Positions 1-64,000 of a stretch of DNA of 64,000 bases are shown piece after piece. The notes under the pieces were generated by a model. The model was not told the DNA's origin and did no database searches. It saw nothing but the letters and a program-made list of their open reading frames with translations. Both the position numbers and the translations under genes were made by a program. This DNA is from Candidatus Uhrbacteria bacterium (GTDB taxonomy: Bacteria > Patescibacteriota > Patescibacteriia > UBA9934), in NCBI GenBank assembly GCA_903827265.1, contig CAIKHN010000024.1, positions 3,332 to 67,331 of the forward strand. The letters are read 5' to 3'. Each line of letters opens with the position of its first letter. The first letter of the stretch is position 1.

Positions 1-1
1 C

Positions 2-295
2 GTCGTCTTCTATGAAGCAAAGGTTATTCTGAATGACGGCGCAGATCTCAGCGCAGTCAAATCCGGAATGTCAGCGAATGTCATCATTCACACCAACGCC
101 GTTACTGGCGTACTCTTCATTCCAAAACGTGCAATTCTTCAAGACACAAATGGAAAGTACGTTCGCATTCCAACAAACACAACCGGAGCATTCGACCGTC
201 GATCCGTCACCGTCGGCCTATACGGCGACGACGGATCTGCAGAAATCTTGAGCGGTCTCTCTGATGGCGAGACTGTGATTATTACCATTCGGTAA
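2..295 (+). CDS. efflux periplasmic adaptor (membrane-fusion, HlyD/MacA-like) C-terminal fragment; 5' end lies outside window
   Basis: Frame is open from the window edge to the stop at 295. It is tightly coupled (2-nt gap) to a downstream ABC ATPase and FtsX-type permease, the typical MacAB-like tripartite operon order. Confidence 0.5.
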   Translation, partial: VVFYEAKVILNDGADLSAVKSGMSANVIIHTNAVTGVLFIPKRAILQDTNGKYVRIPTNTTGAFDRRSVTVGLYGDDGSAEILSGLSDGETVIITIR

Positions 296-297
296 TT

Positions 298-969
298 ATG
301 TCTGTGGTCATCGAGCTGAAGAATCTTACAAAGACGTATCAGAACGGCGATGTTGAAACGCTGGTGCTTCGTGGACTACAGCTCACCATCAACGCTGGCG
401 AGTTTGTGGCGCTCATGGGGCCGTCCGGATCTGGAAAGTCCACACTCATGCACATTCTGAGCTTCCTTGATCGACCAACAAGCGGTACGTACGTCTTTCG
501 AGGCAAAGATGTCACTGACCTTAACAACGACGAGCGCGCCGCACTTCGCTTGGCAGATATTGGTTTCGTATTCCAAGCATTTCATCTTCTCCCAAAACTG
601 ACTGTTCTTGAAAACGTGATGCTTCCGCTGGTGTACGCAGGAGTTCCTCTTGCTGACCGCAAACATCGCGCAACAGAAGCATTGCAACGCGTAGGCCTTG
701 ATGAACGGCTGGAATATCTCCCGAGCCAGCTTTCTGGCGGACAGAAACAACGCGTCGCCATTGCCCGAGCGCTCATCAATAATCCGTCCGTCATCTTTGC
801 CGACGAACCGACAGGAAACCTCGACTCTGTTTCCAGCGAACAAGTTCTTGGCATTCTTGCGGATCTGCACAAGGAAGGACGAACTATTGTTATGGTGACG
901 CACGAACAAGAAGCCGCAAGCGTTGCAAAACGTATTATTCGCATGAAAGACGGTGTGATTACCGGATAA
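298..969 (+). CDS. ABC transporter ATP-binding protein, MacB/LolD type
   Basis: Walker A GPSGSGKST, ABC signature LSGGQKQRVAIARAL, Walker B IFADEPTGNLD, and an H-loop MVTHE. Confidence 0.9.
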   Translation: MSVVIELKNLTKTYQNGDVETLVLRGLQLTINAGEFVALMGPSGSGKSTLMHILSFLDRPTSGTYVFRGKDVTDLNNDERAALRLADIGFVFQAFHLLPKLTVLENVMLPLVYAGVPLADRKHRATEALQRVGLDERLEYLPSQLSGGQKQRVAIARALINNPSVIFADEPTGNLDSVSSEQVLGILADLHKEGRTIVMVTHEQEAASVAKRIIRMKDGVITG

Positions 970-972
970 GCT

Positions 973-2202
973 ATGCGCATCAACGATCTCTTTATTACGT
1001 CGTCCGAATCGTTACGTCGCAACACATCGCGATCACTGTTAACGATTCTTGGAATTATTATTGGTATCGCCGCAGTTATTGTCATGCTTTCGATTGGGCA
1101 AGGCGCACAAGGATACGTTCTTAATCAAGTCGCGAGTCTTGGATCCGACGTCCTCTACATCCAGCCAGGAAGCGGAAGCTCTGAAGGTGGCCCACCATCG
1201 CCGTTCACCCAGCAAACCATTAATCTTGCCGACGCCGCAGCGCTCAAAAAGCGCGGACCATTTAGCGTTGTTTCCGCGCTGCTCATTACGAGCTCAGCGG
1301 TTAGCGCACAGGAAAGCACCTTCACCGACATCGCGGGTACCGATGAATATCAGCTTGTTATCTCCCCCGCCGAACTGTCGGCCGGACGATTCCTCGATGC
1401 AGAAGACGTTTCCTCTCATGCTCGCGTTGCCGTATTAGGATCCGACATCGCCCGCGATCTCTTTGGCGATCAAAATCCTGTTGGCGAGCGCATTACCATC
1501 AAAAATCTTCCTGTTCGTGTTATTGGCGTGCTTACTCCGCAAGGAAGCAAATTCTTCTCGAACCTCGATAAACGAATTTATCTCCCCGTCACAACCACAC
1601 AACGCGAGTTAATGAACGTCGACTACGTCTCATACCTTTCGGCAAAAACGACTGTCGACATTGAAGTTGCAAAAGACGAAGCCCGCGCGATTCTTCGCGA
1701 CACGCACGCACTGGACAATCCAAATGAAGATCTTGCGAAAGATGACTTTAAAGTCTCGTCCCAAGCAGATGCAGTGAACACAATTGCTGGCGTCGGTTTT
1801 GCACTCACATTACTGCTCGCATCGATTGCTGCAATCTCACTTCTGGTTGGCGGCATCGGCATTATGAACATGATGTTAGTTTCCGTTACTGAACGCACGC
1901 GAGAAATTGGTTTACGCAAAGCAATTGGTGGAACTGAGAAAAATATTCTCGGACAATTCCTGCTTGAAGCGGTTATGCTGACGCTCACCGGAGGAGTGCT
2001 CGGTGTTGTTTCAGGCGTTATTGTCTCATTTCTCGCATCATTGCTTTTAGGAGCGTTCGTCGACGGCTGGACATTTGTTATTCCGCCGTCTGCCGTCATT
2101 GCATCATTCATTGTTGCGACCGTCGTCGGTATCGCCTTCGGATATTACCCAGCGAAGCGTGCAGCAAAACTCGATCCTATTGAAGCGCTGCGCTACGAAT
2201 AA
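973..2202 (+). CDS. ABC transporter permease, FtsX/MacB family
   Basis: N-terminal TM helix, large extracytoplasmic domain and C-terminal multi-TM FtsX-like region. Start follows the ATPase stop by 3 nt. Confidence 0.8.
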   Translation: MRINDLFITSSESLRRNTSRSLLTILGIIIGIAAVIVMLSIGQGAQGYVLNQVASLGSDVLYIQPGSGSSEGGPPSPFTQQTINLADAAALKKRGPFSVVSALLITSSAVSAQESTFTDIAGTDEYQLVISPAELSAGRFLDAEDVSSHARVAVLGSDIARDLFGDQNPVGERITIKNLPVRVIGVLTPQGSKFFSNLDKRIYLPVTTTQRELMNVDYVSYLSAKTTVDIEVAKDEARAILRDTHALDNPNEDLAKDDFKVSSQADAVNTIAGVGFALTLLLASIAAISLLVGGIGIMNMMLVSVTERTREIGLRKAIGGTEKNILGQFLLEAVMLTLTGGVLGVVSGVIVSFLASLLLGAFVDGWTFVIPPSAVIASFIVATVVGIAFGYYPAKRAAKLDPIEALRYE

Positions 2203-2246
2203 CCGCGTTCTCGCCACCAATTGCGGCGTCGAGAATACCTGCCGAT

Positions 2247-3404
2247 ATGTTCGCTCCTCGATTCTTTCACGTGTCATACAAATACATTCTCAAGCCACTC
2301 GCGTTTCAATTCGATCCAGAAACCGTTCACGATGCCATGATCAGATTCGCGTCGAGCCTTGGGCAATTCCCATTCGCACAGCGCGTACTCTCAGCATGTT
2401 TCGCATACACAAACCCAGCGCTTGAACAGACGATTCACGGCATACATTTCGCGAACCCCGTTGGCCTCAGCGCAGGATTCGATAAAAATGCAGAAATCAT
2501 CAACGCGATCGCCGCGGTCGGATTCGGATTCACTGAGGTTGGATCGATCACCGGAGAACCGTGTACCGGGAATCCAAAGCCGCGACTATGGCGCCTGCCA
2601 AAGTCCAAAGCCATCATGGTGTGGTACGGACTGAAAAATGACGGCTGCGTTGCAATCGCGAAACGTCTTCGCTATACGCAATTTCCAGTTCCTGTCGGCA
2701 CAAGCATCGCGCGAACAAATGACGCAACAACGGTAGACATCCACGCCGGAATACACGACTACACCAAAGCATTTCGCGAGCTTTCAAACATCGGCGCGTA
2801 CACAACCGTCAACATTAGCTGTCCAAACACGTGCGGCGGCGAGCCGTTCACATCGCCGGAACGCCTGGAAAAACTCCTTACAGCACTTGATGAAATCCCA
2901 AGCGCAAAACCGATCTTTCTTAAACTTCCCGCCGATATTTCATTTACTGACGCCGATCTTCTCGTTGCAGTCGCACGCAAGCATCGTGTGCACGGATTTG
3001 TGGTTTCGAATCTCACAAAACACCATCACGCGCAAACAATTCGGCAACACGAAATTACTCCAGCAATGAAAGGAGGCATTAGCGGAGAACCAACGCGCGA
3101 TCTTTCCAATGCGCTTATTGCGCACCTCTTTCGCGCGGTAAGAACCGAATACGTTATTATTGGCGTTGGAGGGATTTTTTCAGCGAGTGACGCGTATGAC
3201 AAAATTCGTCATGGCGCGAGCCTCGTCCAACTCATTACCGGGCTAATCTTTGAAGGACCTCAACTCGTCGGCGAAATCAACAACGGTCTTGCAAAACTTC
3301 TTATAAAAGACGGGTACACGAATATCTCGAACGCCGTCGGTTCTGCCGTAACGCCATTGGAACTATGTCAAAATCAATGCTCGTCATCGCAGTCAGTGGA
3401 GTAA
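2247..3404 (+). CDS. pyrD: dihydroorotate dehydrogenase (quinone), class 2
   Basis: Translation has a class-2 DHODH N-terminal extension and conserved blocks FANPVGLSAGFDKN, GFGFTEVGSIT and NISCPNT. Confidence 0.85.
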   Translation: MFAPRFFHVSYKYILKPLAFQFDPETVHDAMIRFASSLGQFPFAQRVLSACFAYTNPALEQTIHGIHFANPVGLSAGFDKNAEIINAIAAVGFGFTEVGSITGEPCTGNPKPRLWRLPKSKAIMVWYGLKNDGCVAIAKRLRYTQFPVPVGTSIARTNDATTVDIHAGIHDYTKAFRELSNIGAYTTVNISCPNTCGGEPFTSPERLEKLLTALDEIPSAKPIFLKLPADISFTDADLLVAVARKHRVHGFVVSNLTKHHHAQTIRQHEITPAMKGGISGEPTRDLSNALIAHLFRAVRTEYVIIGVGGIFSASDAYDKIRHGASLVQLITGLIFEGPQLVGEINNGLAKLLIKDGYTNISNAVGSAVTPLELCQNQCSSSQSVE

Positions 3405-4786
3405 TTTTCCTGCTTACCGCAACCGCAATCAGCGAACGTCTTACAAACACCGCGTCCGTCGTACCGTCAACACCGTCAGCGTCCTCACCTTCGCCCGTTC
3501 GCGAAGCTCCTTCGTCAAAATATCTTGAAACAGGCTACCATCTTGGATTGAATTTTTTCGTGTTTCCGCGGAATGCGACCGACGATACAGCACGCGCCTT
3601 GACCGCGCCCGAAACCGCGACCCAACTGCAAACGCTCCACGCAGAAGTCGCACGACAACTCACGAACGGCGACACGCTGTGGAGTGCAGTAGAACCAAAA
3701 GCAAACGCTTGGAACTGGGCAACGACCGACAGCATGTTCCAATCATTTTCGTCATCAGTAGAACCAATCGCCGATCTTTTTTCGATGCAATATGCATCTC
3801 CGAATGCACCATGGAACATATCTGGACCATTTGAAAAAACAATGACCGCTGAAGCCGAAACATACATCCGTACTGTTGTTCGACGATACAAAGATTCGGT
3901 GACGTATTGGGAAATCGGCAACGAAATGGATCACTGGAAACTTTTAGATCCAGGAAACCTCGAAGCGATTCATGGCAAATTCTCAGACGTCACAGAAAAA
4001 CTCCCAACGCTTCTTCCGTCCGATGGGTACAGTCCGGCAGAACAAGGCGCGTTCTTCGCTGCAACGGCAAACATTGTTCGAGAAGAAGATCCTGACGCAA
4101 TCCTTGTGATGCCAGGTATGAGTGCCGCGCAGGATTATCAGCTCAACACCTGGCTCCCTGGCTTCGTTGCCGGAGCAGGAACTGACGCATTCGACATTGT
4201 GAACTACCACGACTACGGATCGTGGAGCGACATGGAAGGCAGGCTTTCTGCGCTGAAAGCGTCAATGCAAACGCTCGGCATTGCAAACAAGCCAATCTGG
4301 CTTTCTGAAACGGGAAGCAGTGCCGATACAACGCTCACCCAACGAACAAATTATCCGAACAGCACCGTTACTCAAGCAGCAGACGTGATCCGCAGACTCC
4401 TCATTGCACAAACGAATGGAGTCAGCACAGCCATTTGGCACACGTTTTACAGCTCACCAAGTACAGGTACGAACACCTGGAGAGCGTACGGCCTCCTAAA
4501 CGAACATGGCGAGGAGTCTCCGTCATACGGCGCTTTCGCCACACTTGCGGAGGTGTTTCCCGCAACGTCAGTCGAAGACATCGCGACCACTCCCGGGACG
4601 TATATCGTCAAAATCACCTCGTCTCACGACAACGTCGCCTACGCAGTTTGGGGCTCCGGAACCTGGACGATTCCAGAAGGGATCGCCGAGGAATACACGA
4701 TTTCATCAACAGGAGTCGCCAAAAGCGCTGCTCCAGCCGAAGGCTCAACGGTGACGCTATCGCCGATCCCGCAGCTTTTTCGCTAA
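3365..4786 (+). CDS. secreted/membrane-anchored glycoside hydrolase, clan GH-A (GH5-like TIM barrel), putative
   Basis: N-terminal hydrophobic anchor. YWEIGNEMD fits the GH-A acid/base NE motif and WLSETGS fits the nucleophile TE(x)G motif. Confidence 0.5.
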   Translation: MSKSMLVIAVSGVIFLLTATAISERLTNTASVVPSTPSASSPSPVREAPSSKYLETGYHLGLNFFVFPRNATDDTARALTAPETATQLQTLHAEVARQLTNGDTLWSAVEPKANAWNWATTDSMFQSFSSSVEPIADLFSMQYASPNAPWNISGPFEKTMTAEAETYIRTVVRRYKDSVTYWEIGNEMDHWKLLDPGNLEAIHGKFSDVTEKLPTLLPSDGYSPAEQGAFFAATANIVREEDPDAILVMPGMSAAQDYQLNTWLPGFVAGAGTDAFDIVNYHDYGSWSDMEGRLSALKASMQTLGIANKPIWLSETGSSADTTLTQRTNYPNSTVTQAADVIRRLLIAQTNGVSTAIWHTFYSSPSTGTNTWRAYGLLNEHGEESPSYGAFATLAEVFPATSVEDIATTPGTYIVKITSSHDNVAYAVWGSGTWTIPEGIAEEYTISSTGVAKSAAPAEGSTVTLSPIPQLFR

Positions 4787-4851
4787 GATTGCTGACAAAT
4801 TGACAGTTCCTCGGGATTCCCGTACACTTTCGCTAACATTTTTATTGCCGT

Positions 4852-5007
4852 ATGTCCCAAGACAATCTCATCAAATTGGAGTGCACCGTCTGTAAGTCCT
4901 TGAACTACCGTTCTTCCAAGAACAAGAAAATCCTCAAGGATCGCCTGGAACTCAAAAAGTTCTGCGAAGGCTGCCGAAAGCACCAAATGCACAAAGAAAC
5001 GAAGTAG
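4852..5007 (+). CDS. rpmG: 50S ribosomal protein L33
   Basis: 51-aa ORF absent from the ORF track because it is under 60 aa: [51 protein letters not shown]. It carries the CxxC...CxxC zinc ribbon typical of L33. Confidence 0.85.
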
Positions 5008-5031
5008 CCCACGCTACTTCGTTCTTTTTTA
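5001..5031. terminator. bidirectional rho-independent terminator between convergent rpmG (+) and TPR gene (-)
   Basis: Perfect 8-bp stem gaagtagc/gctacttc with loop ccac, followed by a T-run on the + strand and an A-run upstream (T-run on the - strand). Confidence 0.6.
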
Positions 5032-5808
5032 TTTCTTCTCCGCAATCATTTCTTCAAACTCTGCGATCTTCTGATTATCTGGGTTCACTTCACGAAGGTG
5101 TTCGAGAGACTTCTTTGCCTCACTGATCTCCTCAATCTCGAGCGCAGCAGTAATGAAGAAATCGAGGTACTTTGGATTATTCGGGCTAATGGTTTTTGCT
5201 TTCTCGTAGAATCCGTATGCAGTCTTCATGTCGCCTTCTGCGGAGAAGACCTCTCCAAGCGCTGCAAGAACGCTTGCATCCTTTGGGGCAAGTTTTACAA
5301 GGAACTCAAGCGCCTCTTTTGCTTCGGCGTGTTGACCTTGCGACAAATACATTCGTCCGAGCGCTTCATAGGCCTGAACATTCTTTGGGTCATGCGAAAG
5401 TACCGCAACAAGCTCCTTCTCAGCGTCCTCGTATTTTCCAAGCACGATCGACTTCTTTGCTTCGTCGGTCATTCGGTGGAGTTCCCCAGCATCGATCTTT
5501 CCTGTTTTCTGCCGCTCGACATACTGACGTTCGAGCGCGGTAAGCTTTCCTGCAAGACGTCGGAACCATTCCTGGACAGACTTCACGATTGGCAAAACCG
5601 ATGTTTTCCAAACATTCTTTCCCTTCTCCTCAACCTGTCGCATCATGCGCTCTTCAAGAAGCGCATTCTTTGTTTCTCGTGTTCGCGCCTCTTTGCTCGA
5701 CATTGGATCGACAATAGAAAGTTGCGGAGCTTTCTGCTTCGCAATAACCACGATTGTTCCGAGCGAACCAAGAAATACTATCCAAAGCAATCCATCAAAG
5801 GCCGTCAT
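5029..5808 (-). CDS. TPR-repeat protein with N-terminal membrane anchor
   Basis: N-terminal hydrophobic helix followed by several 34-aa TPR-like repeats (AYEALGRMYLSQGQHAEAKEALEF...). Confidence 0.6.
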   Translation of the reverse strand: MTAFDGLLWIVFLGSLGTIVVIAKQKAPQLSIVDPMSSKEARTRETKNALLEERMMRQVEEKGKNVWKTSVLPIVKSVQEWFRRLAGKLTALERQYVERQKTGKIDAGELHRMTDEAKKSIVLGKYEDAEKELVAVLSHDPKNVQAYEALGRMYLSQGQHAEAKEALEFLVKLAPKDASVLAALGEVFSAEGDMKTAYGFYEKAKTISPNNPKYLDFFITAALEIEEISEAKKSLEHLREVNPDNQKIAEFEEMIAEKK

Positions 5809-6572
5809 ACGTTTTGTGCAATCATTACGTCACGCCCCGCATTCACAATTGCTTCAAATTCGTGAATCTTCACACTTGCCCCACCAACGAGTACGCCATC
5901 AATTCCTGGTTCACGCAAGAAGCTATACGCGTTTGCGCCGTCGACAGATCCGCCGTACAGAACCTGTACCGCAGCACCAACGCCAATCGTTCTCAGTGCT
6001 TCGCGAATGACGCCGTGCATTGCAACAGCGTCAGCTGGCGTCGCGCTCACACCAGTATCAATTGCCCAAATCGGCTCGTACGCCACAACCAACCGAGACG
6101 CCTTCGTTAACGTCACGCCGCGAAGTGCGGCGCCAAGCTGTTGTGCGACGAATTCCTCTGCCTTCCCTGCCACGCGCGACTCTTTCGATTCGCCAACACA
6201 CAGAATCGGCACTAACGACGTTTGCGCGATCAATTTCATTTTTGCATTTACCACCGCGTCAGACTCTCCGTTCATCGCTCGGCGCTCCGAGTGACCAATA
6301 ATCACGAATCCACAACCAGCGTCATCGAGCTGTGCAACAGAAACATCGCCAGTGAATGCGCCGAAGCGCTCGGTGCCCATCGTTTGCGCACCAAGAGCAA
6401 CGCGGGTTCGGACGAGTACTTTTCGAACTTCCGACAACGCGGTGAACGACGGACAAATCACGATTTCTGGCAGAACCTCATGCCCCATTACCGATCGCAA
6501 CACTCCGCGCGCGTGCGCGATGGATTCTCGAATGCCGAGATGCATTTTCCAGTTGCCGATAATGGTTTTCAT
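5805..6572 (-). CDS. tpiA: triosephosphate isomerase
   Basis: GNWKMH N-terminus, IIGHSERR, VAYEPIWAIDTG and GGSV motifs. Confidence 0.9.
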   Translation of the reverse strand: MKTIIGNWKMHLGIRESIAHARGVLRSVMGHEVLPEIVICPSFTALSEVRKVLVRTRVALGAQTMGTERFGAFTGDVSVAQLDDAGCGFVIIGHSERRAMNGESDAVVNAKMKLIAQTSLVPILCVGESKESRVAGKAEEFVAQQLGAALRGVTLTKASRLVVAYEPIWAIDTGVSATPADAVAMHGVIREALRTIGVGAAVQVLYGGSVDGANAYSFLREPGIDGVLVGGASVKIHEFEAIVNAGRDVMIAQNV

Positions 6573-6580
6573 ACTCGAAA

Positions 6581-7864
6581 TTATGTTGTTGGAAGCAATG
6601 CCTTCAATTCATCCTCGCTCGTGAATGGACCGATCGCCGCAAGCGACATGCGGTCGAATCGCAAATATTGCTTTGCAACGCGAGCAATGTCGTCGAGCGT
6701 TACTGCATCAAACTTCTTCAAACGCTCCGCCGGTTCCTCAATAGCGCCAAGGAACAATGCCTGTCGGCCGTAAAACTCCGCGCGATCCGCAGAGTCTTCG
6801 AGGCTCAACGACAATCCTCCGCGAACATTCTCCTTCACCATCGCGAGCTCATCAGCAGTAACGGCATCGACTGCAGCCTTTCGCAACTCGTCGGTGATAA
6901 CTTTCATCGCCTCTTGCAAACGTGTTGCATCAAGTCCTGCGCGAACCGTGAACATTCCGATATCTTGATAGCCTTCGACGCCAGTTCGCACCGTGTAACA
7001 CAATCCACGTCGCTCACGAACTTCCACGAACAAGCGCGAGCTCATGGTTCCGCCAAGAATCGCCGAAAGCAATTTCAATGGCGCTTCGTCGACATGGCCA
7101 CGTCCGACGGTTGGGAAACCGAGGGAAAGTTGAATCTGTTCAAGATCTTTGTGTTGGTAGCGGATGCGACCAACGCCGGCCTGGTCGCCGATGACGCTAA
7201 ATGTCGATCGCGCCGATCCCGAAGGAGCAACAGTGCCGAATGTTTTTTCGAGCTGATCAAGAATATCGCTCGGCAGTTTTCCCGATGCAACAATCACCAT
7301 GTTCTCTGGGCGGTAATGCGAGCCATGGTAGGCGATAACGTCGTCACGCTTCATCGTTTTTACGGATTCCACAGTACCGGCAATGTTCTTTCCAAGAATG
7401 TGTCCATCGAACATTGCTTCCTCGAGCAAATCCTCAATGTGCATGATTGGATTCTCTTCGTACATCTTAATCTCTTCAACGATCACATTCTTCTCACGTT
7501 CCATCTCTTCCGCATTAAACACGGAATGGAAAATCATGTCGTTGAGCAAATCGATCGCGACAGGAAGTTGCTCGCCGGCAATTTTCACCCAGTATCCTGT
7601 GAGATCTTTTCCAGTGTACGCATTGTATTGTGCACCGTAGCGATCGAGTTCTTTTGAGATGTCGACCGTCTGTGGTCGGCGCGTCGTGCCCTTAAACATG
7701 AGGTGCTCCACAAAGTGCGAGCCGCCCCACACAGCGTCCGTTTCATTTCGTGAACCAACCTGAAACGCAACAAGAATCGCGGCAGCATCTGTTCCAGAAA
7801 ACGGTGCAAGCACAACCTTCGCACCATTTTTGAGATTCGATTGCGTAAAGGACATAAGCAGCAA
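6581..7864 (-). CDS. M16 family zinc peptidase (insulinase-like)
   Basis: Inverted zinc-binding motif HFVEHLMFKGT (HxxEH) near the N-terminus, with the two-domain length of M16 peptidases. Confidence 0.85.
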   Translation of the reverse strand: MLLMSFTQSNLKNGAKVVLAPFSGTDAAAILVAFQVGSRNETDAVWGGSHFVEHLMFKGTTRRPQTVDISKELDRYGAQYNAYTGKDLTGYWVKIAGEQLPVAIDLLNDMIFHSVFNAEEMEREKNVIVEEIKMYEENPIMHIEDLLEEAMFDGHILGKNIAGTVESVKTMKRDDVIAYHGSHYRPENMVIVASGKLPSDILDQLEKTFGTVAPSGSARSTFSVIGDQAGVGRIRYQHKDLEQIQLSLGFPTVGRGHVDEAPLKLLSAILGGTMSSRLFVEVRERRGLCYTVRTGVEGYQDIGMFTVRAGLDATRLQEAMKVITDELRKAAVDAVTADELAMVKENVRGGLSLSLEDSADRAEFYGRQALFLGAIEEPAERLKKFDAVTLDDIARVAKQYLRFDRMSLAAIGPFTSEDELKALLPTT

Positions 7865-7870
7865 CGTCGG

Positions 7871-8428
7871 TTAGATTGTCGTGATTTCTTTTTCTTTCTT
7901 GTCGCCCATTTCTTCAACTTTTGCCGTGTACTCCTTCACCGTCTTTTCAAGTAGCTCTTCAAGACGACGTTTTTCGTCTTCTCCGCCCTCGAGCTTACCC
8001 ATCGCCTTTCGCGTTTCTTCACGAACGCGACGAATTTGTACACGAGCATCCTCCAACTTTTCTTTTGCGAGCTTTACCATTTTCAACCGTGTCTCTTCCG
8101 TCATCATTGGCATATTTAAGCGCAACGATTTACCGTCGACAACCGGATTGATTCCAACATCGCTCTTTGCGATTGCGCTCTCGATAAGTTTCACAACGCT
8201 TGAATCCCATGGTTCGATGAGAATGGTTTTTGCGTCAGGAGTGGTGATGGTTGCAAGCGCCTTAATTGGTTGCAATGCGCCGTAAGCCTCAACCTGAACT
8301 GGCTCAAGAATTGCGGCCGAAGCGCGACCGGTGCGAATTGCACCAAGCTCGTTCACAAGATGTTCGAGGACTTTTGCGAACTGTGGTTTGGTATCGTCGA
8401 TAATGGACATAATTGTTTGAATGTTCAC
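7871..8428 (-). CDS. frr: ribosome recycling factor
   Basis: 185 aa with the typical RRF pattern (GRASAAILE..., VDGKSLRLNMP, coiled-coil C-terminus). Confidence 0.9.
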   Translation of the reverse strand: MNIQTIMSIIDDTKPQFAKVLEHLVNELGAIRTGRASAAILEPVQVEAYGALQPIKALATITTPDAKTILIEPWDSSVVKLIESAIAKSDVGINPVVDGKSLRLNMPMMTEETRLKMVKLAKEKLEDARVQIRRVREETRKAMGKLEGGEDEKRRLEELLEKTVKEYTAKVEEMGDKKEKEITTI

Positions 8429-8498
8429 TGTCTATTCTAAACCAAACACCACGCACCGGCAAGCGGTACGTGGTGATATTTGGCGAACATTCGCCATG

Positions 8499-9560
8499 TT
8501 ATTTCTTGGCGACCGTTGCGCTTCCGAGATACACATGCGTGCTGTCGGACGGATCGACGAGCAGTGCCATTGCAGCACGAGTTGATGGGAGATCGTTTGT
8601 TGTCCATGCGCTTCCTGCAGATGTTGAACGATTCACCGTTGAGTCCGTTCCGTAATAAATCACGTCGCCGTTCTCCGGCGCAATCGCGACCGAGTAAATA
8701 CGAACTTCCCCGCTTGCGGAAATCAGCGATACGCCAGACCACGTCGCACCCTTATCCTTTGAAAGGAGCAGGCCGTATTGCGTATTCATCACCACCGATG
8801 TTCCGTTTGCGTTCTGCGCAAATCCGAACACACGATCTGATGACTTGTAATCCTTTAACGTCTTCTCAAAGCTTACCCACGTTGCGCCACCGTCTGTTGT
8901 GCGTTGCAAACCACTTGTTTTTGTTCCAACAAAGATAATTCTACTGTCGGCTCCACTCACAGCAATCGCCGTTACCGCAGAATCCGTTCGTGAAAGTGTT
9001 GTCCAGCTTGCTCCACCGTCGACGGAACGAATCACGTCGCCAGCAGATGTTCCAACCCACACAATGTTTGGGTCGTACCAATCAAGCGCGAGCGCGGTCA
9101 CTGATTCCTTTGCTCGGCTCTCGACATATGCGCCAGTTGTGAATGAACGTCCGCAATCCGTCGTCTTCATGACACGATCAGTCTTTGCGACAAAGTACGT
9201 ACACACATCTTTCGAGCTCACCGCAATCGAGAGTATGGCTCCCGTATTTGCCATCGGCTCTTCTGGACGCTGCCACGATGCACCGCCGTCAAGAGAATAG
9301 AACATGCCGTTCGCAGCAGTACCAGCGTATATCGCTGAACTATCCTGCGGATCAATTGCGAATGTCGTCACATCAACATTCTCCAATGAACTTGTTCCCG
9401 TGGCTGTCGGAACAACAGCAGTCTGCTCCCACGACGCCGTTGCGTCTGTCGACTGCCAAATTCCTCCAGACGTGACCGCGGTACTTCCACCTCCAAGGCA
9501 CCCTGCTCCTGTCAATGTCAGCGCGGCAATTGCGGCGCCGAAACGAAAAAGTTTATTCAT
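8499..9560 (-). CDS. secreted BNR/Asp-box repeat beta-propeller protein
   Basis: Signal peptide and at least 5 Asp-box repeats (DGGASW, DGGATW, DKGATW, SAGSAW). Confidence 0.7.
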   Translation of the reverse strand: MNKLFRFGAAIAALTLTGAGCLGGGSTAVTSGGIWQSTDATASWEQTAVVPTATGTSSLENVDVTTFAIDPQDSSAIYAGTAANGMFYSLDGGASWQRPEEPMANTGAILSIAVSSKDVCTYFVAKTDRVMKTTDCGRSFTTGAYVESRAKESVTALALDWYDPNIVWVGTSAGDVIRSVDGGASWTTLSRTDSAVTAIAVSGADSRIIFVGTKTSGLQRTTDGGATWVSFEKTLKDYKSSDRVFGFAQNANGTSVVMNTQYGLLLSKDKGATWSGVSLISASGEVRIYSVAIAPENGDVIYYGTDSTVNRSTSAGSAWTTNDLPSTRAAMALLVDPSDSTHVYLGSATVAKK

Positions 9561-10308
9561 ACTTCCCTAATTGTAGCGCAAGTTGCTCAAAGGCGATTGT
9601 GGAATTCCCATTTGCGGCTATTCGCTCTCGCGTTTTGAGAATTGCATCGAAGGCTTTCGCGGATACCCGACCTTGGCGTTTGAGCTCGACAGCAAGAGCA
9701 GCAAGCAGATCGTCAACATCAAGAACGTCACGTTTTCCAAGGCTTTGCGCAGCTTTTAATCGATCAACAAGCGATGACGATGTGAGGTTTTTCACGTCAT
9801 CGAGACATTCAGGAGAAACGGTACGATCAGGATTCGGTGCAAACGGAATAGTAACGATTCGCGAGAGCACGGTTGGCAACATCGCCGAAAGCTCATGAAC
9901 AACAAGAATGACGACAGTCTTCCCCACCGGTTCCTCAAGTGTTTTGAGGAGGGCGTTCTGCGCTGCAGTCGACATCACATTCGCATCGTCAAAAATCGCC
10001 ACCGTTTGACCATGAATCGCCGACTGGCCGAGCCGAGTCAGCGCATCGCGGATGTCGTCCAAGTCATATGCTTTCGACCCTGAATCACGCACAATCGGCG
10101 CCATCGAAATAAAGTCCGGATGACGCGAAAGGTCGTCGTTCGACACGCCAAGAAGCGCCGCGGCAAGCGCTCGAGCAACCATCGATTTTCCAGAATGTTC
10201 AGCTCCAGCAAACACTAAACCCTGCGGGACAGACCCCCGCTCAAGCATGCCGAAAAGTGCCGAAATCTGCTGCTTATTGCCCGAAATATGCGAAAAGTGA
10301 TCCATCAT
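9553..10308 (-). CDS. holB: DNA polymerase III delta' subunit (AAA+ clamp-loader)
   Basis: AAA+ fold with a degenerate Walker A (FAGAEHSGKSMVA) and a box VII region, typical of delta' rather than tau/gamma. Length 251 aa. Confidence 0.65.
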   Translation of the reverse strand: MMDHFSHISGNKQQISALFGMLERGSVPQGLVFAGAEHSGKSMVARALAAALLGVSNDDLSRHPDFISMAPIVRDSGSKAYDLDDIRDALTRLGQSAIHGQTVAIFDDANVMSTAAQNALLKTLEEPVGKTVVILVVHELSAMLPTVLSRIVTIPFAPNPDRTVSPECLDDVKNLTSSSLVDRLKAAQSLGKRDVLDVDDLLAALAVELKRQGRVSAKAFDAILKTRERIAANGNSTIAFEQLALQLGKYE

Positions 10309-10312
10309 ATGC

Positions 10313-10341
10313 TTGACTTTTCTGCGATTTTCTGCTATTCT
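10313..10341 (+). promoter_or_regulatory. sigma70-type promoter (TTGACT, 17 nt, TATTCT) reading toward the candidate ncRNA
   Basis: -35 TTGACT at 10313-10318, exact 17-nt spacer, -10 TATTCT at 10336-10341. It lies divergent from the holB start codon. Confidence 0.5.
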
Positions 10342-10346
10342 ACCCG

Positions 10347-10624
10347 GTTCGCTTCGTTTCCGATAGGAGATGAACGTACAGATACAGAGAACGTCAGAAT
10401 TCAGATGTTGTCTGTAGATATCTGGAGGCGGAGAGATGGTTATTGTCCACGGGTAAATTCGTGCACTCTAACCGACACGCCAGCGGACGACAGGGTTTCG
10501 ACTCTCCCGTTCCACAGAGGTGGGTCATGGCGTACATCAACTTCGGCTGATCACTTCGCCCGATCCCCTCCAGTATTGTATAGAGAACACAAAACTCCCA
10601 GGCCATGGCCTGGGAGTTTTGTTT
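10347..10624 (+). ncRNA. candidate small RNA of unknown class, about 280 nt
   Basis: Bounded by a near-consensus promoter upstream and a perfect 30-nt palindromic terminator plus T-run downstream. The only ORF across it (10288..10626) begins before the promoter, ends inside the terminator, has no RBS and an R/W/P-rich translation. Confidence 0.4.
10591..10624 (+). terminator. intrinsic terminator (perfect 30-nt palindrome plus T-run)
   Basis: aaaactcccaggccatggcctgggagtttt followed by gttt. Confidence 0.7.
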
Positions 10625-10633
10625 GAACCTGAT

Positions 10634-11520
10634 GGGGTCAGGTCTTGAATCTATGCATTTTTAAAACTCTAAAAACAGTTGAATAATGCAAGTGAAGATG
10701 TCGTGCGACAACTGATTGACTATATCCGCATTGCTCAACAGCAAAACGTATAACGCTATTTCTCTCGTCTCTCTTCAAGCGCCGAGAAAACATATCTTCT
10801 AAATTCGGCCGCCCGATCATTCGTTGCTCTCTTGGGATTTCTTCACCAATATCGTCGACTTGCCAATTTTCCGCTTCGAAAATAAATTGTTCAGAACCAA
10901 GAATTTGATGTCTTGCCTCCTTGAAAGGCGAGAGCGGCGGTATCTTTTCAAGCACAAAATCCAGATATCGTTTCTGAGCCAACATTTGATTCGTCGAAAA
11001 CCGAATAAGAATATCGCTGATTGTGAGAAAATTGCGTTTTCTCGCCAATCCGGCAGTCTGACGAAAGCTACTCCAATCGTACGCAGCCGGTTCTTTTACA
11101 ATCCCTGCTCGAACAGGATTCAGCACGATATACCGTGCAACAGTGACAAGATAAAAAATATTCTCTATAAGAAAGGCCTTGAATCTTCCTTGAAACAAAT
11201 GGCCTACGCGCCGATATCGTTCGTTGATTTTTTGCGCATATGTTCCGTTAAGCTGCCGCATACCCTCCGAAAGATTTCCATCAGGTGTTTCAATGAGCAA
11301 ATGATAATGATTCCCCATCAAACAATATGCATGACAAATCCAATGATGAGTATGAATCGTTCTATCAAGGATTCTTAAAAATAAGCGTCTGTCTGCGTCA
11401 CAAAAATATATGTCCTTTTTCTCGTTTCCACGAACCGTTATGTGATATGTAGCTCCCGGGAATGCTATTCGTAATGGTCGAGACATAATAAAAAATGCAT
11501 AAATTCAAGACCTGACCCCT
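10634..11520 (-). mobile_element. IS200/IS605-superfamily or RAYT-like element carrying a single HUH (Y1) transposase gene, flanked by inverted repeats
   Basis: A 17-bp perfect inverted repeat ggggtcaggtcttgaat at 10634-10650 matches its reverse complement at 11504-11520. The repeat extends to about 29 bp with one mismatch (…ctatgcattttt / aaaaatgcataaatt…), and a single transposase ORF sits between the two ends. Confidence 0.6.
10638..11486 (-). CDS. HUH-family Y1 transposase (IS200-like / REP-associated tyrosine transposase-like) with C-terminal HTH extension
   Basis: HuH motif GNHYHLLIETP, a conserved ARYIVLNPVRAGIV block and catalytic-Tyr region. The C-terminal roughly 100 aa is HTH-like (FAVEQCGYSQSVVARHLHLHYSTVFRVLK). 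Confidence 0.75.
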   Translation of the reverse strand: MSRPLRIAFPGATYHITVRGNEKKDIYFCDADRRLFLRILDRTIHTHHWICHAYCLMGNHYHLLIETPDGNLSEGMRQLNGTYAQKINERYRRVGHLFQGRFKAFLIENIFYLVTVARYIVLNPVRAGIVKEPAAYDWSSFRQTAGLARKRNFLTISDILIRFSTNQMLAQKRYLDFVLEKIPPLSPFKEARHQILGSEQFIFEAENWQVDDIGEEIPREQRMIGRPNLEDMFSRRLKRDERNSVIRFAVEQCGYSQSVVARHLHLHYSTVFRVLKMHRFKT

Positions 11521-12276
11521 TCACTTCATCCACTCCTCAATCTTCCCAGCCGTGTGCCAGGCGAGTTCGAGTGTTGCTCTGCATACATCGGCCATGACTT
11601 GCGAACGGATTTCGATGGCGACCGGTGTGTTGATGTACGACAAGAGCAACACGCGGTCGGCGCATACGCGAATCTCGCCGGATACCGCAAGGACCGAACG
11701 CGGAATAATGCGAACATCATGACGCGATGTACTCAGGTCGTCAGGGAAGCGATTCGCAATCACAATGCTTCGAACATTTTTTCCGGATTGCACGTTCGCC
11801 CATCGCCGAACATCGGCAACCATCGACGACACTTCGTCGCCGAATAATTGAATGATGTCGTCTGGGAGCACCATGAATTCTCGTTGCGATGCAATGATCG
11901 CTTCTGGCCCCTCAAGGTAACGAACCGCCGACGTCGGACCACCACCAATCGAAACGAGCGCCTGTAAATTTGGAAGTACCGACTCAAAACGTTCAAGTCG
12001 CATTGCGCAAAGGCGATGTTGTTCCTCAAGTTTTTGCCTTATCGCAATAGGCGACTCCAATACGAATATCTTCTCCTTTCTCGCCATTCGAACTCGTGCC
12101 AATCCGTGATCAACAAGCGACATCATCATGTCGTGCGTCGTGCCACGAGCAAGAGAAAACTGCTCACTAACCTCGCGAACTGTTAGCTCTCCCCGTTGTG
12201 CAAGGAGGACATACGTCTCCGCGATGCGACCGGAAAATCCGAGAATCGTGAGCTCGTCAATAAGTTGCGTCATCAT
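11521..12276 (-). CDS. TrmB-family transcriptional regulator
   Basis: N-terminal winged HTH (LAQRGELTVREVSEQFSLARGTTHDMMMSLVDHGL) followed by a TrmB-like C-terminal domain. Confidence 0.6.
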   Translation of the reverse strand: MMTQLIDELTILGFSGRIAETYVLLAQRGELTVREVSEQFSLARGTTHDMMMSLVDHGLARVRMARKEKIFVLESPIAIRQKLEEQHRLCAMRLERFESVLPNLQALVSIGGGPTSAVRYLEGPEAIIASQREFMVLPDDIIQLFGDEVSSMVADVRRWANVQSGKNVRSIVIANRFPDDLSTSRHDVRIIPRSVLAVSGEIRVCADRVLLLSYINTPVAIEIRSQVMADVCRATLELAWHTAGKIEEWMK

Positions 12277-12339
12277 ATATGTTCAGTATGCAAAAGGAGC
12301 CATATTGGCTCCTGTGCATTTCTGAACTTTTTTGTTCGG

Positions 12340-13470
12340 CTATCGACGAATGTTCGCAGCTTCTCGAAGCGCTGCCCATGTTCTCTGCGCAGGAACGTTC
12401 CATGAAAACGATTGAACGCGAGCAAGGCCTCGCTCACGATATTCCTCACGCGTTGCAACATCCATCATGTGCTCAATTCCCACGGCGAGTGCAGAGATAT
12501 CATTCGGCGAAACAAGCATAGCGGCATCACCACAGACCTCGCGCATCACCGCAATATTCGACGCGACAACTGGAGCGCTATGCTCCATCGCTTCAAGAAC
12601 AGGAATACCGAATCCTTCAGCAACAGACGGGAATGCAAAACACATAGAACTCTGGAGCAACAGAGATGCATCGTCATCAGAAACATATCCTGGAAGACGA
12701 ATTGAATCCGCAATACGCTCTTCGACAATCGCTTGACGAATCTCTTGTTCGCCATAACCAAATGAACCTGCGAGCACAAGTGTGAGCGGATTTCCTGCCC
12801 CGAGTTTTCGCTTCAGCTGCGCGAATGCACGAATAAGCAACGCGGTATTTTTCTTTTTCTCTAATCGACTGATCGAGAGAATGAATTGACCTTTGCCGAT
12901 CTGAAGTTTTCGGAGGAGTTCCAATGCATCGGCAGTCGATCTCGGCATGGTCGGCGCAAGCGGCGTCACAACGATCCGATCCGAGGCGACGTGATAATGC
13001 GATTCAAGATCGGCTTTCGTTGCATTCGATGGCGTGAGAATTCGCGTTGCACGACGAATCGCGTTCTGTACTGCAAGCTCTTGGCGTTGACGTGACGTCG
13101 GATCGTACACTTGAGCATTCATCGCAAATGCGACGTCATGAAGTGTCGTCACTACGCTTGTCTGTTTTTGGAAGAACATCGGAACTTCATGGCCCGGAAC
13201 AAATAACACGTTTGACGGATTCATCATCATCTCAATACTTAATCGGCCGTGCGTCCAACCTCGAGGGATCGGCCACGAGAGCGTTTTCCACGACCACCCT
13301 TGTACGAGGCTGAGTTCCTTCGGCTTTGGAAGGTGTCCGTACAGCACCACCCGTTCGTCATCGGCAAGCGGAGTTTTCATCATCTCGCGAAGCAAAAACC
13401 ACGCATATCGCGGAACGCCCGTCGCGTTTTCCCGAAGCAGCAAATGTGCATCAATACCGTATGTCGTCAT
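12340..13470 (-). CDS. glycosyltransferase family 4 (GT-B, GT1-like)
   Basis: C-terminal GT-B donor-binding region (…FAFPSVAEGFGIPVLEAM…) with the E-X7-E-like motif. Confidence 0.8.
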   Translation of the reverse strand: MTTYGIDAHLLLRENATGVPRYAWFLLREMMKTPLADDERVVLYGHLPKPKELSLVQGWSWKTLSWPIPRGWTHGRLSIEMMMNPSNVLFVPGHEVPMFFQKQTSVVTTLHDVAFAMNAQVYDPTSRQRQELAVQNAIRRATRILTPSNATKADLESHYHVASDRIVVTPLAPTMPRSTADALELLRKLQIGKGQFILSISRLEKKKNTALLIRAFAQLKRKLGAGNPLTLVLAGSFGYGEQEIRQAIVEERIADSIRLPGYVSDDDASLLLQSSMCFAFPSVAEGFGIPVLEAMEHSAPVVASNIAVMREVCGDAAMLVSPNDISALAVGIEHMMDVATREEYRERGLARVQSFSWNVPAQRTWAALREAANIRR

Positions 13471-13479
13471 ACGGATCGA

Positions 13480-14487
13480 TTATGCCGTAAATAAGCTTCG
13501 TTTGTAAGACTCAAGATTCTCGAGAGCGAGACCGGTGCCTTTTGCTACACAAAGCTGCGGATCCTCGGCGAGATACGTTGGCACGCCGGTGGCTTCAGCA
13601 ATAAGGCGATCAAGATTACGGAGCTGTGACGATCCGCCGGAAATGACGATGCCCTTATCCATCACGTCAGCAGAAAGTTCTGGAGGCGTAACGGTAAGCA
13701 CTTCTTTAAGCGTTGAAAGAATTCCTTCAAGGAGTGGCTGGATCGCCTCGGTGACGTCGTCCGATGAAACTTCGATGATCTTTGGAAGACCGGTAATCAT
13801 GTCGCGACCTTTTACCTCCATGCGAAGTTTATCGGTAAGATACATCGCCGATCCGCAACGAATCTTAATGTCTTCAGCGGTGCGTTCACCAATCGCGAGT
13901 CCGTACGTTCGACGGATGTGTTCCATGATGGCGTGATCCATTTTTACTCCGCCAATACGAACAGATGTCGAAGCAACGATTCCACCAAGAGAAATAACCG
14001 CCATTTCGCTCGTTCCTCCACCAATTTCCACAATCATGTGGCCGTTTGGCGAACCAATAGGAATATTCGCGCCAATCGCGGCGACAATTGGCTGTTTAAT
14101 GATGTACGCGCTTTTTGCACCAGCAGAAATTGCTGCATCAACTACCGCCCGACGTTCAGTCGATGTGATTCCACCCGGAACTGCGATCATGACTTCCGGA
14201 CGGAAAATACGAACTCCACCAAGCGCCTTGTTAATAAAATACCGAAGCATCGCTTCCGTTGTTTTGTAGTCGGCAATAACGCCATCTTTCAACGGACGAC
14301 GCGCAATAATGCTGTCTGGCGTTCTGCCAAGCATGTCTTTTGCCTCCTTCCCAACAGCAAGGACGGTTTTGTCGATTTTCGAAACCGCAACAACAGAAGG
14401 TTCGTTAATAATAATGCCTCGTTTTGGAACGTAAACAAGGACGGTTGTCGTCCCAAGATCGATCCCAATCTTTTTATTAAACATCAT
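13480..14487 (-). CDS. mreB: rod shape-determining protein MreB
   Basis: Actin-fold ATPase motifs IGIDLGTTT, GGGTSE and IVISGGSS. Length 335 aa. Confidence 0.9.
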   Translation of the reverse strand: MMFNKKIGIDLGTTTVLVYVPKRGIIINEPSVVAVSKIDKTVLAVGKEAKDMLGRTPDSIIARRPLKDGVIADYKTTEAMLRYFINKALGGVRIFRPEVMIAVPGGITSTERRAVVDAAISAGAKSAYIIKQPIVAAIGANIPIGSPNGHMIVEIGGGTSEMAVISLGGIVASTSVRIGGVKMDHAIMEHIRRTYGLAIGERTAEDIKIRCGSAMYLTDKLRMEVKGRDMITGLPKIIEVSSDDVTEAIQPLLEGILSTLKEVLTVTPPELSADVMDKGIVISGGSSQLRNLDRLIAEATGVPTYLAEDPQLCVAKGTGLALENLESYKRSLFTA

Positions 14488-14583
14488 ACGGGGACGCGGA
14501 TTTCCTCCACAGACTACCCCATCGATGCCCGCATGACGACTAAACTATCCCCAAAGCCGCAGGAATCTGGACTGATCCATCCC

Positions 14584-16614
14584 TCAAAAACTTATCTTGT
14601 ACTCCTTATTCGTATCCAACGTATCCGTGACATCGTAACTATCATTTCCCCAGAATGTTGTTTCCTCCGCAGGAACCGCAGAGCGAATCATGCGATTGAA
14701 GTCCAGATGAAGCTCGACGTCATGCGGGCCAGCCCCGATCTGTTTCAGCACCTTTAGCGTATACGATCCCGCCGAAACAGCATCCGTCACACTCGAAGGA
14801 AGTTGGTATGTAAACGTCAGCGTTCGCGATTGTCCTGGCTCGACCGACGTGAACGTCCCAAAACTTGTTAGGCCAAATTCCGATGCTGTCGTAATTGTGC
14901 CCACAGTTCCCATAGGATCCCGAATCGCGTCGTTTTCCAGTGATCCGGTGACAGAAATAAGACTCGATCCTTCAGGAACGTAAATTCTTGTGTACGTTCG
15001 ATATCGCGACGTCTTCCAATCGAACGTTCCCTCGTGTTTGTACGTAATTGCCACGGTCGCCTGAAACCCTCCATCGTGCGGAACGACGGTGTAATCAATA
15101 GTTCGCTTCACAACCGGATCAGATTTGAGTGACGCCATGTTTGCATCAACAACCATGAGCACATCTGATGCCGACCCCCGTGATACATCCCCAGACCATC
15201 CCGCGTCATCTAACACCGCCTGAGTTCCAGCATCACTACTGTAGAGTGCAATATTTTTATTTTGGAATGCGTTCGCGAGCAATGCGAAGACTTCCTCGAA
15301 GCGCGACGAAGGAACCTCAAGAAGCTTATCAAGAAGCGCGTTCGTCAGCCTGCCGACAATATCTTTACGGTCAGCACGCGTAACGCCCTGTTGTTCAAAC
15401 GCGATTTCGACCTGATATTCCAGCAAATCTGATGCATTTTCCGCAGTAAACGTCTGCCCGTCAACGGTGATCGGCCCAACGAACGCAAGAAGGTCGTGCA
15501 AAAACGACGTCGTCATACCAAACGCGCCGTGAATTTCTGGCACAGATCGCCCGGCAACCGCATTTTCCTGACGAAGCAACGCGATTGCGTCTTTTGCGCC
15601 ATCCGCAAAATCTGGCGACCACGTACTGTCACGGAAATACCATACCGGCTGTTCGAGGTATGTTGAGATTGGCGCCGGCGAGTGCGCAACATATGCTGGA
15701 TTACCGGAAACAAGCGCATCAACAGCGTACGTGTCATCAGTCGTTAAACTCTTCATGTCTCCGTCTCGGATAACCATGAGTCCATAGGTTCCCAAAAATC
15801 CTCCGGTTGGACGAAGCTCGGTGTTATTCAAAAACATCACAAGAAATTGACGATCTCCAGTGAGGCCGGCAAATTCTTTCGTGATTCCAGCAAACGGCAC
15901 CAAGAAATCAATACCCGTTTTTAACTTCGCGAGCACGGTCTCAAACGGCGCGATGATTTCATCGATACCCTCAGTATTTGCGAGATCGTGAAATCGCGCG
16001 ATGTCTTCATTTGCTAAATCGAGCTTCACTTGCATGGTTCGTAAAGACGGCAATGATGCAGCGAGACGTGTAAACAATGTTCGTTTTACTTCGACAGGCA
16101 AGTCGTGGATCGGCGTGTCTGCCTCTGACGCATCTTGCCAGGCAAGCGCCGCACGAGCTTCGGCAACAACACTGTATACGTCCTGCGCAATGTCGATTGC
16201 CTCTGTTAATACATCAACGGTCTTCGCGGTCGCATCAAGAATCGCGACGCCGGCAGTGTACCGCGATCCAACCCAAGGGATCGCCGACGCAAACGCCAAC
16301 ATCGACGCGCCGCTCTGCGCCTGAGTAAGTCCATCATGCGCAGTGGAAAGATCTGCCGAAGCTTGCGCGAAATCAATGTCTGAAATATGTACCTTCGCCG
16401 ATGTTAGCGCGGCGCGAGCCGCAACAGCACCGTTCACGATTCGCGTCACACCAACGCCGACATACCCAAAAAACGCAACACAGATCACCGCAGCAAACGC
16501 CACGGCGATAATTGGGACTCGACGACGTTTTACACGCAAAACACCCGGCGAGATTGGGATCTCGTCGGCATGAGGATGTTTAGGCGGATTCGCATCAGAT
16601 GGCTCAAGAAACAT
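14584..16614 (-). CDS. large membrane-anchored extracytoplasmic protein, DUF4012-like
   Basis: N-terminal TM helix and a conserved block NTELRPTGGFLGTYG recalled from DUF4012 proteins. The family assignment is from memory and was not searched. Confidence 0.4.
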   Translation of the reverse strand: MFLEPSDANPPKHPHADEIPISPGVLRVKRRRVPIIAVAFAAVICVAFFGYVGVGVTRIVNGAVAARAALTSAKVHISDIDFAQASADLSTAHDGLTQAQSGASMLAFASAIPWVGSRYTAGVAILDATAKTVDVLTEAIDIAQDVYSVVAEARAALAWQDASEADTPIHDLPVEVKRTLFTRLAASLPSLRTMQVKLDLANEDIARFHDLANTEGIDEIIAPFETVLAKLKTGIDFLVPFAGITKEFAGLTGDRQFLVMFLNNTELRPTGGFLGTYGLMVIRDGDMKSLTTDDTYAVDALVSGNPAYVAHSPAPISTYLEQPVWYFRDSTWSPDFADGAKDAIALLRQENAVAGRSVPEIHGAFGMTTSFLHDLLAFVGPITVDGQTFTAENASDLLEYQVEIAFEQQGVTRADRKDIVGRLTNALLDKLLEVPSSRFEEVFALLANAFQNKNIALYSSDAGTQAVLDDAGWSGDVSRGSASDVLMVVDANMASLKSDPVVKRTIDYTVVPHDGGFQATVAITYKHEGTFDWKTSRYRTYTRIYVPEGSSLISVTGSLENDAIRDPMGTVGTITTASEFGLTSFGTFTSVEPGQSRTLTFTYQLPSSVTDAVSAGSYTLKVLKQIGAGPHDVELHLDFNRMIRSAVPAEETTFWGNDSYDVTDTLDTNKEYKISF

Positions 16615-16640
16615 GTCTCTAGTGTATCACGCGTGAGTGC

Positions 16641-17684
16641 TCATTTTTTTACCATGTACTGTCGCAGTTCATTCATACCGACGCGCGATAATCGTTTCAC
16701 CGCGCTTCGTTTTTTGAACATCGACGGCAACATCAGCGGTATGCGCAAAAGCGCACGACGCGTTTCTGGCTCAACAATCATTCCGTATAGCACGCGACTT
16801 CCGTCGTAAAGTAAAATCCAAGGCAAACTGCGAAACAGCTCGCCAACAGTAAGATCTTTCGCAAGCATCAGGAGCTGATTCCGCGTCGCAAGCGCCGCAA
16901 CCGACGGACGTCGCATCTTTCTCTGACGAAATCGTTGCCACAACGACTGATACTCTGAACCGAACATTCCACGATAGTGATGTGCTCGCGCCGCTTTCGC
17001 AAAAAATGTCTTGTGTCCGGCACGACGAAAACGTAATGCGAAATCTGTATCTTCTCGAAAGGAGAAAAAGTCTCCGTCAAAAACTTCGTCATTAATCATT
17101 ACATCGCGAAGCGCTGTCGCGCGAACAAGAAATAATGCCCCTGATGGACCGAAAATGTCGGTTACGTCATCGAACTGGCCTTTATCCATCTCCCCCGCGC
17201 CACGATCCGTTGTGCGCCAGCCTTTATGAAGCACCATGCCCGTCGAATCGAGAATATCGGATTTTACTGCGTCACTCTCGACGTCGCCACGCTCTGAAAA
17301 TGCACGAAAAATCTTTGGCTGTACCGCGTCAATTTCGGAATGCGTCTCAAGAACCTTCACGAGCTCCTCGAGCATCGTTGGCGCCCAATCCATCTCTGAA
17401 CTCGCAATAAGAATGGCGTGATCCGCCGGGTTACCCGTATATCGTTCCATCGCGAGTCGCGCAAGCTGATTTTGCCCGCAAGCAAACCCCGTATTCCTCG
17501 TATTGCGTACCGCAAGCCAATGCGGTTCATTCTGCATAATATATTGCAACGCTTCCCCATCCGGATTCCCGTTATCCAAAATTCGCACACTAAAATCCTT
17601 ATGCGTCTGACTCCGTATCGCCGCAAACACCTCCGGCAAATACCGCCGATCATTCCAAGAGACGATGTTAATGGAGATATGCAT
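16641..17684 (-). CDS. glycosyltransferase family 2
   Basis: N-terminal GT-A fold (ISINIVSWND..., DNGNPDG). Confidence 0.7.
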   Translation of the reverse strand: MHISINIVSWNDRRYLPEVFAAIRSQTHKDFSVRILDNGNPDGEALQYIMQNEPHWLAVRNTRNTGFACGQNQLARLAMERYTGNPADHAILIASSEMDWAPTMLEELVKVLETHSEIDAVQPKIFRAFSERGDVESDAVKSDILDSTGMVLHKGWRTTDRGAGEMDKGQFDDVTDIFGPSGALFLVRATALRDVMINDEVFDGDFFSFREDTDFALRFRRAGHKTFFAKAARAHHYRGMFGSEYQSLWQRFRQRKMRRPSVAALATRNQLLMLAKDLTVGELFRSLPWILLYDGSRVLYGMIVEPETRRALLRIPLMLPSMFKKRSAVKRLSRVGMNELRQYMVKK

Positions 17685-17705
17685 AATTCTCTTCCGATCG
17701 TAGCA

Positions 17706-18524
17706 CTATTTCTTTAACCGCTTCACCGATTGTGCACTTTTGAGATAATTGTCCTTCGTGACCACAGATCGACCAATCTTTGTTTCCAAATTCTTCCGCG
17801 CATCGCCGGCGATCGTTCCGCCATCTTGTGCATCGATCTTTAAATCTGACACACCCCGAGAATCCCGAACACGATGAATTTCTGCCGTGGATCGTTCGCC
17901 TAACATCGAAAAGATAAGCTCAAAATCATCCATGTGATCACGGAGGTTTTCGCGTTCCAGCCCTTTCAAATCTTTATACTCGGCCGGAGTTACCCCGAAT
18001 GTCGCCTTCGAAATTTCGGCTGTTAAAATTTCGTAATCGCGACCAGGCTCAGCGCCTCGATCCTTCCATTCATCGGTCAATTCTTCCCGAACAACAATCC
18101 CTCGCATTCGAAGCGCAATCCACTCTTCATCGTAACCCTTCAGTTTATACAACGTCCGCATCCGTTTCGCCGCCAGCTCTGGATGCTCGATTTCCTGCAC
18201 GCGCTCAAATCCAACCTTAGCCAACCAACGTTTCATCGGCTCGGCTTTTGGAGAAGGGATAGACTGAATGATACGGAGCATCGATTCAGTGTCCGCGCAA
18301 TCGGTTTCACGCATCTTTCCATCTGGAGCCTCCAGTTTCAACCCGTGACAAAATGTCACGACTTCACTTTTCTCTTCAATGAGTCGTTGTTTCAATTTTC
18401 TCCAATACGCACCAGCGTCTGGGCTATCAGTAAGTGCCTCGCAGATATCCACCACCGAAAACCACCATTCCCCCTTATACAAAACTTTCCGAATATTCTT
18501 CCCTTGAAACATGGCAATGTTCAT
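17706..18524 (-). CDS. BRO-N domain protein (DinD / phage antirepressor-like)
   Basis: N-terminus MFQGKNIRKVLYKGEWWFSVVDICEALT fits the Bro-N pattern (F..IR…W..…DVC.ALG). The C-terminal region is charged. Confidence 0.5.
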   Translation of the reverse strand: MNIAMFQGKNIRKVLYKGEWWFSVVDICEALTDSPDAGAYWRKLKQRLIEEKSEVVTFCHGLKLEAPDGKMRETDCADTESMLRIIQSIPSPKAEPMKRWLAKVGFERVQEIEHPELAAKRMRTLYKLKGYDEEWIALRMRGIVVREELTDEWKDRGAEPGRDYEILTAEISKATFGVTPAEYKDLKGLERENLRDHMDDFELIFSMLGERSTAEIHRVRDSRGVSDLKIDAQDGGTIAGDARKNLETKIGRSVVTKDNYLKSAQSVKRLKK

Positions 18525-18607
18525 AGTTCATAGATCGATCGATGATTGAGATATGCCTCAAGTCTATCAAGCGAACAAAACACGAACAAGAATGTTATCC
18601 ACCATTT

Positions 18608-20101
18608 TTAATGTCTCGCCGCCGAATGTTTCTTTGTCACGTTAAATCCAAGATACTTGCCGAGCATGAAGCGGGTTTGGGCGTCCAGAGCCGGGAAGGC
18701 GCCAAAGAGGATGAAAGTAATCGGGAGAAACGCCCACTGGCCGAGCATGACGAGCCAGTTCCATGGGGAAATTTTTTGTGGACGTGGTGGCAGCATGAAG
18801 AAGCTCAACGCACCGGTCACGAATACACCGAATGTTGCCAACTGCATGATTGCGGACAACGTGTACGGCGAGTTCACGACGATGGCGTTCTGAGAGCCTT
18901 CAATGGTCCAGAATGGAATGTAGCCGAGGATGAAAATGAGGAGCGGCGCTGCGGCCCACGTGAACATGCCTTCGAGGTGATTGAAGAGATACGTAAATTT
19001 CTTCAACTTCGAAAGGTTCGGATGCTTTTTAAATTGCGTCACCATGTACGGAAAATGCTCCACGCCCCATGCCCAACGACGCTGCTGCTTATAGAGGCCC
19101 ACCAAACTTTCCCAATAATTTCCGCCAGCAACGGCGTCCATTGAAACAGGAAGAAACACCGGCGTCACGCGATAGTCGCCGTCGTACTTTAAGAATGCCT
19201 GCATGAAGATGCGCGAGTCTTCGCTGACGAGATCAGGTTCGTGAAATCCAACATCAACCAACATTCGCCACGGCATGGAGTGCGACGAGAACGTCCACAA
19301 ACGTTCCGGACGAACAAGTTCACCGAGTAACCAGAATGTCGTACCGAACGCGGCGATACGCACTGGCGCAGTTGCCGACCAGATGTTGTTCGAGAAGACA
19401 GTCACCGGCTGGAACGATGTTCGCGTTGGATTCGGGATCGTTAAAAAGAGATGCGAAAGCTTTGCAAAGTATTGCGGATGCGCAACGGTGTCGATGTCGA
19501 AGGCGGAAACGATAATGTCGTCGTATGGAATGTTCTTCTCGTCGATCACTTTTTTCACTTCACCTCCCATAAACTTGAGGTTCGATCCCTTTCCTGGGAT
19601 CTCCCCCGTTGTACCGAATGGGTGAATCGTTACAACAAAGTCAGCAAATTTATCGGCGTATTTCGCTTTTACGGATGCGGCGTATCGCGAAAAGTTTTCC
19701 TCGTCACGCTGTTCGCCGCCAAGTACAACAATCATTCTATCGGTTCGATACGGCCCGCGAAGCAACGATTGCATCGCTTCATCGATAATCGATTCATCCT
19801 CATGCAACGTCGGCAACATGACGACGTGATAGACGCGTTCCCATCCAGAAATTTTCTGCACCTCGGCGTACCAATTCACTAGCAACGTCTTTCGATACGA
19901 CCGATACGCAGCAATCACGTGAATGACGAAGTAATACACCCGAAGCATCCAGTACAAATCGAACACGATGATAAAGATGATTCCCGCGATTGGCGCGAAA
20001 ATGGAAAGCGAGAATGCGAACACGAGAACGCCCCATGCGAAGAGCCCTGGAATCATCTCAAGAAACCGATGTTCGCCGTACTGACCAAATCGGACTGCCA
20101 T
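18608..20101 (-). CDS. integral-membrane processive family-2 glycosyltransferase (cellulose/chitin/hyaluronan-synthase-like)
   Basis: Multiple N- and C-terminal TM helices flank a GT-A domain, with a QxxRW motif (QQRRWAWG) diagnostic of processive beta-glycan synthases. Confidence 0.7.
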   Translation of the reverse strand: MAVRFGQYGEHRFLEMIPGLFAWGVLVFAFSLSIFAPIAGIIFIIVFDLYWMLRVYYFVIHVIAAYRSYRKTLLVNWYAEVQKISGWERVYHVVMLPTLHEDESIIDEAMQSLLRGPYRTDRMIVVLGGEQRDEENFSRYAASVKAKYADKFADFVVTIHPFGTTGEIPGKGSNLKFMGGEVKKVIDEKNIPYDDIIVSAFDIDTVAHPQYFAKLSHLFLTIPNPTRTSFQPVTVFSNNIWSATAPVRIAAFGTTFWLLGELVRPERLWTFSSHSMPWRMLVDVGFHEPDLVSEDSRIFMQAFLKYDGDYRVTPVFLPVSMDAVAGGNYWESLVGLYKQQRRWAWGVEHFPYMVTQFKKHPNLSKLKKFTYLFNHLEGMFTWAAAPLLIFILGYIPFWTIEGSQNAIVVNSPYTLSAIMQLATFGVFVTGALSFFMLPPRPQKISPWNWLVMLGQWAFLPITFILFGAFPALDAQTRFMLGKYLGFNVTKKHSAARH

Positions 20102-20104
20102 AGA

Positions 20105-20548
20105 TTATGAAATATTTCTTCGAAGTGCGTCCTTCTTTGTTGCCGTAATCGTGGGAGCGTTCGCGTAGACCGGACGAAGCATTGGCGTTGAGAGCACCGA
20201 TGTAAGGTCGATGAGTGCGATTCTGTCATCGGAACCGAACGGAAGTTCAACGCCGTACATTGGGATCGATCGCGTAAAAGCAAATGTGTTTGCCCACGTC
20301 AGTATTGTTCGAAGTGCAGTTGCTGATCCTGGACCAATGACGACCGCGAGCTCTGAGATTTGTTTCAAATCAATATGCTGTTCGCGAAACCACGCATCGA
20401 TCGTAAAGAGAAACTCTTCCGGTCGAACAGCAAATGTTTTCGGCAAAATCGCAAACGACGCGCGGTCATCGGCAACGACTCCCAACGTCAGCTTCGCAAT
20501 GTCGGATCCGTTCACGTACAGCATCATAGTTCTCCAAAGGTGTTCCAC
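20105..20548 (-). CDS. tsaB: TsaB-like (inactive Kae1/YeaZ homolog) short protein
   Basis: The segment ELAVVIGPGSATALRTILTWANTFAFTRSIPMYGV parallels the YeaZ GPGSFTGLRIG…PLIGV block. The protein is shorter than canonical TsaB. Confidence 0.45.
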   Translation of the reverse strand: MEHLWRTMMLYVNGSDIAKLTLGVVADDRASFAILPKTFAVRPEEFLFTIDAWFREQHIDLKQISELAVVIGPGSATALRTILTWANTFAFTRSIPMYGVELPFGSDDRIALIDLTSVLSTPMLRPVYANAPTITATKKDALRRNIS

Positions 20549-21183
20549 AGTATGACACGTTTTGCTCCGAGAATTGTTGCAAGGAATCGATCGCCAACGT
20601 CTTTGCGGTACAAAAACTCTTCTTTCGGCATGGCAGTAAAGTTCACTTCTCGCGCAATATCGCGCTCAAACTCACGAATCGCTGCAGCAAGATGCTCTGG
20701 ATCGATCGTTCCAACAATCAGCACATCTGTAGGTACATTTACCGCATCCACAAAACGACCAGTAAGCAAAATAAGATCAATATCGCCTTTCTCTTTCAGT
20801 ACGCGAACAATTTCGCGATTCATAAGAACCGCCGCCTTACGCATAACGCCGCGCAAATCCTCAAACAACGGAAATTCTGCATTCGCGCGATAGAACTTTT
20901 TCTTCTCCCCTTTTGTTTCTGGTTCGTCATCTTTTGCTTCCGTCGGAATGATCTTTCCTTCAACTTCAAGAACAATTCCAACATCAACAAGATTTTTCAG
21001 CTCTCGTCGAACCGCGTTTAATTGCGCATCGATACGTCGTGTCAGTTCTCTGACGTAAAATGCTCGATCCGAATTTTCCAAAAACAACGTGAGTAATCGC
21101 GCTCGAGTTCGTGAACCAAAGAGTTGTTCAATACGGAACTCTCCAGGTTTTACGAGCACTTCCGGTTCGTCGGTGTTATCCAT
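20524..21183 (-). CDS. hypothetical protein with predicted winged-helix region
   Basis: Long ORF with good coding texture; no confident family. Overlaps the TsaB-like gene by 25 nt. Confidence 0.35.
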   Translation of the reverse strand: MDNTDEPEVLVKPGEFRIEQLFGSRTRARLLTLFLENSDRAFYVRELTRRIDAQLNAVRRELKNLVDVGIVLEVEGKIIPTEAKDDEPETKGEKKKFYRANAEFPLFEDLRGVMRKAAVLMNREIVRVLKEKGDIDLILLTGRFVDAVNVPTDVLIVGTIDPEHLAAAIREFERDIAREVNFTAMPKEEFLYRKDVGDRFLATILGAKRVILWNTFGEL

Positions 21184-21236
21184 AGAGGAGATCGCGTATA
21201 TCGAAAACTACTACTATACTGTACGAGAAGAGACCT

Positions 21237-23408
21237 TTGTCCGCAACCAGCATCATGCCAAACCCATTATACCGTTTGAAATCCGCAGAACTCCTTGTTC
21301 CAGGCACAACGCCTGAACATTTGAGTGTTCGTACTATCCTGCTCCCGCTCTCCCAAGGCCAAGGTTCTATTTTTGGCCTTGTCGACGTCACGCACCGTGA
21401 CGTCGAAGCACGCGAGCGATTGCTCCATGCGATCGCAAGCCATCTTGAGGCATTTCGAGGCGATATCGATAAAGATGGCGGCAATATTCCACGACGATTT
21501 GAAGCGATGCTTGTTGCAATGAATGCCGACATCACTCGAATTACGTTTGAGAAAAACATTCTCCTGAAAAAAACGAACATTCTTGTTGGGGTTATCACCA
21601 ATGCTCAGGTGTTCTTTAGCGGTATCGGGTCGAATCATGCGCTTTTCCTGCACCGCACTGCGGAACGCAGATACGTCATTTACGAACTTGACGCACAGCT
21701 CACAAGCGACGAAACGTCTCCAGAAAAGCCGCTTGTCACCGTACTGGACGGAGAGCTTCACCCTGGCGACGTCTTTTACGCCGCACGCCGTATTCCACCG
21801 CACGCACTTTCGCTCAGCGATCTGCAAGATATTCTCGTTACGCTTCCTCCACAGGGCGCGCTTGAACGCATTCAGCAATTTGTTCCTCCAACGGTGCAAT
21901 TTGGCGGCATCTGCTTCCATGTCAGCGAGGAAGAGCCACTAGGACCACCAAAGAAAGCGAATCCAATGACTTCGCTTTCAGATCTCGAGGAAACAAAATC
22001 GCGCACCGCCGATTTACTTGGCGAACAAACACCTGACGTCCCACAAAAACTCGCCCTTGGTTTAGCGACCACAAAAAAAATACTCTCAACGTACAGCGAC
22101 AGTGCAGTATGGCGTGGCGTAAAGCGTGCGGCGCGATTTGGTATTAGCGGTATCGAGCAGTTGCTCAGGCGCTCAAAAGAAACTGATTCACGCTCCGGTT
22201 CTCGGTTTAGTGGAAATGGACGACACAGTCGGTTTGGCGGCGTTGCAGGAAAAATCGATTCCCTCCGCCATTCTGGAATTACCGCCTTTAATGATGCGTC
22301 GCGCACCACGAAAGTCATCAGCATTGGCGTTGCGATCCTCATGATTGTCGTGTTCATGAGTATCGCAAACCGCCAAGCAAATCAAAAAACTGCAGAAGCA
22401 AATGTTGCGTATCAGTCGGCGCTCACGAAAATTGAGGAAAAGCGTACTGCCGCAGAAGCTGCAATTATTTACGGCAATACCCAGGAAGCACAAACACTTG
22501 TCACCGACGCTACAAATCTTCTCTCAACACTCCCCCGCGATTCCTCAACACAAAAAACAAAAGCCGACGAACTCAATCGAGCGCTCCAAGATCTCTTAGG
22601 AAAAACCCGAGGAATGGAAACGGTCACACCAGCAAAGGTTGCGGAACTCCCACAGCAATTCGCGTTCCCTCTCGTGGGAATTGTCAGTTCGGGAAGCGCA
22701 ATTTATGGCATCAGCGCCGATGCGTCCCCATGGCGAGTCAATGAAGTCAGCAAAGCAATGGAACACGTTGACGTTGGCCAAAGCCTTGCGCAAAACATCA
22801 TTATTACCGCACAGGAAGGCGACAACATGCTCACAGTCGACATGGACAAGCGATTGTGGCGAACAACAGTAGCAACGCCAGCAGTGACGTCGTTGACGAG
22901 CGGCATCGACGGCATGGCAAGTATCGAGGATTTTTCCTCATACAACGACAACATTTACGCATTAAGTGCTGCGAGCGGGCAAATTGTAAAGATGCGCCCA
23001 CAAGGTATTGGGTTCGAAGCGGGCACACCGTGGATTACCGCAAAGACGAGCGATCTCAGTCACGCAAAAGCACTCGCGATTGATGGAAGCCTGTGGGTAC
23101 TTACCGATACTGGAGTGGTCGTCTTTAAGAGTGGACGCGAAACGCCATGGGATCACGCCGCAATCGACCCGGCAATTGCGAAACCGCTCGATATCTGGAC
23201 CGACGTCGACAGCAAATATCTCTACATCCTCGACGGTAGCGACGGCCGTGTCGTGGTAATGGATAAAGACAAAGGCGGCATCGTCGCGCAGTACGTCGCG
23301 AATCTCTCCGGCGTTGTCAGCTTCGTGGTTCGAGAAAGTGAGAATCGAATACTGCTCACAACACCGACAGCGGTGTATTCGTACACGGCAACGCATCTTC
23401 TCAAGTAA
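21237..23408 (+). CDS. hypothetical 723-aa protein with a single central TM helix
   Basis: Long uninterrupted ORF with a TM segment ISIGVAILMIVVFMSIA near residue 370 and a beta-rich C-terminal half. No family recognised. Confidence 0.5.
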   Translation: MSATSIMPNPLYRLKSAELLVPGTTPEHLSVRTILLPLSQGQGSIFGLVDVTHRDVEARERLLHAIASHLEAFRGDIDKDGGNIPRRFEAMLVAMNADITRITFEKNILLKKTNILVGVITNAQVFFSGIGSNHALFLHRTAERRYVIYELDAQLTSDETSPEKPLVTVLDGELHPGDVFYAARRIPPHALSLSDLQDILVTLPPQGALERIQQFVPPTVQFGGICFHVSEEEPLGPPKKANPMTSLSDLEETKSRTADLLGEQTPDVPQKLALGLATTKKILSTYSDSAVWRGVKRAARFGISGIEQLLRRSKETDSRSGSRFSGNGRHSRFGGVAGKIDSLRHSGITAFNDASRTTKVISIGVAILMIVVFMSIANRQANQKTAEANVAYQSALTKIEEKRTAAEAAIIYGNTQEAQTLVTDATNLLSTLPRDSSTQKTKADELNRALQDLLGKTRGMETVTPAKVAELPQQFAFPLVGIVSSGSAIYGISADASPWRVNEVSKAMEHVDVGQSLAQNIIITAQEGDNMLTVDMDKRLWRTTVATPAVTSLTSGIDGMASIEDFSSYNDNIYALSAASGQIVKMRPQGIGFEAGTPWITAKTSDLSHAKALAIDGSLWVLTDTGVVVFKSGRETPWDHAAIDPAIAKPLDIWTDVDSKYLYILDGSDGRVVVMDKDKGGIVAQYVANLSGVVSFVVRESENRILLTTPTAVYSYTATHLLK

Positions 23409-23410
23409 CA

Positions 23411-23446
23411 CAAAACGCGAGCCCGCATTAGCAGGCTCGCGTTTTG
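23411..23446. terminator. bidirectional terminator between convergent genes
   Basis: Perfect 12-bp stem aaaacgcgagcc/ggctcgcgtttt, with A/T runs on both sides. Confidence 0.7.
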
Positions 23447-23456
23447 ATTTGGCGAA

Positions 23457-23870
23457 TTATCGCAACGAAATTTTGAACATTTTCTCTGGCATCTTTACCG
23501 CGTACTCCCCCGCGCCAAGCCATGCCATACCGAGTGATGCAACGAAGAGCATGAACTCGAATTCCCAACCACCGGAGAAACCCATCTTCCATTTCATAGT
23601 GAGGATTGCGCCAACCATAATTGCCGCAAGTGCGTAGCCGGCATATTTCATGTATGCGCCAACGAGCATTGCTGCGCCACCAAGCAGTTCAACAACTCCA
23701 ACCAACACACCAAGCCATCCTGGCATGCCAAACTTCACAAACATCGCCATCACTCCAGCAACGCTCGCGAGCTTTACTGCGCCGTGCGTAATGAATACGG
23801 CTGCAAGGCCAAGGCGAATACTCAACAATCCCGCATCAGGAGTAGCCCACTTCATTGTCGTCATACACAA
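23457..23870 (-). CDS. DoxX-family membrane protein
   Basis: Four-TM small protein. The N-terminus LGLAAVFITHGAVKL is DoxX-like. Confidence 0.6.
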   Translation of the reverse strand: MCMTTMKWATPDAGLLSIRLGLAAVFITHGAVKLASVAGVMAMFVKFGMPGWLGVLVGVVELLGGAAMLVGAYMKYAGYALAAIMVGAILTMKWKMGFSGGWEFEFMLFVASLGMAWLGAGEYAVKMPEKMFKISLR

Positions 23871-23941
23871 TCAATTAATGAATACAAAGGCATGGTATCA
23901 AAAATCCCCCGTCGCTCGAAAGCGTCGGGGGATAATTGGAT

Positions 23942-24325
23942 TTACTTCAAGGTTACGGTTGCACCTGCTGCTTCGAGCTTTGCCTTCATGTCGTCGGCTT
24001 CTGCCTTTGAAGCACCTTCCTTCACTGCCTTTGGAGCTGCATCGACGATGTCCTTTGCTTCCTTGAGGCCAAGACCGGTCACTTCACGAACAGCCTTGAT
24101 GACGTTGATCTTGCTGTCGCCAGCTGCAGTGAGTTCAACAGTGAATGTTGACTTCTCTTCTGCTGCTGCGCCTGCTGCTGCTGGAGCTGCTGCCATCATC
24201 ATTGCTGGAGCTGCTGCAGAGACACCGAAATTCTCTTCCAACACCTTCACCAACTCTGAAAGATCGAGCACGGACATCTTCTCAATTTCGCTCACAATTG
24301 ACTGGAACTTTGCTGGGATTTCCAT
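23942..24325 (-). CDS. rplL: 50S ribosomal protein L7/L12
   Basis: N-terminal dimerisation helix, Ala/Pro-rich hinge and C-terminal domain ([24 protein letters not shown]). Confidence 0.9.
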
Positions 24326-24347
24326 AAGAAGATAAATGATTTTTGAA

Positions 24348-24875
24348 TTACGCTGTTTTCTTTTCCTTCACTGCACCAAGCACATTGACCAAACCACGGA
24401 GGTTGCCAGCGAGAACGTTGACGAATCCGGTTGGCGTTGCGTTGAGTGTACGAACGAGCATTCCAAGGAGTTGCTCCTTGCTTGGCAAGTCGGCGACACG
24501 CTTCACATCGGCCGTACCAATGAGACAGTTTTCCAAGACACCGGCAACCAAGGAACCGATTTCTTTGTCTTTCAAGAAATCTTTGAGCACCTTTGCTGCG
24601 GTCACTTCGTCGCCATAACTCACGGCAGTGAGAATAGAACCCTGTAACGCGTCGGGCACCACACCTTCCACACCTGCTTCCTTTGCTGCAAGCGTCAGTA
24701 ACGTTTTCTTCGAGATGAAGATATCAACGTTCTGTGCTCGAGCCTTGGCGCGCAATGCGTCGGCATGGTTCATGGTAAATCCGGACACGGAGACAAAGGC
24801 TGCGCCTTTCATCCGCTTAAACTGATCCGCGATTCCCGCCACGATGTCGCGTTTTTCTGAACGAGACTTTGGCAT
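24348..24875 (-). CDS. rplJ: 50S ribosomal protein L10
   Basis: 175-aa L10-like sequence immediately upstream of rplL. Confidence 0.9.
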
Positions 24876-25030
24876 AGTGAACCGTTAAATGTAAAACGAC
24901 CCCAGAAGGGCCGCAGAAATTCCTTCGAAGCCCCAAAGGAGCAAAGAAGGAGAGATTCTCGACAGGACTTACACCGAGGCTATATCGGCAACCTGTTGTC
25001 TGCGGATCTCGAGGACGGGAAAAGAGTATC
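24876..25030 (-). promoter_or_regulatory. rplJ 5' leader (possible L10 autoregulatory leader)
   Basis: Roughly 150-200 nt of non-coding sequence upstream of rplJ on its strand. Assignment is by position and established knowledge of L10(L12)4 autoregulation only; no structure was verified. Confidence 0.25.
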
Positions 25031-25035
25031 ACACG

Positions 25036-25064
25036 TTGACGATAAGTCAAATATTCGCTAAGGT
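25036..25064 (+). promoter_or_regulatory. promoter/operator module copy 1 (TTGAC-N5-GTCAA palindrome overlapping the -35)
   Basis: ttgacgataagtcaaatattcgctaaggt sits about 45 nt upstream of the 25110 gene and is a near-duplicate of the module at 25946. Confidence 0.4.
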
Positions 25065-25109
25065 TCGCGCCGACAGGAATTCACTTCCCTCCTGTTTCAA
25101 AGGATACTC

Positions 25110-25889
25110 GTGACCCAGACTCCCCCAAGCATGACGCCGGAAGCTGTCCTCGAGCTCTTCAAGTTGGCGATCGCGGAAATGAAGACCTACTACAAGGCGA
25201 TGCAGGCGAAGAACTACCGCCTCGTGGACTACGACTGCTTCACCGCCAACGCCGAGGCGCTCGACACGCTGTTTCAGTCGACACCTTTCATTCAGTTCCC
25301 GGTGCAAGCGGTACCCGCTGACCTAAGGTTGAGGTACCGCGCCGTGGATTGGCCGATCTGGTTCGCCTACAAGGCGGTCGAGGCCATCGGCTACGCGGCA
25401 CGGACGAACGAACGCGAGGGCACCACTTTCGCGGACGCGGTCCAGCCGCTTTGGAAGATCATCGAATGGGAGAAGGCGAAACCGATTCTCGCATCTCAAG
25501 ATCCAGATCAAGAATGGAGCCTGCGCCTCCAAGATCGATTCGCCATAGAGCTCCAACGCAACGGATTCTACGGCGAGTGGATTGTGGAGCTTTCGCTTCG
25601 CGAGAAACCGCTCCTGTGGATGAAGGCTCTGGAAACGGGCCCGCGGGAATTCGAGTTCCGTCTCGACGATACGCTCGAGCTCGTCGATGAAAAGGACTGC
25701 GTCTTCGTCGACTCCACGAGCACGTGGGTCCTCGTTTCGGAAGAGCGTGCGCATCGATGGGAACGAATCGGCAGGCTGCAAGCGGAGCGCGCAAGGGCCG
25801 AGGCCAACTTTCGTTCGCTCGACGCCGAAATCAATGGAGAACTCGGCGTGATCCGCTACCAGGACACGCGGGGCAAGAACGCCACGTAG
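25110..25889 (+). CDS. hypothetical protein, first gene of a G+C-rich islet
   Basis: 259-aa ORF with GTG start and AGGA RBS. Third codon positions are strongly G/C-biased, unlike flanking genes. Confidence 0.5.
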   Translation: MTQTPPSMTPEAVLELFKLAIAEMKTYYKAMQAKNYRLVDYDCFTANAEALDTLFQSTPFIQFPVQAVPADLRLRYRAVDWPIWFAYKAVEAIGYAARTNEREGTTFADAVQPLWKIIEWEKAKPILASQDPDQEWSLRLQDRFAIELQRNGFYGEWIVELSLREKPLLWMKALETGPREFEFRLDDTLELVDEKDCVFVDSTSTWVLVSEERAHRWERIGRLQAERARAEANFRSLDAEINGELGVIRYQDTRGKNAT

Positions 25890-25902
25890 GCACAGAACAC
25901 GA

Positions 25903-25946
25903 CGCCGCGACCACCCTCACAGGTGGCCGCGGCGGTTCTTTTTTAT
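25903..25946 (+). terminator. intrinsic terminator
   Basis: 13-bp stem cgccgcgaccacc/ggtggccgcggcg with one mismatch, followed by ttctttttt. Confidence 0.65.
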
Positions 25947-25975
25947 TGACGAAAAGTCAAAATTTTGCTATATTT
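25946..25975 (+). promoter_or_regulatory. promoter/operator module copy 2 (TTGACG, 17 nt, TATATT; TTGAC-N5-GTCAA palindrome)
   Basis: ttgacgaaaagtcaaaattttgctatattt: -35 TTGACG, 17-nt spacer, -10 TATATT. The downstream gene has GGAGG and a GTG start. Confidence 0.5.
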
Positions 25976-26024
25976 ATTGGTCACTGCAACGAAAGATCAA
26001 TTCACATTCTGTCTTGGAGGCACC

Positions 26025-26672
26025 GTGTCCCACAAGAACAAACCCCTGGACCTCAACACCCGAAACCTGTTCCCAACATCGCTCCTTGAGGCCCAACGCC
26101 TCATCGGCGAACTCATCGGCGAGAATGCTCGGCTCAAAGATCTCGCCTACACCGACGAGCTCACGCATCTCGTGAACCGTCGTCCGCTGATGGCCCAGAT
26201 GGACCGCGTCTTCCACGGCCGAAACGGCGCAGAGGAACGACGTCGAGCCCGCCGTGGCACCGAGAGCATTGCTGTCATGGCGATCGATCTCGAAGGGTTC
26301 AAGCAGGTCAACGACCGGTCGAGTCACGCGGAAGGCGATCGTGCGCTCATCCACACCGCGCAAGTCCTTCGCAGGGCAATCCGCGAAGACGACATCGCGG
26401 CAAGGGTGGGCGGCGACGAGTTCCACGTCAGCCTCTACAACACCACGCTCGAAGGCGCGAACCTCGCGATCGAGCGGATTCTCAAGGGAGTCCGGTCGTT
26501 CGAAAGCCTCGTCGGAAAGCACGTCCTCGACGTGCGGATCGGGTGCGTGTTCTGGGAGCGGGAGATGGGCGATGCACAATACGCCAAGCTCTTCGCTATC
26601 GCCGAACACAACGAGCGGACGCTCAAGACCGAAAAGCGCGTCGGGTCGCTCGTGACCCTGTTCAAACCGTGA
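26025..26672 (+). CDS. GGDEF-domain protein (diguanylate cyclase), stand-alone
   Basis: TDELTHLVNRRPL entry to the GGDEF fold, AIDLEGFKQVND, the RVGGDEF active-site motif and a DRALIH block. GTG start at 26025 with GGAGG RBS; the ORF-track start at 25965 is rejected. Confidence 0.8.
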   Translation: MSHKNKPLDLNTRNLFPTSLLEAQRLIGELIGENARLKDLAYTDELTHLVNRRPLMAQMDRVFHGRNGAEERRRARRGTESIAVMAIDLEGFKQVNDRSSHAEGDRALIHTAQVLRRAIREDDIAARVGGDEFHVSLYNTTLEGANLAIERILKGVRSFESLVGKHVLDVRIGCVFWEREMGDAQYAKLFAIAEHNERTLKTEKRVGSLVTLFKP

Positions 26673-26696
26673 CATCAGCGTTACGCACGCCCACGG

Positions 26697-26729
26697 CCGG
26701 CCCTTCGCAAGAAGGGTCGGTTTTCTTTG
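26697..26729 (+). terminator. intrinsic terminator
   Basis: Stem ccggcccttc/gaagggtcgg (9 of 10 bp) with loop gcaa, followed by ttttcttt. Confidence 0.55.
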
Positions 26730-26755
26730 ACAAAACACCAATTTTCTGGTATAGT
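26727..26755 (+). promoter_or_regulatory. near-consensus sigma70 promoter (TTGACA, 17 nt, TATAGT)
   Basis: TTGACA at 26727-26732, 17-nt spacer, TATAGT at 26750-26755. Confidence 0.55.
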
Positions 26756-26851
26756 ATTGCGTCAGAGAGTCCTATCCTCTCTGCCGCAACACTCCCCCCG
26801 GCCATCAGGCCATCCCACCAAGTACCGCAGAAGCCCACGGAGCCATACACC

Positions 26852-27433
26852 ATGGCCAAAAAGCAGTTCGAAGTCCCGGAATACGAAAACGCATGCACCG
26901 TAAACCCACGGCGGAGCCGTCGGCCGAAGACCGACACTGAACCTGGCGTCAAAAACATCCTGTTTCCCTGGTTTACCACGGGACAGGAACTGACCCTCGT
27001 CGGCTGCGACAACGGTGAACTGGAGATCGGTGGCGATAACGACACGGAGCTCTACGACTTCAGCTGGAAGGACAGCGAAGACGTCATCCAAGGTGAACAC
27101 CTGCTGGAGATGTATGAGTTCGTTTCCGACAGCGCTGACGACATCGACAACGAGCTGGCGCCTGCGCCGCTCGAACTCGACGTCCTCGACCGGTTCTACG
27201 CCGGTACCGCCGACACCTTCGACAGCATCGTTGCCATGAGCCGGATCGCCGGCCTGGACATCGGCGATGTCGTCGATCAGCTGCTCGCGAAGGGCGTCGA
27301 CCTCCTCCGGCCGATGGTCGAGGATGAGGAAGACGACAGCGACCCGATCACCGCCGTGGATTTCCTGACCAACCGCGAGCTCCGCGGCGTCAGCAGCCTC
27401 CCCGGCCGGCGATTCATCTACGCCAACGCGTGA
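26852..27433 (+). CDS. highly acidic hypothetical protein (193 aa)
   Basis: ATG at 26852, in frame with the longer track ORF 26543..27433. The translation is very rich in D/E (…VEDEEDDSDPITAVDF…). No family recognised. Confidence 0.5.
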   Translation: MAKKQFEVPEYENACTVNPRRSRRPKTDTEPGVKNILFPWFTTGQELTLVGCDNGELEIGGDNDTELYDFSWKDSEDVIQGEHLLEMYEFVSDSADDIDNELAPAPLELDVLDRFYAGTADTFDSIVAMSRIAGLDIGDVVDQLLAKGVDLLRPMVEDEEDDSDPITAVDFLTNRELRGVSSLPGRRFIYANA

Positions 27434-27559
27434 CAACGAGGGCGGTGCAGACATCATGCACCGCCCAGCCCCCAGAGTTTCCGAGTACACTCGGAGATTG
27501 CGGGGGCGAACAAGTACTTGAACGCCAACACCAACCCTTTCCGAGCAATCGGAGGAAAA

Positions 27560-27739
27560 ATGGATCAAAGAGACTACGATAAGATGGTGCTCCGGGGGAT
27601 GACCGAGGAAACTGCGCGAGACATCGCGCTTCACGATGAAGCCTGGAGGCGCCATCGAGAGACGAGGGATCGGCGACAGCCGAGCACCGAGCAAGATCTC
27701 GCACGAGCGCTCGGCTTCGATTCGAACGGAACGTACTAA
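27560..27739 (+). CDS. small hypothetical protein (59 aa)
   Basis: ATG preceded by GGAGGaaaa, with G+C-rich codon usage like the rest of the islet. Confidence 0.3.
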   Translation: MDQRDYDKMVLRGMTEETARDIALHDEAWRRHRETRDRRQPSTEQDLARALGFDSNGTY

Positions 27740-27821
27740 GCGCACGAGGAACGAGAGACGTCATCTCGTTCCGCCCGCAGAGTTCATGATCGGATTCGAT
27801 CGTGGGTTGTGCGAGAAAAGC

Positions 27822-27855
27822 AAAACCGCCACCGAGAATCTCGGTGGCGGTTTTG
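27822..27855. terminator. bidirectional intrinsic terminator
   Basis: aaaaccgccaccga-gaatc-tcggtggcggtttt: 10-bp GC-rich stem flanked by A and T runs, lying between convergent genes. Confidence 0.7.
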
Positions 27856-27859
27856 TATA

Positions 27860-30199
27860 TTATGAGAGAATGTCGAGAATGTCTGTTACTGACGCTTCAA
27901 CGGCGTCCGGATCAAAGTCACTCGTGCTGTTAATATCGTCTCCAAAGTGATAGTTGCTGAAGAACGCATCACTAATGTCGTCGATCTGTTTGTTCCATGT
28001 GCTCCCCCAAATACTCTTTGCAACATCTTCGCTTGCAACCGCACGAAGCTCTCCGTCGGTTCCCACGGCGTACACCGTATTGACCGTCAGGAATTTTACC
28101 ATGCGTGTTCCAGGATGATACGTCACGTTTTTTCCAAGAGTCACTGACGCCATGAATTCGTCCGTAACGACAATCACGTCGTCGAAATTCTCGTACCACG
28201 TGAAGAACACTTTTTCATTTGGGAACGCATGACGCTTTCCGTCGTAGTAATACACGGCATGACATGGGTCGCTCACGTCGGCAACACTTCCACATGCCAT
28301 TTTAATTAGCGTGTTCACCGCTGCTTCAGGAGCAGCATCACGCTCCTCGGTTGTTGTCGTTGCTGCGCTAATGGTGATTGTTACCGATGAACCGCGTGTT
28401 GCGTTTCCCGAAGAGTCAACACAATATGCATTTGCAATCGCGACTCCAGCAGTTGTAAATGTTTGTGTCAGCGAAGCGACGCCGCTTCCAATCGTCATGG
28501 CGCCTTTTGAAACACCGTCCACGTATAACGTACATGACGAAACCGCCACGTTATCTGAAACGTTCGCGTGCAAACTTACCGGAACACCAACGGTAGCATT
28601 TGTTGGAATGAGTCCGGTGACCGTCGGCATCATTACGTCAGTTGTTGTTGTCGACGCGGCACTTACCACAATAGTTACCGTTGAACCTGTTCCCGTATTT
28701 CCTGCAGCATCAACACACGTCACGTATGCAGAATAACTTCCAGCCGATGTAAATGTTCCAGACACTGACGCGGTGCCAGCACTTAACGTCATTGACGACG
28801 TTTTGCTGTCGACGTGCTCTGTGCAGCTCACAACACCAACTGCGTCACTATATGTTGCGGTAAACGTCTTTGCGACGTTCACCGTTGCGGTTAGTGGCGT
28901 AAGTGCGCCAACCGTTGGCGCAGTGGTGTCAGCAGATGACGTTGCGCTCACCGTAAATGAAACCGATGTTTCATCACCCTCATTTGATGCCGGATCAATC
29001 GCGCGGATTGTTGCCGTGTGGCTTCCGACAGAAAGCGCCGTTGCCCAGCTGTATGAATTCACCGCACCAATATCAGTCCACGTTCCACTTGCATCCATTT
29101 CCATTTCGTATGACGCAACATATGTTTCATCGTCCGTCGCATCGTTCCATTTAAACTCTGGCGTCGCGTCTGTTGTCGATGTCTCGCCGCTTGAAAGCGC
29201 AAAGTCACTCACTGCGTTTGGTCCGTACGCGTCATACACGGAGATTGTTCCAGATTCACCCACGGCAACACGTTTTCCAATAGCGAATTGGGTTACGCCG
29301 TTCATAATCTTTGATGCGCCCATCCACTCCGCGGTCCATACGGTTCCGTTGCTTGAAGAAGTTACCACTGCGCCAAGATTTCCCGAGACTAAACACAACG
29401 TCGCCGACGAACAGCTCACGTCTTGAACGGTCTCTGCCGCATCAAAATCCGAAAGAGTGACAGAGCTAAAGGTGCTTCCGTTTGTTGTTTTTACCAGAGT
29501 ACGATTCTCTCCGCCAAAATATGCGACTGTTGCAGAAAAAGCATCAACAGCATGCAGCGTCTCTGACGTTCCCGTCGTTAATGCTGTCCACGATGTTCCA
29601 CCATTTGTGGTCTTGTATGCCGCACCATACTTTCCAACGATGTACACCACCGTTGAGGAGTACGCGTCGAGGCCATTCACATCGAAGCTCCCAATGCCGG
29701 TATTGATACGCGTCCACGTCGTCCCACTGTCGACTGTTTTATAAATTGATCCGTCTTGTCCACCAACAAACATGACCGATGCAGAAACCGCGGTCGCACC
29801 ATACAAATCCTCAGTCGTAACGCCGGTAATACTTGTCCACGTCGCACCACCGTCGGCGCTCACGATAATTGTTCCGGCTTTTCCCACGGCAATCGCGACG
29901 GACGTGCCGTACATATCGACGTGATTCAGCGTCTCTGTTGTTCCAGATGTTGCGGTATTCCACGTTTTCCCGTCGGCCGCATAGAGCACTGTTCCGTTAT
30001 CACCAACCGCGACACACGCCACAGCATGTCCGCAGTCGACATCACGAAGCTCTGTGGTTGTTGGAGAATCGTAAAGCACCCACGCCGCAGCATGGACATT
30101 CACTGCCCACCCTATTGCGGACACCGCACACAATGCAGTCGCACCCAAACGTTTCAAACCGAAAAAGCGTTTAGCAATCATATATTTTGAGTATATCAT
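27860..30199 (-). CDS. large cell-surface protein with Ycf48/BNR-like beta-propeller repeats followed by Ig-like domains
   Basis: Signal peptide, then repeated DGGATW / DSGTTW / NGGTSW Asp-box-like motifs, then Thr/Ser-rich beta domains with conserved Cys pairs (…VSCTEHVD…, …SSCTLYVD…, …AYCVDSSG…). Confidence 0.65.
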   Translation of the reverse strand: MIYSKYMIAKRFFGLKRLGATALCAVSAIGWAVNVHAAAWVLYDSPTTTELRDVDCGHAVACVAVGDNGTVLYAADGKTWNTATSGTTETLNHVDMYGTSVAIAVGKAGTIIVSADGGATWTSITGVTTEDLYGATAVSASVMFVGGQDGSIYKTVDSGTTWTRINTGIGSFDVNGLDAYSSTVVYIVGKYGAAYKTTNGGTSWTALTTGTSETLHAVDAFSATVAYFGGENRTLVKTTNGSTFSSVTLSDFDAAETVQDVSCSSATLCLVSGNLGAVVTSSSNGTVWTAEWMGASKIMNGVTQFAIGKRVAVGESGTISVYDAYGPNAVSDFALSSGETSTTDATPEFKWNDATDDETYVASYEMEMDASGTWTDIGAVNSYSWATALSVGSHTATIRAIDPASNEGDETSVSFTVSATSSADTTAPTVGALTPLTATVNVAKTFTATYSDAVGVVSCTEHVDSKTSSMTLSAGTASVSGTFTSAGSYSAYVTCVDAAGNTGTGSTVTIVVSAASTTTTDVMMPTVTGLIPTNATVGVPVSLHANVSDNVAVSSCTLYVDGVSKGAMTIGSGVASLTQTFTTAGVAIANAYCVDSSGNATRGSSVTITISAATTTTEERDAAPEAAVNTLIKMACGSVADVSDPCHAVYYYDGKRHAFPNEKVFFTWYENFDDVIVVTDEFMASVTLGKNVTYHPGTRMVKFLTVNTVYAVGTDGELRAVASEDVAKSIWGSTWNKQIDDISDAFFSNYHFGDDINSTSDFDPDAVEASVTDILDILS

Positions 30200-30543
30200 T
30201 CGTCGATCTCACGAAGAAACCAACTTGTTAATGTACTCACGGCCCACGTCAAAATGCCAACCATCAGCGCGGGAAGGAATCCGGAAACTGAAACACCCTT
30301 TACAAACGTTGCCATAAACCACACTAACGCACCGTTAATCACAAAGGTAAACAATCCGAGTGTCACGATATTCACCGGTAATGTGAGAATCACGAGAATC
30401 GGACGAATGACCGCGTTCAATAGTCCAAGTACCAATGCCGCAACGAGCGCTGCGTAAAATGTTGAAACATGAAACCCTGCAATGATTTGCGTTGCCGCAA
30501 GGAGCGTCAATGCGTTAATGAACCAGCGGAGAATGAGTTTCAT
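30196..30543 (-). CDS. phage holin 4_2 / DUF360 family membrane protein
   Basis: 115 aa with 4 TM helices. The NAVIRPILVILTLPVNIVTLGLF block is typical of this family. Confidence 0.55.
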   Translation of the reverse strand: MKLILRWFINALTLLAATQIIAGFHVSTFYAALVAALVLGLLNAVIRPILVILTLPVNIVTLGLFTFVINGALVWFMATFVKGVSVSGFLPALMVGILTWAVSTLTSWFLREIDE

Positions 30544-30773
30544 AGGTCTTGAGGGTTATCGAGGTCTGAGAATTTCTTCTTTAAGGTTATCACGGTATTC
30601 TCAACATCGGCGAGCTTCTCCTTTAGTGTCTTTGCAAGCTCGAGTCCGCGCTCGAATTTCTTCACGCCTTCGTCGAGATCAACATTCTGTGTCTCAAACC
30701 ATTCGGTAATGGATTCGAGCTCCTGAAACGCATCGGCAAACGATATTTTTTTTGACATAATTTTTTTGGTCAT
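30540..30773 (-). CDS. xseB: exodeoxyribonuclease VII small subunit
   Basis: 77-aa helical protein (…FEQALEELE-like FADAFQELESITEWFE…) directly downstream of xseA. Confidence 0.8.
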   Translation of the reverse strand: MTKKIMSKKISFADAFQELESITEWFETQNVDLDEGVKKFERGLELAKTLKEKLADVENTVITLKKKFSDLDNPQDL

Positions 30774-30795
30774 CCCCGCGTAGGCGGGGATCCAG

Positions 30796-32073
30796 TTACA
30801 ACAAGCTTTCCTGCACCGCGTTCGTTTCTACTTGGGCACGAATCTCTCCCTCCCCCAATTGTATGGTTAAGTGGCTTCCTGGAGCAACATCACGTGCCGA
30901 ACGAAGAATTTTTCCCGCAGATCGCACCACCGCGTAACCTCGTTTTAATACTTCGCGTGGATCGATACTCTTTAACACACGTTCAAGCTCCATCACCGCT
31001 CGCGATCGTTCATCGAGAGCAACCTTCATTCGGCTATCAATCATCTGCACTCGACGATCGATATGCTCAACCGTCGCAACGAGGCTTAAGCGGAATCGTT
31101 CGAATGCATAGCCGAATCTACGCGTCACATCTGACATCGACTGCAACAACCGCGCGAGTGACCGATCAAAAATACTCAGCGCACGATCGATTGCATGCGA
31201 TCGATTATCGATTTCGTACTGCAGTCTATCCCCAATCCTTTCTGCGCTCATCGCAACGTTCGTCACCATTTCGCGCCTGTCCGGAACCACGCGCTCTGCA
31301 GCGTTGCTCGGCGTGGAGGCGCGAACATCGGCAACAAAATCGCATAATGATTCGTCACGTTCGTGACCAACGCCCACTACTACTGGAATCGCGCTCTGAA
31401 AGACTGCACGCACCACAGCCTCGCTATTAAACGCGTGAAGATCCTCAAGACTTCCTCCTCCACGAGTCAACACAATAACTTCCGGCCTGTTCTCAATCGG
31501 CAAAGCATTCAGCTGCGCAAACGCGCCGAGGATCTCTTGCACCGCATCTTTGCCCTGCACGGTTACTGGAGTATGCATTACCGTCACACCGCTCCACCGA
31601 TTTCGAAGAATACGTAGAAAATCGCCGTACGCCGCAGCCTCACCAGATGTGATGAGCCCGATACGTTCGGGAAATCGCGGGATCTGTCGTTTGCGCGCAA
31701 CATCGAACATTCCTTCAACTCGCAATTTCTCTTTTAGTGCGAGATACGCTTTTTGCAACGCGCCTTCACCCACCAATTCAATTGCCGTCACATTTAACGT
31801 AAATTTTCCAAACCGTTCGAACACTTTACTCGTTCCTGTTACGTGCACTCGCATACCGCTTTGCAACGGAACGTTCAAAGCAAACACTGTCATGAAACAG
31901 GAAATCTTCGCTTCCGCTTTCTCATCTTTCAAATCGAAATTCACCCATTTTCCTTGACTCACCTTAAACTCAACCACCTCGCCTTCAATCACCATTCCCT
32001 CGCGAGGAATGGTCCGAAGGGCGTGATTCACGAGCCCAAGATAGTCAGAGACGGAAATGATGGCGGGAGACAT
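30796..32073 (-). CDS. xseA: exodeoxyribonuclease VII large subunit
   Basis: N-terminal OB fold (SVSDYLGLVNHALRT…VIEGEVVEFKVSQGKWVNFDLKDE) plus a catalytic domain. Start taken at the internal ATG at 32073; the track start 32133 would run into repeat A1. Confidence 0.8.
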   Translation of the reverse strand: MSPAIISVSDYLGLVNHALRTIPREGMVIEGEVVEFKVSQGKWVNFDLKDEKAEAKISCFMTVFALNVPLQSGMRVHVTGTSKVFERFGKFTLNVTAIELVGEGALQKAYLALKEKLRVEGMFDVARKRQIPRFPERIGLITSGEAAAYGDFLRILRNRWSGVTVMHTPVTVQGKDAVQEILGAFAQLNALPIENRPEVIVLTRGGGSLEDLHAFNSEAVVRAVFQSAIPVVVGVGHERDESLCDFVADVRASTPSNAAERVVPDRREMVTNVAMSAERIGDRLQYEIDNRSHAIDRALSIFDRSLARLLQSMSDVTRRFGYAFERFRLSLVATVEHIDRRVQMIDSRMKVALDERSRAVMELERVLKSIDPREVLKRGYAVVRSAGKILRSARDVAPGSHLTIQLGEGEIRAQVETNAVQESLL

Positions 32074-32091
32074 AAAGATTACATTGACATC

Positions 32092-32226
32092 GAGAGCTGG
32101 TGACTCGGGTACATGTTTCTTCACTCGCCGCAACGATCGTCACGCCCGACGTCTCGCTCTGCTCGACTGTGGCTGGACGACTGTGCGGTTCGTTGCGAAA
32201 CATGCACCCTCATCACTGGCGCTCTC
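32092..32226. repeat. palindromic intergenic repeat, family A copy 1 (REPIN/MITE-like, about 135 nt)
   Basis: Arms gagagc-tgg-gtga-ctc-gggtacatgtttc … gaaacatgcaccc-tca-tcac-tggc-gctctc. It is homologous in inverted orientation to the copies at 34648 and 39652. Confidence 0.75.
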
Positions 32227-32229
32227 AAT

Positions 32230-33087
32230 TTATTTCTTCTCAAGAACAAGGATGCGTTTTATACCGTGAACAGGATCGCCGTCGTTCCAATCACCAAGCG
32301 CGTTCATAACAACGGCGTATTTGTACGTGTAATTCTCTCCACGTCGTGTACCCGGATCATTCGCAATAAAATTCTCGGTGTCATACCCGCGAATAACAAA
32401 GAGGTGATACAGCGGACCGTCGCCGCTATAAAATGGGTTTCCCAATTCCTGACCTGCAGCAAGAGCAACGACCGGTGTTCCGGCATTGATGTACGCCTTT
32501 ATTTGATCGACGGTTGGATTGTCGACGACGGTTACAGTCATTGTTCCGAAATACGACTCGGCAAATTCCCCAAGTTCTGCAGCGGTCAAACTCGGTTTAA
32601 GACCCGCTTTCGTTTCTTTATCTACCATGTCGAGCAACACCAAATCGGCAGTTTTTGGATCGATCACGCCACTCACGCCAGCGTAATATTGTGCAACCAT
32701 GTACACCGAGGCTTCCTCGCATGTGTCCTCGTGAATAACGTCCCAATTTGCGTACGGTGCTTGCGATGTAAATGGTACGGCGAGATTTTTTGATGTTGGG
32801 GGCGGTGTCTGTATAACCTCCAACGCAACTTTTGCGATAGCGGAAAGATCAGGTGACGGAGGCGTCGCTGTTACCGGTTCCGGCGTCACTTCCTGTTGCT
32901 TCACTAATTCGTTATACGTCACCGATGGAACGGTCGACGTTGGCACAACGGGGCCGCCGTGAAGACGCTCGTACGCGTACAGCCCAACACTGACAACCGC
33001 GACAACACCGAACAGATAGCCGTACCACGGCTTCCATGGCCGCTGCTTTCCGTCGAATGGATTTTTGAGTAATCGATTCATGATCAT
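32230..33087 (-). CDS. C39-like cysteine peptidase domain protein, membrane-anchored
   Basis: N-terminal TM helix, Pro/Thr-rich linker, then a block VPFTSQAPYANWDV…CEEASVYMV resembling the Peptidase_C39_2 catalytic Cys region. Confidence 0.45.
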   Translation of the reverse strand: MIMNRLLKNPFDGKQRPWKPWYGYLFGVVAVVSVGLYAYERLHGGPVVPTSTVPSVTYNELVKQQEVTPEPVTATPPSPDLSAIAKVALEVIQTPPPTSKNLAVPFTSQAPYANWDVIHEDTCEEASVYMVAQYYAGVSGVIDPKTADLVLLDMVDKETKAGLKPSLTAAELGEFAESYFGTMTVTVVDNPTVDQIKAYINAGTPVVALAAGQELGNPFYSGDGPLYHLFVIRGYDTENFIANDPGTRRGENYTYKYAVVMNALGDWNDGDPVHGIKRILVLEKK

Positions 33088-33095
33088 AAAGGTTT

Positions 33096-33221
33096 GAGAA
33101 CGCTCTAATTTTAGGCTAGTTTCGATGAACGTCGAGCAAAGTTTCCGAGGTGTACTTCTCGGTACATCGAGGAAATTTGCGATGATGTGAGTCGAAAATA
33201 GACAAAATTAGAGCGTTCTCT
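33096..33221. repeat. palindromic repeat, family B copy 1 (126 nt, perfect 17-bp terminal inverted repeats)
   Basis: Left end gagaacgctctaatttt and right end aaaattagagcgttctc are exact reverse complements. The interior is homologous to 52733-52850. Confidence 0.7.
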
Positions 33222-34596
33222 GTTTTGCCCACTGGCGAACAACCCACGTCGCCCGCACATCATCCTCGTTGTAGCGCAACACGTCATTGAGCATTTCACG
33301 GTTCCCTGTTCGCAACCAATCTTCGTACCACAGCACCGAATTCAATCCCGATGCGTCGTCATGTCGCCAACGGAATCCTAAAAACTGCGCAATGTCTTTC
33401 AAAGAATAGAACGACAATGGGAAAATCACCGCTTCACGCAAGCGCTCAAGAACGTCAACGGATCGCTCGGCGAGATCGTCGACGAATCCTTCTGGCGCGC
33501 CATGACGCTGTGCCATTAATCGGAATACATCCTGTTCGTACCATCCATAGTGGTACACCGGAATGCCCGGACGCGACTCCATGAATGCGACAAAGGCGTC
33601 CCATGCTGCTTTTTCCTCGTCCTCTTTCTCTGCGAGGAAGGTATAAAACTCGTCACCTTGCGCATGAACATCGAGTACGCCAAAGAGGTAATGCAAATCA
33701 CGAAGCGGATCAGCTTCAATATCGACGACGAGCGCGTCGTCTGTTTTTGGAAAGTCGATCTTCCCGAGAACGACAGGCTTACCGTCGATCAGCGCCTTTG
33801 CCCCAAGAATAAGAAATTGCAAACGCTCTTGCGAAATACCTGGAACGCCACGCGCTAAAAGATCGGCATTCCGCGTAGAGAGTTCCGCGACCGTCATGAT
33901 GCCTGCGTCATTGAGCGCAGTCACCTCGCTTCGCCAAATGCGATTCATGCGCGAGAGATGGTCAGCAGCAAGCGTTTCTTTTTTACATTCATCAAACCAC
34001 GGCGACTGTTTGCAATCAGACGTCAGGAAATGCGGCTCGCGGATGCCTTCAAGGATGCGCTCAATGCCGTCGAGCGTCAGTCGGAACTTCGTTTGATATT
34101 CCTCAAGAACATACGCCTCGACCGTTCCGTCTGGCCGCATGATGTACCCTTGTTTTGGTTTCATGCCTTGAATACCGCGAAGAACCTCGGCGTAAAACGC
34201 GCCTTGTACGCAATATTCGTCCTTTAAATGACGAGAACGTTTAATGTCGCACGCAACATAATAATACTCACCGAAGTTCGATTTTCCAGAAACACGCTCA
34301 AACAAATCAGGCTTCGCAACCCAATGACCGTGAATAAGAACGCCGCCATAAATGGATTGCGCACCTTGCTTCATCAATTCAAGCGTTTTCGCAAAAGCGG
34401 CATCTTCCGTCTCCGCCGAAACTTCGATCGATTTTCGTGTAACCAAAATTGCGCGCTCTTGCTCCTGAATCAAGGCGTCGTCCTGTACTCGCGCACGCAT
34501 CGGGTCGTCCCGGTGCGGCAACGTCGCGTCAAACCAGATCCACGATGGACATTTGAGATACCGATAAAAGCTCTGTTTGGTAATGCGTTTGGACAT
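33208..34596 (-). CDS. RecB-family nuclease, TM0106-like (PD-(D/E)xK N-domain plus RNase-H-like C-domain), putative
   Basis: A Y..CDIKRSRHLKDEY block (PD-ExK-like) and a C-terminal VVDIEADP…YLFGV… block (exonuclease-like). Start taken at MSKRITK (34596); the upstream extension is repeat-derived. Confidence 0.45.
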   Translation of the reverse strand: MSKRITKQSFYRYLKCPSWIWFDATLPHRDDPMRARVQDDALIQEQERAILVTRKSIEVSAETEDAAFAKTLELMKQGAQSIYGGVLIHGHWVAKPDLFERVSGKSNFGEYYYVACDIKRSRHLKDEYCVQGAFYAEVLRGIQGMKPKQGYIMRPDGTVEAYVLEEYQTKFRLTLDGIERILEGIREPHFLTSDCKQSPWFDECKKETLAADHLSRMNRIWRSEVTALNDAGIMTVAELSTRNADLLARGVPGISQERLQFLILGAKALIDGKPVVLGKIDFPKTDDALVVDIEADPLRDLHYLFGVLDVHAQGDEFYTFLAEKEDEEKAAWDAFVAFMESRPGIPVYHYGWYEQDVFRLMAQRHGAPEGFVDDLAERSVDVLERLREAVIFPLSFYSLKDIAQFLGFRWRHDDASGLNSVLWYEDWLRTGNREMLNDVLRYNEDDVRATWVVRQWAKQRTL

Positions 34597-34647
34597 AAAA
34601 ACAGTGTACAGGACTATGACGCGAAGGTGAATGCACACCAGGTATCG

Positions 34648-34781
34648 GGAGCGCCAGTGACAAGGGTGCATGTTTCGCAACGAGCAATGCACCCATCCAG
34701 CCGCAGTTGAGCAAAGCGAAACGTTGCGGCGTGATGGTGTTCACGCACAGTGAAGAAACATGTACCCGAGTCACAAGCTCC
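34648..34781. repeat. family A repeat copy 2
   Basis: Nested stems ggagc/gctcc, gtgac/gtcac and gggtgcatgtttc/gaaacatgtaccc (with G·U), plus an inner stem gccgcag…ttgcggc. Confidence 0.75.
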
Positions 34782-34822
34782 GATAAAACAAAAGGCGAGG
34801 CACAGTGGCCTCGCCTATGTTT

Positions 34823-35455
34823 TTATTTCACGTCCTCCACTGTTACTTTCGTCATAATCTGTTCCGCAAGCGGACGATCGCGACCGTCGGTATCTGTTGC
34901 TGCAATAGCATCTACAACGTCCATGCCCGAAGTAACTTCGCCGAAGATACTGTAGTTATGCGGCAACGCGTTGTCTTTGTGCATAATAAAGAACTGACTG
35001 CCGTTCGTGTTCTTTCCTGCGTTCGCCATTGCCACCGTTCCGCGAGCGTAGGTATGGCTATCGTTCAACTCGTCCTCGAATTTGTATCCAGGCCCACCGG
35101 ATCCTGTCCCTGTTGGATCGCCGCCTTGAATCATGAATCCTTCAATGACGCGATGAAAAATCAACCCATCGTAATATCCGTTGCTCGCCAAGTATACAAA
35201 GTTCGATACAGTCTTTGGCGCAGTATCGTCATACAACTTGAACACGATATCGCCCTCCGATGTCGTCAACCGAATCTGCTTGTTATGAATCTGCTCTGCC
35301 GGCAACACTCCAGGAAATGCCCATGTCTGTTTTTCCACAATCGGCGTTGATGAAGAATCTTTTGCGACAGGAGTTGTACCCGATGTGGACGACGTTGTGC
35401 AACCCGCGCCCATCAACAACAAAAACCCAGCGGTGATGATCAGTGTATTTTTCAC
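34823..35455 (-). CDS. peptidyl-prolyl cis-trans isomerase, cyclophilin type (exported/lipoprotein)
   Basis: Cyclophilin core FHRVIEGFMIQGGDPTGTGSGG, plus a signal peptide with lipobox-like GAGC. Confidence 0.85.
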   Translation of the reverse strand: MKNTLIITAGFLLLMGAGCTTSSTSGTTPVAKDSSSTPIVEKQTWAFPGVLPAEQIHNKQIRLTTSEGDIVFKLYDDTAPKTVSNFVYLASNGYYDGLIFHRVIEGFMIQGGDPTGTGSGGPGYKFEDELNDSHTYARGTVAMANAGKNTNGSQFFIMHKDNALPHNYSIFGEVTSGMDVVDAIAATDTDGRDRPLAEQIMTKVTVEDVK

Positions 35456-35459
35456 AGTG

Positions 35460-35729
35460 TTACTTTAATTGCGATGTTAAGGTTTGGACCTTCGCCTGCT
35501 GAATACGAAGTGCGTAAACCGAAGTAAACAAGACAGCAGAAAGCGAGAATACAAGTACAAGGAGCAATGCCATCAGCTCCATACTCCCTGCAGGAAGTGC
35601 GTTGCAGCTTTGGCAGAGATTATGATGACGCGCCGGCGAAACCACCGGAACAACGTGTGACGACTGCGAAAACGAGCGAGCACGTCGGGGAGTTGGTGTC
35701 GATTTTTTTGTTGAAGCGCGTGTTGCCAT
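35460..35729 (-). CDS. small membrane protein, hypothetical
   Basis: Basic N-terminus and a single TM helix. Confidence 0.3.
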   Translation of the reverse strand: MATRASTKKSTPTPRRARSFSQSSHVVPVVSPARHHNLCQSCNALPAGSMELMALLLVLVFSLSAVLFTSVYALRIQQAKVQTLTSQLK

Positions 35730-35759
35730 AGGAAAAATGTTGATGATAGCAAAAGTATA

Positions 35760-36509
35760 TCACTCTTGTGGTTGCAATTCTTCCCCATCTGCACACCCAA
35801 GATCGTCTTCTGCGATATTCCATTCCGCAACCGCAGTCATCGTGACGAGTGTTGCGACGTCGTCAACCGGAACAGAAAGCACAAATGATGTCGATGAAAA
35901 TTCCTGACGATTTCCTGCGCCAAACTTTCCTCCACAACCACCGCGTTCGCTCACGCCTTCCAATTGCACCGGAACACCGTCAGGCAATGTATACGCAACA
36001 CGAATCGCGTATCCTCTTGTCCCTTGCGGTGCTTTTGCACGCAACGAATCGAACGCGGTCAGCATCGTTGGCGCAACAACATTCGGAGTAATCCCGAGCG
36101 CAAAGTCGCCGAGCGTCGTTGCCTGTACGGCGAGAACATCGTTTGTATCTGCAACCACGTCGTACAATCGTTCCCACATGCCCAACGATGCATCGAACCA
36201 GTACACCGCCGCTGCATTCAATGTTCCTGCGGTTGCCGATCGCTCAAACGAAAGAATAATCGGCGCATCGTGTTGCACATTGGTTGGCGACACGTGATAC
36301 ACGTGGCTCACCAACGGTGTCGCAACCGTCGCGGCGTCATCAACCGTCACCGCAAAATCGTTCGCTGTGCGCGAAAGGCCAGTAATCGTTACTACGCCAT
36401 CGCTACTCTTCACCTCCCTCGCTTCTGGTTCCTTTGCCACAATAAACCACACCGTCATTCCTAAAACGACCACCGCAAATACCCCAAAAATTCCTCGAAT
36501 TGATTTCAT
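35760..36509 (-). CDS. hypothetical exported protein
   Basis: N-terminal signal/TM segment; no family recognised. Confidence 0.4.
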   Translation of the reverse strand: MKSIRGIFGVFAVVVLGMTVWFIVAKEPEAREVKSSDGVVTITGLSRTANDFAVTVDDAATVATPLVSHVYHVSPTNVQHDAPIILSFERSATAGTLNAAAVYWFDASLGMWERLYDVVADTNDVLAVQATTLGDFALGITPNVVAPTMLTAFDSLRAKAPQGTRGYAIRVAYTLPDGVPVQLEGVSERGGCGGKFGAGNRQEFSSTSFVLSVPVDDVATLVTMTAVAEWNIAEDDLGCADGEELQPQE

Positions 36510-36570
36510 GATGTCATTATACCGAACTTTCTTCGGTTGAAGGTATTATCGAGGAACCAGCAACGGCTCC

Positions 36571-36948
36571 TCAGCACATCGACCACAATTGCCAGAGTTG
36601 CAAACGGAAAATAGTCCAAAGAATCACCAAACCAAAAATGGCATTAATGACTGCGCGGAATTTGATTCGTTTTTCATCCTGAGCCGTAGAGAACTCAAAA
36701 CCAAAAGCTGATTTCTCTCGCTTTCGCCTTTCCGCGAAACCATGTCTCCAATCGCTCCAAGAAAAAAAGAAAAGCGTTAAGAAGATCAACGCCAGATCGA
36801 TGAACATAAAGCGAAACGCAAAGCACGAGTACCCGTGATCTACCAAGAACGCCACAAAGAAACCAGACCCGATAAGACACAAGAGCCAGATTTGCAGGAA
36901 GCGTTTCTGAGAATCACCATCACGAGACATATAGAACCATGATACCAA
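36571..36948 (-). CDS. hypothetical membrane protein
   Basis: Three or four predicted TM helices. Confidence 0.35.
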   Translation of the reverse strand: MVSWFYMSRDGDSQKRFLQIWLLCLIGSGFFVAFLVDHGYSCFAFRFMFIDLALIFLTLFFFSWSDWRHGFAERRKREKSAFGFEFSTAQDEKRIKFRAVINAIFGLVILWTIFRLQLWQLWSMC

Positions 36949-36957
36949 AATTCTATT

Positions 36958-44896: not shown

Positions 44897-46039
44897 TTAC
44901 GCTGCAAGCGCCTCAAGGCCCGGCATTGGCTCGCCGCCAAAAAATGCGAGCATTGCTCCGCCTCCCGTGGAAACGTGTGTAAAAGCATTCGTAAGCGCAA
45001 ACTCTTCAAGACACTCCACCGTTTCACCGCCACCAATAATACTTTGCGCCCGTGTATTTTTCGCAATCGCTTTTGCGAGCGCGAGCGTTCCGGCGAAACC
45101 ATCGCGATGATTTGTGATTCCCATTGGGCCGTTCCACACAATATATTTTGCCTTTGCAATAACCTCGCAAAACGATTCAATCGTTGACGGACCAATATCT
45201 GGAACAACATTTTTTGAAACAACGAGATCGCATGGCAAAAAGATCTTTGTACCAAATTTCTTTGCGATACGCTTTGCGCTGGCAACATCTTTTGCATTTG
45301 TAAATTCCGGAACATCAATGGGAAGCACTCCCAGATCGGCCTTCAACATTGTGAGCGCAGTTGCGCCACCAATCAGTATCGCATCAGCCTTTATACCGAG
45401 GCGATTCAGCAACGGAATCTTTGTTGCAATTTTCATTCCACCAAGAATAAGCACAAATGGGTGCTTTGGCACAACAGAAAGTGCCTCAACCTCGCGCACC
45501 ACAAGTTCGCCAGCAAAGCTTGGAAGATGCGACGTAATTGCGACGATGGACGCATGCTTCCGATGGCACACGCTGAACGCATTATTCACATAAACGTCCC
45601 CAAGCTTCGCGAGGCGCTTTGCAAACTCCGCACCATTCTTTTCCTCACCTTCGTCGAAGCGCAGATTCTCGAGCATCACTATTGCACCGGGCGCCATCCG
45701 ATCAATCACGCGCGCCGCGTCGTCAGAAGCGGTATGAGAAATGAATCGAACCGGATGTTTGAGTACTCGAGAAAGCGCACGCGCAACCGGCGCAAGTGAA
45801 AGCGCCTTCACCGATCGCCCTTTTGGGTCGCCAAGGTGTGCCAAAAGAATAATTCGAGCGCCTCGCGCTTTCAGTCGCTCAACTTCAGGAAGGATCGCCT
45901 TTAATCGATGTTTTCCGTGTGCAGACACGCGACCATCAACCATTGGCACGTTTGCATCAATACGCAACAACACGCGACTATCACGAGGGATATCGCGCGC
46001 CGTCCATGACCGAATGTTATGAAGTTTCGTTTTCGCCAT
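44897..46039 (-). CDS. pgk: phosphoglycerate kinase
   Basis: Motifs …RIDANVP…, GGGA…, …ILGG…; 380 aa. Confidence 0.9.
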   Translation of the reverse strand: MAKTKLHNIRSWTARDIPRDSRVLLRIDANVPMVDGRVSAHGKHRLKAILPEVERLKARGARIILLAHLGDPKGRSVKALSLAPVARALSRVLKHPVRFISHTASDDAARVIDRMAPGAIVMLENLRFDEGEEKNGAEFAKRLAKLGDVYVNNAFSVCHRKHASIVAITSHLPSFAGELVVREVEALSVVPKHPFVLILGGMKIATKIPLLNRLGIKADAILIGGATALTMLKADLGVLPIDVPEFTNAKDVASAKRIAKKFGTKIFLPCDLVVSKNVVPDIGPSTIESFCEVIAKAKYIVWNGPMGITNHRDGFAGTLALAKAIAKNTRAQSIIGGGETVECLEEFALTNAFTHVSTGGGAMLAFFGGEPMPGLEALAA

Positions 46040-47270
46040 ACATCACGACGCCTTTTACAACACGAACACACGCACGGAACAATGGAAGAACGGAAAAGAA
46101 ATATCGCGCATCAACAGCGCGCCGCAAGATGTAGGCAGTATACCCCCAGATTGGAATGTTCAGCACTCGTCCAACAGCATATTTTCCTCCAAGCGCAACA
46201 AGAATGTCCCAACGCTTTCGTGGCACGTACAACCCTACCGGACGTTTTGTCACCATCGAAACGATGTTCCGCGCAACAGTTATGGATTGCTCAACAGCGA
46301 CCTGCGCAGTTTGCGGATCAGGAAACGCTCCGTTATTTACAAATGCTGCGTCACCAAGAACGAACACATCTCGATATCCGAGTGTTCGCAACCCGTCATC
46401 AACAAGAATGCGGCCTTTCGCATGCCGTTCAAACGGTAGCGTCGCCACAATGGCCGGCATTGCTACACCTAACGTTGTGACACAAAAATCACACGCAATC
46501 GTTTCAATTTTTTCTCCAGGAACACCATCAACAACACGACGCAGTCCAACAGCACGTTCCGTCACGTTCGCAAGAACGGTATGCATTCGCAAGACAACAC
46601 CAAGATCCGCTAAACGTGCGCGCGTTTTGTTCTGAAGGAATGGAGAAAGCATTTTGAGTGGCGTATCGCCAGAATCCACCAGCATCACTTCAACCGATTG
46701 TTTTGAAATATCGCCGTGCTTTTCCATGGCGCGAAGTGTCGAGGCAAGTTCGGCAGCGAACTCCACTCCGTTTGCGCCAGCACCTGCGACAATGACACGT
46801 TTTGTTTTTTTCGATGCACTCTGAATAACCCCTAATAATTCTGACCGAATCAACAGCGCATCGCTTGTTCGTTTCAAGTCTCCTGCACATTGCTTTACAC
46901 CTGGAATGCCAAAGTCATTTGAAACACTTCCCATGCTCAACACACAAATGTCGTATGCAACCATGGATCCGTCGGCACAAAGAACAGTGCGATGAACCGG
47001 ATCGATTGACTGCATCGCCGTTTTCCGAAATCGAATGCGCTGTTCATTTCCAAGCGGAATATCCGTCGCAAGTACAAGATCGTCCGGAAGATGTTCGGCT
47101 GCAAATCCACCTGTCGCAACTTCGTACAGCCACGGCGTGTACACCGATGACGATGCCGGATCGATAACGGTTACCGCGAGATGACGAGCGACTCGAGAAC
47201 GGAGCAGTCGTTTTGCAACACTGAAACCGCCAAAACCACCACCAACAATAACGACTCGAGTCTGCGACAT
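46017..47270 (-). CDS. FAD/NAD(P)-binding oxidoreductase, type II NADH dehydrogenase-like
   Basis: N-terminal Rossmann VVIVGGGFGG and a second dinucleotide site VIVAGAGANGVE. Confidence 0.7.
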   Translation of the reverse strand: MSQTRVVIVGGGFGGFSVAKRLLRSRVARHLAVTVIDPASSSVYTPWLYEVATGGFAAEHLPDDLVLATDIPLGNEQRIRFRKTAMQSIDPVHRTVLCADGSMVAYDICVLSMGSVSNDFGIPGVKQCAGDLKRTSDALLIRSELLGVIQSASKKTKRVIVAGAGANGVEFAAELASTLRAMEKHGDISKQSVEVMLVDSGDTPLKMLSPFLQNKTRARLADLGVVLRMHTVLANVTERAVGLRRVVDGVPGEKIETIACDFCVTTLGVAMPAIVATLPFERHAKGRILVDDGLRTLGYRDVFVLGDAAFVNNGAFPDPQTAQVAVEQSITVARNIVSMVTKRPVGLYVPRKRWDILVALGGKYAVGRVLNIPIWGYTAYILRRAVDARYFFSVLPLFRACVRVVKGVVMYGENETS

Positions 47271-47279
47271 ATTGTGGAA

Positions 47280-47810
47280 TTATCCAAACAAAAATTTCAC
47301 CACCGCATTTGGCTTACGAAGATTCCCAAGAACGATCGCATTCAATCCAAAAGCATGCCCTGCTCCACCAGCGGCAAATACAGCAAGAACCGCAGCATAA
47401 ACAACATGTTCGTCGACATATCCCATTGCGGTATTGCTCGTGAAATGTGCAAGATAATACAACGCCATCAATATAATTCCGAGCATCGCAGCAGGACGTG
47501 TAAGCAAACCAATAATCAACGCAATGCCAAGAAAAAATAGCCCCCACTCGTTCGTGACGTCGACAAAACCATTTCCAGCCAAGGAACGGAACCATTCAGA
47601 AAATGGACCGTCAGCCGACGCGAGATACGACGCTGCGCTCCATCCACCGACAGAAATCTTCGTCCAGCCCGCAGAAAAGAACACACTACCAAGCACCACA
47701 CGAAGCGCAACATATGCTCCCCCAAAACTCTGCGCATGCGTTGCCTCTGTAAGTTTTCCAATGATCGATTGCGTTCGCATACGACTACGATAATCCAAGA
47801 CAAAGTTCAA
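47280..47810 (-). CDS. DoxX-like membrane protein
   Basis: Four TM helices. Confidence 0.5.
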   Translation of the reverse strand: MNFVLDYRSRMRTQSIIGKLTEATHAQSFGGAYVALRVVLGSVFFSAGWTKISVGGWSAASYLASADGPFSEWFRSLAGNGFVDVTNEWGLFFLGIALIIGLLTRPAAMLGIILMALYYLAHFTSNTAMGYVDEHVVYAAVLAVFAAGGAGHAFGLNAIVLGNLRKPNAVVKFLFG

Positions 47811-48783
47811 CTAAACTGTGCGAGTAGCCCCATTCGTTGTCGTACCACGCAACAACTTTGACGAGATTGCCATCAACAACGTTGGTAAGCGAGAGATCGA
47901 CGGTTGCCGAATGCGGATCGCCAATGAAGTCAGAAGATACGAGAGGTTCGTCTGTCGTTCCAACAATCGACGCAAAGCGTGGTGTTTTCACCGCAGCAAG
48001 GATCGCTGCATTCACCTCGTCGATCGTGACATTCTTTTTCAGGAGAAATGTCATATCAGAAAGCGACACCGTCGGAACTGGAACGCGAATTGAAAGTCCA
48101 TCGAATCGTCCCTTCAATGTAGGAATTGTTAATGCAACGGCGATTGCAGCGCCCGTTGATGTTGGAACGATATTCTCCGCGGCCGCACGACCTTCACGCA
48201 TGTCTTTCTTTGGCGAATCCACCAAAGCCTGCGACGCCGTGTATCCGTGCACCGTCGTCATCATCGCCTTCTCAATTCCAAATGCCTCTTCGATGATTGC
48301 CGACACCGGCGCAACGCAGTTCGTAGTACACGATGCGTTGCTTACAATTCCCGCTTTTTCGCTCTTTAATTTGTCGTCGTTCACACTCATGACAAACGTT
48401 GGAACATTCCCGCCTTTTGCTGGAGCCGAAATCACCACGCGCTTTGCACCAGCGGCAAGATGCACGCTTGCCTTTTCTTCCGTCACAAACAGTCCGGTCG
48501 ATTCAATAACAATATCAACGCCCAAATCCTTCCACGGCAATTGCGCAGGATCTTTCTGCGCCAAAAGCTTGATAGTTTTTCCACCAACAATAAGCGAGTC
48601 CTCGGTATGACTCACGTCAACATTCCACGTGCCGTAATTCGTGTCGTGCTTCAAAAGATACGCAAGCGTCGCCGCGTCAGTCAGATCATTAATCGCCACC
48701 ACGTCGAATCCTTTCTTTTCCCAACCCACCTTGAATACCGTTCGTCCAATTCTCCCGAACCCGTTAATGGCAATACGAGGCAT
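47785..48783 (-). CDS. gap: glyceraldehyde-3-phosphate dehydrogenase
   Basis: INGFGRIGR Rossmann motif and the ASCTTNC catalytic Cys motif. Start taken at MPRIAING (48783). Confidence 0.9.
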   Translation of the reverse strand: MPRIAINGFGRIGRTVFKVGWEKKGFDVVAINDLTDAATLAYLLKHDTNYGTWNVDVSHTEDSLIVGGKTIKLLAQKDPAQLPWKDLGVDIVIESTGLFVTEEKASVHLAAGAKRVVISAPAKGGNVPTFVMSVNDDKLKSEKAGIVSNASCTTNCVAPVSAIIEEAFGIEKAMMTTVHGYTASQALVDSPKKDMREGRAAAENIVPTSTGAAIAVALTIPTLKGRFDGLSIRVPVPTVSLSDMTFLLKKNVTIDEVNAAILAAVKTPRFASIVGTTDEPLVSSDFIGDPHSATVDLSLTNVVDGNLVKVVAWYDNEWGYSHSLVELCLGLS

Positions 48784-48810
48784 AGATACCAGTATTTTAG
48801 CACGGATCAC

Positions 48811-51153
48811 CTATTTCTTCTCAAGCCGTTCGCGCTCGCGCCGAACCGTCGGATCATCTTCGCCGTAAATCATTCCAGCCAATGTGATGAAATTTCGTAA
48901 TGTCTTAGCGTCTGTGATACCGAACTGCGTCCCGAGAAACGTTACGCCTCTTCCATTGACATCGATCCCCTTCCCTTGGTTGCTCCGACGATACTCTGCA
49001 AACCAATCTGCTGACGTAGGATACTTTTTAAGAATCTTTGGTCTCCATCCTTCAGCGCCCTCCAAACCGATTCGTAACAGCTCCATTTTTAATAACGGGT
49101 CATCAACGCCGTAAATTTTCAAACCGAGCTCGATAAAACCTCTCAACTTTATTGGAGTCTCAAAACCAAATCGCGCAGCAATATAGTTCACACCCCTTCT
49201 GTCGATAGAAATTCTTCCACCGACGCCTCCCCCGAATCCACTAAAAGCCTGCGCCATCCATTGCGCAGAGGTTGGATATTCTTTGAGGATCAACCTTCTC
49301 CACTCGCTCTCATCACTCCTCTCCAGACGCTTCTTCTCGGCGAGCAACACTAAATCCGCTTCACCATAAATCTTTAAACCCAACTCAATAAAATTCGACA
49401 GAGAAATGCTCGTCGCACGTTCCACTGTACCGAAACGTGCAGCCAGCCACGGAAGGCCGTGTCCGACACTTTTCTGTATGCTCAATCCATATCGTTTTTC
49501 TCCTTCAGCCCTTCGATAATACCCCTCCATCCATTCACGAGATGTTGGGTAATCTTTGAGAATTATTTTTCGAAGTTCCTTCTGCAATTTTTCCGGAGTC
49601 TGTTCACTAAATTGCCTTTGCGTAGCATCGTCAGATCCGTATACCACCTCCGCAAGTGCAGCAACTAATTCTTTTCTCGTTGTTAGGGTTATGCCAAATT
49701 GGGTTGCGAGGTATCTTGGTCCACGACCTAAAACATCAAGAGCAAACCCATCATGGAAAAGATCCTTTGCGCTGGGGTATTTCTTACGAATTTCCAGACG
49801 CCATCCCTCTGGAGCTCTCTCCATGAACCGACGCTCCGCTGCAAGAAGGTCAGGATCCTGCTCTCCATAAATCCTTTTGCTCAACTGCAAAAAATTCGCA
49901 CGAACGTACGGATGCTCACGCTGATGCATCCCGAATTGTATCGCAAGAAATCCGATCCCTCTTCCATCAACAAAAAGACATCTTCCAAGCTGAGCGCTAG
50001 GATTCCCTTCCTTATCAACGGCTCTTTCATTATACGCCTTAAACCATGAAGAAAATGTTGGATACTTCTTCAAAATAGCCTTTTTCCATTCTTCGGCAGT
50101 ACGCTCTCCTGAGCGAAGTTTTTCCGCCTGAAGCACCGCGTCCTCCTTCCCGTAAATTCGTGTTCCGAGCTCGATAAAACCTATAAGTCTTCTTGGTTCC
50201 TCCGTCACACCAAATCGCGTCGCGATCGACGTGAGTTTATGTCCTAACGCCTCTATATCGCTACCTTGATTGCTGTTTTTCCGATATTCCCCCATCCAAT
50301 CTGCGGATGTAGGATATTTTCGTAAAAGTTCTGCGCGTAACACCTCTCGACCTTCTGCGCGGACGTCGATCTTCATCTTTCGTGGCGTAACAGCGCCATC
50401 AATACTGTGCGTTAATGCATGTGCAAGTTTTTCTGCCCACTGATGATTTTTTACAACCTTAACGACGCCGTTCGGAGAAATCTCAGGAAGACGCTCTTTA
50501 TTCGTCGTCAATAACGTCGAAACTGGCACTCGACCACCAAGAACGAATGTTGCTTCGCCGAACTGATTACAGACCAAGATCATCCGATCAAGTCGAGGAA
50601 TATCAATCGCAACGTAGCTCACTTCCCGCATTTTTCCCTCGGGAGCATCGCCGGTTGTGACGATAATGTCGTCAAGAAAGATGCCAAGCGACTTCAGAAC
50701 GCTCATCACTTCTTCGAGTCTCGGCTCAAAACCCGCCTTTTCAAATCTTGTCTCATCACCGACGCTGATACCTCCAACTCCAGGCGACAACAACACGCCC
50801 TGAATGTGATTCATCACGAATGCTGTGTTTGTTTCTGGATTTTCGACAGCACGATGAATAACGCGTCGCAATGATGCGTCGGCGATATCCAACACATCGT
50901 TCACTTCTCGTGGATGCTTTGGCGCGAATGAAAGCGCGGCTTCGGCGTCACGGGTTGTGATACTCGACTCCTGCAGACTCGGCGACGTAAGAATTCCTTC
51001 CTCGACTGTTTCAAGCGCACCAATGAGTTGGTGATATGAGTCTTCCGATCCGTCGTATTTTCGAGCAATATTCAGCGCTTTTGCCATGGCGTCACGATAG
51101 TCCCGCGCCTCGGGATTTTTCTTGAGTTCTCGATAATCGAAAGATTCTGTCAT
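48811..51153 (-). CDS. 780-aa protein whose C-terminal two-thirds is an array of about 75-aa tandem repeats (…FIELG.KIYGE.DP…ILKKYPTSA.W…)
   Basis: At least 7 repeat units recognisable in the translation (LRKYPTSADWMGEY, LKKYPTFSSWFKAY, RKKYPSAKDLFHDG, LKDYPTSREWMEGY, LKEYPTSAQWMAQA, LKKYPTSADWFAEY …). No family recognised. Confidence 0.5.
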   Translation of the reverse strand: MTESFDYRELKKNPEARDYRDAMAKALNIARKYDGSEDSYHQLIGALETVEEGILTSPSLQESSITTRDAEAALSFAPKHPREVNDVLDIADASLRRVIHRAVENPETNTAFVMNHIQGVLLSPGVGGISVGDETRFEKAGFEPRLEEVMSVLKSLGIFLDDIIVTTGDAPEGKMREVSYVAIDIPRLDRMILVCNQFGEATFVLGGRVPVSTLLTTNKERLPEISPNGVVKVVKNHQWAEKLAHALTHSIDGAVTPRKMKIDVRAEGREVLRAELLRKYPTSADWMGEYRKNSNQGSDIEALGHKLTSIATRFGVTEEPRRLIGFIELGTRIYGKEDAVLQAEKLRSGERTAEEWKKAILKKYPTFSSWFKAYNERAVDKEGNPSAQLGRCLFVDGRGIGFLAIQFGMHQREHPYVRANFLQLSKRIYGEQDPDLLAAERRFMERAPEGWRLEIRKKYPSAKDLFHDGFALDVLGRGPRYLATQFGITLTTRKELVAALAEVVYGSDDATQRQFSEQTPEKLQKELRKIILKDYPTSREWMEGYYRRAEGEKRYGLSIQKSVGHGLPWLAARFGTVERATSISLSNFIELGLKIYGEADLVLLAEKKRLERSDESEWRRLILKEYPTSAQWMAQAFSGFGGGVGGRISIDRRGVNYIAARFGFETPIKLRGFIELGLKIYGVDDPLLKMELLRIGLEGAEGWRPKILKKYPTSADWFAEYRRSNQGKGIDVNGRGVTFLGTQFGITDAKTLRNFITLAGMIYGEDDPTVRRERERLEKK

Positions 51154-51230
51154 ACAAATGTTTCCTCTATTCTACCCTAAAACACAACACCGAGCCTTGA
51201 GACTCGGTGTTGTGGATTCGATATCGGAGA

Positions 51231-51821
51231 TTACGCGCCGAGCTGCATGCGAACCATGCGGCCGATGCGGAGGTTCTCACCAATTGATGTGATGTTCTCC
51301 GTGAGAAGCGCCTGAATAGTCTTCTCGTCGTCCTTGATGAACTGCTGTTCCATCAAGCAGATGTCGGCAAAGAACTTGTTCAACTTGCCGTCCAGAATTT
51401 TTTCGATCATTTCCGCTGGCTTGCCTTCCTGAGAAAGCTGTTCGCGGTACACCGCCTTTTCGCGATCGATCACGTCTGTTGGAACCTGGTCGCGCGACAC
51501 ATACTGTGGAGCGCTTGCCGCAATGTGCATGGCGAGATCCTGGCCGAAAGCAATGAACTTCTCATTGCGAGCCACGAAGTCCGTTTCACACATCACTTCT
51601 ACCAACACCGCGAGCTTATCGCCGTGCGTGTAAGCAAACACTTTTCCCTCAGCAGTAACACGATCCGACTTCTTTGCGGCCTTTGCAGCACCCGCAACAC
51701 GCAAGGCGTCGATCGCTTTTTCCATGTCGCCACCCGCTTCTTCAAGCGCACGCTTGGCATCCATCATTCCCGCACCACTCATCTCGCGAAGCTTCGCGAC
51801 GTCACCGGCAGAGATTGCCAT
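51231..51821 (-). CDS. tsf: elongation factor Ts
   Basis: N-terminal UBA-like LREMSGAGMMDAKRAL and the EF-Ts core. Immediately downstream of rpsB. Confidence 0.9.
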   Translation of the reverse strand: MAISAGDVAKLREMSGAGMMDAKRALEEAGGDMEKAIDALRVAGAAKAAKKSDRVTAEGKVFAYTHGDKLAVLVEVMCETDFVARNEKFIAFGQDLAMHIAASAPQYVSRDQVPTDVIDREKAVYREQLSQEGKPAEMIEKILDGKLNKFFADICLMEQQFIKDDEKTIQALLTENITSIGENLRIGRMVRMQLGA

Positions 51822-51833
51822 AGTGATATTCAA

Positions 51834-52709
51834 TTATTTCTTATCGGACTTCTTTGGTTCTGGTTTTGCTTCTGCCTTTGCTGCGCCAGCCTTCATTGCA
51901 AGCTCTTCCTTGGTTGCATCGTCCAAATCGTCGACAACTGCACGTGAGCTGTCGGTCAATTTTACATCGTCCTCGGCATTCACGCGAGCAATTGCGGCTG
52001 CCTTTTCGCTTGCGATTGCTGTTGCACGAGCCTTACCCTCCTTCACCGCTACTGCAATAAGCTCAGAAACCATTTCCAAACTTCCAACTGCGTCGTCGTT
52101 TCCTGGAATAACGTAACGAATACCGTGTGGGTTCACGTTGCTGTCGACGAGCGCAACCATCGTTACTCCCATGGTTGTTGCTTCGCGAACTGCAGTCTTC
52201 TCATGACGAGCGTCCAAAATGAACAATGCGTCTGGAAGCTTGGTGAGCGTAGAAAGTCCGCCGATCTTTCCTTCAAGTTCCTCAATTTCGCGAGAGAACT
52301 GAAGCTGCTCAAGTTTGGTGTACTTCTTGAGTTCGCCCTTTGCTGACTTGTCCTTGAGGTCCAAGTAGTGACGAATCAGGCGCTGGATTTGCGCGAAGTT
52401 CGTGAGTGTTCCACCCAACCAACGCGTGTTGATGTATGGCATTCCTGCTTCCTTCGCACATGCCTCAACGATTGGCTGCGCCTGGCGTTTGGTGCCAACG
52501 AAGACGATCACGCCGCCACGAGCCGTGGTTTCGGTGACGAATGTCATTGCGCGCTCCAACTGCGTCTGTGTCTTCTCAATGTCGATGATGTGCACACCAC
52601 CGCGCTCGCCGAAAATGAATTGCTTCATTTTTGGGTGCCAGCGGCTGGACTGGTGACCGAAGTGAACACCTGCCTTAAGCATTTCAAGTAACGTAGGCAT
52701 CTTTGCCAT
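51834..52709 (-). CDS. rpsB: 30S ribosomal protein S2
   Basis: Begins MAKMPTLLEMLKAGVHFGHQSSRWHPKM; start 52709. The upstream track extension is non-coding and repeat-derived. Confidence 0.9.
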   Translation of the reverse strand: MAKMPTLLEMLKAGVHFGHQSSRWHPKMKQFIFGERGGVHIIDIEKTQTQLERAMTFVTETTARGGVIVFVGTKRQAQPIVEACAKEAGMPYINTRWLGGTLTNFAQIQRLIRHYLDLKDKSAKGELKKYTKLEQLQFSREIEELEGKIGGLSTLTKLPDALFILDARHEKTAVREATTMGVTMVALVDSNVNPHGIRYVIPGNDDAVGSLEMVSELIAVAVKEGKARATAIASEKAAAIARVNAEDDVKLTDSSRAVVDDLDDATKEELAMKAGAAKAEAKPEPKKSDKK

Positions 52710-52732
52710 ATGAATATATCGAACACAGAGCA

Positions 52733-52850
52733 TTTGAGACCAGTTTCGATGAAGGTCGAGGAAATCTCGCGAGGCGTACTTCTCGGTACGTTGAGCGAAT
52801 TTCCGATGACCTGAATCGAAAATGGGCCAAATGAATGTGTTCGTCCTTTT
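52733..52850. repeat. family B repeat copy 2 (degenerate; lacks the left terminal repeat)
   Basis: cagtttcgatgaaggtcgaggaaatctcgcgaggcgtacttctcggtacgttgagcgaatttccgatgacctgaatcgaaaatgggc aligns with the interior of copy 1. It lies 24-140 nt upstream of the rpsB start. Confidence 0.55.
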
Positions 52851-53230
52851 TAACCTCGGCCGTCGTATCGTGGAGCCCTTTTCTGCGAAGGGAGGAATCC
52901 AATCGATGATGTATCGACAACCTGTGAGATTTGCGTAAATAAGTGCCCGCAGAAGACGGCAGAATAGTACTAAAGTCCGCAAAATTTTGCAAATGAAACG
53001 CGAAAGCCGCCGGTTGCGTCCCGGCGGCCCACTTTCGGTCAGCAGCACGAATCATCACCGTAATCTCGCCAGAAGCTAGGCGCTGACCTTTCACGCTCCT
53101 TGCGCCTCTGCTTCACCACCGGAGCGACCCATTCCTTGAAGTTCAGAATGTACGTAAGGAAGCTCCTCACGATACGCAGATTTCCATCGCGCATGAAGTC
53201 TTCCTCATCGAGGACGTAGTACTCGCGCCA

Positions 53231-53446
53231 CTATCCATCAACGCGGGAAATCGCCTCGAATACTTCAATGGAATCGGCGAGTACACTATTTAACCCGAAG
53301 CGGCGTCCACCGCGGTTCGCGACCGAAGTCCCCAGTGGTGCCGATTGAAGGGACCGGTACTCGGGTGAACCGAGCAACTCCTCGTCGGTATACCGACGGT
53401 CATTGCGGAAGGGGACGTCGGAGACTTCAGGATCGTTCGACGACAT
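53231..53446 (-). CDS. hypothetical small protein (G+C-rich islet)
   Basis: 71-aa ORF downstream of the receiver gene with GC3-biased codons. Confidence 0.25.
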   Translation of the reverse strand: MSSNDPEVSDVPFRNDRRYTDEELLGSPEYRSLQSAPLGTSVANRGGRRFGLNSVLADSIEVFEAISRVDG

Positions 53447-53582
53447 GGGTCACCATGGTGAGAGAGGCGGTGTTCTGAAGCGAAGGATTTCGCCGGAACT
53501 GTGAAATATTCTCAGATATTCGCCAAAAAGGCAAGACCGCCGAGTGTCGTACTCGGCGGCCCCGTTGCCTGGACACTCTTTT

Positions 53583-54029
53583 TCACAGCTCCCCCGTCCG
53601 CGACTGTGGCTTCGGTGGAGGCTGATGCTCACGCTCGAGCTGATCGAGGAGATCGCTGAGCCAGCGTACCGTCCGCGGCATAGCAACGACGAATCCTCCG
53701 GAATCGCTGACGAGCTGACGCAGCCAGTCCCGGTCCGTGTACATGAGGTACACGAACGGGACATTGACCACGTTCATGTGAATCCCTCGTTGCTTGTGGA
53801 ACTCCGCACCCAGTAGTCCATGACACCGATGCTCGACCGGACCAGTGCGATCGTCCGTCACGACAAGCGCGAGCTGATCCCCGAGCTTGGCGAACTGCGT
53901 AATTGCGTCTTCGAAGTCGCCCGTCGGTCGCACGTCCCAGCCCACAGCTAGAAGCGCTTCCGCGAAAAGCAGTCGCGTTGCCTGGTCTTCGATGTAGAGC
54001 AAGACTCCTTTCCGATTCCGAGCAGCCAT
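53583..54029 (-). CDS. stand-alone CheY-like receiver-domain protein
   Basis: Start ATG 54029 with a GGAGGTG RBS. VLLYIEDQ…LVVTDDR fits the receiver acidic pocket and phospho-acceptor Asp pattern. No output domain. Confidence 0.5.
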   Translation of the reverse strand: MAARNRKGVLLYIEDQATRLLFAEALLAVGWDVRPTGDFEDAITQFAKLGDQLALVVTDDRTGPVEHRCHGLLGAEFHKQRGIHMNVVNVPFVYLMYTDRDWLRQLVSDSGGFVVAMPRTVRWLSDLLDQLEREHQPPPKPQSRTGEL

Positions 54030-54079
54030 GTTCGCACCTCCAAAAATACTGTTACACGACAAAAGCGCTAATGCAAGCC

Positions 54080-55078
54080 TCAGCGAATGAACATGGCGTC
54101 GCCAAAGGAGAAGAAACGATATCGACAATCGACAGCCTCTTGGTACGCAGCAAGAACGTTTTCGCGGCCGGCAAAGGCGGAAACAAGCATGAGGAGCGTC
54201 GATTTTGGGAGATGGAAATTCGTGACGAGACCATCAACGACTTTGAAATCGAATCCCGGCGTGATGAACATGTTTATTTCGCCGGAGTAGGATTTAAGCT
54301 CGCCGATCGTCGCAAAAACGCCCTCAAGAACGCGAACGGTCGTTGTTCCAACGGCAATCACGCGTCGGCCTTCGGACTTTGCTGATCGAATTCGCTGTGC
54401 GGTCGGCTCATCGATCTCCACAAACTCGGCGTGCATCACGTGGTCCTCGATGTGATCGGTCTGTACTGGACGAAACGTGCCGATGCCAACATGAAGTGTG
54501 ACTTCTTCGATCTGCACGCCTTTTGCTCGTGCTCGATCGATGAGTTCGGGAGTGAAGTGAAGCCCGGCGGTTGGCGCAGCAACAGATCCGGTCGACTTCG
54601 CATAAACGGTTTGGTAGCGATCGGGATCGGCGAGCTCAGTGGTGACGTACGGTGGAGTTGGTACCGATCCTGCAGATTCGCAGAACGCGAACATCTCAAT
54701 CGCCGTCATCGAAGTTTTTAGCGTCACGATCCCGTCTTCCGTCTTTGAGACGACCTCGAGATCGCCGATTCTGAAACCGATCCCCGCTTTTCGTCCTGGC
54801 TTCACCAGAGCGTCGATCTCCCCATCGCGAACCTTGAGAACAAACACTTCAAAGCCGTCGATTTGAAGGCGGGCTTTAAATACCTTCGAAACATTAAACA
54901 CAAGAACATCGCCCGCGTTCAGCTCGTCGAGAATTTCGGAGAACCGATCGCGATGTTGAATTTCGCCAGTCGTTCGATCGAGCACAAGGAGTCTCGAAGA
55001 ATCCCGCGGTTCGATAGGAACCTGGGCGATCAGCTCCTCTGGAAGATTGTATGAAAAATCGGTGACGGGCGTTAGCAT
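54080..55078 (-). CDS. queA: S-adenosylmethionine:tRNA ribosyltransferase-isomerase
   Basis: QueA blocks (…LPEELIAQVP…RDSSRLLVLDR…, …TVGTTTVRVLE…). Start taken at MLTPVTD (55078). Confidence 0.85.
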   Translation of the reverse strand: MLTPVTDFSYNLPEELIAQVPIEPRDSSRLLVLDRTTGEIQHRDRFSEILDELNAGDVLVFNVSKVFKARLQIDGFEVFVLKVRDGEIDALVKPGRKAGIGFRIGDLEVVSKTEDGIVTLKTSMTAIEMFAFCESAGSVPTPPYVTTELADPDRYQTVYAKSTGSVAAPTAGLHFTPELIDRARAKGVQIEEVTLHVGIGTFRPVQTDHIEDHVMHAEFVEIDEPTAQRIRSAKSEGRRVIAVGTTTVRVLEGVFATIGELKSYSGEINMFITPGFDFKVVDGLVTNFHLPKSTLLMLVSAFAGRENVLAAYQEAVDCRYRFFSFGDAMFIR

Positions 55079-55151
55079 AATGGGCGAATTATAGCGAAAT
55101 ATTTGTTTTTCAACAAGAATACTGTTACCATCGCACTGCACAGGAGTCCAC

Positions 55152-64000: not shown

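Follow-up and report, generated by a model that had tools for sequence, protein, structure and literature searches.

The gap beside holB in the window, by which we mean the whole stretch of 64,000 nucleotides that was analysed, very likely carries the gene of a stand-alone structured non-coding RNA, one that would act through its three-dimensional fold, by protein binding or catalysis, and not by base pairing. The RNA matches no known RNA family and we take it to be a new family or class; this claim of novelty covers the family and not the function. All sampled relatives of these ultra-small groundwater Uhrbacteria-like Patescibacteria have it, always at the same chromosomal position. A sequence-only reading of the region had proposed a stand-alone sRNA of unrecognised class. 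The element is indeed unmatched, covarying and non-coding, but the terminal loops are without exception structural tetraloops, which makes an sRNA of the base-pairing kind unlikely.

The locus and its relatives

The gap at 10309-10637 is flanked by two minus-strand genes. On one side it is directly bordered by holB (9553..10308, PF13177 DNA_pol3_delta2), the location given earlier, and on the other side a gene of 282 aa with Y1_Tnp (IS200-like) and HTH domains (10638..11486) abuts the terminator. Between holB and this Y1-transposase-like gene lie ~280 nt of non-coding DNA, with a promoter and a terminator at the bounds.

The identical holB protein occurs on at least 18 contigs, and holB homologs with 84% down to 35% identity were traced to their contigs. 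A search for holB among contigs with one genome per species returned only an unrelated Lentisphaerae locus. The gene order common to the relatives is MreB, GT4 glycosyltransferase, TrmB-like regulator, gap, holB, BNR protein, RRF and M16 peptidase, and the gap between TrmB and holB is 300 to 1900 nt in these relatives, which is large for such compact genomes. The MreB homologs with 95-99% identity carry the names 'Patescibacteria group' or 'Candidatus Uhrbacteria', and one of the lineages, L049, is an NCBI 'Candidatus Uhrbacteria' MAG.

Within the gap a core of 182 nt (10407..10588, plus strand) forms a four-way junction, as seen from nhmmer and covariance model (CM) matches and from covariation. 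Both methods located it between TrmB and holB wherever the flanks were usable, in 15 of 15 lineages, and nhmmer with the window gap as query always placed it on the strand that does not encode holB. Its length is 181-183 nt in 14 lineages, where the covariance model R1 (effective sequence number 1.22) scores it at 128-208 bits, and its identity to the window is 55-95%. The more distant lineage L076, with an MreB that is 87% identical, gave 33 bits with R1 (E = 4e-9) at the syntenic spot; its version is 196 nt and folds by itself to the same architecture with one extra small hairpin (z = -6.6). The core is single-copy, one in the 64-kb window and one per locus in the relatives. Insertions were seen only outside it or at a hairpin tip, as in L014 with an insert of 125 nt in the P3 loop. 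A pattern scan of metagenomes gave 30 loci among the matches listed, and nhmmer and the CM showed that 5 were real homologs and 25 chance matches. On viral contigs the pattern GGAGG..GARAGATG..CTTYGGC gave 23 loci among the matches listed, all of them by chance.

Promoter and terminator

The -35 hexamer TTGACT (10313..10318, plus strand) lies 4 nt from the start codon of holB, which is on the opposite strand. It is followed, after a spacer of 17 nt, by the hexamer TATTCT at 10336-10341, which together with TG at 10333-10334 makes up an extended -10 element, TGcTATTCT (10333..10341, plus strand). The TTGACT-17-TATTCT promoter pointed out earlier is thus present, with a score of 9/12. As a bare pattern it is at chance level, 4 sites as compared to 3.7 +/- 2.1 in shuffles, yet 10 related lineages have retained both the promoter and the start sequence ACCyGGTTCGCTTCG. 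TTGAC(A/T/G) is kept in the window and in L004, L029, L010, L012, L007, L017, L020 and L031, and TGnTATTsT is also kept in relatives; the scan of L031 gave TTGACA-17-TGgTATTGT, scoring 10/12, with an extended -10. We infer that transcription starts at GGUUCGCUUCG, near 10346. The distance from there to the U-tract near 10628 agrees with the ~280 nt first suggested as the size. This extent of the gene stands, but the conserved functional unit is the 182-nt core only.

The intrinsic terminator, a hairpin with a U-tract (GUUUUGUUUG), is situated at 10589..10628 on the plus strand. Its hairpin, ACAAAACTCCCAGGCC-ATGG-GGCCTGGGAGTTTTGT at 10589-10622, is palindromic, with 15 bp and a 4-nt loop, and occurs once in the 64 kb, where none is expected by chance. 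The palindromic terminator with a T-run had been described as 30 nt long; the terminator is there, but its length is 34 nt and the U-run is partly within the stem (GGGAGUUUUGUUUG). The hairpin is symmetric and the terminator is therefore bidirectional, serving the convergent minus-strand gene as well. Symmetric terminators support the 3' end but are, alone, no proof of transcription of the plus strand. Every homolog has its own, unrelated hairpin and U-run, a few nt or less after the last base of the core.

It appears that a sigma-70-type extended -10 promoter, back-to-back with holB, would drive an RNA whose transcription and stability we infer. Such a transcript would consist of a variable leader of ~60 nt, the 182-nt core and, directly after it, the intrinsic terminator.

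Structure of the core

Folded by itself, the core gives a modest thermodynamic signal that is the same for the two strands (z = -2.4 on each). The case for the core rests on comparative evidence. From 12 sequences aligned plainly with MAFFT, RNAalifold predicted 58 pairs, and in 23 of these both partners show compensatory changes. A curated structure of 55 pairs was scored on an unfitted MAFFT alignment (A2) of the same 12 related sequences, where 95.4% of the cells are standard pairs and compensated pairs are present in every helix. Changes on both sides were seen in 25 of the 55 pairs, a count that is inflated and partly due to shared ancestry, since the sequences are related and all come from one narrowly sampled clade, found via synteny. 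The covariation score is 0.345 as compared to 0.155 +/- 0.012 after shuffling, and none of 500 shuffles reached it. When the 3' partners were moved 1-3 columns, pairing was 32-45% and the scores 0.02-0.09. Covariation across the orthologous regions beside holB, one of the checks that the sequence-only reading had named, is thus strong.

The wobble pairs point to one strand. In an alignment of 14 sequences there are 53 cells with G.U or U.G as compared to 7 with A.C or C.A, and one G.U pair is invariant in 12 of 12 sequences. The excess of G.U over A.C implies a selected structure on the plus strand, which agrees with the conservation of the promoter on that strand.

The core is closed by a stem of ~30 bp, where the 5' strand (10407..10435) pairs with the 3' strand (10561..10588), both on the plus strand like all arms of the core. 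The stem is made up of P0 (10407-10419/10576-10588), whose 3' strand ends with AGAGAAC, P1 (CUGGAGG/CCUCCAG, 10422-10428/10567-10573) and an extension of P1 (GAGAG/CGAUC, 10431-10435/10561-10565), and contains an invariant GGAGG/CCUCC helix and a tandem G.A pair. Double compensatory changes are found in 8 of the 18 pairs of P0 and P1. The extension reads G-C, A-U, G.A, A.G, G-C in alignment A3, and G-C, A.G, G.U, A-U, G-C in L018 and L049. It is less certain than the other helices, because its pairs are invariant or non-canonical and were read from the alignment. We also considered the tandem G.A as a K-turn, but the 3-nt bulge of such a motif is absent here, and L018, L049 and L076 have not kept the G.A pairs.

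An AU linker (10436-37) leads to the arm P2 (10438..10473), which has helices at 10438-42/10469-73 and 10448-52/10459-63 and a GNRA-like loop, GUAA, replaced by GCAA in three lineages; 8 of its 10 pairs show compensatory changes. The arm Px-P3 (10474..10526) directly abuts P2. Px (GACACGCC/GGUGGGUC, 10474-81/10519-26) is wholly re-paired as GGCGCAC/GUGCGUC in L018 and as GGCGUGCU/AGCGCGUC in L049, and a first model of P4, with GGGUC pairing to GAUCC, was dropped in favour of this fully compensated helix. Between Px and P3 lies a conserved internal loop, AGC / CCACAGAG, and P3 (10485-89/10508-13 and 10492-96/10501-05) ends with a UUCG loop at 10497-10500. After a second AU linker (10527-28) comes the arm P4 (10529..10560), which directly abuts the P1 extension. 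Its helices are GGCG/CGCC (10529-32/10557-60) and AUCAAC/GCUGAU (10536-41/10546-51), with an internal loop UAC / CACUU and a terminal UUCG at 10542-10545. In P4, 3 of 9 pairs are compensated, and its CUUCGG...UCACU motif is retained even in the divergent L076.

The junction is a near-perfect four-helix junction, with linkers of just 2 nt. The invariant nucleotides are found at three sites: the junction-proximal closing helix (GGAGG/CCUCC, GAGAG/CGAUC), the internal loop of Px-P3, and the internal loop of P4 with its 3' strand (UCACU). Each of the three arms is capped by a generic structural tetraloop, and variation and insertions gather at the helix tips. Conserved stretches without pairing do not exceed about 7 nt in the core. 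A blind search for additional covarying column pairs, which could be pseudoknots, was swamped by the phylogenetic signal of the L018/L049 branch.

Leader and hairpin repeat

The 5' leader is variable. In the window it is ~60 nt (10346..10406, plus strand), counted from the putative start, and in other lineages it ranges from about 45 nt in L010 to about 900 nt in L007. The MFE fold has a 5' hairpin with a GAUA loop at about 10351-10376 and a second hairpin at 10384-10415, both on the plus strand, and the 3' arm of the latter overlaps P0. Most relatives have a long-hairpin module of ~125 nt within the leader. The module is a dispersed repeat without a match in Rfam, with two further copies in the window, 33096-33221 and 52731-52841, and up to four copies per locus in the relatives, often inverted just 3' of the RNA. 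The hairpin at 10384-10415 resembles a copy of this repeat that has lost its interior.

The 3' arm of that hairpin is the GUUGUCU of P0, and the two structures are therefore mutually exclusive. The competition concerns the outer 7 bp of P0. The MFE fold of the full transcript picks the leader hairpin, and covariation, in L010, L035, L018 and L049, favours P0. The competition is not universal, since the two strands are in separate copies in L007 and L035, and L010, L018, L049 and L076 are without an upstream copy. Where it occurs, the competition may serve to guide folding or to form a stem for processing, or it may have arisen by accident through insertion.

Coding potential

An ORF of 112 aa (10288..10626, plus strand) exists as described earlier, but it is not the only one there, as had been stated, since the region is also overlapped by ORFs of 70, 42 and 35 aa, and none of these ORFs survives in the relatives. 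A 1-nt indel disrupts the 112-aa frame in 7 lineages, and 5 have stops in it. Every frame is interrupted in some lineage, so that none is conserved across them, and a Pfam search of the local ORFs gave no match. A conserved coding homolog, named earlier as the observation that would speak against an RNA, was thus looked for and not found.

GGAGG followed after 7-8 nt by AUG is invariant in 14 lineages and resembles a ribosome-binding site; in L076 the AUG is a GUG. A 6-codon ORF ending in the P2 loop is present in 9 of 12 lineages. In L031, L035, L050 and L018 the mini-ORF is 33 to more than 70 codons long, and the peptide is not conserved. The GGAGG pairs with CCUCC, the AU of the AUG is the junction linker, and its G opens P2. 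ORFs upstream on the strand of the RNA in L007, L018 and L049 were considered as genes of a conserved partner protein, but they are not homologous to one another.

Comparison with known RNAs

Rfam 15, with 4227 families/covariance models, was searched at the gathering threshold and at E<=10. Neither the whole window nor the 14 homologs gave a family at the gathering threshold, and at E<=10 the 551 nt at 10200-10750 and the homologs gave only spurious matches to the terminator hairpin. ARAGORN, which covers tmRNAs of standard and permuted form, found no tmRNA. BLAST of plasmid and phage collections gave no match to the RNA, and the searchable literature on structured RNAs of the CPR and on the sequence itself held nothing relevant. 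The covariance-model scan that the sequence-only reading had called for therefore places the RNA in no family, and the exclusion by eye of tmRNA, RNase P, SRP and 6S RNA is upheld by ARAGORN and by Rfam at both thresholds.

A tmRNA has an acceptor stem with G3.U70, a 3' CCA and a T-arm, and a tag frame with resume codon, stop and flanking pseudoknots. The ends of the RNA pair here as GUUGUCU/AGAGAAC with the terminator directly after, ARAGORN detected no tmRNA of either form, there is no conserved frame that could be a tag, and no tmRNA model matched at E<=10. The sequence GGGUUUCGACUC could be read as a T-loop, but it is a 5-bp stem with a UUCG tetraloop that covaries to CUCG, CUUG and UUUG.

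The order of the nested helices is similar to that in the catalytic domain of RNase P, where a long closing stem is followed by a hairpin, then by a stem around an inner domain and by 1-2 further hairpins. However, the purine-rich conserved strand precedes the first hairpin here and follows it in RNase P. The P4 pseudoknot of RNase P RNA is formed by the universally conserved CR-I (..AGGAAAGUCC..) and CR-V (..ACAGAA..GGCUUA..). Both sequences are absent, no model of types A, B, archaeal or T matches, and the junction linkers are only 2 nt, which leaves no free strands for such a pseudoknot. Domain IV of SRP RNA has a GNAR tetraloop and conserved symmetric and asymmetric loops that bind Ffh; this motif is on no arm, and no SRP model matched at E<=10.

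The RNA also resembles the large structured bacterial orphan RNAs raiA motif, OLE, ROOL and GOLLD, which were comparative-genomics finds with multiple stems, conserved junction nucleotides, a stand-alone gene and no deducible function. OLE, ROOL and GOLLD are far larger, and raiA is of similar size, about 200 nt with four stems. None of them gave a match in Rfam 15, and the phylum here is Patescibacteria. A long stem formed by the ends and topped by a multi-armed module is also seen in the Y RNAs (Ro/Rsr-bound), of which YrlA is a protein-bound scaffold. YrlA has a tRNA-like module, with T-loop and D-loop, a bulged helix that binds Ro, and a gene beside rsr. In contrast, the RNA in the window has only GNRA or UUCG-type tetraloops and no Rfam match, and no rsr/TROVE gene was found in the immediate neighbourhood (TrmB, holB, BNR protein, RRF and M16 peptidase).

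The 3' strand of the core contains GAUCACCUCC, identical to the universally conserved 3' end of 16S rRNA, a detail that may hint at the partner of the RNA. It is exact in 4 lineages, has one mismatch in 8 and is lost in L018, L049 and L076. Mimicry of the 16S 3' end is thus not a feature of the whole family, and because of the three losses we build no argument on this likeness.

Discussion

To judge from its anatomy, the core probably works as a folded object, as the RNA part of an RNP or as a ligand-binding or catalytic core. The tips of the hairpins are generic and tolerate insertions, and the invariant nucleotides lie in the junction-proximal helix and the internal loops, which argues for an action that depends on the fold and differs from the pattern of antisense regulators. 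A housekeeping role is suggested by the strong conserved promoter, the single copy and the presence in every sampled member of the clade. There is a somewhat less than even chance that it is an undescribed class of complex-folded RNA, of the tier that raiA and OLE had at their discovery, which would serve catalysis or protein capture in the housekeeping of Uhrbacteria-like CPR. If a protein is captured it is possibly a translation or ribosome-biogenesis factor; this option is suggested by the GGAGG:CCUCC helix, which is invariant and which several members have within GAUCACCUCC.

A self-cleaving or otherwise catalytic RNA, in which the internal loops of Px-P3 and P4 could dock as an active site, would fit the strict length, the compact junction, the invariant internal loops and the generic tips that accept insertions. 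In the natural hairpin ribozyme, where loops dock in this manner, four helices likewise meet in a perfect junction and two neighbouring arms have conserved internal loops, a likeness that concerns the architecture only. The distances from loop to junction differ, however (8 and 4 bp), the gene is a single-copy chromosomal gene and not a satellite RNA, and neither a sequence match to the hairpin ribozyme nor its cleavage site was identified in the RNA. No known ribozyme model matches and no cleavage-site signature of any kind was identified. The gene is also not repeat-associated, as most self-cleavers are, and this explanation is unlikely.

The RNA could also be the highly diverged version of a known housekeeping RNA in this lineage, most plausibly of 6S RNA (ssrS), which is ~184 nt, binds RNA polymerase and mimics an open promoter. 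A 6S RNA is a stand-alone gene of ~180-190 nt with its own promoter and terminator and a long irregular closing helix; here there is a 182-nt core with a closing stem of ~30 bp formed by the ends, a strong promoter and its own terminator, and the gene has the housekeeping appearance of a single copy at a fixed locus in every clade member. Furthermore, 6S sequences are notoriously divergent, so that Rfam can miss them. But 6S RNA is rod-shaped and opens at its centre into a large single-stranded bubble, whereas the centre here is a tight four-way junction with 2-nt linkers and three arms supported by covariation, and the two side arms, P2 and P4, are real hairpins (8/10 and 3/9 pairs compensated). 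No 6S, tmRNA, RNase P or SRP model was found at E<=10 in the 551 nt or in the divergent homologs, and ARAGORN was negative. This makes a hidden 6S RNA quite improbable.

The region may instead act in cis on the holB operon, as a bidirectional promoter shared with it or as an antisense leader, with an RNA that has no role in trans. The -35 lies only 4 nt from the holB start codon, the back-to-back layout is kept in about 10 lineages, and no other holB promoter was found. On the minus strand the bases of the -10 again give a -10, TAGAAT in the window, and the same holds for the other versions of the element (TATTCT/TAGAAT, TATTGT/TACAAT, TACTAT/TATAGT, TATCAT/TATGAT). On the other hand, the covarying core begins about 100 nt past the holB start, and 800-1100 nt past it in L007, L046, L049 and L076, with genes or inserts between. 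The G.U excess is on the strand opposite to holB, and conservation is lowest in the leader, the part that adjoins holB. Nor is the RNA a riboswitch or leader, because nothing lies downstream on its strand; in every lineage the core is followed by the terminator and then by a convergent gene, TrmB or Y1_Tnp. A role in cis only is therefore very improbable.

A DNA-level or selfish feature, such as a transposon end or a REP-like element belonging to the Y1 (IS200-like) transposase and the hairpin repeat, is brought to mind by the Y1_Tnp+HTH gene that adjoins the terminator in the window and in the L029 and L014 lineages. The ~125-nt repeat flanks the RNA gene in many relatives and interrupts that of L014, where the basal helix of the repeat shares AGAGAAC/GUUCUCU with P0. 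However, there is one core per locus, single-copy and syntenic, and most lineages, about 12, are without the Y1 gene, which does not agree with an IS200/IS605 end or a REP/REPIN. AGAGAAC/GTTCTCT is not enriched in the window, with 4 and 5 copies as compared to 4 expected, and was rejected as a genome-wide insertion target. The core has its own conserved promoter, and the wobble asymmetry means selection on one RNA strand; we consider a selfish element highly improbable. A protein-coding function, of the 112-aa ORF or of the 6-codon mini-ORF after GGAGG-N7-AUG, is the least probable of all, to the point of being negligible, since the existence of the long ORF and the invariant RBS-like motif are outweighed by the lack of any frame open in all lineages, the absence of a Pfam match, the varying length and peptide of the mini-ORF, a base-paired GGAGG with the AU in the junction, and the GUG of L076.

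A stand-alone RNA that would act through its fold thus remains the preferred reading. The Patescibacteria (CPR) account for much of the diversity of bacteria, have tiny genomes and are almost all uncultured, and to our knowledge their repertoire of non-coding RNA is essentially uncharted. Multi-arm RNAs of this size with invariant length and support from covariation are rare, and past RNAs of such kind have proved to be ribozymes, sensors similar to riboswitches, or the cores of important RNPs. With 182 nt the core is small enough to be synthesised in vitro and probed directly, which gives an experimental handle on organisms that cannot be cultured. A covariance model would annotate a gap of at least 300 nt that is now blank or mis-called as hypothetical ORFs in these MAGs, and together with phylogenetic profiling it would show which proteins co-occur with the RNA.

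A promoter region possibly shared with holB

The promoter of the candidate structured RNA gene lies back-to-back with holB, which is encoded on the minus strand, and only 4 nt separate the holB start codon from the -35 element. In every lineage the -10 region (window 10330-10345) would make a respectable -10 for the minus strand as well, although the sequence itself varies; the plus/minus readings are TATTCT/TAGAAT, TATTGT/TACAAT, TACTAT/TATAGT and TATCAT/TATGAT. No minus-strand -35 element is evident in this region, and holB has no obvious Shine-Dalgarno sequence. The promoter may be symmetric and bidirectional, common to the RNA gene and holB.

Upstream of the RNA core, three loci from related lineages carry G+C-rich ORFs of 166-264 aa on the strand of the RNA gene (L007 2493-2993, L018 2029-2823 and L049 1234-1845, all minus strand), and in L007 the ORF follows the conserved promoter and precedes the core. 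The ORFs of L007 and L018 have C-terminal tails rich in Lys, Arg and Ala, no homology was detectable among the three, and gene callers assigned the opposite strand to some of them.

The terminator and its surroundings

In two lineages (L020 540-607 and L031 6079-6125) the terminator hairpin is extended, and the AGAGAAC that ends the core pairs with GUUYUCU past the U-run. This 7-mer would thus be able to enter three alternative helices: the leader hairpin, the outer closing stem P0 and the base of the terminator. The short-read contigs L003, L005 and L006 break off within or right at the palindromic terminator, where the perfect inverted repeat probably interrupted assembly.

Directly past the terminator there is a Y1_Tnp (IS200-like) gene with a C-terminal HTH (window 10638-11486, minus strand), found in the same place in two further lineages (L029 1709-2569 and L014 1206-1913); the three lineages are non-adjacent, and the C-terminal coding sequences of their genes are homologous. 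The gene is missing at this spot in L004, L010, L012, L017, L031 and others, and such a patchy presence implies either repeated loss or site-specific insertion beside the terminator hairpin.

A long-hairpin repeat of about 125 nt, of the form ..CCCAGUUUAG..CGAGACGUAC-loop-GUACGUUGAG..CAAACUGGG.., was also observed in dispersed copies. The two in the window (33096-33221 and 52731-52841, plus strand) are intergenic. Further copies are located at L012 2334-2454, 2498-2623, 2791-2916 and 4936-5055, at L029 1205-1331, 1522-1623 and 13578-13684, and at L014 2059-2182 and 2270-2395. In relatives clusters flank the RNA gene on both sides, with one case of a copy within the loop of P3, the UUCG-capped part of an arm of the RNA. 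The copies differ by compensatory changes and have an apparent tandem G.A motif, and an Rfam search with the repeat gave no match. The repeat may belong to the REP/MITE-like elements, with a possible link to the Y1 transposase-like gene.

An unusual tRNA gene

At window 41696-41768, minus strand, ARAGORN and Rfam (46 bits, as tRNA) detect a tRNA gene that stands alone and has a TATAAT box and a terminator to itself. ARAGORN assigned it as tRNA-Asp with anticodon AUC, and an A34 is very unusual in bacteria. Inspection by eye revealed G3.U70 in the acceptor stem and discriminator A73, which together form the alanine identity set. There is a C.C mismatch within the anticodon stem. The gene could encode a mistranslating or recoding tRNA, or be a pseudo-tRNA.

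Follow-up and report, generated by a model that had tools for sequence, protein, structure and literature searches.

A probable TIRtron inserted between a TrmB-like regulator gene and its terminator in a Candidatus Uhrbacteria genome

In a 64-kb stretch of a Candidatus Uhrbacteria contig (the whole of the DNA analyzed here, hereafter the window), a gene for a Y1 HUH transposase lies directly downstream of a TrmB-family regulator gene and is enclosed by inverted repeats. The locus raises two questions, namely whether the gene is a resident of this site or arrived as a mobile element and, if the latter, what type of element it represents. We conclude that the site probably holds a TIRtron of ~900 bp (about 10624-11523) with one TIRYT gene of TnpA_Y1 subclass 2.1, which was inserted between the stop codon of the TrmB-like gene and the terminator and which is gained and lost at this site. 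TIRYTs and TIRtrons were described by Di Nocera, De Gregorio & Rocco (2013, BMC Genomics 14:522; PMC3733652) and TnpA_Y1 subclass 2.1 by Quentin, Siguier, Chandler & Fichant (2018, BMC Genomics 19:475; PMC6006769). The features of the locus are as follows.

10589..10622, no strand: perfect palindrome (17+17) with A and T runs on either side, predicted bidirectional intrinsic terminator
10624..10633, plus strand: outer tail beyond the 3' arm, TGAACCTGAT (ATCAGGTTCA on the minus strand)
10634..10662, plus strand: 3' (gene-distal) terminal inverted repeat, GGGGTCAGGTCTTGAATCTATGCATTTTT, encoding the transposase C-terminal KMHRFKT and the stop codon
10638..11486, minus strand: TIRYT gene, 282 aa, with a Y1 HUH N-terminal domain, a middle helical region and a C-terminal HTH-like domain
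11491..11519, minus strand: 5' (gene-proximal) terminal inverted repeat, GGGGTCAGGTCTTGAATTTATGCATTTTT on the minus strand, its inner end 4 nt from the ATG
11520..11523, minus strand: flank just outside the 5' arm, TGAA, in which TGA is the stop codon of the TrmB-like gene
11521..12276, minus strand: TrmB-family HTH regulator gene, 251 aa, co-oriented neighbor directly upstream, outside the element

The transposase and its terminal repeats

The 282-aa ORF matched Pfam Y1_Tnp (E 3.6e-12) and marginally passed NCBIfam REP_Tyr_transpos (81.7 bits; cutoff 80). The HUH and tyrosine residues, whose presence was to be checked by alignment, were both found: H60-Y-H62 and Y119 are invariant across 26 homologs and, in an alignment with E. 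coli TnpA_REP (4ER8), correspond to its HUH and to the tyrosine of its YxxxNPV motif. W138-S139-S140, 19 residues past Y119, is likewise invariant in the 26 homologs. The best fold match of the AlphaFold model (pLDDT 84.7) was 4ER8 (E 3e-7, target-normalised TM-score 0.77), followed by the TnpA proteins of IS200, IS608 and ISDra2. Further, the model contains three helices at residues 239-279. HTH_23 was detected in the C-terminus with an E of 5e-4 (20.2 bits, below the Pfam cutoff of 24.6), and precomputed Pfam hits in the homologs comprised PF13384, PF13936, PF13518 and PF13542. The C-terminal domain (about 239-279) thus appears HTH-like, with three modeled helices and a sub-threshold Pfam signal. 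A first-pass annotation had proposed a RAYT-like Y1 HUH element with a single gene, whose product has an HTH-type extension at the C-terminus, and the Pfam and NCBIfam matches and the model helices support this description. At least 8000 relatives of the transposase were scored in the search.

A repeat search of the window identified inverted arms of 33 nt at 10630-10662 and 11491-11523 that are 94% complementary. When bounded by GGGG, the arms are 29 nt long (10634-10662 and 11491-11519) and match at 28 of 29 positions (17, one mismatch, then 11). The outer 17 nt are perfect in both arms (GGGGTCAGGTCTTGAAT, at 10634-10650 on the plus strand and 11503-11519 on the minus strand), and this 17-mer occurs twice in the 64 kb compared with a chance expectation of 0.06. 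No further copy of the 11-mer repeat core was found in the 64-kb window at up to one mismatch. The repeat lengths of 17 and 29 bp given in the first-pass annotation were correct, but the right arm ends at 11519 rather than 11520. The same annotation had the repeat abutting the stop codon of the TrmB-family gene. The stop codon is indeed at 11521-11523 and the 33-nt repeat includes its TGA, so that the repeat does reach it; the 29-nt arm, however, is separated from it by the T at 11520.

Both arms begin with GGGGTCAG, which fits GGGGWSAS, the terminal motif published for the majority group of TIRYTs (PMC3733652, PMC6006769). The termini of the repeat, GGGGTCAGG, are strongly conserved and the inner part, which is TCTTGAATCTATGCAT in this element, is more variable. 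In 80 independent metagenome loci (protein identity 45-60%), GGGGTCAGGTCTTG termini flanked the transposase gene in the great majority, and the GGGGTCAGGTCTTG core upstream of the homolog was conserved in 73. This recurrence at independent loci places the inverted repeat beyond chance. In many homologs, the protein terminates with ...FKT, ...NKT or ...GKT, and these residues come from AAGACCTGA in the homolog's own repeat. The heptamers after GGGGTCAGG are TCTTGAA and TCTTGAC, and a period-7 signal extends across the family. Locus-specific covariation of the heptamers, as would be expected of paired HTH sites, was weak (3.52 vs 3.37 shuffled for upstream arms, 3.23 vs 2.98 for downstream arms).

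The symmetry of the arms runs on past GGGG through TGA, with TGAT before GGGG on the left and TGAA before GGGG on the right. In the sub-lineage, (C/G)TGA(A/T) lies outside every 5' arm (CTGAT, CTGAA or GTGAA before GGGG in the window and in loci L089, L101, L083, L087 and L084). The TGAA at 11520..11523 may be a target tetranucleotide; alternatively, the repeat may extend outward to include it. The outer tail at 10624..10633 is missing from empty sites (see below) and is common to the element of L101, whose downstream gene differs. The element ends can be placed, with some uncertainty, to within about 10 nt.

The arms bear on two other types of Y1 element. It is very improbable that the locus is a classical RAYT/REPtron, in which the flanking repeats would be REP hairpins of the window's palindromic families that the enzyme dispersed as REPINs. 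The arms are not self-complementary. The outer tail and the first repeat bases give a weak 6-bp hairpin at one end (ACCTGA/TGGGG/TCAGGT), for which bases from the flank are required, and no hairpin forms at the other end. On this inconsistency, REP-like hairpins in the arms were rejected. No GTAG tag is present at the element ends. Further, the first-pass annotation had linked the element to palindromic repeat families in the window, and this link was not found: the 64 kb contain no third copy of the repeat, and neither the palindromes at 55508-55546 and 56036-56074 nor the terminator at 10589 share sequence with it. What speaks for a RAYT/REPtron is the marginal NCBIfam match, TnpA_REP as the closest solved structure and short inverted doublets of the same repeat in other genomes (49-92 bp, REPIN-like).

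An IS200/IS605-type insertion sequence with subterminal hairpins would agree with the Y1_Tnp match, with the folds of IS200, IS608 and ISDra2 TnpA and with TGA(A/T) before the 5' end, as TTAC precedes IS608. Such an element would make the inverted repeat incidental, which it is not, because it is conserved across the whole family. The protein is also twice as long as IS200/IS605 TnpA and contains additional domains, and the single-copy element shows no conserved subterminal hairpins and no tnpB gene. We therefore regard this explanation, too, as having a very small chance of being right.

Filled and empty sites downstream of the TrmB-like gene

The product of 11521-12276 matched Pfam TrmB (32 bits; cutoff 25.6). 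The site downstream of this gene was empty in five of eight related loci (L082, L095/096, L097/098, L099 and L100), and the TrmB of L082 is 94% identical to that of the window. In the empty-site relatives, the terminator palindrome lies 1-8 nt past the TrmB stop, whereas in the window it lies downstream of the transposase gene. Since the terminator palindrome comes right after the TrmB stop in related genomes, the element is an insertion, as the first-pass annotation had assumed, and the terminator was therefore shifted by about 900 bp. The annotation had also suggested that the insertion reshaped the 3' end or the terminator of the regulator gene. The C-terminus of TrmB, however, is unchanged in this genome: KIEEWMK followed by the stop codon also ends TrmB homologs (50-65% identity) without the element. 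A reshaped TrmB end was found in the relative L089 only (...SGMKKWEST vs ...SGMKQ in an empty-site relative).

Abutment on a stop codon is not a rule of the family: of 63 loci, only 5 have the element abutting an upstream stop, and in L101 there are 15 nt between the TrmB stop and the repeat. No convincing target-site duplication was found at the window junctions. The L089 copy alone has a possible imperfect TGAAGA..AAAT repeat around the element. A tRNA or tmRNA target in the conserved non-coding stretch 10360-10590 was also considered, and ARAGORN and Rfam were negative even at E<=10. The stretch is present with or without the element and is therefore no attachment site.

The two nearest transposase homologs in the protein database, with identities of 62% and 58%, are likewise located at this site downstream of TrmB in related genomes. 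A shared site in three related genomes might also stem from vertical inheritance of long standing. The gene would then be a domesticated, immobile RAYT-like gene that has been inherited downstream of TrmB since the clade ancestor and has a host function, with the repeats as its sites of binding or regulation and secondary deletions as the origin of the empty sites. Consistent with this, the exact protein was found on 18 contigs with one gene copy per genome and at the same locus in all 18, and the identity of the transposase (58-62%) is similar to that of the neighboring TrmB (45-64%). RAYTs are also reportedly inherited vertically, a view attributed to Bertels et al. However, the element is cleanly missing from the empty loci, including the one with a 94% identical TrmB, and the domesticated gene would thus need several near-precise deletions. 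The GC content of the element (0.38-0.44) is about 10 points under that of the flanks (0.50-0.53). Further, the repeat and protein relationships depart from those of host genes, in that the window repeat equals the L101 repeat but GT4 and TrmB are nearer to L089, and identical repeats occur at other loci of a related genome. We consider domestication unlikely and prefer a TIRtron that is gained and lost at this site. The current activity of this TIRtron is unproven, because the 64-kb window contains two repeat copies and each genome one gene copy (18 contigs).

Dispersed repeats, expression and a proposed mechanism

In a related MAG, at least eight repeat copies were found (11-nt core, up to one mismatch), and identical repeats were dispersed as pairs, one 92-bp doublet and one solo copy. 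The 17-mer was present in 11 viral contigs, none of which carried a TIRYT gene. Identical repeats also bracket an AAA_33 kinase gene (L083), a NUDIX gene (L087), a HIT-like gene (L086+L084) and a YhgA-like gene (L072). Genes inside or beside such repeats diverge far more between close relatives than neighboring genes do. The HIT gene is 60% identical between close relatives, compared with 93-97% for the flanking genes; similarly, TrmB is 45-94% identical between close relatives, compared with 98-99.7% for MreB. It is conceivable, though we doubt it, that TIRYT-type repeats in Patescibacteria mark exchangeable single-gene units, beyond their role as ends of transposase elements. If so, a Y1 HUH enzyme would drive cassette-like allele replacement at preferred intergenic sites beside TGA(A/T), in a manner comparable to mobile insertion cassettes but via single-strand HUH chemistry. 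A mobile cargo cassette was rejected for the HIT-like gene of MAG H41, which is resident, with conserved synteny in relatives without the repeats. Simple cassette import is thus not shown, and the unusual divergence of HIT remains.

A scan of the minus strand detected no promoter-like site upstream of the transposase ATG, and the gap between the TrmB stop and the transposase gene is 34 nt. The sole terminator-like site downstream of the TrmB gene on the minus strand is 10622-10589; two others in the scan lie inside the TrmB coding sequence. Given the short gap and no promoter-like site of its own, the transposase gene most likely depends on read-through transcription from the TrmB gene, with a transcript that would stop at the displaced terminator. 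By analogy with IS200/IS608 and TnpA_REP, the N-terminal HUH/Tyr119 domain may cut and rejoin one DNA strand at the GGGGTCAGG termini, beside TGA(A/T), and the C-terminal HTH domain may bind the more variable inner repeat. The putative cleavage site, the presumed strand specificity and the proposed HTH target of the TIRYT all derive from this analogy. The element is probably gained and lost at this preferred site among close relatives.

TIRYTs constitute a very large family, of which we know of no biochemical study. The locus offers a clean natural experiment, in that close relatives have one site either filled or empty; the same site holds three diverged alleles, and the element is very short, with ends defined to within about 10 nt. 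These properties make the family substrate (GGGGTCAGG beside TGA(A/T)) directly testable. The locus also illustrates how an element of this type could stay silent within the very tight intergenic space of a reduced CPR genome, through use of the transcription and the terminator of the upstream gene. For annotation of the window, the locus comprises one mobile-element gene and an intact TrmB gene.

Comparison with known systems

The Y1 HUH fold is common to IS200/IS605 TnpA (IS608, ISDra2), whose elements likewise abut a specific short sequence at one end, with no evident target duplication. IS200/IS605 elements have subterminal hairpins and no terminal inverted repeats, encode a TnpA of about 130-155 aa, usually occur in several copies and often carry tnpB. 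In contrast, the present element has conserved terminal inverted repeats, no consistent hairpins and a 282-aa protein.

Among solved structures, E. coli TnpA_REP/RAYT (PDB 4ER8; Messing et al., 2012; PMC3479197) is the best match in both sequence and fold. Unlike the 282-aa transposase, TnpA_REP is 165 aa long, with neither a middle nor an HTH domain, and its substrate is GTAG-tagged REP hairpins dispersed in hundreds of copies (PMC3479197). A RAYT/REPtron in the strict sense has inverted GTAG-tagged REP flanks, and here neither GTAG nor a consistent hairpin was found.

TnpA_Y1 subclass 2.1, especially 2.1.2, combines a Y1 core with a C-terminal helix-turn-helix (HTH_23, HTH_28 or Bac_DnaA_C type) and has no REPs nearby (PMC6006769); the transposase resembles it in the Y1 core, in the absence of nearby REPs and in a putative C-terminal HTH. 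The subclass has a short conserved serine motif just past the catalytic tyrosine and includes 20 of the 26 published TIRYTs (PMC6006769). The transposase probably belongs to subclass 2.1, an assignment by architecture and weak Pfam hits.

As in the published TIRtrons, a RAYT-like Y1 HUH gene lies between terminal inverted repeats and not between REPs, GGGGTCAG fits GGGGWSAS over the 8 nt of that motif, and the 3' repeat overlaps the gene end, an arrangement given as "3'ov" in the figure legends (PMC3733652). The inverted repeats, which the first-pass annotation had considered anomalous for a Y1 transposase, are the feature by which the published accounts define the TIRYT/TIRtron class (PMC3733652, PMC6006769). 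TIRtron repeats in some genomes are also described as singles, dimers and groups (PMC3733652). The host here belongs to the Patescibacteria (CPR), whereas the 26 published examples came from cultured organisms, including Acidobacteria, Stenotrophomonas and Pseudomonas (PMC3733652). By this comparison, the element is a real but fairly ordinary further TIRtron, of a type that is known and barely studied.

An intact element between the TrmB stop codon and a terminator palindrome

The single-gene Y1 HUH element with inverted repeats that was proposed in the first-pass annotation is real and intact, and its ORF is bracketed by 33-nt arms:

10638-11486, minus strand: transposase ORF, 282 aa
10630-10662 and 11491-11523: inverted-repeat arms of 33 nt, 94% complementary (repeat scan)
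10634-10650 (plus strand) and 11503-11519 (minus strand): perfect outer 17-mer GGGGTCAGGTCTTGAAT
11519: end of the right arm, followed by T at 11520
11521-11523: stop codon of the TrmB regulator gene

Counted from GGGG onward, the arm is 29 nt long with 1 mismatch. The right end lies one base from the 11520 given in the first-pass annotation. The symmetry runs on across the TrmB stop codon (TGAT before GGGG on the left, TGAA before GGGG on the right), and the final residues of the ORF, KMHRFKT and the stop, are coded within the left arm. No third copy of GGGGTCAGGTCTTGAAT was detected in the window with up to 3 mismatches permitted (0.06 chance occurrences expected). The GC content of the element was 0.38-0.44, compared with 0.50-0.53 in the flanks.

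When genomes sharing the synteny DUF4012-MreB-GT4-TrmB-[ ]-holB-BNR-RRF were compared, orthologous loci without the element were found in L082, L095/096, L097/098, L099 and L100. In L082, in which TrmB is 94% identical, the empty site reads ...TGGATGGCATAA followed by CCAAAACTCCCAGGCCATGGCCTGGGAGTTT, and the terminator palindrome comes directly after the stop codon; in L095/096 and L097/098, 3-8 nt lie between the two. The element is likewise missing from L099 and L100, although a sequence other than the palindrome is displayed past the stop codon in these two. The minus strand of the window reads ...TGGATGAAGTGA A [GGGG...CCCC] ATCAGGTTCAAA CAAAACTCCCAGG..., and comparison with the empty sites therefore indicates that approximately 900 bp were inserted between the TrmB stop codon and the palindrome at 10589-10622. 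This palindrome is the sole terminator-like site on the minus strand downstream of the TrmB gene (two weaker sites lie inside the TrmB coding sequence), and no promoter-like site was found upstream of the transposase ATG in the minus-strand scan.

It had been suggested that the insertion may have reshaped the 3' end of the regulator gene or its terminator. The approximately 900 bp now part the stop codon from the terminator. However, the C-terminus ...KIEEWMK is common to element-free homologs (50-65% identity), and the TrmB protein of the window was therefore not reshaped. The C-terminus was reshaped in one relative, L089, which has the element at the same site: TrmB ends ...SGMKKWEST there and its TGA abuts the repeat, whereas the TrmB of L095, 89% identical but from an empty site, ends ...SGMKQ.

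The transposase and the conserved ends of its family

The 282-aa protein matched Pfam Y1_Tnp (E 3.6e-12) and NCBIfam REP_Tyr_transpos (81.7 bits, cutoff 80). The HUH and tyrosine residues expected of such an enzyme are present; H60 and H62 (HUH as H-Y-H) and R118-Y119 were invariant across 26 aligned homologs. The profile of this alignment retrieved a single solved structure, E. coli TnpA_REP (4ER8), with the HUH motif and the YxxxNPV tyrosine aligned. The AlphaFold model (pLDDT 84.7) was likewise closest in fold to 4ER8 among PDB entries (E 3e-7, target-normalised TM-score 0.77), and the IS200, IS608 and ISDra2 transposases came next. As for the C-terminal HTH extension noted earlier, the model contains three helices at residues 239-279 and precomputed HTH family matches are present in many homologs, but the Pfam HTH_23 match on these residues was sub-threshold.

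The protein search yielded at least 8000 scored relatives; among the matches listed, these were approximately 280-290 aa long and came mainly from Patescibacteria/Uhrbacteria, with some from Thermodesulfobacteriota. In 80 metagenome loci encoding proteins 45-60% identical to that of the window, we looked for inverted repeats on both sides of the gene. The large majority had flanking repeats with the core GGGGTCAGGTCTTG; the 5' arm lay 30-55 nt ahead of the ATG in most loci, and the 3' arm overlapped the stop codon or came soon after it. Because the termini are strongly conserved around such diverged proteins, they are functional rather than chance sequences. The bases outside GGGG showed only a weak T/A preference across these loci, and 21 of the 80 contained additional nearby repeat copies, including 49-92 bp doublets. 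One assembly of the window's element locus (Logan contig L001, ERR4194639, locus 3001-3855) stops 6 nt past the transposase stop codon, within the 3' repeat; a break in the assembly graph caused by the repeat, or by presence/absence variation, would be consistent with this.

Re-use of the TrmB site and repeats elsewhere

The two closest homologs among the matches listed from the whole protein database, P0002 (62% identity; L101/L102) and P0004 (58% identity; L089), are also encoded immediately after a TrmB gene.

Identity to the window of the gene products at two occupied TrmB sites
MreB: L089 99%; L101 98%
GT4: L089 80%; L101 71%
TrmB: L089 64%; L101 45%
TIRYT (RAYT-like transposase with terminal inverted repeats): L089 58%; L101 62%
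holB: L089 86%; L101 not present
BNR: L089 83%; L101 not present

By host genes, the window is nearer to L089 than to L101. The repeat GGGGTCAGGTCTTGAATCTATGCATTTT, however, is identical in the window and L101, and the inner part of the L089 repeat differs (...CTTGCATTGTGCAT). Taken together, this discordance between element and host genes, the five clean empty sites and a GC content unlike that of the flanks point to an element that was probably gained and lost more than once at a preferred site; pure vertical descent is the less likely alternative.

TrmB (window 11521-12276; orthologs in L082, L089, L095, L097, L099, L100 and L101) was 45-94% identical, compared with 97-99.7% for MreB. Similarly, between L086 and L103, HIT (60%) and dCMP deaminase (70%) were less conserved than ThyA/DHFR (97%) and CTP_transf (93%). 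That repeat-adjacent genes are far more divergent than their neighbours points to a local replacement of alleles or to diversifying selection at these spots.

When species-representative genomes were scanned with GGGGTCAGGTCTTGAATNTATG, 7 copies were found on four contigs of a related MAG, Patescibacteria H41-bin182_1, and one pair in a Uhrbacteria MAG. With the 11-nt core and at most 1 mismatch, H41-bin182_1 had 8 copies, the extra one being a diverged copy within the L085 doublet. No TIRYT gene was found inside these repeat pairs. Repeats and enclosed genes were as follows:

L083 6105-6827: AAA_33 kinase gene in a repeat pair
L087 4249-4759: frameshifted NUDIX gene in a repeat pair
L086 7459 to L084 26 (contiguous): HIT-like gene in a repeat pair
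L085 7314-7405: 92-bp repeat doublet
L088: solo repeat copy
L072 3674-4846: YhgA-like Transposase_31 gene between repeats

In two cases, the repeat supplied the annotated start MGSGLESM.... The HIT-like gene resides at the same syntenic position in repeat-free relatives, in which it is 60% identical compared with 93-97% for its neighbours. The enclosed genes may be mobilised cassettes, or variable genes with repeats inserted on either side. In the relative L103, two direct copies (~2400-2500 and 2945-3040) of another palindromic repeat of ~75 nt, CATTGCGAGGAG...GATTGCTTCGGC...CCTCGCAA(A/T)GAC, lie on either side of the HIT-like gene; therefore, the same intergenic spots attract another repeat family. 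Further, GGGGTCAGGTCTTGAAT occurred in 11 contigs of the viral collection IMG/VR, none with a TIRYT gene, and several carried it in tandem or inverted clusters with the common flank GTTCCCTAG (L115 2102-2234; L116 3395-3413 and 5888-5966; L108 1818-1865; L110 4197-4244).

The link that had been drawn to palindromic repeat families elsewhere in the window was not borne out, and the motif search found no further copy of the repeat core there. Two identical 39-nt palindromes, CACTCGCGCCCCGGACGACCCCGGGGCGCGAAGTCGTTT (55508-55546 and 56036-56074, 528 bp apart), share no sequence with the TIRYT repeat; they are GC-rich, terminator-like hairpins, and between them lie a promoter-like site and an ORF (55625-56011) for a predicted membrane protein of 128 aa.

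Between holB and the terminator palindrome lies a non-coding stretch of 153 nt that was near-invariant in five genomes (window 10422-10574, minus strand; L089 5078-5230; L095 3783-3935; L097 3758-3910; L100 4105-4257), while neighbouring proteins differed by 15-40%. RNAalifold predicted a closed multi-branch fold of 50 pairs, with compensatory changes in 5 and one broken cell, and G-U pairs favoured the minus strand. No Rfam family matched, even at E<=10, and the stretch may represent a so far undescribed RNA with a housekeeping role in this Patescibacteria clade. The only tRNA of the window (41696-41768, minus strand; Rfam tRNA 46.3 bits) was called tRNA-Asp by ARAGORN, with the anticodon ATC (A at position 34) and a mismatch within the anticodon stem; this anticodon, if the call is right, is unusual for a bacterial tRNA-Asp.

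Element ends, proposed mechanism and the published class

(C/G)TGA(A/T) precedes every 5' arm in the sub-lineage (window, L089, L101, L083, L087 and L084). ATCA(T)GGTTCA follows the 3' arm in both the window and L101 despite unlike downstream genes, and the element therefore reaches approximately 10 nt past this arm. In the window, the TrmB gene uses the TGA of the outer tetranucleotide as its stop codon; this overlap is not obligatory, because the TrmB stop codon of L101 lies 15 nt further upstream. If the TTAC of IS608 is a guide, TGA(A/T) may be a tetranucleotide of the target or of the element's terminus.

We also considered the arms as REPs. Folded as single-stranded DNA, the 3' end alone formed a 6-bp hairpin (ACCTGA/TGGGG/TCAGGT, z ~ -2) and the 5' end formed none; this reading was therefore rejected.

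The anatomy, conservation of the ends, catalytic residues and fold, empty sites and re-use of the site are directly supported. In the mechanism that we propose, the HUH and tyrosine residues would cut a single strand at the conserved ends, adjacent to TGA(A/T), the HTH would bind the inner repeat, and the transposase would be expressed through read-through from the TrmB gene.

Our literature search found the term TIRYT used only in PMC3733652 and PMC6006769, and the available text of these papers reports no TIRYT biochemistry. The names TIRYT and TIRtron (the whole unit) were introduced for RAYT-like genes with terminal inverted repeats (Di Nocera et al., 2013; PMC3733652); in that study, many of the repeats have GGGGWSAS in common, and the 3' arm in some cases runs into the gene. 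Quentin et al. (2018; PMC6006769) assigned 20 of the 26 TIRYTs to TnpA_Y1 subclass 2.1, which has a C-terminal extension of the HTH_23, HTH_28 or Bac_DnaA_C-like kind and no nearby REPs. The arrangement of a Y1 transposase gene flanked by terminal repeats is thus already published. The window terminus GGGGTCAG matches GGGGWSAS, and the element is an intact TIRYT/TIRtron, a class already known, probably of TnpA_Y1 subclass 2.1, in a Patescibacteria genome.

Follow-up and report, generated by a model that had tools for sequence, protein, structure and literature searches.

Arrays of unrelated, mostly promoterless small ORFs that lie in one orientation behind an upstream promoter are found in integrons and in CALINs, the attC clusters without an integrase. 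An imperfect palindrome, conserved in structure, follows each ORF, close relatives differ in which ORFs they carry and in what order, and the cargo is unlike the host in composition. attC sites act through the bottom strand. Phage morons have a sigma-70-type promoter on one side and an intrinsic terminator on the other, and they too differ in composition from their neighbours. Structured palindromic repeats are located between operon genes in REP/BIME systems with their RAYT; REPs come in many scattered copies and as a rule flank the RAYT gene. HK022 put is a cis-acting, two-stem-loop read-through RNA and lambda nut/N a hairpin/arginine-rich-peptide pair. Finally, cyclases of the SiaD type (7E6G; PMC8457831) are sensor-less and carry a short helical stalk and a GGDEF domain with A-site and I-site, and the SiaD structure revealed that a small partner protein bound to the stalk switches the enzyme on (PMC8457831).

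Features reminiscent of these systems occur in a G+C-rich islet of a Patescibacteria (CPR) genome, contained in the 64,000-nucleotide stretch analysed here (the window) and detailed in Table 1. We established its anatomy, synteny, evolutionary rates, module structure and cassette-order differences, and consider it an accessory locus that has long resided in a groundwater Patescibacteria clade, is hypervariable and changes by allele exchange and cassette rearrangement (probability roughly 0.6).

Table 1. Coordinates of the islet and its two anchors in the window (GC3, G+C at third codon positions)
Feature	Position	Strand	Evidence or remark
rplJ (ribosomal protein L10), left anchor	24348..24875	-	PF00466, E = 6.4e-17
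rplJ leader and probable rplJ promoter	24876..25050	-	conserved in all relatives, islet-free outgroup included
P1, putative g1 promoter, TTGACG/17 nt/TAAGGT	25036..25064	+	sequence; conserved in L001
g1, 259-aa orphan	25110..25889	+	GC3 0.765; alternative ATG start 25131
Intrinsic terminator after g1, GCCGCGACCACC / GGTGGCCGCGGC then T-run	25904..25947	+	sequence; scan reports part
P2, g2 promoter, TTGACG/17 nt/TATATT, TG extension	25946..25974	+	10/12 match
g2, stand-alone diguanylate cyclase, 215 aa	26025..26672	+	GGDEF PF00990, E = 1.8e-26; GC3 0.782
Intrinsic terminator after g2, 12-pair stem then TTTTCTTT	26695..26728	+	conserved in L084, L086, L088
P3, g3-g4 promoter, TTGACA/17 nt/TATAGT, TG extension	26727..26755	+	11/12 match
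g3 5′ UTR, ~90 nt, two small hairpins	26762..26851	+	conserved in L084
g3, 193 aa, first gene of cassette operon	26852..27433	+	pI 4.10, 42 D+E; GC3 0.804
Junction module copy 1 (diverged)	27434..27513	+	covariance model R1, 50.9 bits, E = 4.6e-10
g4, 59-aa orphan cassette ORF	27560..27739	+	RBS GGAGG; no promoter of its own; GC3 0.650
Junction module copy 2 (terminal)	27743..27822	+	R1, 62.4 bits, E = 8e-13
Bidirectional intrinsic terminator	27821..27855	.	16-pair stem; conserved in relatives
BNR/Ig-like surface protein, 779 aa, right anchor	27860..30199	-	PSII_BNR and Big_13

The islet (24876-27859) has a GC content of 0.585 against 0.508 for the whole window, with the same value for 25.05-27.85 kb (against 0.50); in 500-bp windows GC stays at 0.57-0.63 across 25000-27750, compared with 0.44-0.53 on each side. 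GC3 averages 0.502 in the 49 other window ORFs (sd 0.048, maximum 0.618). The computed profiles thus bore out the GC and GC3 shift claimed by a first-pass annotation of this DNA. GC2 of g1-g4 is normal (0.38-0.45), and ordinary GC2 combined with high GC3 (GC1>GC2<GC3) is the pattern expected for real genes of the + strand. The four gene models of that annotation (259 aa, sensor-less GGDEF, acidic 193 aa and 59 aa, all on the + strand) proved right, and its view of the long antisense ORFs as artefacts is supported: all of them occupy the codon-aligned antisense frame, where a stop needs TTA, CTA or TCA in the sense strand, codons avoided by GC3-rich genes.

Public gene calls picked antisense ORFs of the islet in most assemblies, and some assemblies fragment at this place. 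It is nevertheless scarcely credible that the islet is an artefact, either a chimeric assembly or a locus whose true genes are the publicly annotated antisense ones. The GGDEF domain, promoters, RBSs, terminators and the GC1>GC2<GC3 pattern are all on the + strand, distant g1 homologues match the + strand frame, and the antisense ORFs shadow the sense codons. An independent assembly has the same sequence within a 450-kb scaffold (99.995% over 20.5 kb), g4 as well as L10 is found on contigs up to 618 kb, and an assembly chimera was rejected on these grounds; the same architecture was also assembled independently in many samples and lineages.

On the left side, the identical L10 protein was found on 18 contigs. 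The rplJ leader is ~97% identical to that of L001 and alignable in L086, L088, L096, L100, L102 and L101, with no match in an Rfam search. It contains the probable rplJ promoter, whose putative -35 box (TTGACT, - strand) would stand back to back with that of P1, forming the palindrome TTGAC-N5-GTCAA. On the right side, the surface-protein gene is convergent with the islet genes and hypervariable (48-63% identity, 773-1058 aa in relatives). In L101, the single islet-free outgroup, a holin gene abuts rplJ and the surface-protein gene is absent as well, a difference that would fit gain of the block as much as its loss. The idea that the islet sits where rplA/rplK would normally precede rplJ did not hold: rplJ-rplL is separate from rplKA and rpoBC in all relatives, and since it is detached from rplKA even in L101, the islet displaced nothing.

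Every gene had been credited with a near-consensus promoter and a terminator to itself. This is correct for P2 and P3, but P1 combines a consensus -35 with a weak -10 and was not reported by the consensus promoter scan, and g4 has no promoter that convinces. P2 orthologues (TTGACGAAA...TTTTGCTATACTTT) are present in all relatives; P3 is conserved in L084/L085, and similar TTGACAAA...TTTTCTGCTA promoters are present in L096 and L100. Similarly, g1 and g2 end at a hairpin with a T-run (the former conserved in L001, L084 and L085), but the hairpin after g3 has no T-run and the terminator at the array end serves the cassette operon as well as the convergent surface-protein gene. Upstream of g4 lie a hairpin module and a strong RBS, so that most likely one transcript covers g3 and g4, and to speak of four individually promoted genes is therefore not quite right. 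The brackets around g1 and g2 recall those of morons; the islet, however, has neither prophage context nor phage homologue, is chromosomal, and is conserved across species-level lineages.

The cargo is orphan-like. For g1, no match was found in Pfam, PADLOC, PHROGs or NCBIfam, and 1.84 billion representative proteins included only 3 relatives; it is restricted to the window lineage and the L001/L084 lineage (dN/dS 0.54 versus L001). In the window's lineage, insertion of this extra orphan, together with a duplicated promoter and a terminator of its own, would have separated the cyclase from the rplJ promoter. The g3 protein carries a short basic N-terminal motif (NPRRSRRPK) followed by a very acidic body; a homology search recovered only g3 itself, with weak mosaic similarity to the first operon genes of L093, L100 and L088, and its 5′ UTR has no match in Rfam. 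The exact g4 protein occurs on 15 contigs and has no family match in Pfam, PADLOC or NCBIfam, while its 5′ UTR resembles that of an unrelated L088 cassette. Structure models of the cargo proteins were unusable (pLDDT 40.5 and 34.2).

The g2 protein is composed of a coiled-coil stalk of ~40 aa and a GGDEF domain, with no sensor domain, and matches TIGR00254 at 97 bits. Its A-site (GGDEF) and I-site (RxxD) are intact, and DxLT, D88, N96, GD, RxxD and GGDEF, the metal/guanine residues among them, are invariant in 7 orthologues. The GGDEF protein is only 33-55% identical between most lineages and 38-45% identical to those of L086 and L088, two lineages for which flanking proteins are 76-100% identical, most at least 85%. 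GGDEF dN/dS is 0.33-0.74 (dS 0.98-1.46), compared with 0.02-0.12 for core genes (dS about 1.0-1.9, lower for rplJ and rplL). Thus, while catalytic and product-inhibition residues are all kept, the rest of the cyclase would appear to change about ten times faster than neighbouring genes. GGDEF dS is similar to core-gene dS, although saturated, which indicates a gene resident since the lineage split or exchanged only inside the clade. The g2 gene is the conserved anchor of the islet locus.

At least six related lineages (L086, L088, L096, L100, L102 and L103) have GC-rich islets of 1.8-3.9 kb (GC 0.575-0.612) at this same place, flanked by the rplJ leader and the convergent surface-protein gene, in loci that average 0.50-0.53 GC. 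Core flanks are 80-86% identical in nucleotide sequence among lineages, and conservation is higher in the islet promoters and terminators than in the coding sequences. A second lineage (L001/L084/L085) has g1, g2 and the beginning of g3 in the same order and position and with the same composition. These observations bear on the proposal of the first-pass annotation that the islet is horizontally acquired modular cargo, a proposal that was to fall if relatives had the same genes, place and composition; this is largely what we found in L001/L084/L085, with GGDEF-anchored islets elsewhere. The atypical composition, the modular orphan-like cargo and the accessory nature of the islet, missing from L101, all stand, but a recent insertion is wrong or unsupported.

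Indeed, a recently acquired foreign islet, placed upstream of rplJ and not yet ameliorated, is very improbable and already largely refuted for g2-g4. It would explain the strong GC and GC3 deviation, the orphan cargo, the block-free outgroup and the presence of g1 in two lineages only. However, the same anchor gene and regulatory sequences are shared by at least six lineages whose core genes are 14-20% apart, GGDEF dS equals that of core genes, and composition stayed high despite synonymous saturation: with dS of at least 1, passive decay toward GC3 0.50 needs an ancestral GC3 above 1, so that the GC-rich composition is not a fading foreign mark. It is a stable property of the locus. Moreover, no integrase or other mobility gene, tRNA or flanking repeat was found in the islet and its surroundings, and a search of plasmids, phages and viral contigs gave neither a donor nor a relative of the islet.

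We then turn to the junction modules. The hairpins of copy 1 (H1, 27440-27466; H2, 27469-27506) are both kept via compensatory changes and fold at -51.4 kcal/mol (z = -10). Copy 2 (H1, 27748-27772; H2, 27774-27815) has the sequence CCCGCAGAGTTCATGATC...GATCGTGGGTTGTGCGAG and a 17-mer unique in the window, with terminal-copy orthologues in L086, L088, L096, L100 and L102. Eight islets contain 20 clear copies, all of which fold as two hairpins (mean z = -5.8), a variable, GC-rich H1 and a sequence-conserved H2. The latter is 92.9% paired, with 7 pairs changed on both sides; this was equalled by 0/500 shuffles, and slid controls gave 25-40%. Covariance model R1 matches islets only (51-71 bits sense, at most 29 bits antisense), and a metagenome search for the exact pattern yielded just 4 loci, each belonging to this locus type, and viral contigs yielded none. 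Neither the module nor the orphan genes gave a match in Rfam, Pfam, PADLOC or PHROGs; the double-hairpin repeat is a previously undescribed, locus-specific element. It recalls REPs, and the window encodes a RAYT (10638-11486), but the module occurs only in the islet, measures ~80 nt with two hairpins and does not adjoin the RAYT gene.

The sense strand gave the more stable fold in 18 of the 20 copies (Wilcoxon p = 0.002), and G·U accounts for 55 of 537 pairs. As they fold in the sense strand, the modules most likely act in mRNA, as intercistronic structures that would affect its stability, its processing or read-through; this RNA role is based on two observations, the strand asymmetry and the G·U pairs. 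The resemblance of two adjacent stem-loops between cistrons to HK022 put, and of the arginine-rich N-terminal motif of the first operon protein to lambda nut/N, can serve as leads only, the module having no sequence or Rfam similarity to either.

Cassette content was compared among the islets. Family F1 is present in L088, L096 and L102, and F3 in the last two, arranged as F1-M-F3 in L096 and as F3-M-M-F1 in L102; the neighbours of F1 differ in L088. This raises the possibility, in our view an unlikely one, of an integron-like site-specific system: H2, perhaps with H1, would be the folded single-strand site of a recombinase encoded elsewhere, circular cassettes would enter and leave at the terminal module, and P3 would express the captured genes. 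Unrelated promoterless ORFs of the same orientation, each bounded by the same imperfect palindrome, a cassette number (1-4) and order that vary among close relatives, the F1/F3 swap included, and a cargo composition unlike the host would all fit. The 3′ half GGCCTRTGCGGGCAA is common to the internal modules and GRGTTGTGCGAGWRAA, beside the terminator, to all terminal ones, as expected for a crossover inside H2, and the sequence immediately 3′ of H2 is cassette-specific. In addition, some samples' assemblies break inside the islet, and the RAYT, a hairpin-acting Y1 transposase, is encoded 14 kb away. On the other hand, no tyrosine or serine recombinase was found in the 64-kb window, nor within 6-10 kb in any relative (where the contig reaches), and IntI is not nearby. 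The attC R″/R′ consensus (RYYYAAC...GTTRRRY) had 0 matches on both strands of 8 islets; the folding strand is the sense (top) one, with many G·U pairs, and the junction consists of two hairpins, one of them sequence-conserved. Finally, an array has only 1-4 cassettes, and the module is confined to one position on the chromosome of a single Patescibacteria clade.

A dedicated recombination mechanism would account more naturally than homologous exchange alone for unrelated ORFs that share one bounding module, which counts against the long-resident, exchanging locus that we prefer. In this preferred reading, a first layer would be the stand-alone stalk+GGDEF cyclase with its own promoter and terminator, and a second the P3-driven operon, in which a basic-then-acidic orphan protein would be followed by one to four unrelated small ORFs, each bounded by the same two-hairpin module. 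Content would change by two routes, the swap of whole alleles among relatives across conserved flanks and the rearrangement of cassettes at the repeated modules, whose ~50-80 nt of homology would also be available when cassettes are exchanged. Identity between the GGDEF of L096 and its counterparts in L102 and L103 is 77-80%, at a usual core identity of 81%, a similarity that may reflect allele exchange.

As for function, conserved catalytic residues with high dN/dS, a fixed hotspot of hypervariable and orphan-like content, and the low pI of g3 (4.1) could also suit an anti-phage defence or counter-defence locus, DNA mimics being very acidic. The cyclase would then make a nucleotide signal, the small proteins would be effectors, sensors or DNA-mimic inhibitors, and an arms race would account for fast evolution and cassette turnover. 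We hold this to be improbable. PADLOC gave no match among 10 islet proteins except a chance-level hit of one protein (E = 0.025), PHROGs links are limited to generic GGDEF families, and g2 is a canonical GGDEF protein with an I-site, not of the CD-NTase or mCpol type. No recognisable effector domain was found, and several envelope-like cassettes (a lipobox in L094, TM helices in F3 and in an L093 cassette) rather fit a cell-surface role beside a variable adhesin-like gene.

The closest solved relative of g2 is SiaD (7E6G, E = 9.6e-18), but the match spans only the stalk end and the catalytic domain, g2 scores 99 bits on the NCBIfam SiaD equivalog (cut-off 290), its stalk is much shorter and the islet has no SiaA/B/C homologues. 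As a stalk-binding partner activates SiaD, so a neighbouring small protein, here only a putative partner, seems to co-vary with the cyclase: the type of the first operon gene appears to track the cyclase allele type, in three allele groups only. By this analogy, g2, predicted to make c-di-GMP, may be under control of a neighbouring partner protein in the way that SiaC controls SiaD, and the islet may be linked to the adjacent surface protein.

The sequence upstream of rplJ had been described in the first-pass annotation as a G+C-rich islet of four genes with a marked third-position bias, and this shift was borne out by a windowed GC profile and per-gene GC3 computation. In sliding 500-bp windows GC amounted to 0.57-0.63 across 25000-27750 and to 0.44-0.53 either side, with 0.585 for the islet (24876-27859) against 0.508 for the whole window. 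GC3 reached 0.765, 0.782, 0.804 and 0.650 for g1 to g4, respectively, against a mean of 0.502 (sd 0.048, maximum 0.618) for the 49 other ORFs of the window; GC2 of the islet genes was ordinary (0.38-0.45). ORF and Pfam analysis confirmed the gene inventory, namely an orphan (g1), a GGDEF cyclase (g2), an acidic protein (g3) and a small orphan (g4). The long antisense ORFs are artefacts, as had been proposed: they occupy the codon-aligned shadow frame of the GC3-rich genes, and all independent signals (Pfam domain, ribosome-binding sites, promoters, terminators, codon-position GC and distant g1 homologues) lie on the + strand. Public gene calls chose these antisense ORFs in most assemblies (e.g. 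L003, L087, L096, L097, L098 and L100 among the related loci), which explains why exact look-up of the g1 protein returned no match. With genes called on the wrong strand, the true islet proteins are largely missing from protein databases; they look more orphan than they are, and homology searches under-report the true + strand proteins.

Principal features of the window, including the islet and its surroundings
Feature	Position	Strand	Description
Y1 transposase gene	10638-11486	-	282 aa
rplJ upstream leader	24876-25030	-	
g1	25110-25889	+	259 aa, no family match
g2	26025-26672	+	215 aa, GGDEF, E = 1.8e-26
5′ UTR of first operon gene	26762-26851		hairpins
g3	26852-27433	+	193 aa, pI 4.1
g4	27560-27739	+	59 aa
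Surface protein gene	27860-30199	-	
Intergenic repeats	33108-33218, 52732-52842; also 32084-32236, 34644-34780, 39643-39797		
SOS-type cluster	38090-41181		LexA, MazG-like pyrophosphohydrolase, Y-family polymerase (IMS)
Second GC-raised patch	53000-54000		GC 0.56-0.61
Small ORF	53231-53446	-	71 aa, GC3 0.62, no family match
Small ORF	53583-54128	-	181 aa, GC3 0.64, no family match

Searches of Pfam, PADLOC, PHROGs and NCBIfam gave no match for g1, g3 or g4, nor did Pfam, PADLOC and PHROGs for the cassette proteins of relatives. Word-indexed protein searches returned a single homologue for g1, none except itself for g3, and for g2 one at 52% and others at 49% or less. A full HMMER search with the g1 profile retrieved 3 proteins among 1.84 billion, none of them informative, and AlphaFold2 models (pLDDT 40.5 for g1 from a 2-sequence alignment, 34.2 for g3 from a single sequence) were of too low a quality for fold searches. 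No relative emerged from phage, plasmid and viral collections, by DNA or by protein.

An assembly chimera was excluded for practical purposes: an independent assembly has a 450-kb scaffold whose interior matches 20.5 kb of the window at 99.995% identity, and g4 and L10 both lie on contigs of up to 618 kb. Some assemblies are broken inside the islet, and islet genes also occur on contigs of 1-3.5 kb, which suggests strain heterogeneity at this place. Relatives, originating from groundwater metagenomes such as Hainich, were gathered by exact-protein look-ups of L10, L12 and members of the L10 90% cluster; a contig scan with L10 gave relatives at 40% identity or less only and was of no use for synteny. 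Core flanks of the relatives are 80-86% identical at the nucleotide level, to the window and among themselves. A GC-rich islet is present between the rplJ leader and the convergent BNR/Ig surface-protein gene in L086, L088, L096, L100, L102 and L103/L104, with a GC of 0.575-0.612 and a size of 1.8-3.9 kb for those wholly on the contig. Three short contigs from other samples (L001, L084 and L085) carry, in the order of the window, g1 (71% at the amino acid level), the GGDEF gene (~52%) and the first part of g3, with promoter and terminator sequences between these genes nearly unchanged. In the more distant outgroup L101 (core ~75%), rplJ is located 340 bp past a holin gene and there is neither islet nor surface-protein gene.

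Thus the islet occupies the same site in six related lineages and is absent only from the distant outgroup, which speaks against the recent horizontal insert proposed initially. Its supposed position in place of rplA/rplK, which would usually precede rplJ, was not borne out either: rplK/rplA and rpoB adjoin rplJL in none of these genomes and are absent from the window, so the islet displaced nothing. The original observation stands, but its interpretation as a recent insert in place of rplKA does not. Among the marks of a recent genomic island, atypical composition was found and absence from close relatives was not; neither mobility genes, integrase included, nor a tRNA target were detected at the islet (the sole tRNA of the window is at 41696), and a repeat search revealed no flanking direct repeats. 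Most likely, the islet is a long-resident hypervariable accessory locus and not a recent import.

Both neighbours of the islet were also compared. The upstream leader of rplJ is strongly conserved in all relatives, outgroup included. It gave no match to Rfam, L10 leader included, either at gathering threshold or with E relaxed to 10, and may represent a lineage-specific L10 autoregulatory leader. The surface protein (L086 4700-7654 and L088 3704-6880 in relatives) is hypervariable, with 48-63% amino acid identity, a length of 773-1058 aa and a number of Ig-like repeats varying among relatives. Its gene and the islet may form one accessory block of 5-7 kb.

GC3 of islet genes is 0.65-0.88 in every lineage, synonymous sites being saturated. 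In a simple two-state model in which GC3 decays to the genomic value of 0.50 and each lineage has undergone 0.5-0.73 substitutions per synonymous site, the present GC3 of 0.78 would demand an ancestral GC3 above 1. We therefore infer, from this simple model and saturated distances, that the GC-richness is no passive relic. Either GC would be upheld in place, most obviously by GC-biased gene conversion at a recombination hot spot, or alleles would evolve in a GC-rich pool and then be re-imported.

The cyclase gene combines conserved catalytic features with fast divergence. g2 scored 93.3 bits with PF00990 (cut-off 23.8) and 97.2 bits with TIGR00254 (cut-off 37.4), and is built of a helical stalk of ~40 residues followed by the GGDEF domain, with no sensor domain. 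In all 7 positional orthologues, the GGDEF motif, D88 (metal), N96 (guanine), G104-D105 and DxLT are unchanged, and these residues can be aligned to solved cyclases. Similarly, in the inhibitory site (REDD-IAARV-GGDEF, with RxxD five residues ahead of GGDEF), R120 and D123 are invariant in the 7 orthologues. By sequence, g2 is a canonical GGDEF enzyme, predicted to make c-di-GMP from GTP. Its orthologues are 33-55% identical between most lineages, as compared with 76-100% (most at least 85%) for flanking proteins, and dN/dS (Nei-Gojobori), at 0.02-0.12 in eight core genes, rises to 0.33-0.74 in g2 and 0.54 in g1. The protein surface of g2 changes about ten times faster than normal, with catalysis probably preserved. 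Since its dS (0.98-1.46) lies in the same saturated range as that of the core, the cyclase gene has resided here, or has circulated within the clade, ever since these lineages split. The tree is not a clean one: between L096 and both L102 and L103, cyclase identity reaches 77-80% at the usual core identity of 81%, which suggests that alleles were exchanged across the conserved flanks. Among solved structures, g2 best matches SiaD (7E6G), which has the same stalk and GGDEF layout and is switched on by the small protein SiaC binding the stalk (PMC8457831). With the NCBIfam SiaD equivalog NF038266, g2 scored 99.2 bits, far under the cut-off of 290, and the resemblance would therefore be one of analogy and not of membership; no SiaA/B/C-like genes were found in the locus.

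Each islet gene had been credited with its own promoter and terminator. P2 and P3, the putative promoters upstream of g2 and g3, are near-consensus and TG-extended (10/12 and 11/12), and P1, upstream of g1, has a good -35 and TAAGGT as -10. A hairpin followed by a T-run terminates g1 and g2; no credible promoter was found for g4 and the hairpin 3′ of g3 has no T-run. Accordingly, g1 and g2 are self-contained units and g3-g4 are most likely one operon, with a bidirectional terminator at the array end common to the cassette operon and the convergent gene. Hence the claim is correct only in part. A TTGAC-N5-GTCAA palindrome present at P1 and P2 was rejected as an operator, no enrichment being observed in the window; it would correspond to the -35 hexamers of two divergent promoters, P1 and that of rplJ, lying back to back, with a duplicate at P2.

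Past the terminator of the cyclase gene, a P3-type promoter precedes a first operon gene strongly different between lineages. All its products carry a Pro/Arg-rich N-terminal motif and then an acidic region, with weak mosaic similarity to each other, and gene type goes with the cyclase allele group (window/L084/L100, L096/L102 and L088). Its 5′ UTR of 90-150 nt contains hairpins; the window and L084 share one conserved version, L086 and L088 another. This segment could be a regulatory leader; that of g3 gave no match to Rfam, c-di-GMP riboswitches included. In the whole window, the only Rfam match at gathering level was the tRNA; relaxing E to 10 yielded nothing but sub-threshold chance matches in the islets of the window, L088 and L086.

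One to four small ORFs follow the first operon gene, depending on the lineage, and a module of ~80 nt separates consecutive ORFs and follows the last one. It is composed, in order, of an ACGAGG-like stretch, a GC-rich hairpin whose sequence varies per copy (H1), a 0-2-nt linker and a hairpin of conserved sequence, CCCGCAGAGTTCATGATC-loop-GATCGTGGNNTRTGCGGG (H2). Two hairpins were predicted in 20/20 clear copies from 8 islets (mean z = -5.8, dinucleotide shuffles), the sense fold being more stable than the antisense one in 18 of the 20 (p = 0.002) and G·U accounting for ~10% of pairs. In the H2 alignment (19 copies), 92.9% of cells are paired and both sides change at 7/18 pairs; these values were attained in 0/500 shuffles, and pairing in slid controls was 25-40%. 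The first copy of the window (27434-27513) has a rewritten H2 stem that is yet still paired. With a covariance model, copies in the 64 kb were confined to 27434-27822 and those in relatives to the islets, with scores of 51-71 bits in sense and at most 29 bits in antisense. An exact-pattern scan of a metagenome collection detected four loci, all of this locus type, and that of a viral collection no match; the module matched no Rfam family. Internal modules have a common 3′ half (GGCCTRTGCGGGCAA), whereas terminal modules, adjoining the terminator, all have another (GRGTTGTGCGAGWRAA). The sequence directly 3′ of H2 is cassette-specific. In the L102 islet (2186-2466), ~230 nt separate two modules, and no ORF longer than 30 aa passed the filters there; this gap could be an 'empty' cassette or contain a very small ORF.

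ORF clustering identified two recurring cassette families: F1 (~158 aa) in L088, L096 and L102, and F3 (137 aa, with a TM helix) in L096 and L102. With M for the module, their order is F1-M-F3 in L096 versus F3-M-M-F1 in L102, and the neighbours of F1 differ in L088; g4 of the window, a 95-aa ORF of L088 and ORFs of L093, L094 and L100 are singletons. These arrangements, like the shared and cassette-specific module sequences above, would be expected from cassette exchange at or near H2, and homologous recombination between repeated modules could produce them as well. As for the mechanism of turnover, the chief rival is a dedicated, integron-like site-specific system with H2 as its target. Like integrons and CALIN, the islet has an array of promoterless cassettes in the same orientation whose content differs between relatives. 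Unlike integrons, no tyrosine recombinase integrase accompanies the array, in the window or in the relatives' flanks; adjacent integrase is not required for CALIN. Indeed, no recombinase other than the Y1 transposase of the window was found there or within 6-10 kb in relatives, contig permitting. A regex test for attC cores (R″ RYYYAAC and R′ GTTRRRY) on both strands of the 8 islets gave 0 matches against 2.3 expected by chance, and the module folds in the sense strand, which is the wrong one for an integron. By integrase, attC cores and folding strand, the islet thus does not qualify as an integron.

The Y1 transposase belongs to the REP-associated tyrosine (IS200-like) type with a C-terminal HTH (NF047646, 81.7 bits for a cut-off of 80; PF01797, E = 3.6e-12), and its gene is the sole recombinase-like one in the 64 kb. 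With a GC of 0.41, the window minimum (GC3 0.36), it is probably mobile or foreign. REP/RAYT systems comprise many dispersed palindromes, some of them flanking the RAYT gene; in contrast, the junction module is restricted to islets and does not flank the Y1 transposase gene.

Elsewhere in the window, we observed two families of MITE- or REPIN-like intergenic repeats of ~110-150 nt, some inverted. In L086, L088 and L092, the rplJ leader contains an inserted copy of the first family (97%), adjoining the islets. Kinship of these repeats with the junction module was rejected, as they share no sequence similarity. The second, milder GC-raised patch is flanked by rpsB and queA. N-terminal 'extensions' of rpsB, queA and prfA were rejected as features, the ORFs being over-extended. 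The clustered SOS-type genes form a compact set in a reduced genome.

The accessory locus, most likely long-resident, comprises a self-contained cyclase that diversifies rapidly with its catalytic residues intact, and a first operon gene that co-varies with it. A short array of interchangeable orphan cassettes follows, separated by a locus-specific structured repeat folding in the transcript strand, and in the window lineage the added orphan g1 would have brought or duplicated a promoter. The locus resembles both integron cassette arrays and stalk-type stand-alone cyclases; in the literature searched, neither integrons nor c-di-GMP cyclases were found linked to such a locus in Patescibacteria. 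It appears rather unlikely that the H1/H2 module marks a new CPR gene-cassette system, independent of integron integrases and attC, in which a cyclase and its partner co-evolve rapidly and small orphan genes are taken up, reordered and expressed downstream of them. If so, GC-richness would come from a recombination hot spot (GC-biased gene conversion) or from a GC-rich shared cassette pool.

As to function, our preferred guess is a role at the cell surface or in host contact, based on the hypervariable neighbouring surface protein, its co-absence with the islet in the outgroup, and the lipobox or TM helices found in several cassettes. Defence is the main functional alternative; PADLOC-DB 2.0 defence models gave nothing with 10 islet proteins except one match at E = 0.025.

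Atypical GC need not signal recent transfer: the islet composition outlasted synonymous saturation, and the islet could serve as a natural test case for either GC-biased gene conversion or a shared cassette pool. A practical lesson is that, in most public assemblies, standard gene calling has assigned the genes of this locus to the wrong strand. Patescibacteria have tiny genomes thought to hold few accessory loci, and their variable regions likely matter for host attachment and survival of phage attack. The islet provides a concrete, alignable case of flux in a small genome, with a fixed site, a conserved regulatory scaffold, replaceable cargo and a structured repeat at each junction.

Follow-up and report, generated by a model that had tools for sequence, protein, structure and literature searches.

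The two modules that carry the inverted repeat TTGAC-N5-GTCAA in the 64-kb window (the whole stretch of DNA that was analyzed), here denoted P1 and P2, are probably ordinary σ70-type promoters of a local style; we assign a probability of roughly 0.7 to this reading, according to which the palindrome of P1 would result from the interdigitation of two divergent promoters, and a dedicated repressor would not be needed. The local style comprises a -35 TTGACG and a 17-nt spacer, A-rich and then T-rich, followed by the -10. The features of the locus are as follows.

23942-24325, after rplJ: rplL (Pfam Ribosomal_L12, E 2.1e-30)
24348..24875, minus strand: rplJ, ribosomal protein L10 (Pfam Ribosomal_L10, E 6.4e-17)
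24876..25016, minus strand: rplJ 5′ leader, ~140 nt, containing blocks that are conserved among the related lineages
25023..25050, minus strand: predicted promoter of rplJ (L10 operon), with -35 TTGACT (25050-25045), 16-nt spacer and TG-extended -10 TACTCT (25028-25023)
25036-25064, plus strand: P1, predicted promoter of g1, with -35 TTGACG (25036-25041), 17-nt spacer and -10 TAAGGT (25059-25064)
25110..25889, plus strand: g1, the first gene of the islet, an ORFan of 259 aa (GC3 0.76; alternative ATG at 25131)
25903..25945, plus strand: intrinsic terminator of g1, a stem (25903-25934) and then a U run adjoining P2 (-24.9 kcal/mol, z -4.5)
25946-25974, plus strand: P2, predicted promoter of the GGDEF gene, with -35 TTGACG, 17-nt spacer ending in TGC (extended -10) and -10 TATATT
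26025..26672, plus strand: g2, a small stand-alone diguanylate cyclase (Pfam GGDEF, E 1.8e-26; GC3 0.75)
26695..26726, plus strand: intrinsic terminator of g2, adjoining P3 (-21.5 kcal/mol, z -3.9)
26727..26755, plus strand: P3, predicted promoter of g3, with TTGACA, 17 nt including TG, and TATAGT (11/12 against the consensus)
26852..27433, plus strand: g3, an acidic ORFan of 193 aa (GC3 0.70)
27560..27739, plus strand: g4, an ORF of 59 aa, followed by a bidirectional terminator (27821-27855) at the end of the islet

P1 (TTGACGATAAGTCAAATATTCGCTAAGGT) and P2 (TTGACGAAAAGTCAAAATTTTGCTATATT) are identical at 22 of 29 positions, and in both a perfect 5+5 inverted repeat runs from the -35 hexamer on (25036-25050 and 25946-25960, respectively). 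Both lie in σ70 register upstream of ORFs, with a -35 that matches five of the six consensus positions; P2 scores 10/12 against the consensus and has the TG of an extended -10, whereas the -10 of P1 is weak (3/6) and is not preceded by TG. The preliminary description of this DNA, which had reported two look-alike, promoter-like modules with an inverted repeat over the -35, one ahead of the first gene of the islet and the other ahead of the GGDEF gene, is thus borne out, including the coordinates of P1; its end point for P2 (25975) is one base too far.

Interdigitation of the g1 and rplJ promoters

In P1, the right palindrome arm, AGTCAA (25045-25050), doubles as the -35 of the rplJ promoter, which reads TTGACT on the minus strand (5/6 against the consensus). 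P1 (25036-25064, plus strand) and the rplJ promoter (25050-25023, minus strand) overlap, the centers of their -35 hexamers are 9 bp apart, and 12 of the 15 bases of the palindrome fall within the two hexamers, the three bases between them being variable. In this arrangement, each -35 would occupy the spacer of the opposite promoter, TTGACG (g1, plus strand) that of rplJ and TTGACT (rplJ, minus strand) that of g1, with 3 bp between the two hexamers. Transcription is predicted to start at ~25071 for g1 and at ~25016 for rplJ, that is, at sites ~55 bp apart. The shared core would accommodate a single RNA polymerase at a time, and the two promoters therefore probably compete. Promoter activity, the start sites and mutual exclusion at P1/rplJ are what we infer from this anatomy and from its conservation among related lineages.

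The rplJ promoter was compared with its counterparts in ten related lineages. It consists of TTGAC(N), a non-conserved spacer of 16-17 nt and TAnnnT at a constant distance from the leader motif GAGATCCGCAGAC, and this register is kept in the window and in nine of the ten other lineages (L086, L167, L293, L169, L294, L295, L170, L297 and L301), the tenth, L300, lacking the -35. In most lineages the conserved leader block starts 6 nt past the -10, which indirectly supports a transcription start ~7 nt downstream of the -10. The -10 and the bases downstream of it also resemble the rpmE promoter (56098-56126; TTGACA-17-TACTCTTTT). The leader is 93-97% identical to that of L086, compared with 53-93% for the coding sequence of g1. 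Rfam searches recovered no credible family either for this leader (the best match, purD at E 0.14, is taken as chance) or for an insertion in the L167 leader, and a search with L10 among GTDB genomes detected no close relative, the best matches being Minisyncoccales MAGs at 36-40% identity. Another inverted repeat upstream of the rplJ -35, GCGAA-N2-TTCGC, was considered as an alternative operator and discarded, since its 11 matches in the window, with 7.4 expected, are no more than chance would give.

The interdigitated form is present in the window, in L086 and in the group of L297, L298 and L299 (L10 77% identical). The respective 15-nt cores are TTGAC-GATAA-GTCAA, TTGAC-GGAAA-GTCAA and TTGAC-GGAAA-GTCAA: the 12 hexamer bases are invariant and the three non-hexamer bases vary. 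A P1-like promoter on the g1 side is likewise found in L086 and in L297/L298/L299, with TAATAT as the -10 in the latter three. In L167, L293, L169, L170 and L294, a recognizable islet-side promoter stands back to back with the rplJ promoter, and the palindrome is absent.

These comparisons bear directly on the shared operator for a repressor that was proposed in the preliminary description; spelled out, a dimeric repressor would bind TTGAC-N5-GTCAA, block the -35 and control g1, the GGDEF gene and possibly rplJ together. The inverted repeat of P1 and P2 is of a form that would suit a dimeric protein, two perfect copies over -35 elements occur within 1 kb, and L086 and the L297 group retain both arms of P1. 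However, the conservation of the P1 arms is fully explained by the two -35 hexamers, and the three bases outside them vary; conversely, a factor that reads TTGAC half-sites would produce the same conservation signal at P1 as two -35 hexamers do. The possibility that the palindrome forms an RNA hairpin was also rejected: both predicted start sites lie downstream of the stem, which is weak (-4.5 kcal/mol).

The GGDEF-gene promoter and the distribution of the motif

Orthologues of P2 were identified in L086 (28/29 positions identical), L167 (25/29) and L293, so that with the window four lineages can be compared. Positions 11-15, which form the right arm, read GTCAA in the window, GTCGA in L086, CCCCA in L167 and CCTCA in L293. 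The arm is not conserved in any of the three orthologues and lies in the least conserved part of a spacer the other bases of which are conserved in the same three orthologues, which argues against an operator. The 29-mer of the P2 type remains at 25-28/29 in L086 and L167 despite the low identity (45%) between the window and L167 GGDEF proteins; in the window protein, the GGDEF motif is intact and an RxxD site lies five residues upstream of it. A divergent partner of the kind found at P1 was sought at P2 and rejected, as nothing resembling a -10 hexamer follows TTGACT on the minus strand at 16-18 nt. The right arm of P2 would accordingly have neither a promoter partner nor selection to maintain it, and could have arisen by coincidence or have been left behind by an exchange of sequence with P1. 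The heptamer AATTCAC, common to the leaders of g1 and g2, is changed or missing in the L086 leaders and is probably due to chance.

Exact matches to TTGACGAWAAGTCAAA or TTGACNNNNNGTCAA are confined to P1 and P2 within the 64 kb, which span part of a ~450-kb scaffold; the lack of a third exact copy in this window can be counted in favor of a dedicated operator. Relaxed searches of the window, however, yield chance numbers (four matches against 1.68 expected with up to three mismatches; five against 3.05 with up to one mismatch), which leaves no further site in the 64 kb and no frequency above chance. The motif search recommended in the preliminary description covered the window and viral contigs, and gave no indication of a regulon. 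In the latter, the 16-mer has 84 matches, all of them single-copy and in unrelated contexts, with no relatives of the islet, and its frequency is roughly as estimated, the estimate resting on an assumed collection size.

The palindrome is also absent from the other promoters of the same style, P3 and P4, and from the first islet promoters recognized in L167, L293, L170 and L294. Three further same-style promoters in the window, P3 (listed above), P4 and P6, had not figured in the preliminary description; the latter two and the ORF that follows P4 lie outside the islet.

55088..55116, minus strand: P6, same style, with TTGTTG, AAAAACAAATATTTCGC and TATAAT, with the queA ATG 8 nt further on; palindrome absent
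55569..55597, plus strand: P4, same style, with TTGCGG, 17 nt, and TGC TATATT; no palindrome
55625-56011, downstream of P4: a small GC3-rich membrane ORF

P3 (TTGACAAAACACCAATTTTCTGGTATAGT; -35 6/6 against the consensus) has ACCAA where P1 and P2 have GTCAA and hence lacks the palindrome; its spacer is conserved in L297, L170 and L294, and the P3 style is found in four lineages. P4 groups with P1 and P2 as family D5 in a repeat search of the window. A weight matrix derived from seven promoters picks up just the sites that went into it and is uninformative on further ones.

A candidate repressor is not apparent among the islet genes: Pfam searches (E up to 10) with g1, g3 and g4 detected neither an HTH nor any other DNA-binding domain, and PADLOC yielded no matches. 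An HTH_20 protein is encoded 4 kb away (20524-21183). PADLOC and PHROGs searches with the islet proteins returned only GGDEF-like phage families without an assigned function. For g1, Pfam, PADLOC and PHROG gave no family and a search of 5.8 billion proteins yielded a single homologue (P0001, 71% identity), and the AlphaFold model of g1, built from a two-sequence alignment, is unusable (pLDDT 40); g3 had no homologues in the protein search and matched no family. Public gene calls within the islet are on the wrong strand, which partly accounts for the scarcity of g1 and g3 homologues. The islet is fast-evolving and GC3-rich, occurs across an Uhrbacteria-like lineage of Patescibacteria, and is well conserved only in its promoter and terminator modules. 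In the comparison with L086, g1 has a dN/dS of 0.54 and a dS of 0.355, against 92-97% identity of the promoter and terminator blocks; judged by these values, the promoter blocks evolve under constraint.

Half-sites conserved beyond what a promoter requires are found neither at P1 nor among the P2 orthologues. Taken with the absence of a third copy in the window and the assignment of the P1 arms to two -35 hexamers, this renders a shared operator for a repressor very improbable.

Similarity of P1 and P2: style or descent

The 22/29 identity of the two modules can be gauged against unrelated promoters. The relaxed P1/P2 pattern TTGACGRWAANNNNAAWWWTYGCTA occurs at no fewer than 120 unrelated metagenome loci; among the matches listed, which include no new relatives of the islet, there are 76 distinct unrelated cores, 54 of them with a TAnnnT -10 in register, and 39% of the pairs of these 76 control cores reach at least 22/29 identity. 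The resemblance of P1 and P2 is therefore typical of unrelated promoters of their style. One detail stands apart: GTCA, at four free positions of the spacer, is common to P1 and P2 and is found in none of the 76 control cores among the matches listed. For any one promoter the chance of this at P2 is ~1/256, which makes pure coincidence somewhat unlikely, and the GTCA of P2 may reflect a shared history with P1, through gene conversion or duplication, or else a function peculiar to this lineage.

The historical link would take one of two forms. A module with both -35 boxes could have been duplicated at the insertion of the g1 cassette, for example by a Campbell-type event, or a short gene-conversion tract could have homogenized TTGACGAnAAGTCAAA between the two sites, which are 910 bp apart; in either case the arm of P2 would be a functionless, decaying relic. 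Apart from the shared GTCA, such a relic would account for the loss of one arm base in the L086 orthologue of P2 (GTCGA). In L167 and L293, g1 is absent and the GGDEF promoter directly adjoins the rplJ promoter, which puts the gain or loss of g1 exactly between P1 and P2. The GC3-rich gene at 55625-56011 is also flanked by a direct repeat, in this case identical 39-nt terminators (family D13). Nevertheless, the flanks of P1 and P2 do not align, and the ten other free or partly constrained positions agree at only 3/10, so that similarity does not extend beyond the constrained positions and into the flanks. Nor do the two modules appear to go back to a single ancestral one: from GTCAA onward, P1 is identical at 19 of 26 positions to the block upstream of rplJ in L167, and its 3′ half is orthologous to the rplJ-upstream DNA of both L167 and L293, whereas P2 is orthologous to the GGDEF promoter of these two lineages. 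P1 is thus not a simple copy of P2. A relation of the two modules by descent, whether through duplication or gene conversion, appears unlikely on balance, and the duplicated promoter cassette envisaged in the preliminary description finds weak support.

Comparison with known promoter arrangements and biological meaning

Divergent bacterial promoters are classed as back-to-back, overlapping or face-to-face, with bioA/bioBFCD and the tetA/tetR pair of Tn10 as examples of the overlapping class; in the textbook cases, the operator of a known repressor spans the overlap. Like overlapping divergent σ70 promoters, P1 and the rplJ promoter share a short piece of DNA on opposite strands, where a polymerase bound at one should exclude its partner, and the symmetry of P1 derives from two sets of promoter elements. 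Unlike bioA/bioBFCD and tetA/tetR, P1/rplJ needs no regulator, and the overlap consists of two -35 elements 3 bp apart, both of them predicted to be active. Bidirectional promoters with a shared symmetrical -10 (Warman et al., 2021) are described for torS/torT in PMC13644379, with start sites 18 bp apart. P1/rplJ differs from this arrangement in its two separate -10 elements, its neighboring -35 elements and its predicted start sites ~55 bp apart.

P2, P3 and P4 resemble consensus-like extended -10 (TGn) promoters, with TTGAC(G/A) or TTGCGG, a 17-nt spacer ending in TGC or TGG, and TATAnT, and essentially do not differ from them; P1 has no TG and has a weaker -10. Like palindromic operators placed over a -35, P1 and P2 have a 5+5 inverted repeat with a 5-bp gap on the -35, but unlike such operators, they fail the conservation tests expected of an operator.

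It is conceivable, if rather doubtful, that the interdigitated pair of -35 elements functions as a switch that couples the L10/L12 operon to the first gene of the adjacent islet through polymerase exclusion. The promoter and terminator modules of the islet might also act as anchors for the exchange of gene cassettes. Under the preferred reading, that of ordinary promoters in a local style, the palindrome itself has little significance and reflects ordinary biology. A neat palindrome over a -35 can come from promoter geometry, with TTGAC on both strands, and orthologous promoters should be compared before any repressor is proposed. To our knowledge, promoters of the candidate phyla radiation have hardly been studied. 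The locus allows the rplJ promoter and its leader to be compared in 11 lineages (with L300 lacking the -35), and displays a promoter style that has remained nearly unchanged while the genes that it drives have diverged to 45% identity at the protein level or past recognition. If the overlapping promoters compete, expression of the accessory gene would be tied inversely to the transcription of ribosomal protein genes.

The islet and its predicted promoters

The preliminary description had placed upstream of the genes g1 and g2 two similar strings, P1 and P2, each beginning with a perfect TTGAC-N5-GTCAA palindrome and assigned to a promoter. Both points are borne out: P1 and P2 are identical at 22 of 29 positions, the sigma70 register holds for each, and, with all sequence criteria of the class found in both modules (predicted promoters, inferred starts), they are classified as putative sigma70 promoters. 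The palindrome's left arm lies in the promoter's own -35 and its right arm in the spacer.

The four plus-strand genes concerned form an islet bordered by rplJ-rplL (minus strand; Pfam L10 and L12) and the gene of a 779-aa BNR/Ig protein (minus strand). The G+C content is 57-60% over bases 25000-27860 against ~50% in the window, and GC3 is 0.70-0.76 in g1-g3 against about 0.50 in host genes. A strong intrinsic terminator follows g1 and another follows g2, and the U run of each abuts the next promoter.

Islet genes and promoters of the same style in the window
25036-25064, plus: P1, predicted g1 promoter, TTGACGATAAGTCAAATATTCGCTAAGGT (TTGACG, 17-nt spacer, weak -10 TAAGGT)
25110-25889, plus: g1, 259-aa ORFan
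25946-25974, plus: P2, predicted g2 promoter, TTGACGAAAAGTCAAAATTTTGCTATATT (10/12 score, TG-extended -10)
26025-26672, plus: g2, GGDEF protein (E 1.8e-26)
26727-26755, plus: P3, predicted g3 promoter, TTGACAAAACACCAATTTTCTGGTATAGT (11/12)
26852-27433, plus: g3, acidic ORFan
27560-27739, plus: g4, 59 aa
55569-55597: P4, TTGCGG AGAATTGATTTTTTTGC TATATT (repeat family D5)
55116->55088, minus: P6, TTGTTG AAAAACAAATATTTCGC TATAAT, 8 nt before the queA start, with a P1-like spacer

The g2 product, a small GGDEF protein of 215 aa, stands alone; a coiled coil is predicted at its N terminus, the GGDEF motif is intact and an RxxD site is present. The gene has its own strong predicted promoter and its own terminator. 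The host belongs to a Patescibacteria lineage whose L10 shares 61-69% identity with proteins labelled Candidatus Uhrbacteria; none of the GTDB representatives searched is closely related to it. This sequence has a public record, ENA ERZ18647255 scaffold_1, the gene calls of which in the islet (7419-9553 of the public stretch equivalent to window 14348-34874) run opposite to the real genes, also antisense to the GGDEF gene. Because of these wrong-strand calls, g1 and g2 are absent from protein databases, and for the same reason the family probably looks rarer than it is.

The slot upstream of rplJ was compared in the window and in the related lineages L167, L169, L170, L294 and L297. In lineages with L10 77-100% identical, a GC3-rich islet (islet ORFs 0.7-0.9; host genes of the window about 0.5) occupies the space from rplJ to the BNR/Ig gene. 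Both the set of genes and their sequences diverge to an extreme degree, some genes being unrecognisable: the GGDEF proteins are 45% identical between genomes with L10 97% identical, and g1 and its L297 homologue share 26% identity. The promoter and terminator modules are 86-97% identical where alignable.

Elsewhere in the window, two small GC3-rich membrane ORFs, 55152-55481 (GC3 0.83) and 55625-56011 (GC3 0.73; predicted promoter P4), end in identical 39-nt terminators located downstream of them at 55508-55546 and 56036-74. Region 55152-56075 is thus a further instance in which copies of a regulatory module, in direct repeat, flank an accessory gene. The isolated GC3-rich ORFs (GC3 0.62-0.75) at 61973-62308 (minus), with a promoter-like site of its own (62389->62361; TTGAAG, 17 nt, TACTGT), and 53231-54128 (minus) look like the same accessory class, scattered in the genome. 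In 55077-55116 (minus) the queA start codon lies just 8 nt past the -10 of the predicted promoter P6, so close that the queA mRNA may have no leader or almost none. Dispersed repeat families of about 110-135 nt, 77-89% identical and some inverted, occur at 34644-34784, 39650-39784 and 32089-32224, and also at 33108-33218 and 52732-52842. The sole tRNA of the window, 41696-41768 (minus; ARAGORN tRNA-Asp, anticodon ATC; a modest 46 bits in Rfam), shows by eye an anticodon-stem mismatch and an apparently 8-nt loop (CTTATCAT); either the tRNA is atypical or the call is wrong.

A motif search of the 64-kb window recovered only P1 and P2 as exact matches, and relaxed counts did not rise above chance (4 found and 1.68 expected at up to 3 mismatches; 5 found and 3.05 expected at up to 1 mismatch). 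A repeat search groups P1, P2 and P4 unprompted; the palindrome is absent from P3, P4 and P6. The relaxed pattern TTGACGRWAANNNNAAWWWTYGCTA, in which four central spacer bases are free, fits P1, P2, their counterparts in the close islet relative L086 and the L167 orthologue, and has at least 120 metagenomic matches. Among the matches listed, 76 distinct cores come from unrelated organisms, with TAnnnT in the -10 register in 54; 39% of the pairs of these cores reach at least 22/29 identity, so that P1 and P2 resemble each other overall no more than two strong promoters of this style would. None of these 76 cores carries GTCA at the free positions, and this core of the right arm is the single specific feature common to P1 and P2.

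The right arm at P1 and the predicted rplJ promoter

The minus strand at 25050->25023 reads TTGACT TATCGTCAACGTGTGA TACTCT, with a TG extension, and continues as TTTCCCGTCCTCGAGATCCGCAGAC; it resembles the promoter that serves another ribosomal gene of the window, rpmE (TTGACA, 17 nt, TACTCTTTTGCC). Regions upstream of rplJ from L167, L293, L169, L294, L295, L170, L297, L301 and L300 (L10 74-97% identical), with L086 added, were aligned on the conserved leader motif GAGATCCGCAGAC. TTGAC(N), a non-conserved spacer of 16-17 nt and TAnnnT recur in the same register in the window and 9 of the 10 other lineages; L300 alone lacks the rplJ -35, and there no islet is present and a co-directional gene lies upstream of rplJ. 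Such positional conservation would be the signature of a real rplJ promoter, and the right arm of P1 (AGTCAA, 25045-25050) is therefore read as the rplJ -35.

The left arm would then be the -35 of the g1 promoter, inside the rplJ promoter spacer. L086 (TTGACGGAAAGTCAAATAATCGCTAAGGT) and the L297/298/299 group (TTGACGGAAAGTCAAATTTTGGCTAATAT) show the same interdigitated arrangement: the 12 bases belonging to either hexamer are identical in these and in the window, and the three bases between the hexamers differ (ATA vs GAA). Where the islet-side promoter is recognisable in L167, L293, L169, L170 and L294, there is no palindrome and the promoters stand back to back. The pattern of conservation at P1 appears to need two -35 elements and no more.

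The rplJ -35 is preceded, at a distance of 6 nt, by a quasi-palindrome GCGAA-N2-TTCGC (25057-25068), which overlaps the P1 -10 in the window. L167 and L293 have a perfect copy; the copies of the window, L086 and L169 each contain one mismatch. The arms are conserved and the centre varies, and elsewhere in the window the motif is no more frequent than chance predicts. It may serve as an UP-like element or as a binding site. The rplJ 5' leader carries a conserved insertion of ~130 nt in L167 (about 5700-5870) and L297 (about 5700-5880), whose L10 proteins are 97% and 77% identical; it is absent from the window, and the L167 copy has no Rfam match. The insertion might be a module of structured RNA, or else a small mobile element.

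The right arm at P2

On the minus strand of P2, TTGACT is followed by TTTCGTCAATAAAAAAGAACCGC with no -10-like hexamer at 16-18 nt, and hence no divergent promoter is read there.

Orthologues of P2 upstream of GGDEF genes
Window, P2: TTGACGAAAAGTCAAAATTTTGCTATATT, right arm GTCAA (reference)
L086: TTGACGAAAAGTCGAAATTTTGCTATATT, right arm GTCGA, 28/29 to P2
L167: TTGACGAAAACCCCAAATTTTGCTATACT, right arm CCCCA, 25/29 to P2; precedes a GGDEF protein 45% identical to g2
L293: TTGACGAAACCCTCAGATTTTGATATACT, right arm CCTCA, lower identity to P2

The differences cluster in the right arm. Between the window and L086, g1 has a dS of 0.355 and the block of terminator plus P2 is 92% identical, the single differing base of the 29-mer falling in the arm. 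The promoter is constrained as a whole, with the right arm as its least constrained part; for an operator one would expect the reverse.

The proposal of an operator shared by P1 and P2 for a repressor is not supported by conservation or by recurrence: the arms of P1 are explained by two -35 elements, and in the 64-kb window relaxed forms of the motif recur at chance level. The 16-mer occurs 84 times in IMG/VR, each time once per contig and in unrelated contexts, close to the estimate for a random 16-mer (collection size assumed). With Pfam, none of g1, g3 and g4 shows a DNA-binding domain, even when the threshold is relaxed to E 10, PADLOC gives no matches, and the structure model of g1 (pLDDT 40) is too poor for use.

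The other earlier proposal, a duplicated promoter cassette, is weak. Gene conversion over a short tract, or a duplication of older date, could account for the GTCA seen at free spacer positions in both P1 and P2 and in 0 of the 76 listed cores, but the flanks of P1 and P2 do not align, and the two agree at only 3 of the ten other positions that are free or part-constrained in the generic pattern. Moreover, each has its own counterpart in L167, which lacks g1: P1 from GTCAA onward (GTCAAATATTCGCTAAGGTTCGCGCC) matches at 19/26 a block upstream of the rplJ -35 (GTCAAATCTTTGCGAACATTCGCGAT), and P2 corresponds to the GGDEF promoter a few bases past that block. It follows that the g1 cassette (leader, gene, terminator) sits between two pre-existing elements and that P1 was built from the rplJ promoter region itself; we consider descent of the common GTCA from a conversion or duplication unlikely.

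Predicted overlapping divergent promoters at the islet border

Overlapping divergent promoters are a long-known class in the classical scheme, to which the predicted pair of P1 and the rplJ promoter would belong. In the bidirectional promoters of Warman et al. (2021), as described in PMC13644379, a symmetrical -10 is held in common and the starts are 18 bp apart, whereas the adjacent elements here are -35 hexamers. A distance of 9 bp separates the centres of these hexamers, and one of about 55 bp the inferred start sites, a geometry by which simultaneous occupancy of the two promoters would be impossible. With a probability that we put at roughly one in five, the interdigitated -35 pair may act as a switch through which the L10 operon competes with a hypervariable, GC3-rich accessory islet, the conserved promoter and terminator modules of which would outlast the genes that they flank.

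Follow-up and report, generated by a model that had tools for sequence, protein, structure and literature searches.

A short stretch of DNA between a nuclease gene and a peptidase gene in a Candidatus Uhrbacteria genome raises the question of what such a sequence is: a mobile repeat that happened to land between two genes, a regulatory region serving the genes beside it, or a structured RNA in its own right. The DNA analyzed here (referred to as the window) is the whole 64,000-nt stretch in which this locus lies. The original prediction described a 126-nt element with perfect 17-bp inverted ends, and the perfect ends are readily found: GAGAACGCTCTAATTTT lies at 33096-33112 on the + strand and its exact reverse complement at 33204-33220, with no other match in the window beyond these two when up to three mismatches are allowed. 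Since the two arms end at these positions, the element (copy 1) is 125 nt long rather than 126 nt. The features of the site are as follows.

33096-33220, + strand: hairpin repeat copy 1, with 17-bp perfect arms; fold of -66.6 kcal/mol, z = -10.2; covariance-model score of 142 bits
33096-33112, + strand: basal-stem arm of copy 1 on the peptidase side (GAGAACGCTCTAATTTT), 8 nt from the peptidase ATG at 33087
33113-33203, + strand: conserved core of copy 1, with tandem GA/GA internal loops and a GUAC/GUAC apical stem
33204-33220, + strand: basal-stem arm of copy 1 on the nuclease side; the minus strand reads (CA)G AGA ACG CTC TAA
33208-33210, - strand: TAA stop codon of the TM0106/RecB-like nuclease (PF13482), inside the nuclease-side arm of copy 1

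The entire 125 nt forms one long imperfect hairpin, in which the GUAC/GUAC apical stem is closed by a U·G pair and the apical loop is UCUC (33157-33160). None of 200 shuffled sequences folded as well as the + strand, and the fold of the - strand is weaker (-48.7 kcal/mol). The better-folding orientation of the element, which for copy 1 is the + strand of the window, is called S throughout, and the opposite orientation A. The genes around copy 1 are all on the minus strand. As predicted, the element forms the immediate 5' flank of the C39-like peptidase gene (PF13529), which starts at 33087, 8 nt past the left arm rather than about 10 nt. A second copy lies upstream of rpsB, with the following features.

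52720-52843, + strand: hairpin repeat copy 2, full length, with its S strand on the + strand and antisense to rpsB; covariance-model score of 127 bits
52720-52736, + strand: basal-stem 5' arm of copy 2 (CGAACACA gag CATTTG), pairing with 52826-52843

This copy had been read as a degenerate one at 52733-52850, starting 24 nt from rpsB. It is real, directly upstream of rpsB and in the same orientation as copy 1, as described, but it is full length rather than degenerate and begins 10 nt upstream of the rpsB ATG at 52709. The two copies are 77% identical over 111 nt. The basal stem of copy 2 (CGAACACA..CATTTG / CAAATG..TGTGTTCG) is unrelated in sequence to the arms of copy 1, yet it is self-complementary, so that this copy has a compensated stem of its own. 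It is flanked by an AAAAAGG motif and by the 10 nt ATATATTCAT that precede the rpsB ATG. An AAGGA motif directly before the element is thereby separated from the rpsB start codon, an arrangement that is probably tolerated because the hairpin folds out of the way. Gene callers run rpsB into the element, giving a 404-aa open reading frame in the window and a 310-aa one elsewhere (P0121). Shine-Dalgarno-like motifs precede 8 of the 53 crude gene calls in the window; a split Shine-Dalgarno sequence bridged by the hairpin was rejected as a general explanation on account of this rarity. Just downstream of tsf, the window encodes a 780-aa protein (48811-51153, - strand) with no Pfam match and an internal repeat (KKYPTS.DW...RFG... 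units).

An exact-pattern scan based on the conserved core was run on 185,579 species-representative genomes and returned 23 matches in 22 loci from 8 MAGs, with one to four strict matches per MAG, all in Uhrbacteria- or Patescibacteria-like loci; no match to the core pattern was found in viral contigs. A second pattern, applied in a metagenome scan, identified only seven loci, mostly from the same organisms or MAGs. With a covariance model built from 24 copies, 36 full-length copies were found in the sequence examined, from about 8 MAGs and often two or three within 8 kb, and all of the matches were full-length single hairpins. The model finds only the two known copies in the 64-kb window, while elsewhere there are three in 2.6 kb. 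The dispersed, non-coding inverted-repeat family that had been proposed is thus borne out by the census, the 36 copies coming from about 8 related MAGs, and by orthologous sites that vary in the presence of the element. The closest relatives of the nuclease and of ribosomal protein S2 belong to Patescibacteria, mostly named Candidatus Uhrbacteria. Three of the eight MAGs are labelled Gammaproteobacteria; loci L025, L028 (CAYROW01) and L029 (CAZVBP01), titled 'uncultured Gammaproteobacteria', are syntenic with the window and 79-85% identical to it, and their titles probably reflect mis-binning or mislabelling. Judged by public data, the range of the family does not extend beyond a small clade of Candidatus Uhrbacteria (Patescibacteria/CPR). 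No similarity was found by blastn in 5,426 E. coli genomes (28 Gb), phages or plasmids, and in an Rfam 15 scan of the window only a tRNA reached the gathering score, the best permissive match on the element having E = 8.8. The literature searched contained no report of repeats of the MITE, REPIN or ERIC type from Patescibacteria/CPR, and the family is apparently undescribed.

The element measures 125-128 nt. Its core of ~100 nt is conserved in sequence; in the main subfamily it contains two tandem GA/GA (G·A/A·G) internal loops that do not vary, and the apex consists of the GUAC/GUAC stem, a conserved U·G closing pair and a variable tetraloop. The basal stem (13-17 bp) is always paired, while its sequence varies among copies around a loose (T)AGAAC...GTTCT(A) theme only. 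The stretch that was modelled, which includes about 3 flanking nt, is 126-130 nt long in all copies but one, which reaches 155 nt because of a nested insertion. Two copies at L020 (389-543 and 181-346) bear nested smaller hairpins, a 24-nt insertion (CCCCGCCTCTCGCGAGAGGCGGGG) flanked by TGA and a 34-nt AT-rich hairpin flanked by CAAG; these suggest further tiny palindromic elements, for which the flanking repeats may be short target duplications. In the alignment of 36 copies, 96.2% of pair cells hold standard pairs, and compensatory double changes occur at 33 of the 48 pairs, counts that lean somewhat towards the covariance model because the alignment was fitted to its structure. The observed pairing was reached in 0 of 500 shuffles, and it dropped to 30-47% when the pairing partner was slid by 1-3 columns.

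The structure is also strongly asymmetric between the strands. The S strand folds better than the A strand in all 36 copies, on average by 14.6 kcal/mol when RNA parameters are used and by 8.3 kcal/mol with DNA parameters (smallest differences 5.7 and 4.3). Wobbles on the S strand comprise 136 G·U cells versus 8 A·C cells (68 versus 6 in variable pairs, 23 versus 1 in the basal stem), and on the A strand the GA/GA loops would be replaced by pyrimidine mismatches, which destabilise the fold. A feature that acted only as a duplex would yield both kinds of wobble equally, which indicates that the single-stranded S form is under selection. Structure is evidently selected on the S strand only, whatever the direction of neighboring transcription or the sign of the GC skew. 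Where the flanking genes are co-directional, the element is A-sense at 10 sites and S-sense at 7-8; a further 9 sites are divergent and 4 convergent. With orthologues counted, the S orientation coincides with the G-rich strand in 15 cases and with the C-rich strand in 23. Rules that would tie S to transcription direction or to the replication strand were each considered and rejected, the orientation being mixed against neighboring genes and the relation to GC skew being 15 versus 23. In the window itself, 42 of 53 genes lie on the minus strand and the GC skew of the + strand is -0.10.

Conservation of this kind is typical of RNA, with internal loops and apical stem fixed and the basal stem covarying freely. 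It is therefore worth asking whether the copies are paralogues of a structured RNA gene or element whose S-strand transcript is functional, for example as a processed hairpin RNA that binds protein. The one-sided excess of G·U over A·C (136 versus 8) and the loops that would be disrupted on the other strand both fit such an RNA, as does the comparison of orthologous copies in the window and L019, in which the core (94% identical) is better conserved than the neighboring nuclease gene (81%). Of about ten tRNA genes in the loci examined, four are flanked at one end by a copy at a distance of 0-4 nt. Three divergent S-oriented copies stop 1-4 nt short of the 5' end of a tRNA, a position from which RNase P cleavage would free them. 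However, no conserved promoter or terminator accompanies the copies, their flanks hold no consistent U-tract, and the S strand is antisense to both neighbors at at least 10 sites. There is no Rfam match, occurrence is limited to about 8 MAGs, and the copies are gained and lost among close relatives and inverted in place (see below). An RNA with a host function is the main rival explanation, fitting the conservation and the tRNA abutment but not the antisense placement or the patchiness, and on balance it is considered unlikely.

Comparison of orthologous sites reveals how unstable the placement of the element is. At the nuclease/peptidase junction the element is present in the window, L028, L019 and L015 and reduced to a degenerate 88-nt remnant in L006, and it is missing from L005 (nuclease 94% identical), L001 and L002, in which the two genes overlap or lie 3 nt apart (CTATGATCATG; GTCTAACATATG). 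Conversely, relatives carry a copy at five sites at which the window has none (near 8480-8497, 37986-38014, 38727-38739, 24976-24985 and 23855-23937). Copies occupy very short intergenic gaps in either orientation. The rpsB site is filled at the identical position in the window, L018 and L039, with TATATTCAT before the ATG common to all three alleles, and it is empty in three relatives, L040-L042 (GGTTAAAAGG|ATTTTACT ATG). In L018 and L039, the closest relatives, with an S2 92% identical to that of the window, the flanks are the same, but the element is inverted and its arms are different; because position and flanks are shared while orientation and arms are not, the element at this site has been inverted or replaced in place. 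Of the five sites empty in the window, the one at 24976-24985 lies in the rplJ upstream leader, where L023 (635-762) and L026 (3271-3398) each carry a copy within the loop of a small conserved hairpin (GCCGA/TCGGT); L001 has a different copy, 8 nt ahead of the rplJ ATG.

These comparisons bear directly on the idea that the element serves as a promoter or 5' leader for the minus-strand C39-like peptidase and rpsB genes, which the original prediction had entertained. Both window copies do lie 8-10 nt upstream of start codons in one orientation, and a sigma-70-like match (TCGACG, 16-nt spacer, TAAAAT) reads from copy 1 towards the peptidase gene. However, a single match is at chance level (0.6 expected), and no match was found in copy 2. 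Both rpsB and the peptidase gene are expressed in relatives that lack the element, L018 and L039 carry the rpsB copy the other way round at an unchanged position, and across the family orientation is mixed (10 antisense-type, 7-8 sense-type, 9 divergent and 4 convergent sites), with many copies after stop codons or between convergent genes. A promoter or leader function is thus highly improbable. As a separate observation, a promoter-like motif (TTGACG, 17-nt spacer, TATATT) recurs in the window at 25033-25065, 25943-25975 and 55566-55598, which suggests that sigma-70-type promoters of canonical form operate in this organism.

Recruitment of the hairpin between genes as an intrinsic terminator or other transcript punctuation appears equally improbable. 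Folding is very stable in both orientations (-33 to -83 kcal/mol across copies), and in the window the + strand hairpin of each copy is followed by a U-run; however, a terminator scan found none at either window copy, U-runs are not conserved across copies, and short GC-rich AAAAC...GTTTT hairpins are what this genome genuinely uses as terminators. In addition, copies sit between RBS-like motifs and the start codons of essential genes. A third possibility is that the element serves the host at the level of DNA, as a cruciform or single-strand hairpin for protein binding, replication priming or recombination. This would accommodate both the strand asymmetry, which persists with DNA energy parameters, and the tight length of the modelled stretch (126-130 nt, the 155-nt exception being due to a nested insertion). 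Yet the lack of GC-skew bias means that there is none relative to replication direction either, occurrence is patchy among close relatives, and density is uneven (2 copies per 64 kb in the window versus 3 in 2.6 kb elsewhere), all of which make such a role very unlikely.

The behavior of core and stem adds a further layer to the dynamics of the family. Mean identity between copies is 48% in the basal stem and 83% in the core, and individual pairs are more extreme: the core is 99% and the stem 35% identical between L017 and L024, and 97% and 31% between window copy 2 and L023. Stems are kept among orthologous copies, and L015 retains the stem at the orthologous nuclease site with a core of another subfamily; at L021 (1896-2022), compared with L019, the arm type of the nuclease site is joined to a different core. 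The simplest account of this reshuffling would be recombination or gene conversion between copies within conserved junctions. The copies evidently behave as a non-autonomous mobile, recombining element, given their gain and loss, their occurrence in either orientation and their exchange of cores and stems. No two copies match perfectly in both core and stem, and direct signs of very recent transposition are thus lacking. Across species, orthologous copies retain the hairpin through compensatory changes. Their core is also better conserved than the flanking coding DNA, which points to selection or gene conversion continuing at each locus; a purely selfish relic would need neither.

How insertion sites are chosen was considered from several angles. 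The notion that the basal stem is, as a general rule, an inverted duplication of the target was prompted by the likeness of the nuclease-side arm to the ancestral gene end (7 of 12 nt) and of the metK-side arm in L011 to the 5' UTR of the empty site. It was rejected, since the same arm type occurs at L021:1896 with another core and the empty rplJ-leader site holds nothing like the arms of L023. Insertion into pre-existing palindromes of similar sequence was likewise discarded, as the window contains only ordinary terminators and no AGAAC...GTTCT palindromes without a core. There may be a preference for arm-like or core-like target sequence, because the empty spacer downstream of lexA shares 11 nt with the core. 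This 18-nt spacer after the lexA stop codon (ATCTTCATCGAGCAATCT, 38726-38743) is exactly where the copy of a relative is inserted. The divergent lexA/metK region nearby (38000-38060) carries tandem CGAAC motifs (CCGAACAGAAAACGAACAC).

The same comparisons clarify what the insertion did to the nuclease gene. The open reading frame (33208-34692, minus strand, 462 aa) ends in ...CAG AGA ACG CTC TAA, and its last three codons and stop (33208-33210) fall within the right arm of copy 1. In the element-bearing lineages all nuclease ends read AGA/AAA ACK YYC TAA, which is the arm consensus, and the nuclease-side arm type (GAGAACTTTCT[T/A]ATTTT...) flanks a different core at the unrelated L021:1896-2022. 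On these two grounds the final codons and stop are element sequence, as originally proposed, and in element-free relatives the nuclease stop overlaps the peptidase start (CTATGATCATG in L005). The further proposal that the insertion created the 3' end of the gene does not hold. The element-free homologues are also 462 aa long, so that the end point has not moved and the protein is neither lengthened nor shortened; what differs is the sequence of the C-terminus, which is KQRAL, KKRAV or RRQTI in the element-free homologues and KQRTL in the window. The insertion evidently re-coded the end of the nuclease gene with no change in length, and it split an ATGA stop/start overlap between the nuclease and peptidase genes. 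The re-coded end is best explained as a by-product of element insertion. The old and new ends (KQRAL versus KQRTL) are alike at 7 of 12 nt, a likeness that may be due to chance, to selection or to a preference for arm-like targets.

Other repeats and mobile-element parts occur around this locus. A second repeat family of ~135 nt has three copies in the window (34644-34784, 39650-39784 and, inverted, 32089-32224), which are 80-86% identical and fold at -63 to -78 kcal/mol; it is presumably the 'Family A' of the original prediction, and together with the hairpin repeat it brackets the nuclease and peptidase genes. A 39-nt GC-rich hairpin (CACTCGCGCCCCGGACGACCCCGGGGCGCGAAGTCGTTT) is present in two identical copies 528 nt apart (55508-55546 and 56036-56074). 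At L002:6092-7673, about 3 kb upstream of the nuclease gene, there are parts of a diversity-generating retroelement (bAvd and a fragmentary RVT_1).

Among the known repeat classes, the family resembles ERICs, MITEs and REPINs in kind, with ERIC the closest in size and layout. The ERIC or IRU sequences of Enterobacteriaceae and Vibrio are 127-bp imperfect palindromes, with details reported in Hulton 1991, Sharples & Lloyd 1990 and De Gregorio 2005. The Uhrbacteria repeat has the same layout, an intergenic imperfect palindrome of ~127 bp found in both orientations. It is similar to ERICs in length (125-128 nt here versus 126-127 nt), in being a full-length imperfect palindrome with a conserved central part, in its intergenic position, often inside operons, in either orientation and variably at orthologous sites, and in having neither coding capacity nor an identified transposase. 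It differs in that there is no sequence similarity (blastn, 5,426 E. coli genomes) and in that its host is a CPR bacterium. ERICs of Yersinia reportedly duplicate a TA target, whereas no direct duplication accompanies the Uhrbacteria hairpin repeat. ERICs are listed among the bacterial MITEs in PMC3733652.

Classical bacterial MITEs (Correia/NEMIS, RUP, Nezha) are defined in the same source (PMC3733652) as non-coding sequences of 70-300 bp with inverted termini that adjoin coding sequences and form robust hairpins able to affect neighboring genes, all of which the Uhrbacteria repeat shares; at 125-128 nt, non-coding and with 36 dispersed copies, it agrees with them in size and copy number. Its termini do not: terminal inverted repeats of 15-30 bp with a shared sequence are absent, the 13-17-bp stems being 48% identical across copies versus 83% for the core. 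No direct target-site duplication was found, the outermost bases being inverted (GA...TC, CT...AG), and the best pair of filled and empty sites (L023 versus window 24976-24985) shows at most an ambiguous AT/GAT/CGAT repeat. An automated search for a conserved flanking tetranucleotide gave nothing consistent, and no parent insertion sequence with matching ends was found among the loci examined.

REPINs are doublets of REP sequences that form hairpins and are mobilized by RAYT transposases (PMC3116915). Like the Uhrbacteria repeat, they are non-autonomous hairpins of ~100 nt made of inverted halves, show compensatory changes, and occur in clusters and with nested insertions, and folding has been proposed to take place in single-stranded DNA or mRNA (PMC3116915). 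A hairpin kept by compensatory change is found here as well (33 of 48 pairs). The layout, however, is reversed, as the ends of REPINs are highly conserved and the spacer variable (PMC3116915), whereas in the Uhrbacteria repeat the center is conserved and the ends are variable and compensated. Only 3 of the 36 copies bear a GTAG tag and 5 a CGTC/GACG tag, and no RAYT-like gene was seen beside any cluster, within about 4 kb of the copies, in 18 loci. The palindromic elements of Rickettsia (RPE), mentioned in PMC3733652, are similar in being palindromic repeats of a reduced genome that can add codons to a protein gene; they differ in that only the last three codons and stop are contributed here, with no in-frame internal insertion, and the CGTC tag is limited to 5 of 36 copies. 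The repeat is MITE/REPIN-like as a dispersed hairpin family with compensatory change, but membership in the classical MITEs or the REPINs fails because there is no conserved terminal repeat, target duplication or GTAG tag (PMC3733652, PMC3116915), and no RAYT gene was seen near the copies in the 18 loci.

On this evidence, the sequence between the nuclease and peptidase genes is a copy of a dispersed, non-coding, mobile-like hairpin repeat of ~125 nt, in which selection on the S strand would probably act through a single-stranded intermediate formed when the element is copied or moved. The selected step would be the use of this single-stranded S copy. The intermediate would most simply be single-stranded DNA, in a 'peel-and-paste' process of the IS200/IS605 or REP-RAYT type, with an RNA intermediate being less likely, although the two cannot be told apart by sequence alone. 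The candidate enzyme would be a strand-specific protein of the HUH type acting in trans, as has been proposed for REPINs, and such a mechanism would explain both the strand specificity and the missing target duplication. Several observations count against this explanation. No mobilizing enzyme, and no recurrent family of transposases, integrases or reverse transcriptases, was found among 133 ORFs in 18 non-orthologous loci. Elements of the IS200/IS605 type usually show an orientation bias relative to replication, and such a bias is not seen here (15 versus 23). The lack of a target-site duplication and of any copy pair identical throughout also weighs on this side, as does the stronger conservation of orthologous cores relative to the neighboring nuclease gene (94% versus 81%), which would require either ongoing conversion from other copies or selection at each locus. 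A more far-reaching version, which is possible but doubtful, is that this is a novel strand-specific hairpin of CPR bacteria whose ~100-nt core is copied, flipped and exchanged independently of locus-specific stems; it would do so through a single-stranded intermediate, without conventional transposase, terminal repeats or target duplication, perhaps at sites of microhomology, and would be kept folded clear of start sites.

The hairpin repeat is a genuine feature of these genomes. The family is new although its general kind is known, and no such repeats were found for this phylum in the literature searched. CPR bacteria have very small genomes with very short intergenic spacers, and a repeat that is gained, lost, inverted and reshuffled marks dynamics in a supposedly streamlined lineage. 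There are practical consequences for annotation as well, since the element re-codes the end of one gene and is partly included in rpsB by gene callers. The copies inserted 8-10 nt before the rpsB and rplJ start codons provide natural tests of how much structure is tolerated at start sites, in a genome that rarely uses Shine-Dalgarno motifs. The one-strand wobble bias is an unusually clear sign that selection acts on a single-stranded form, and it makes the choice between single-stranded DNA and RNA, as well as the question of the enzyme, directly testable in groundwater and lake datasets.
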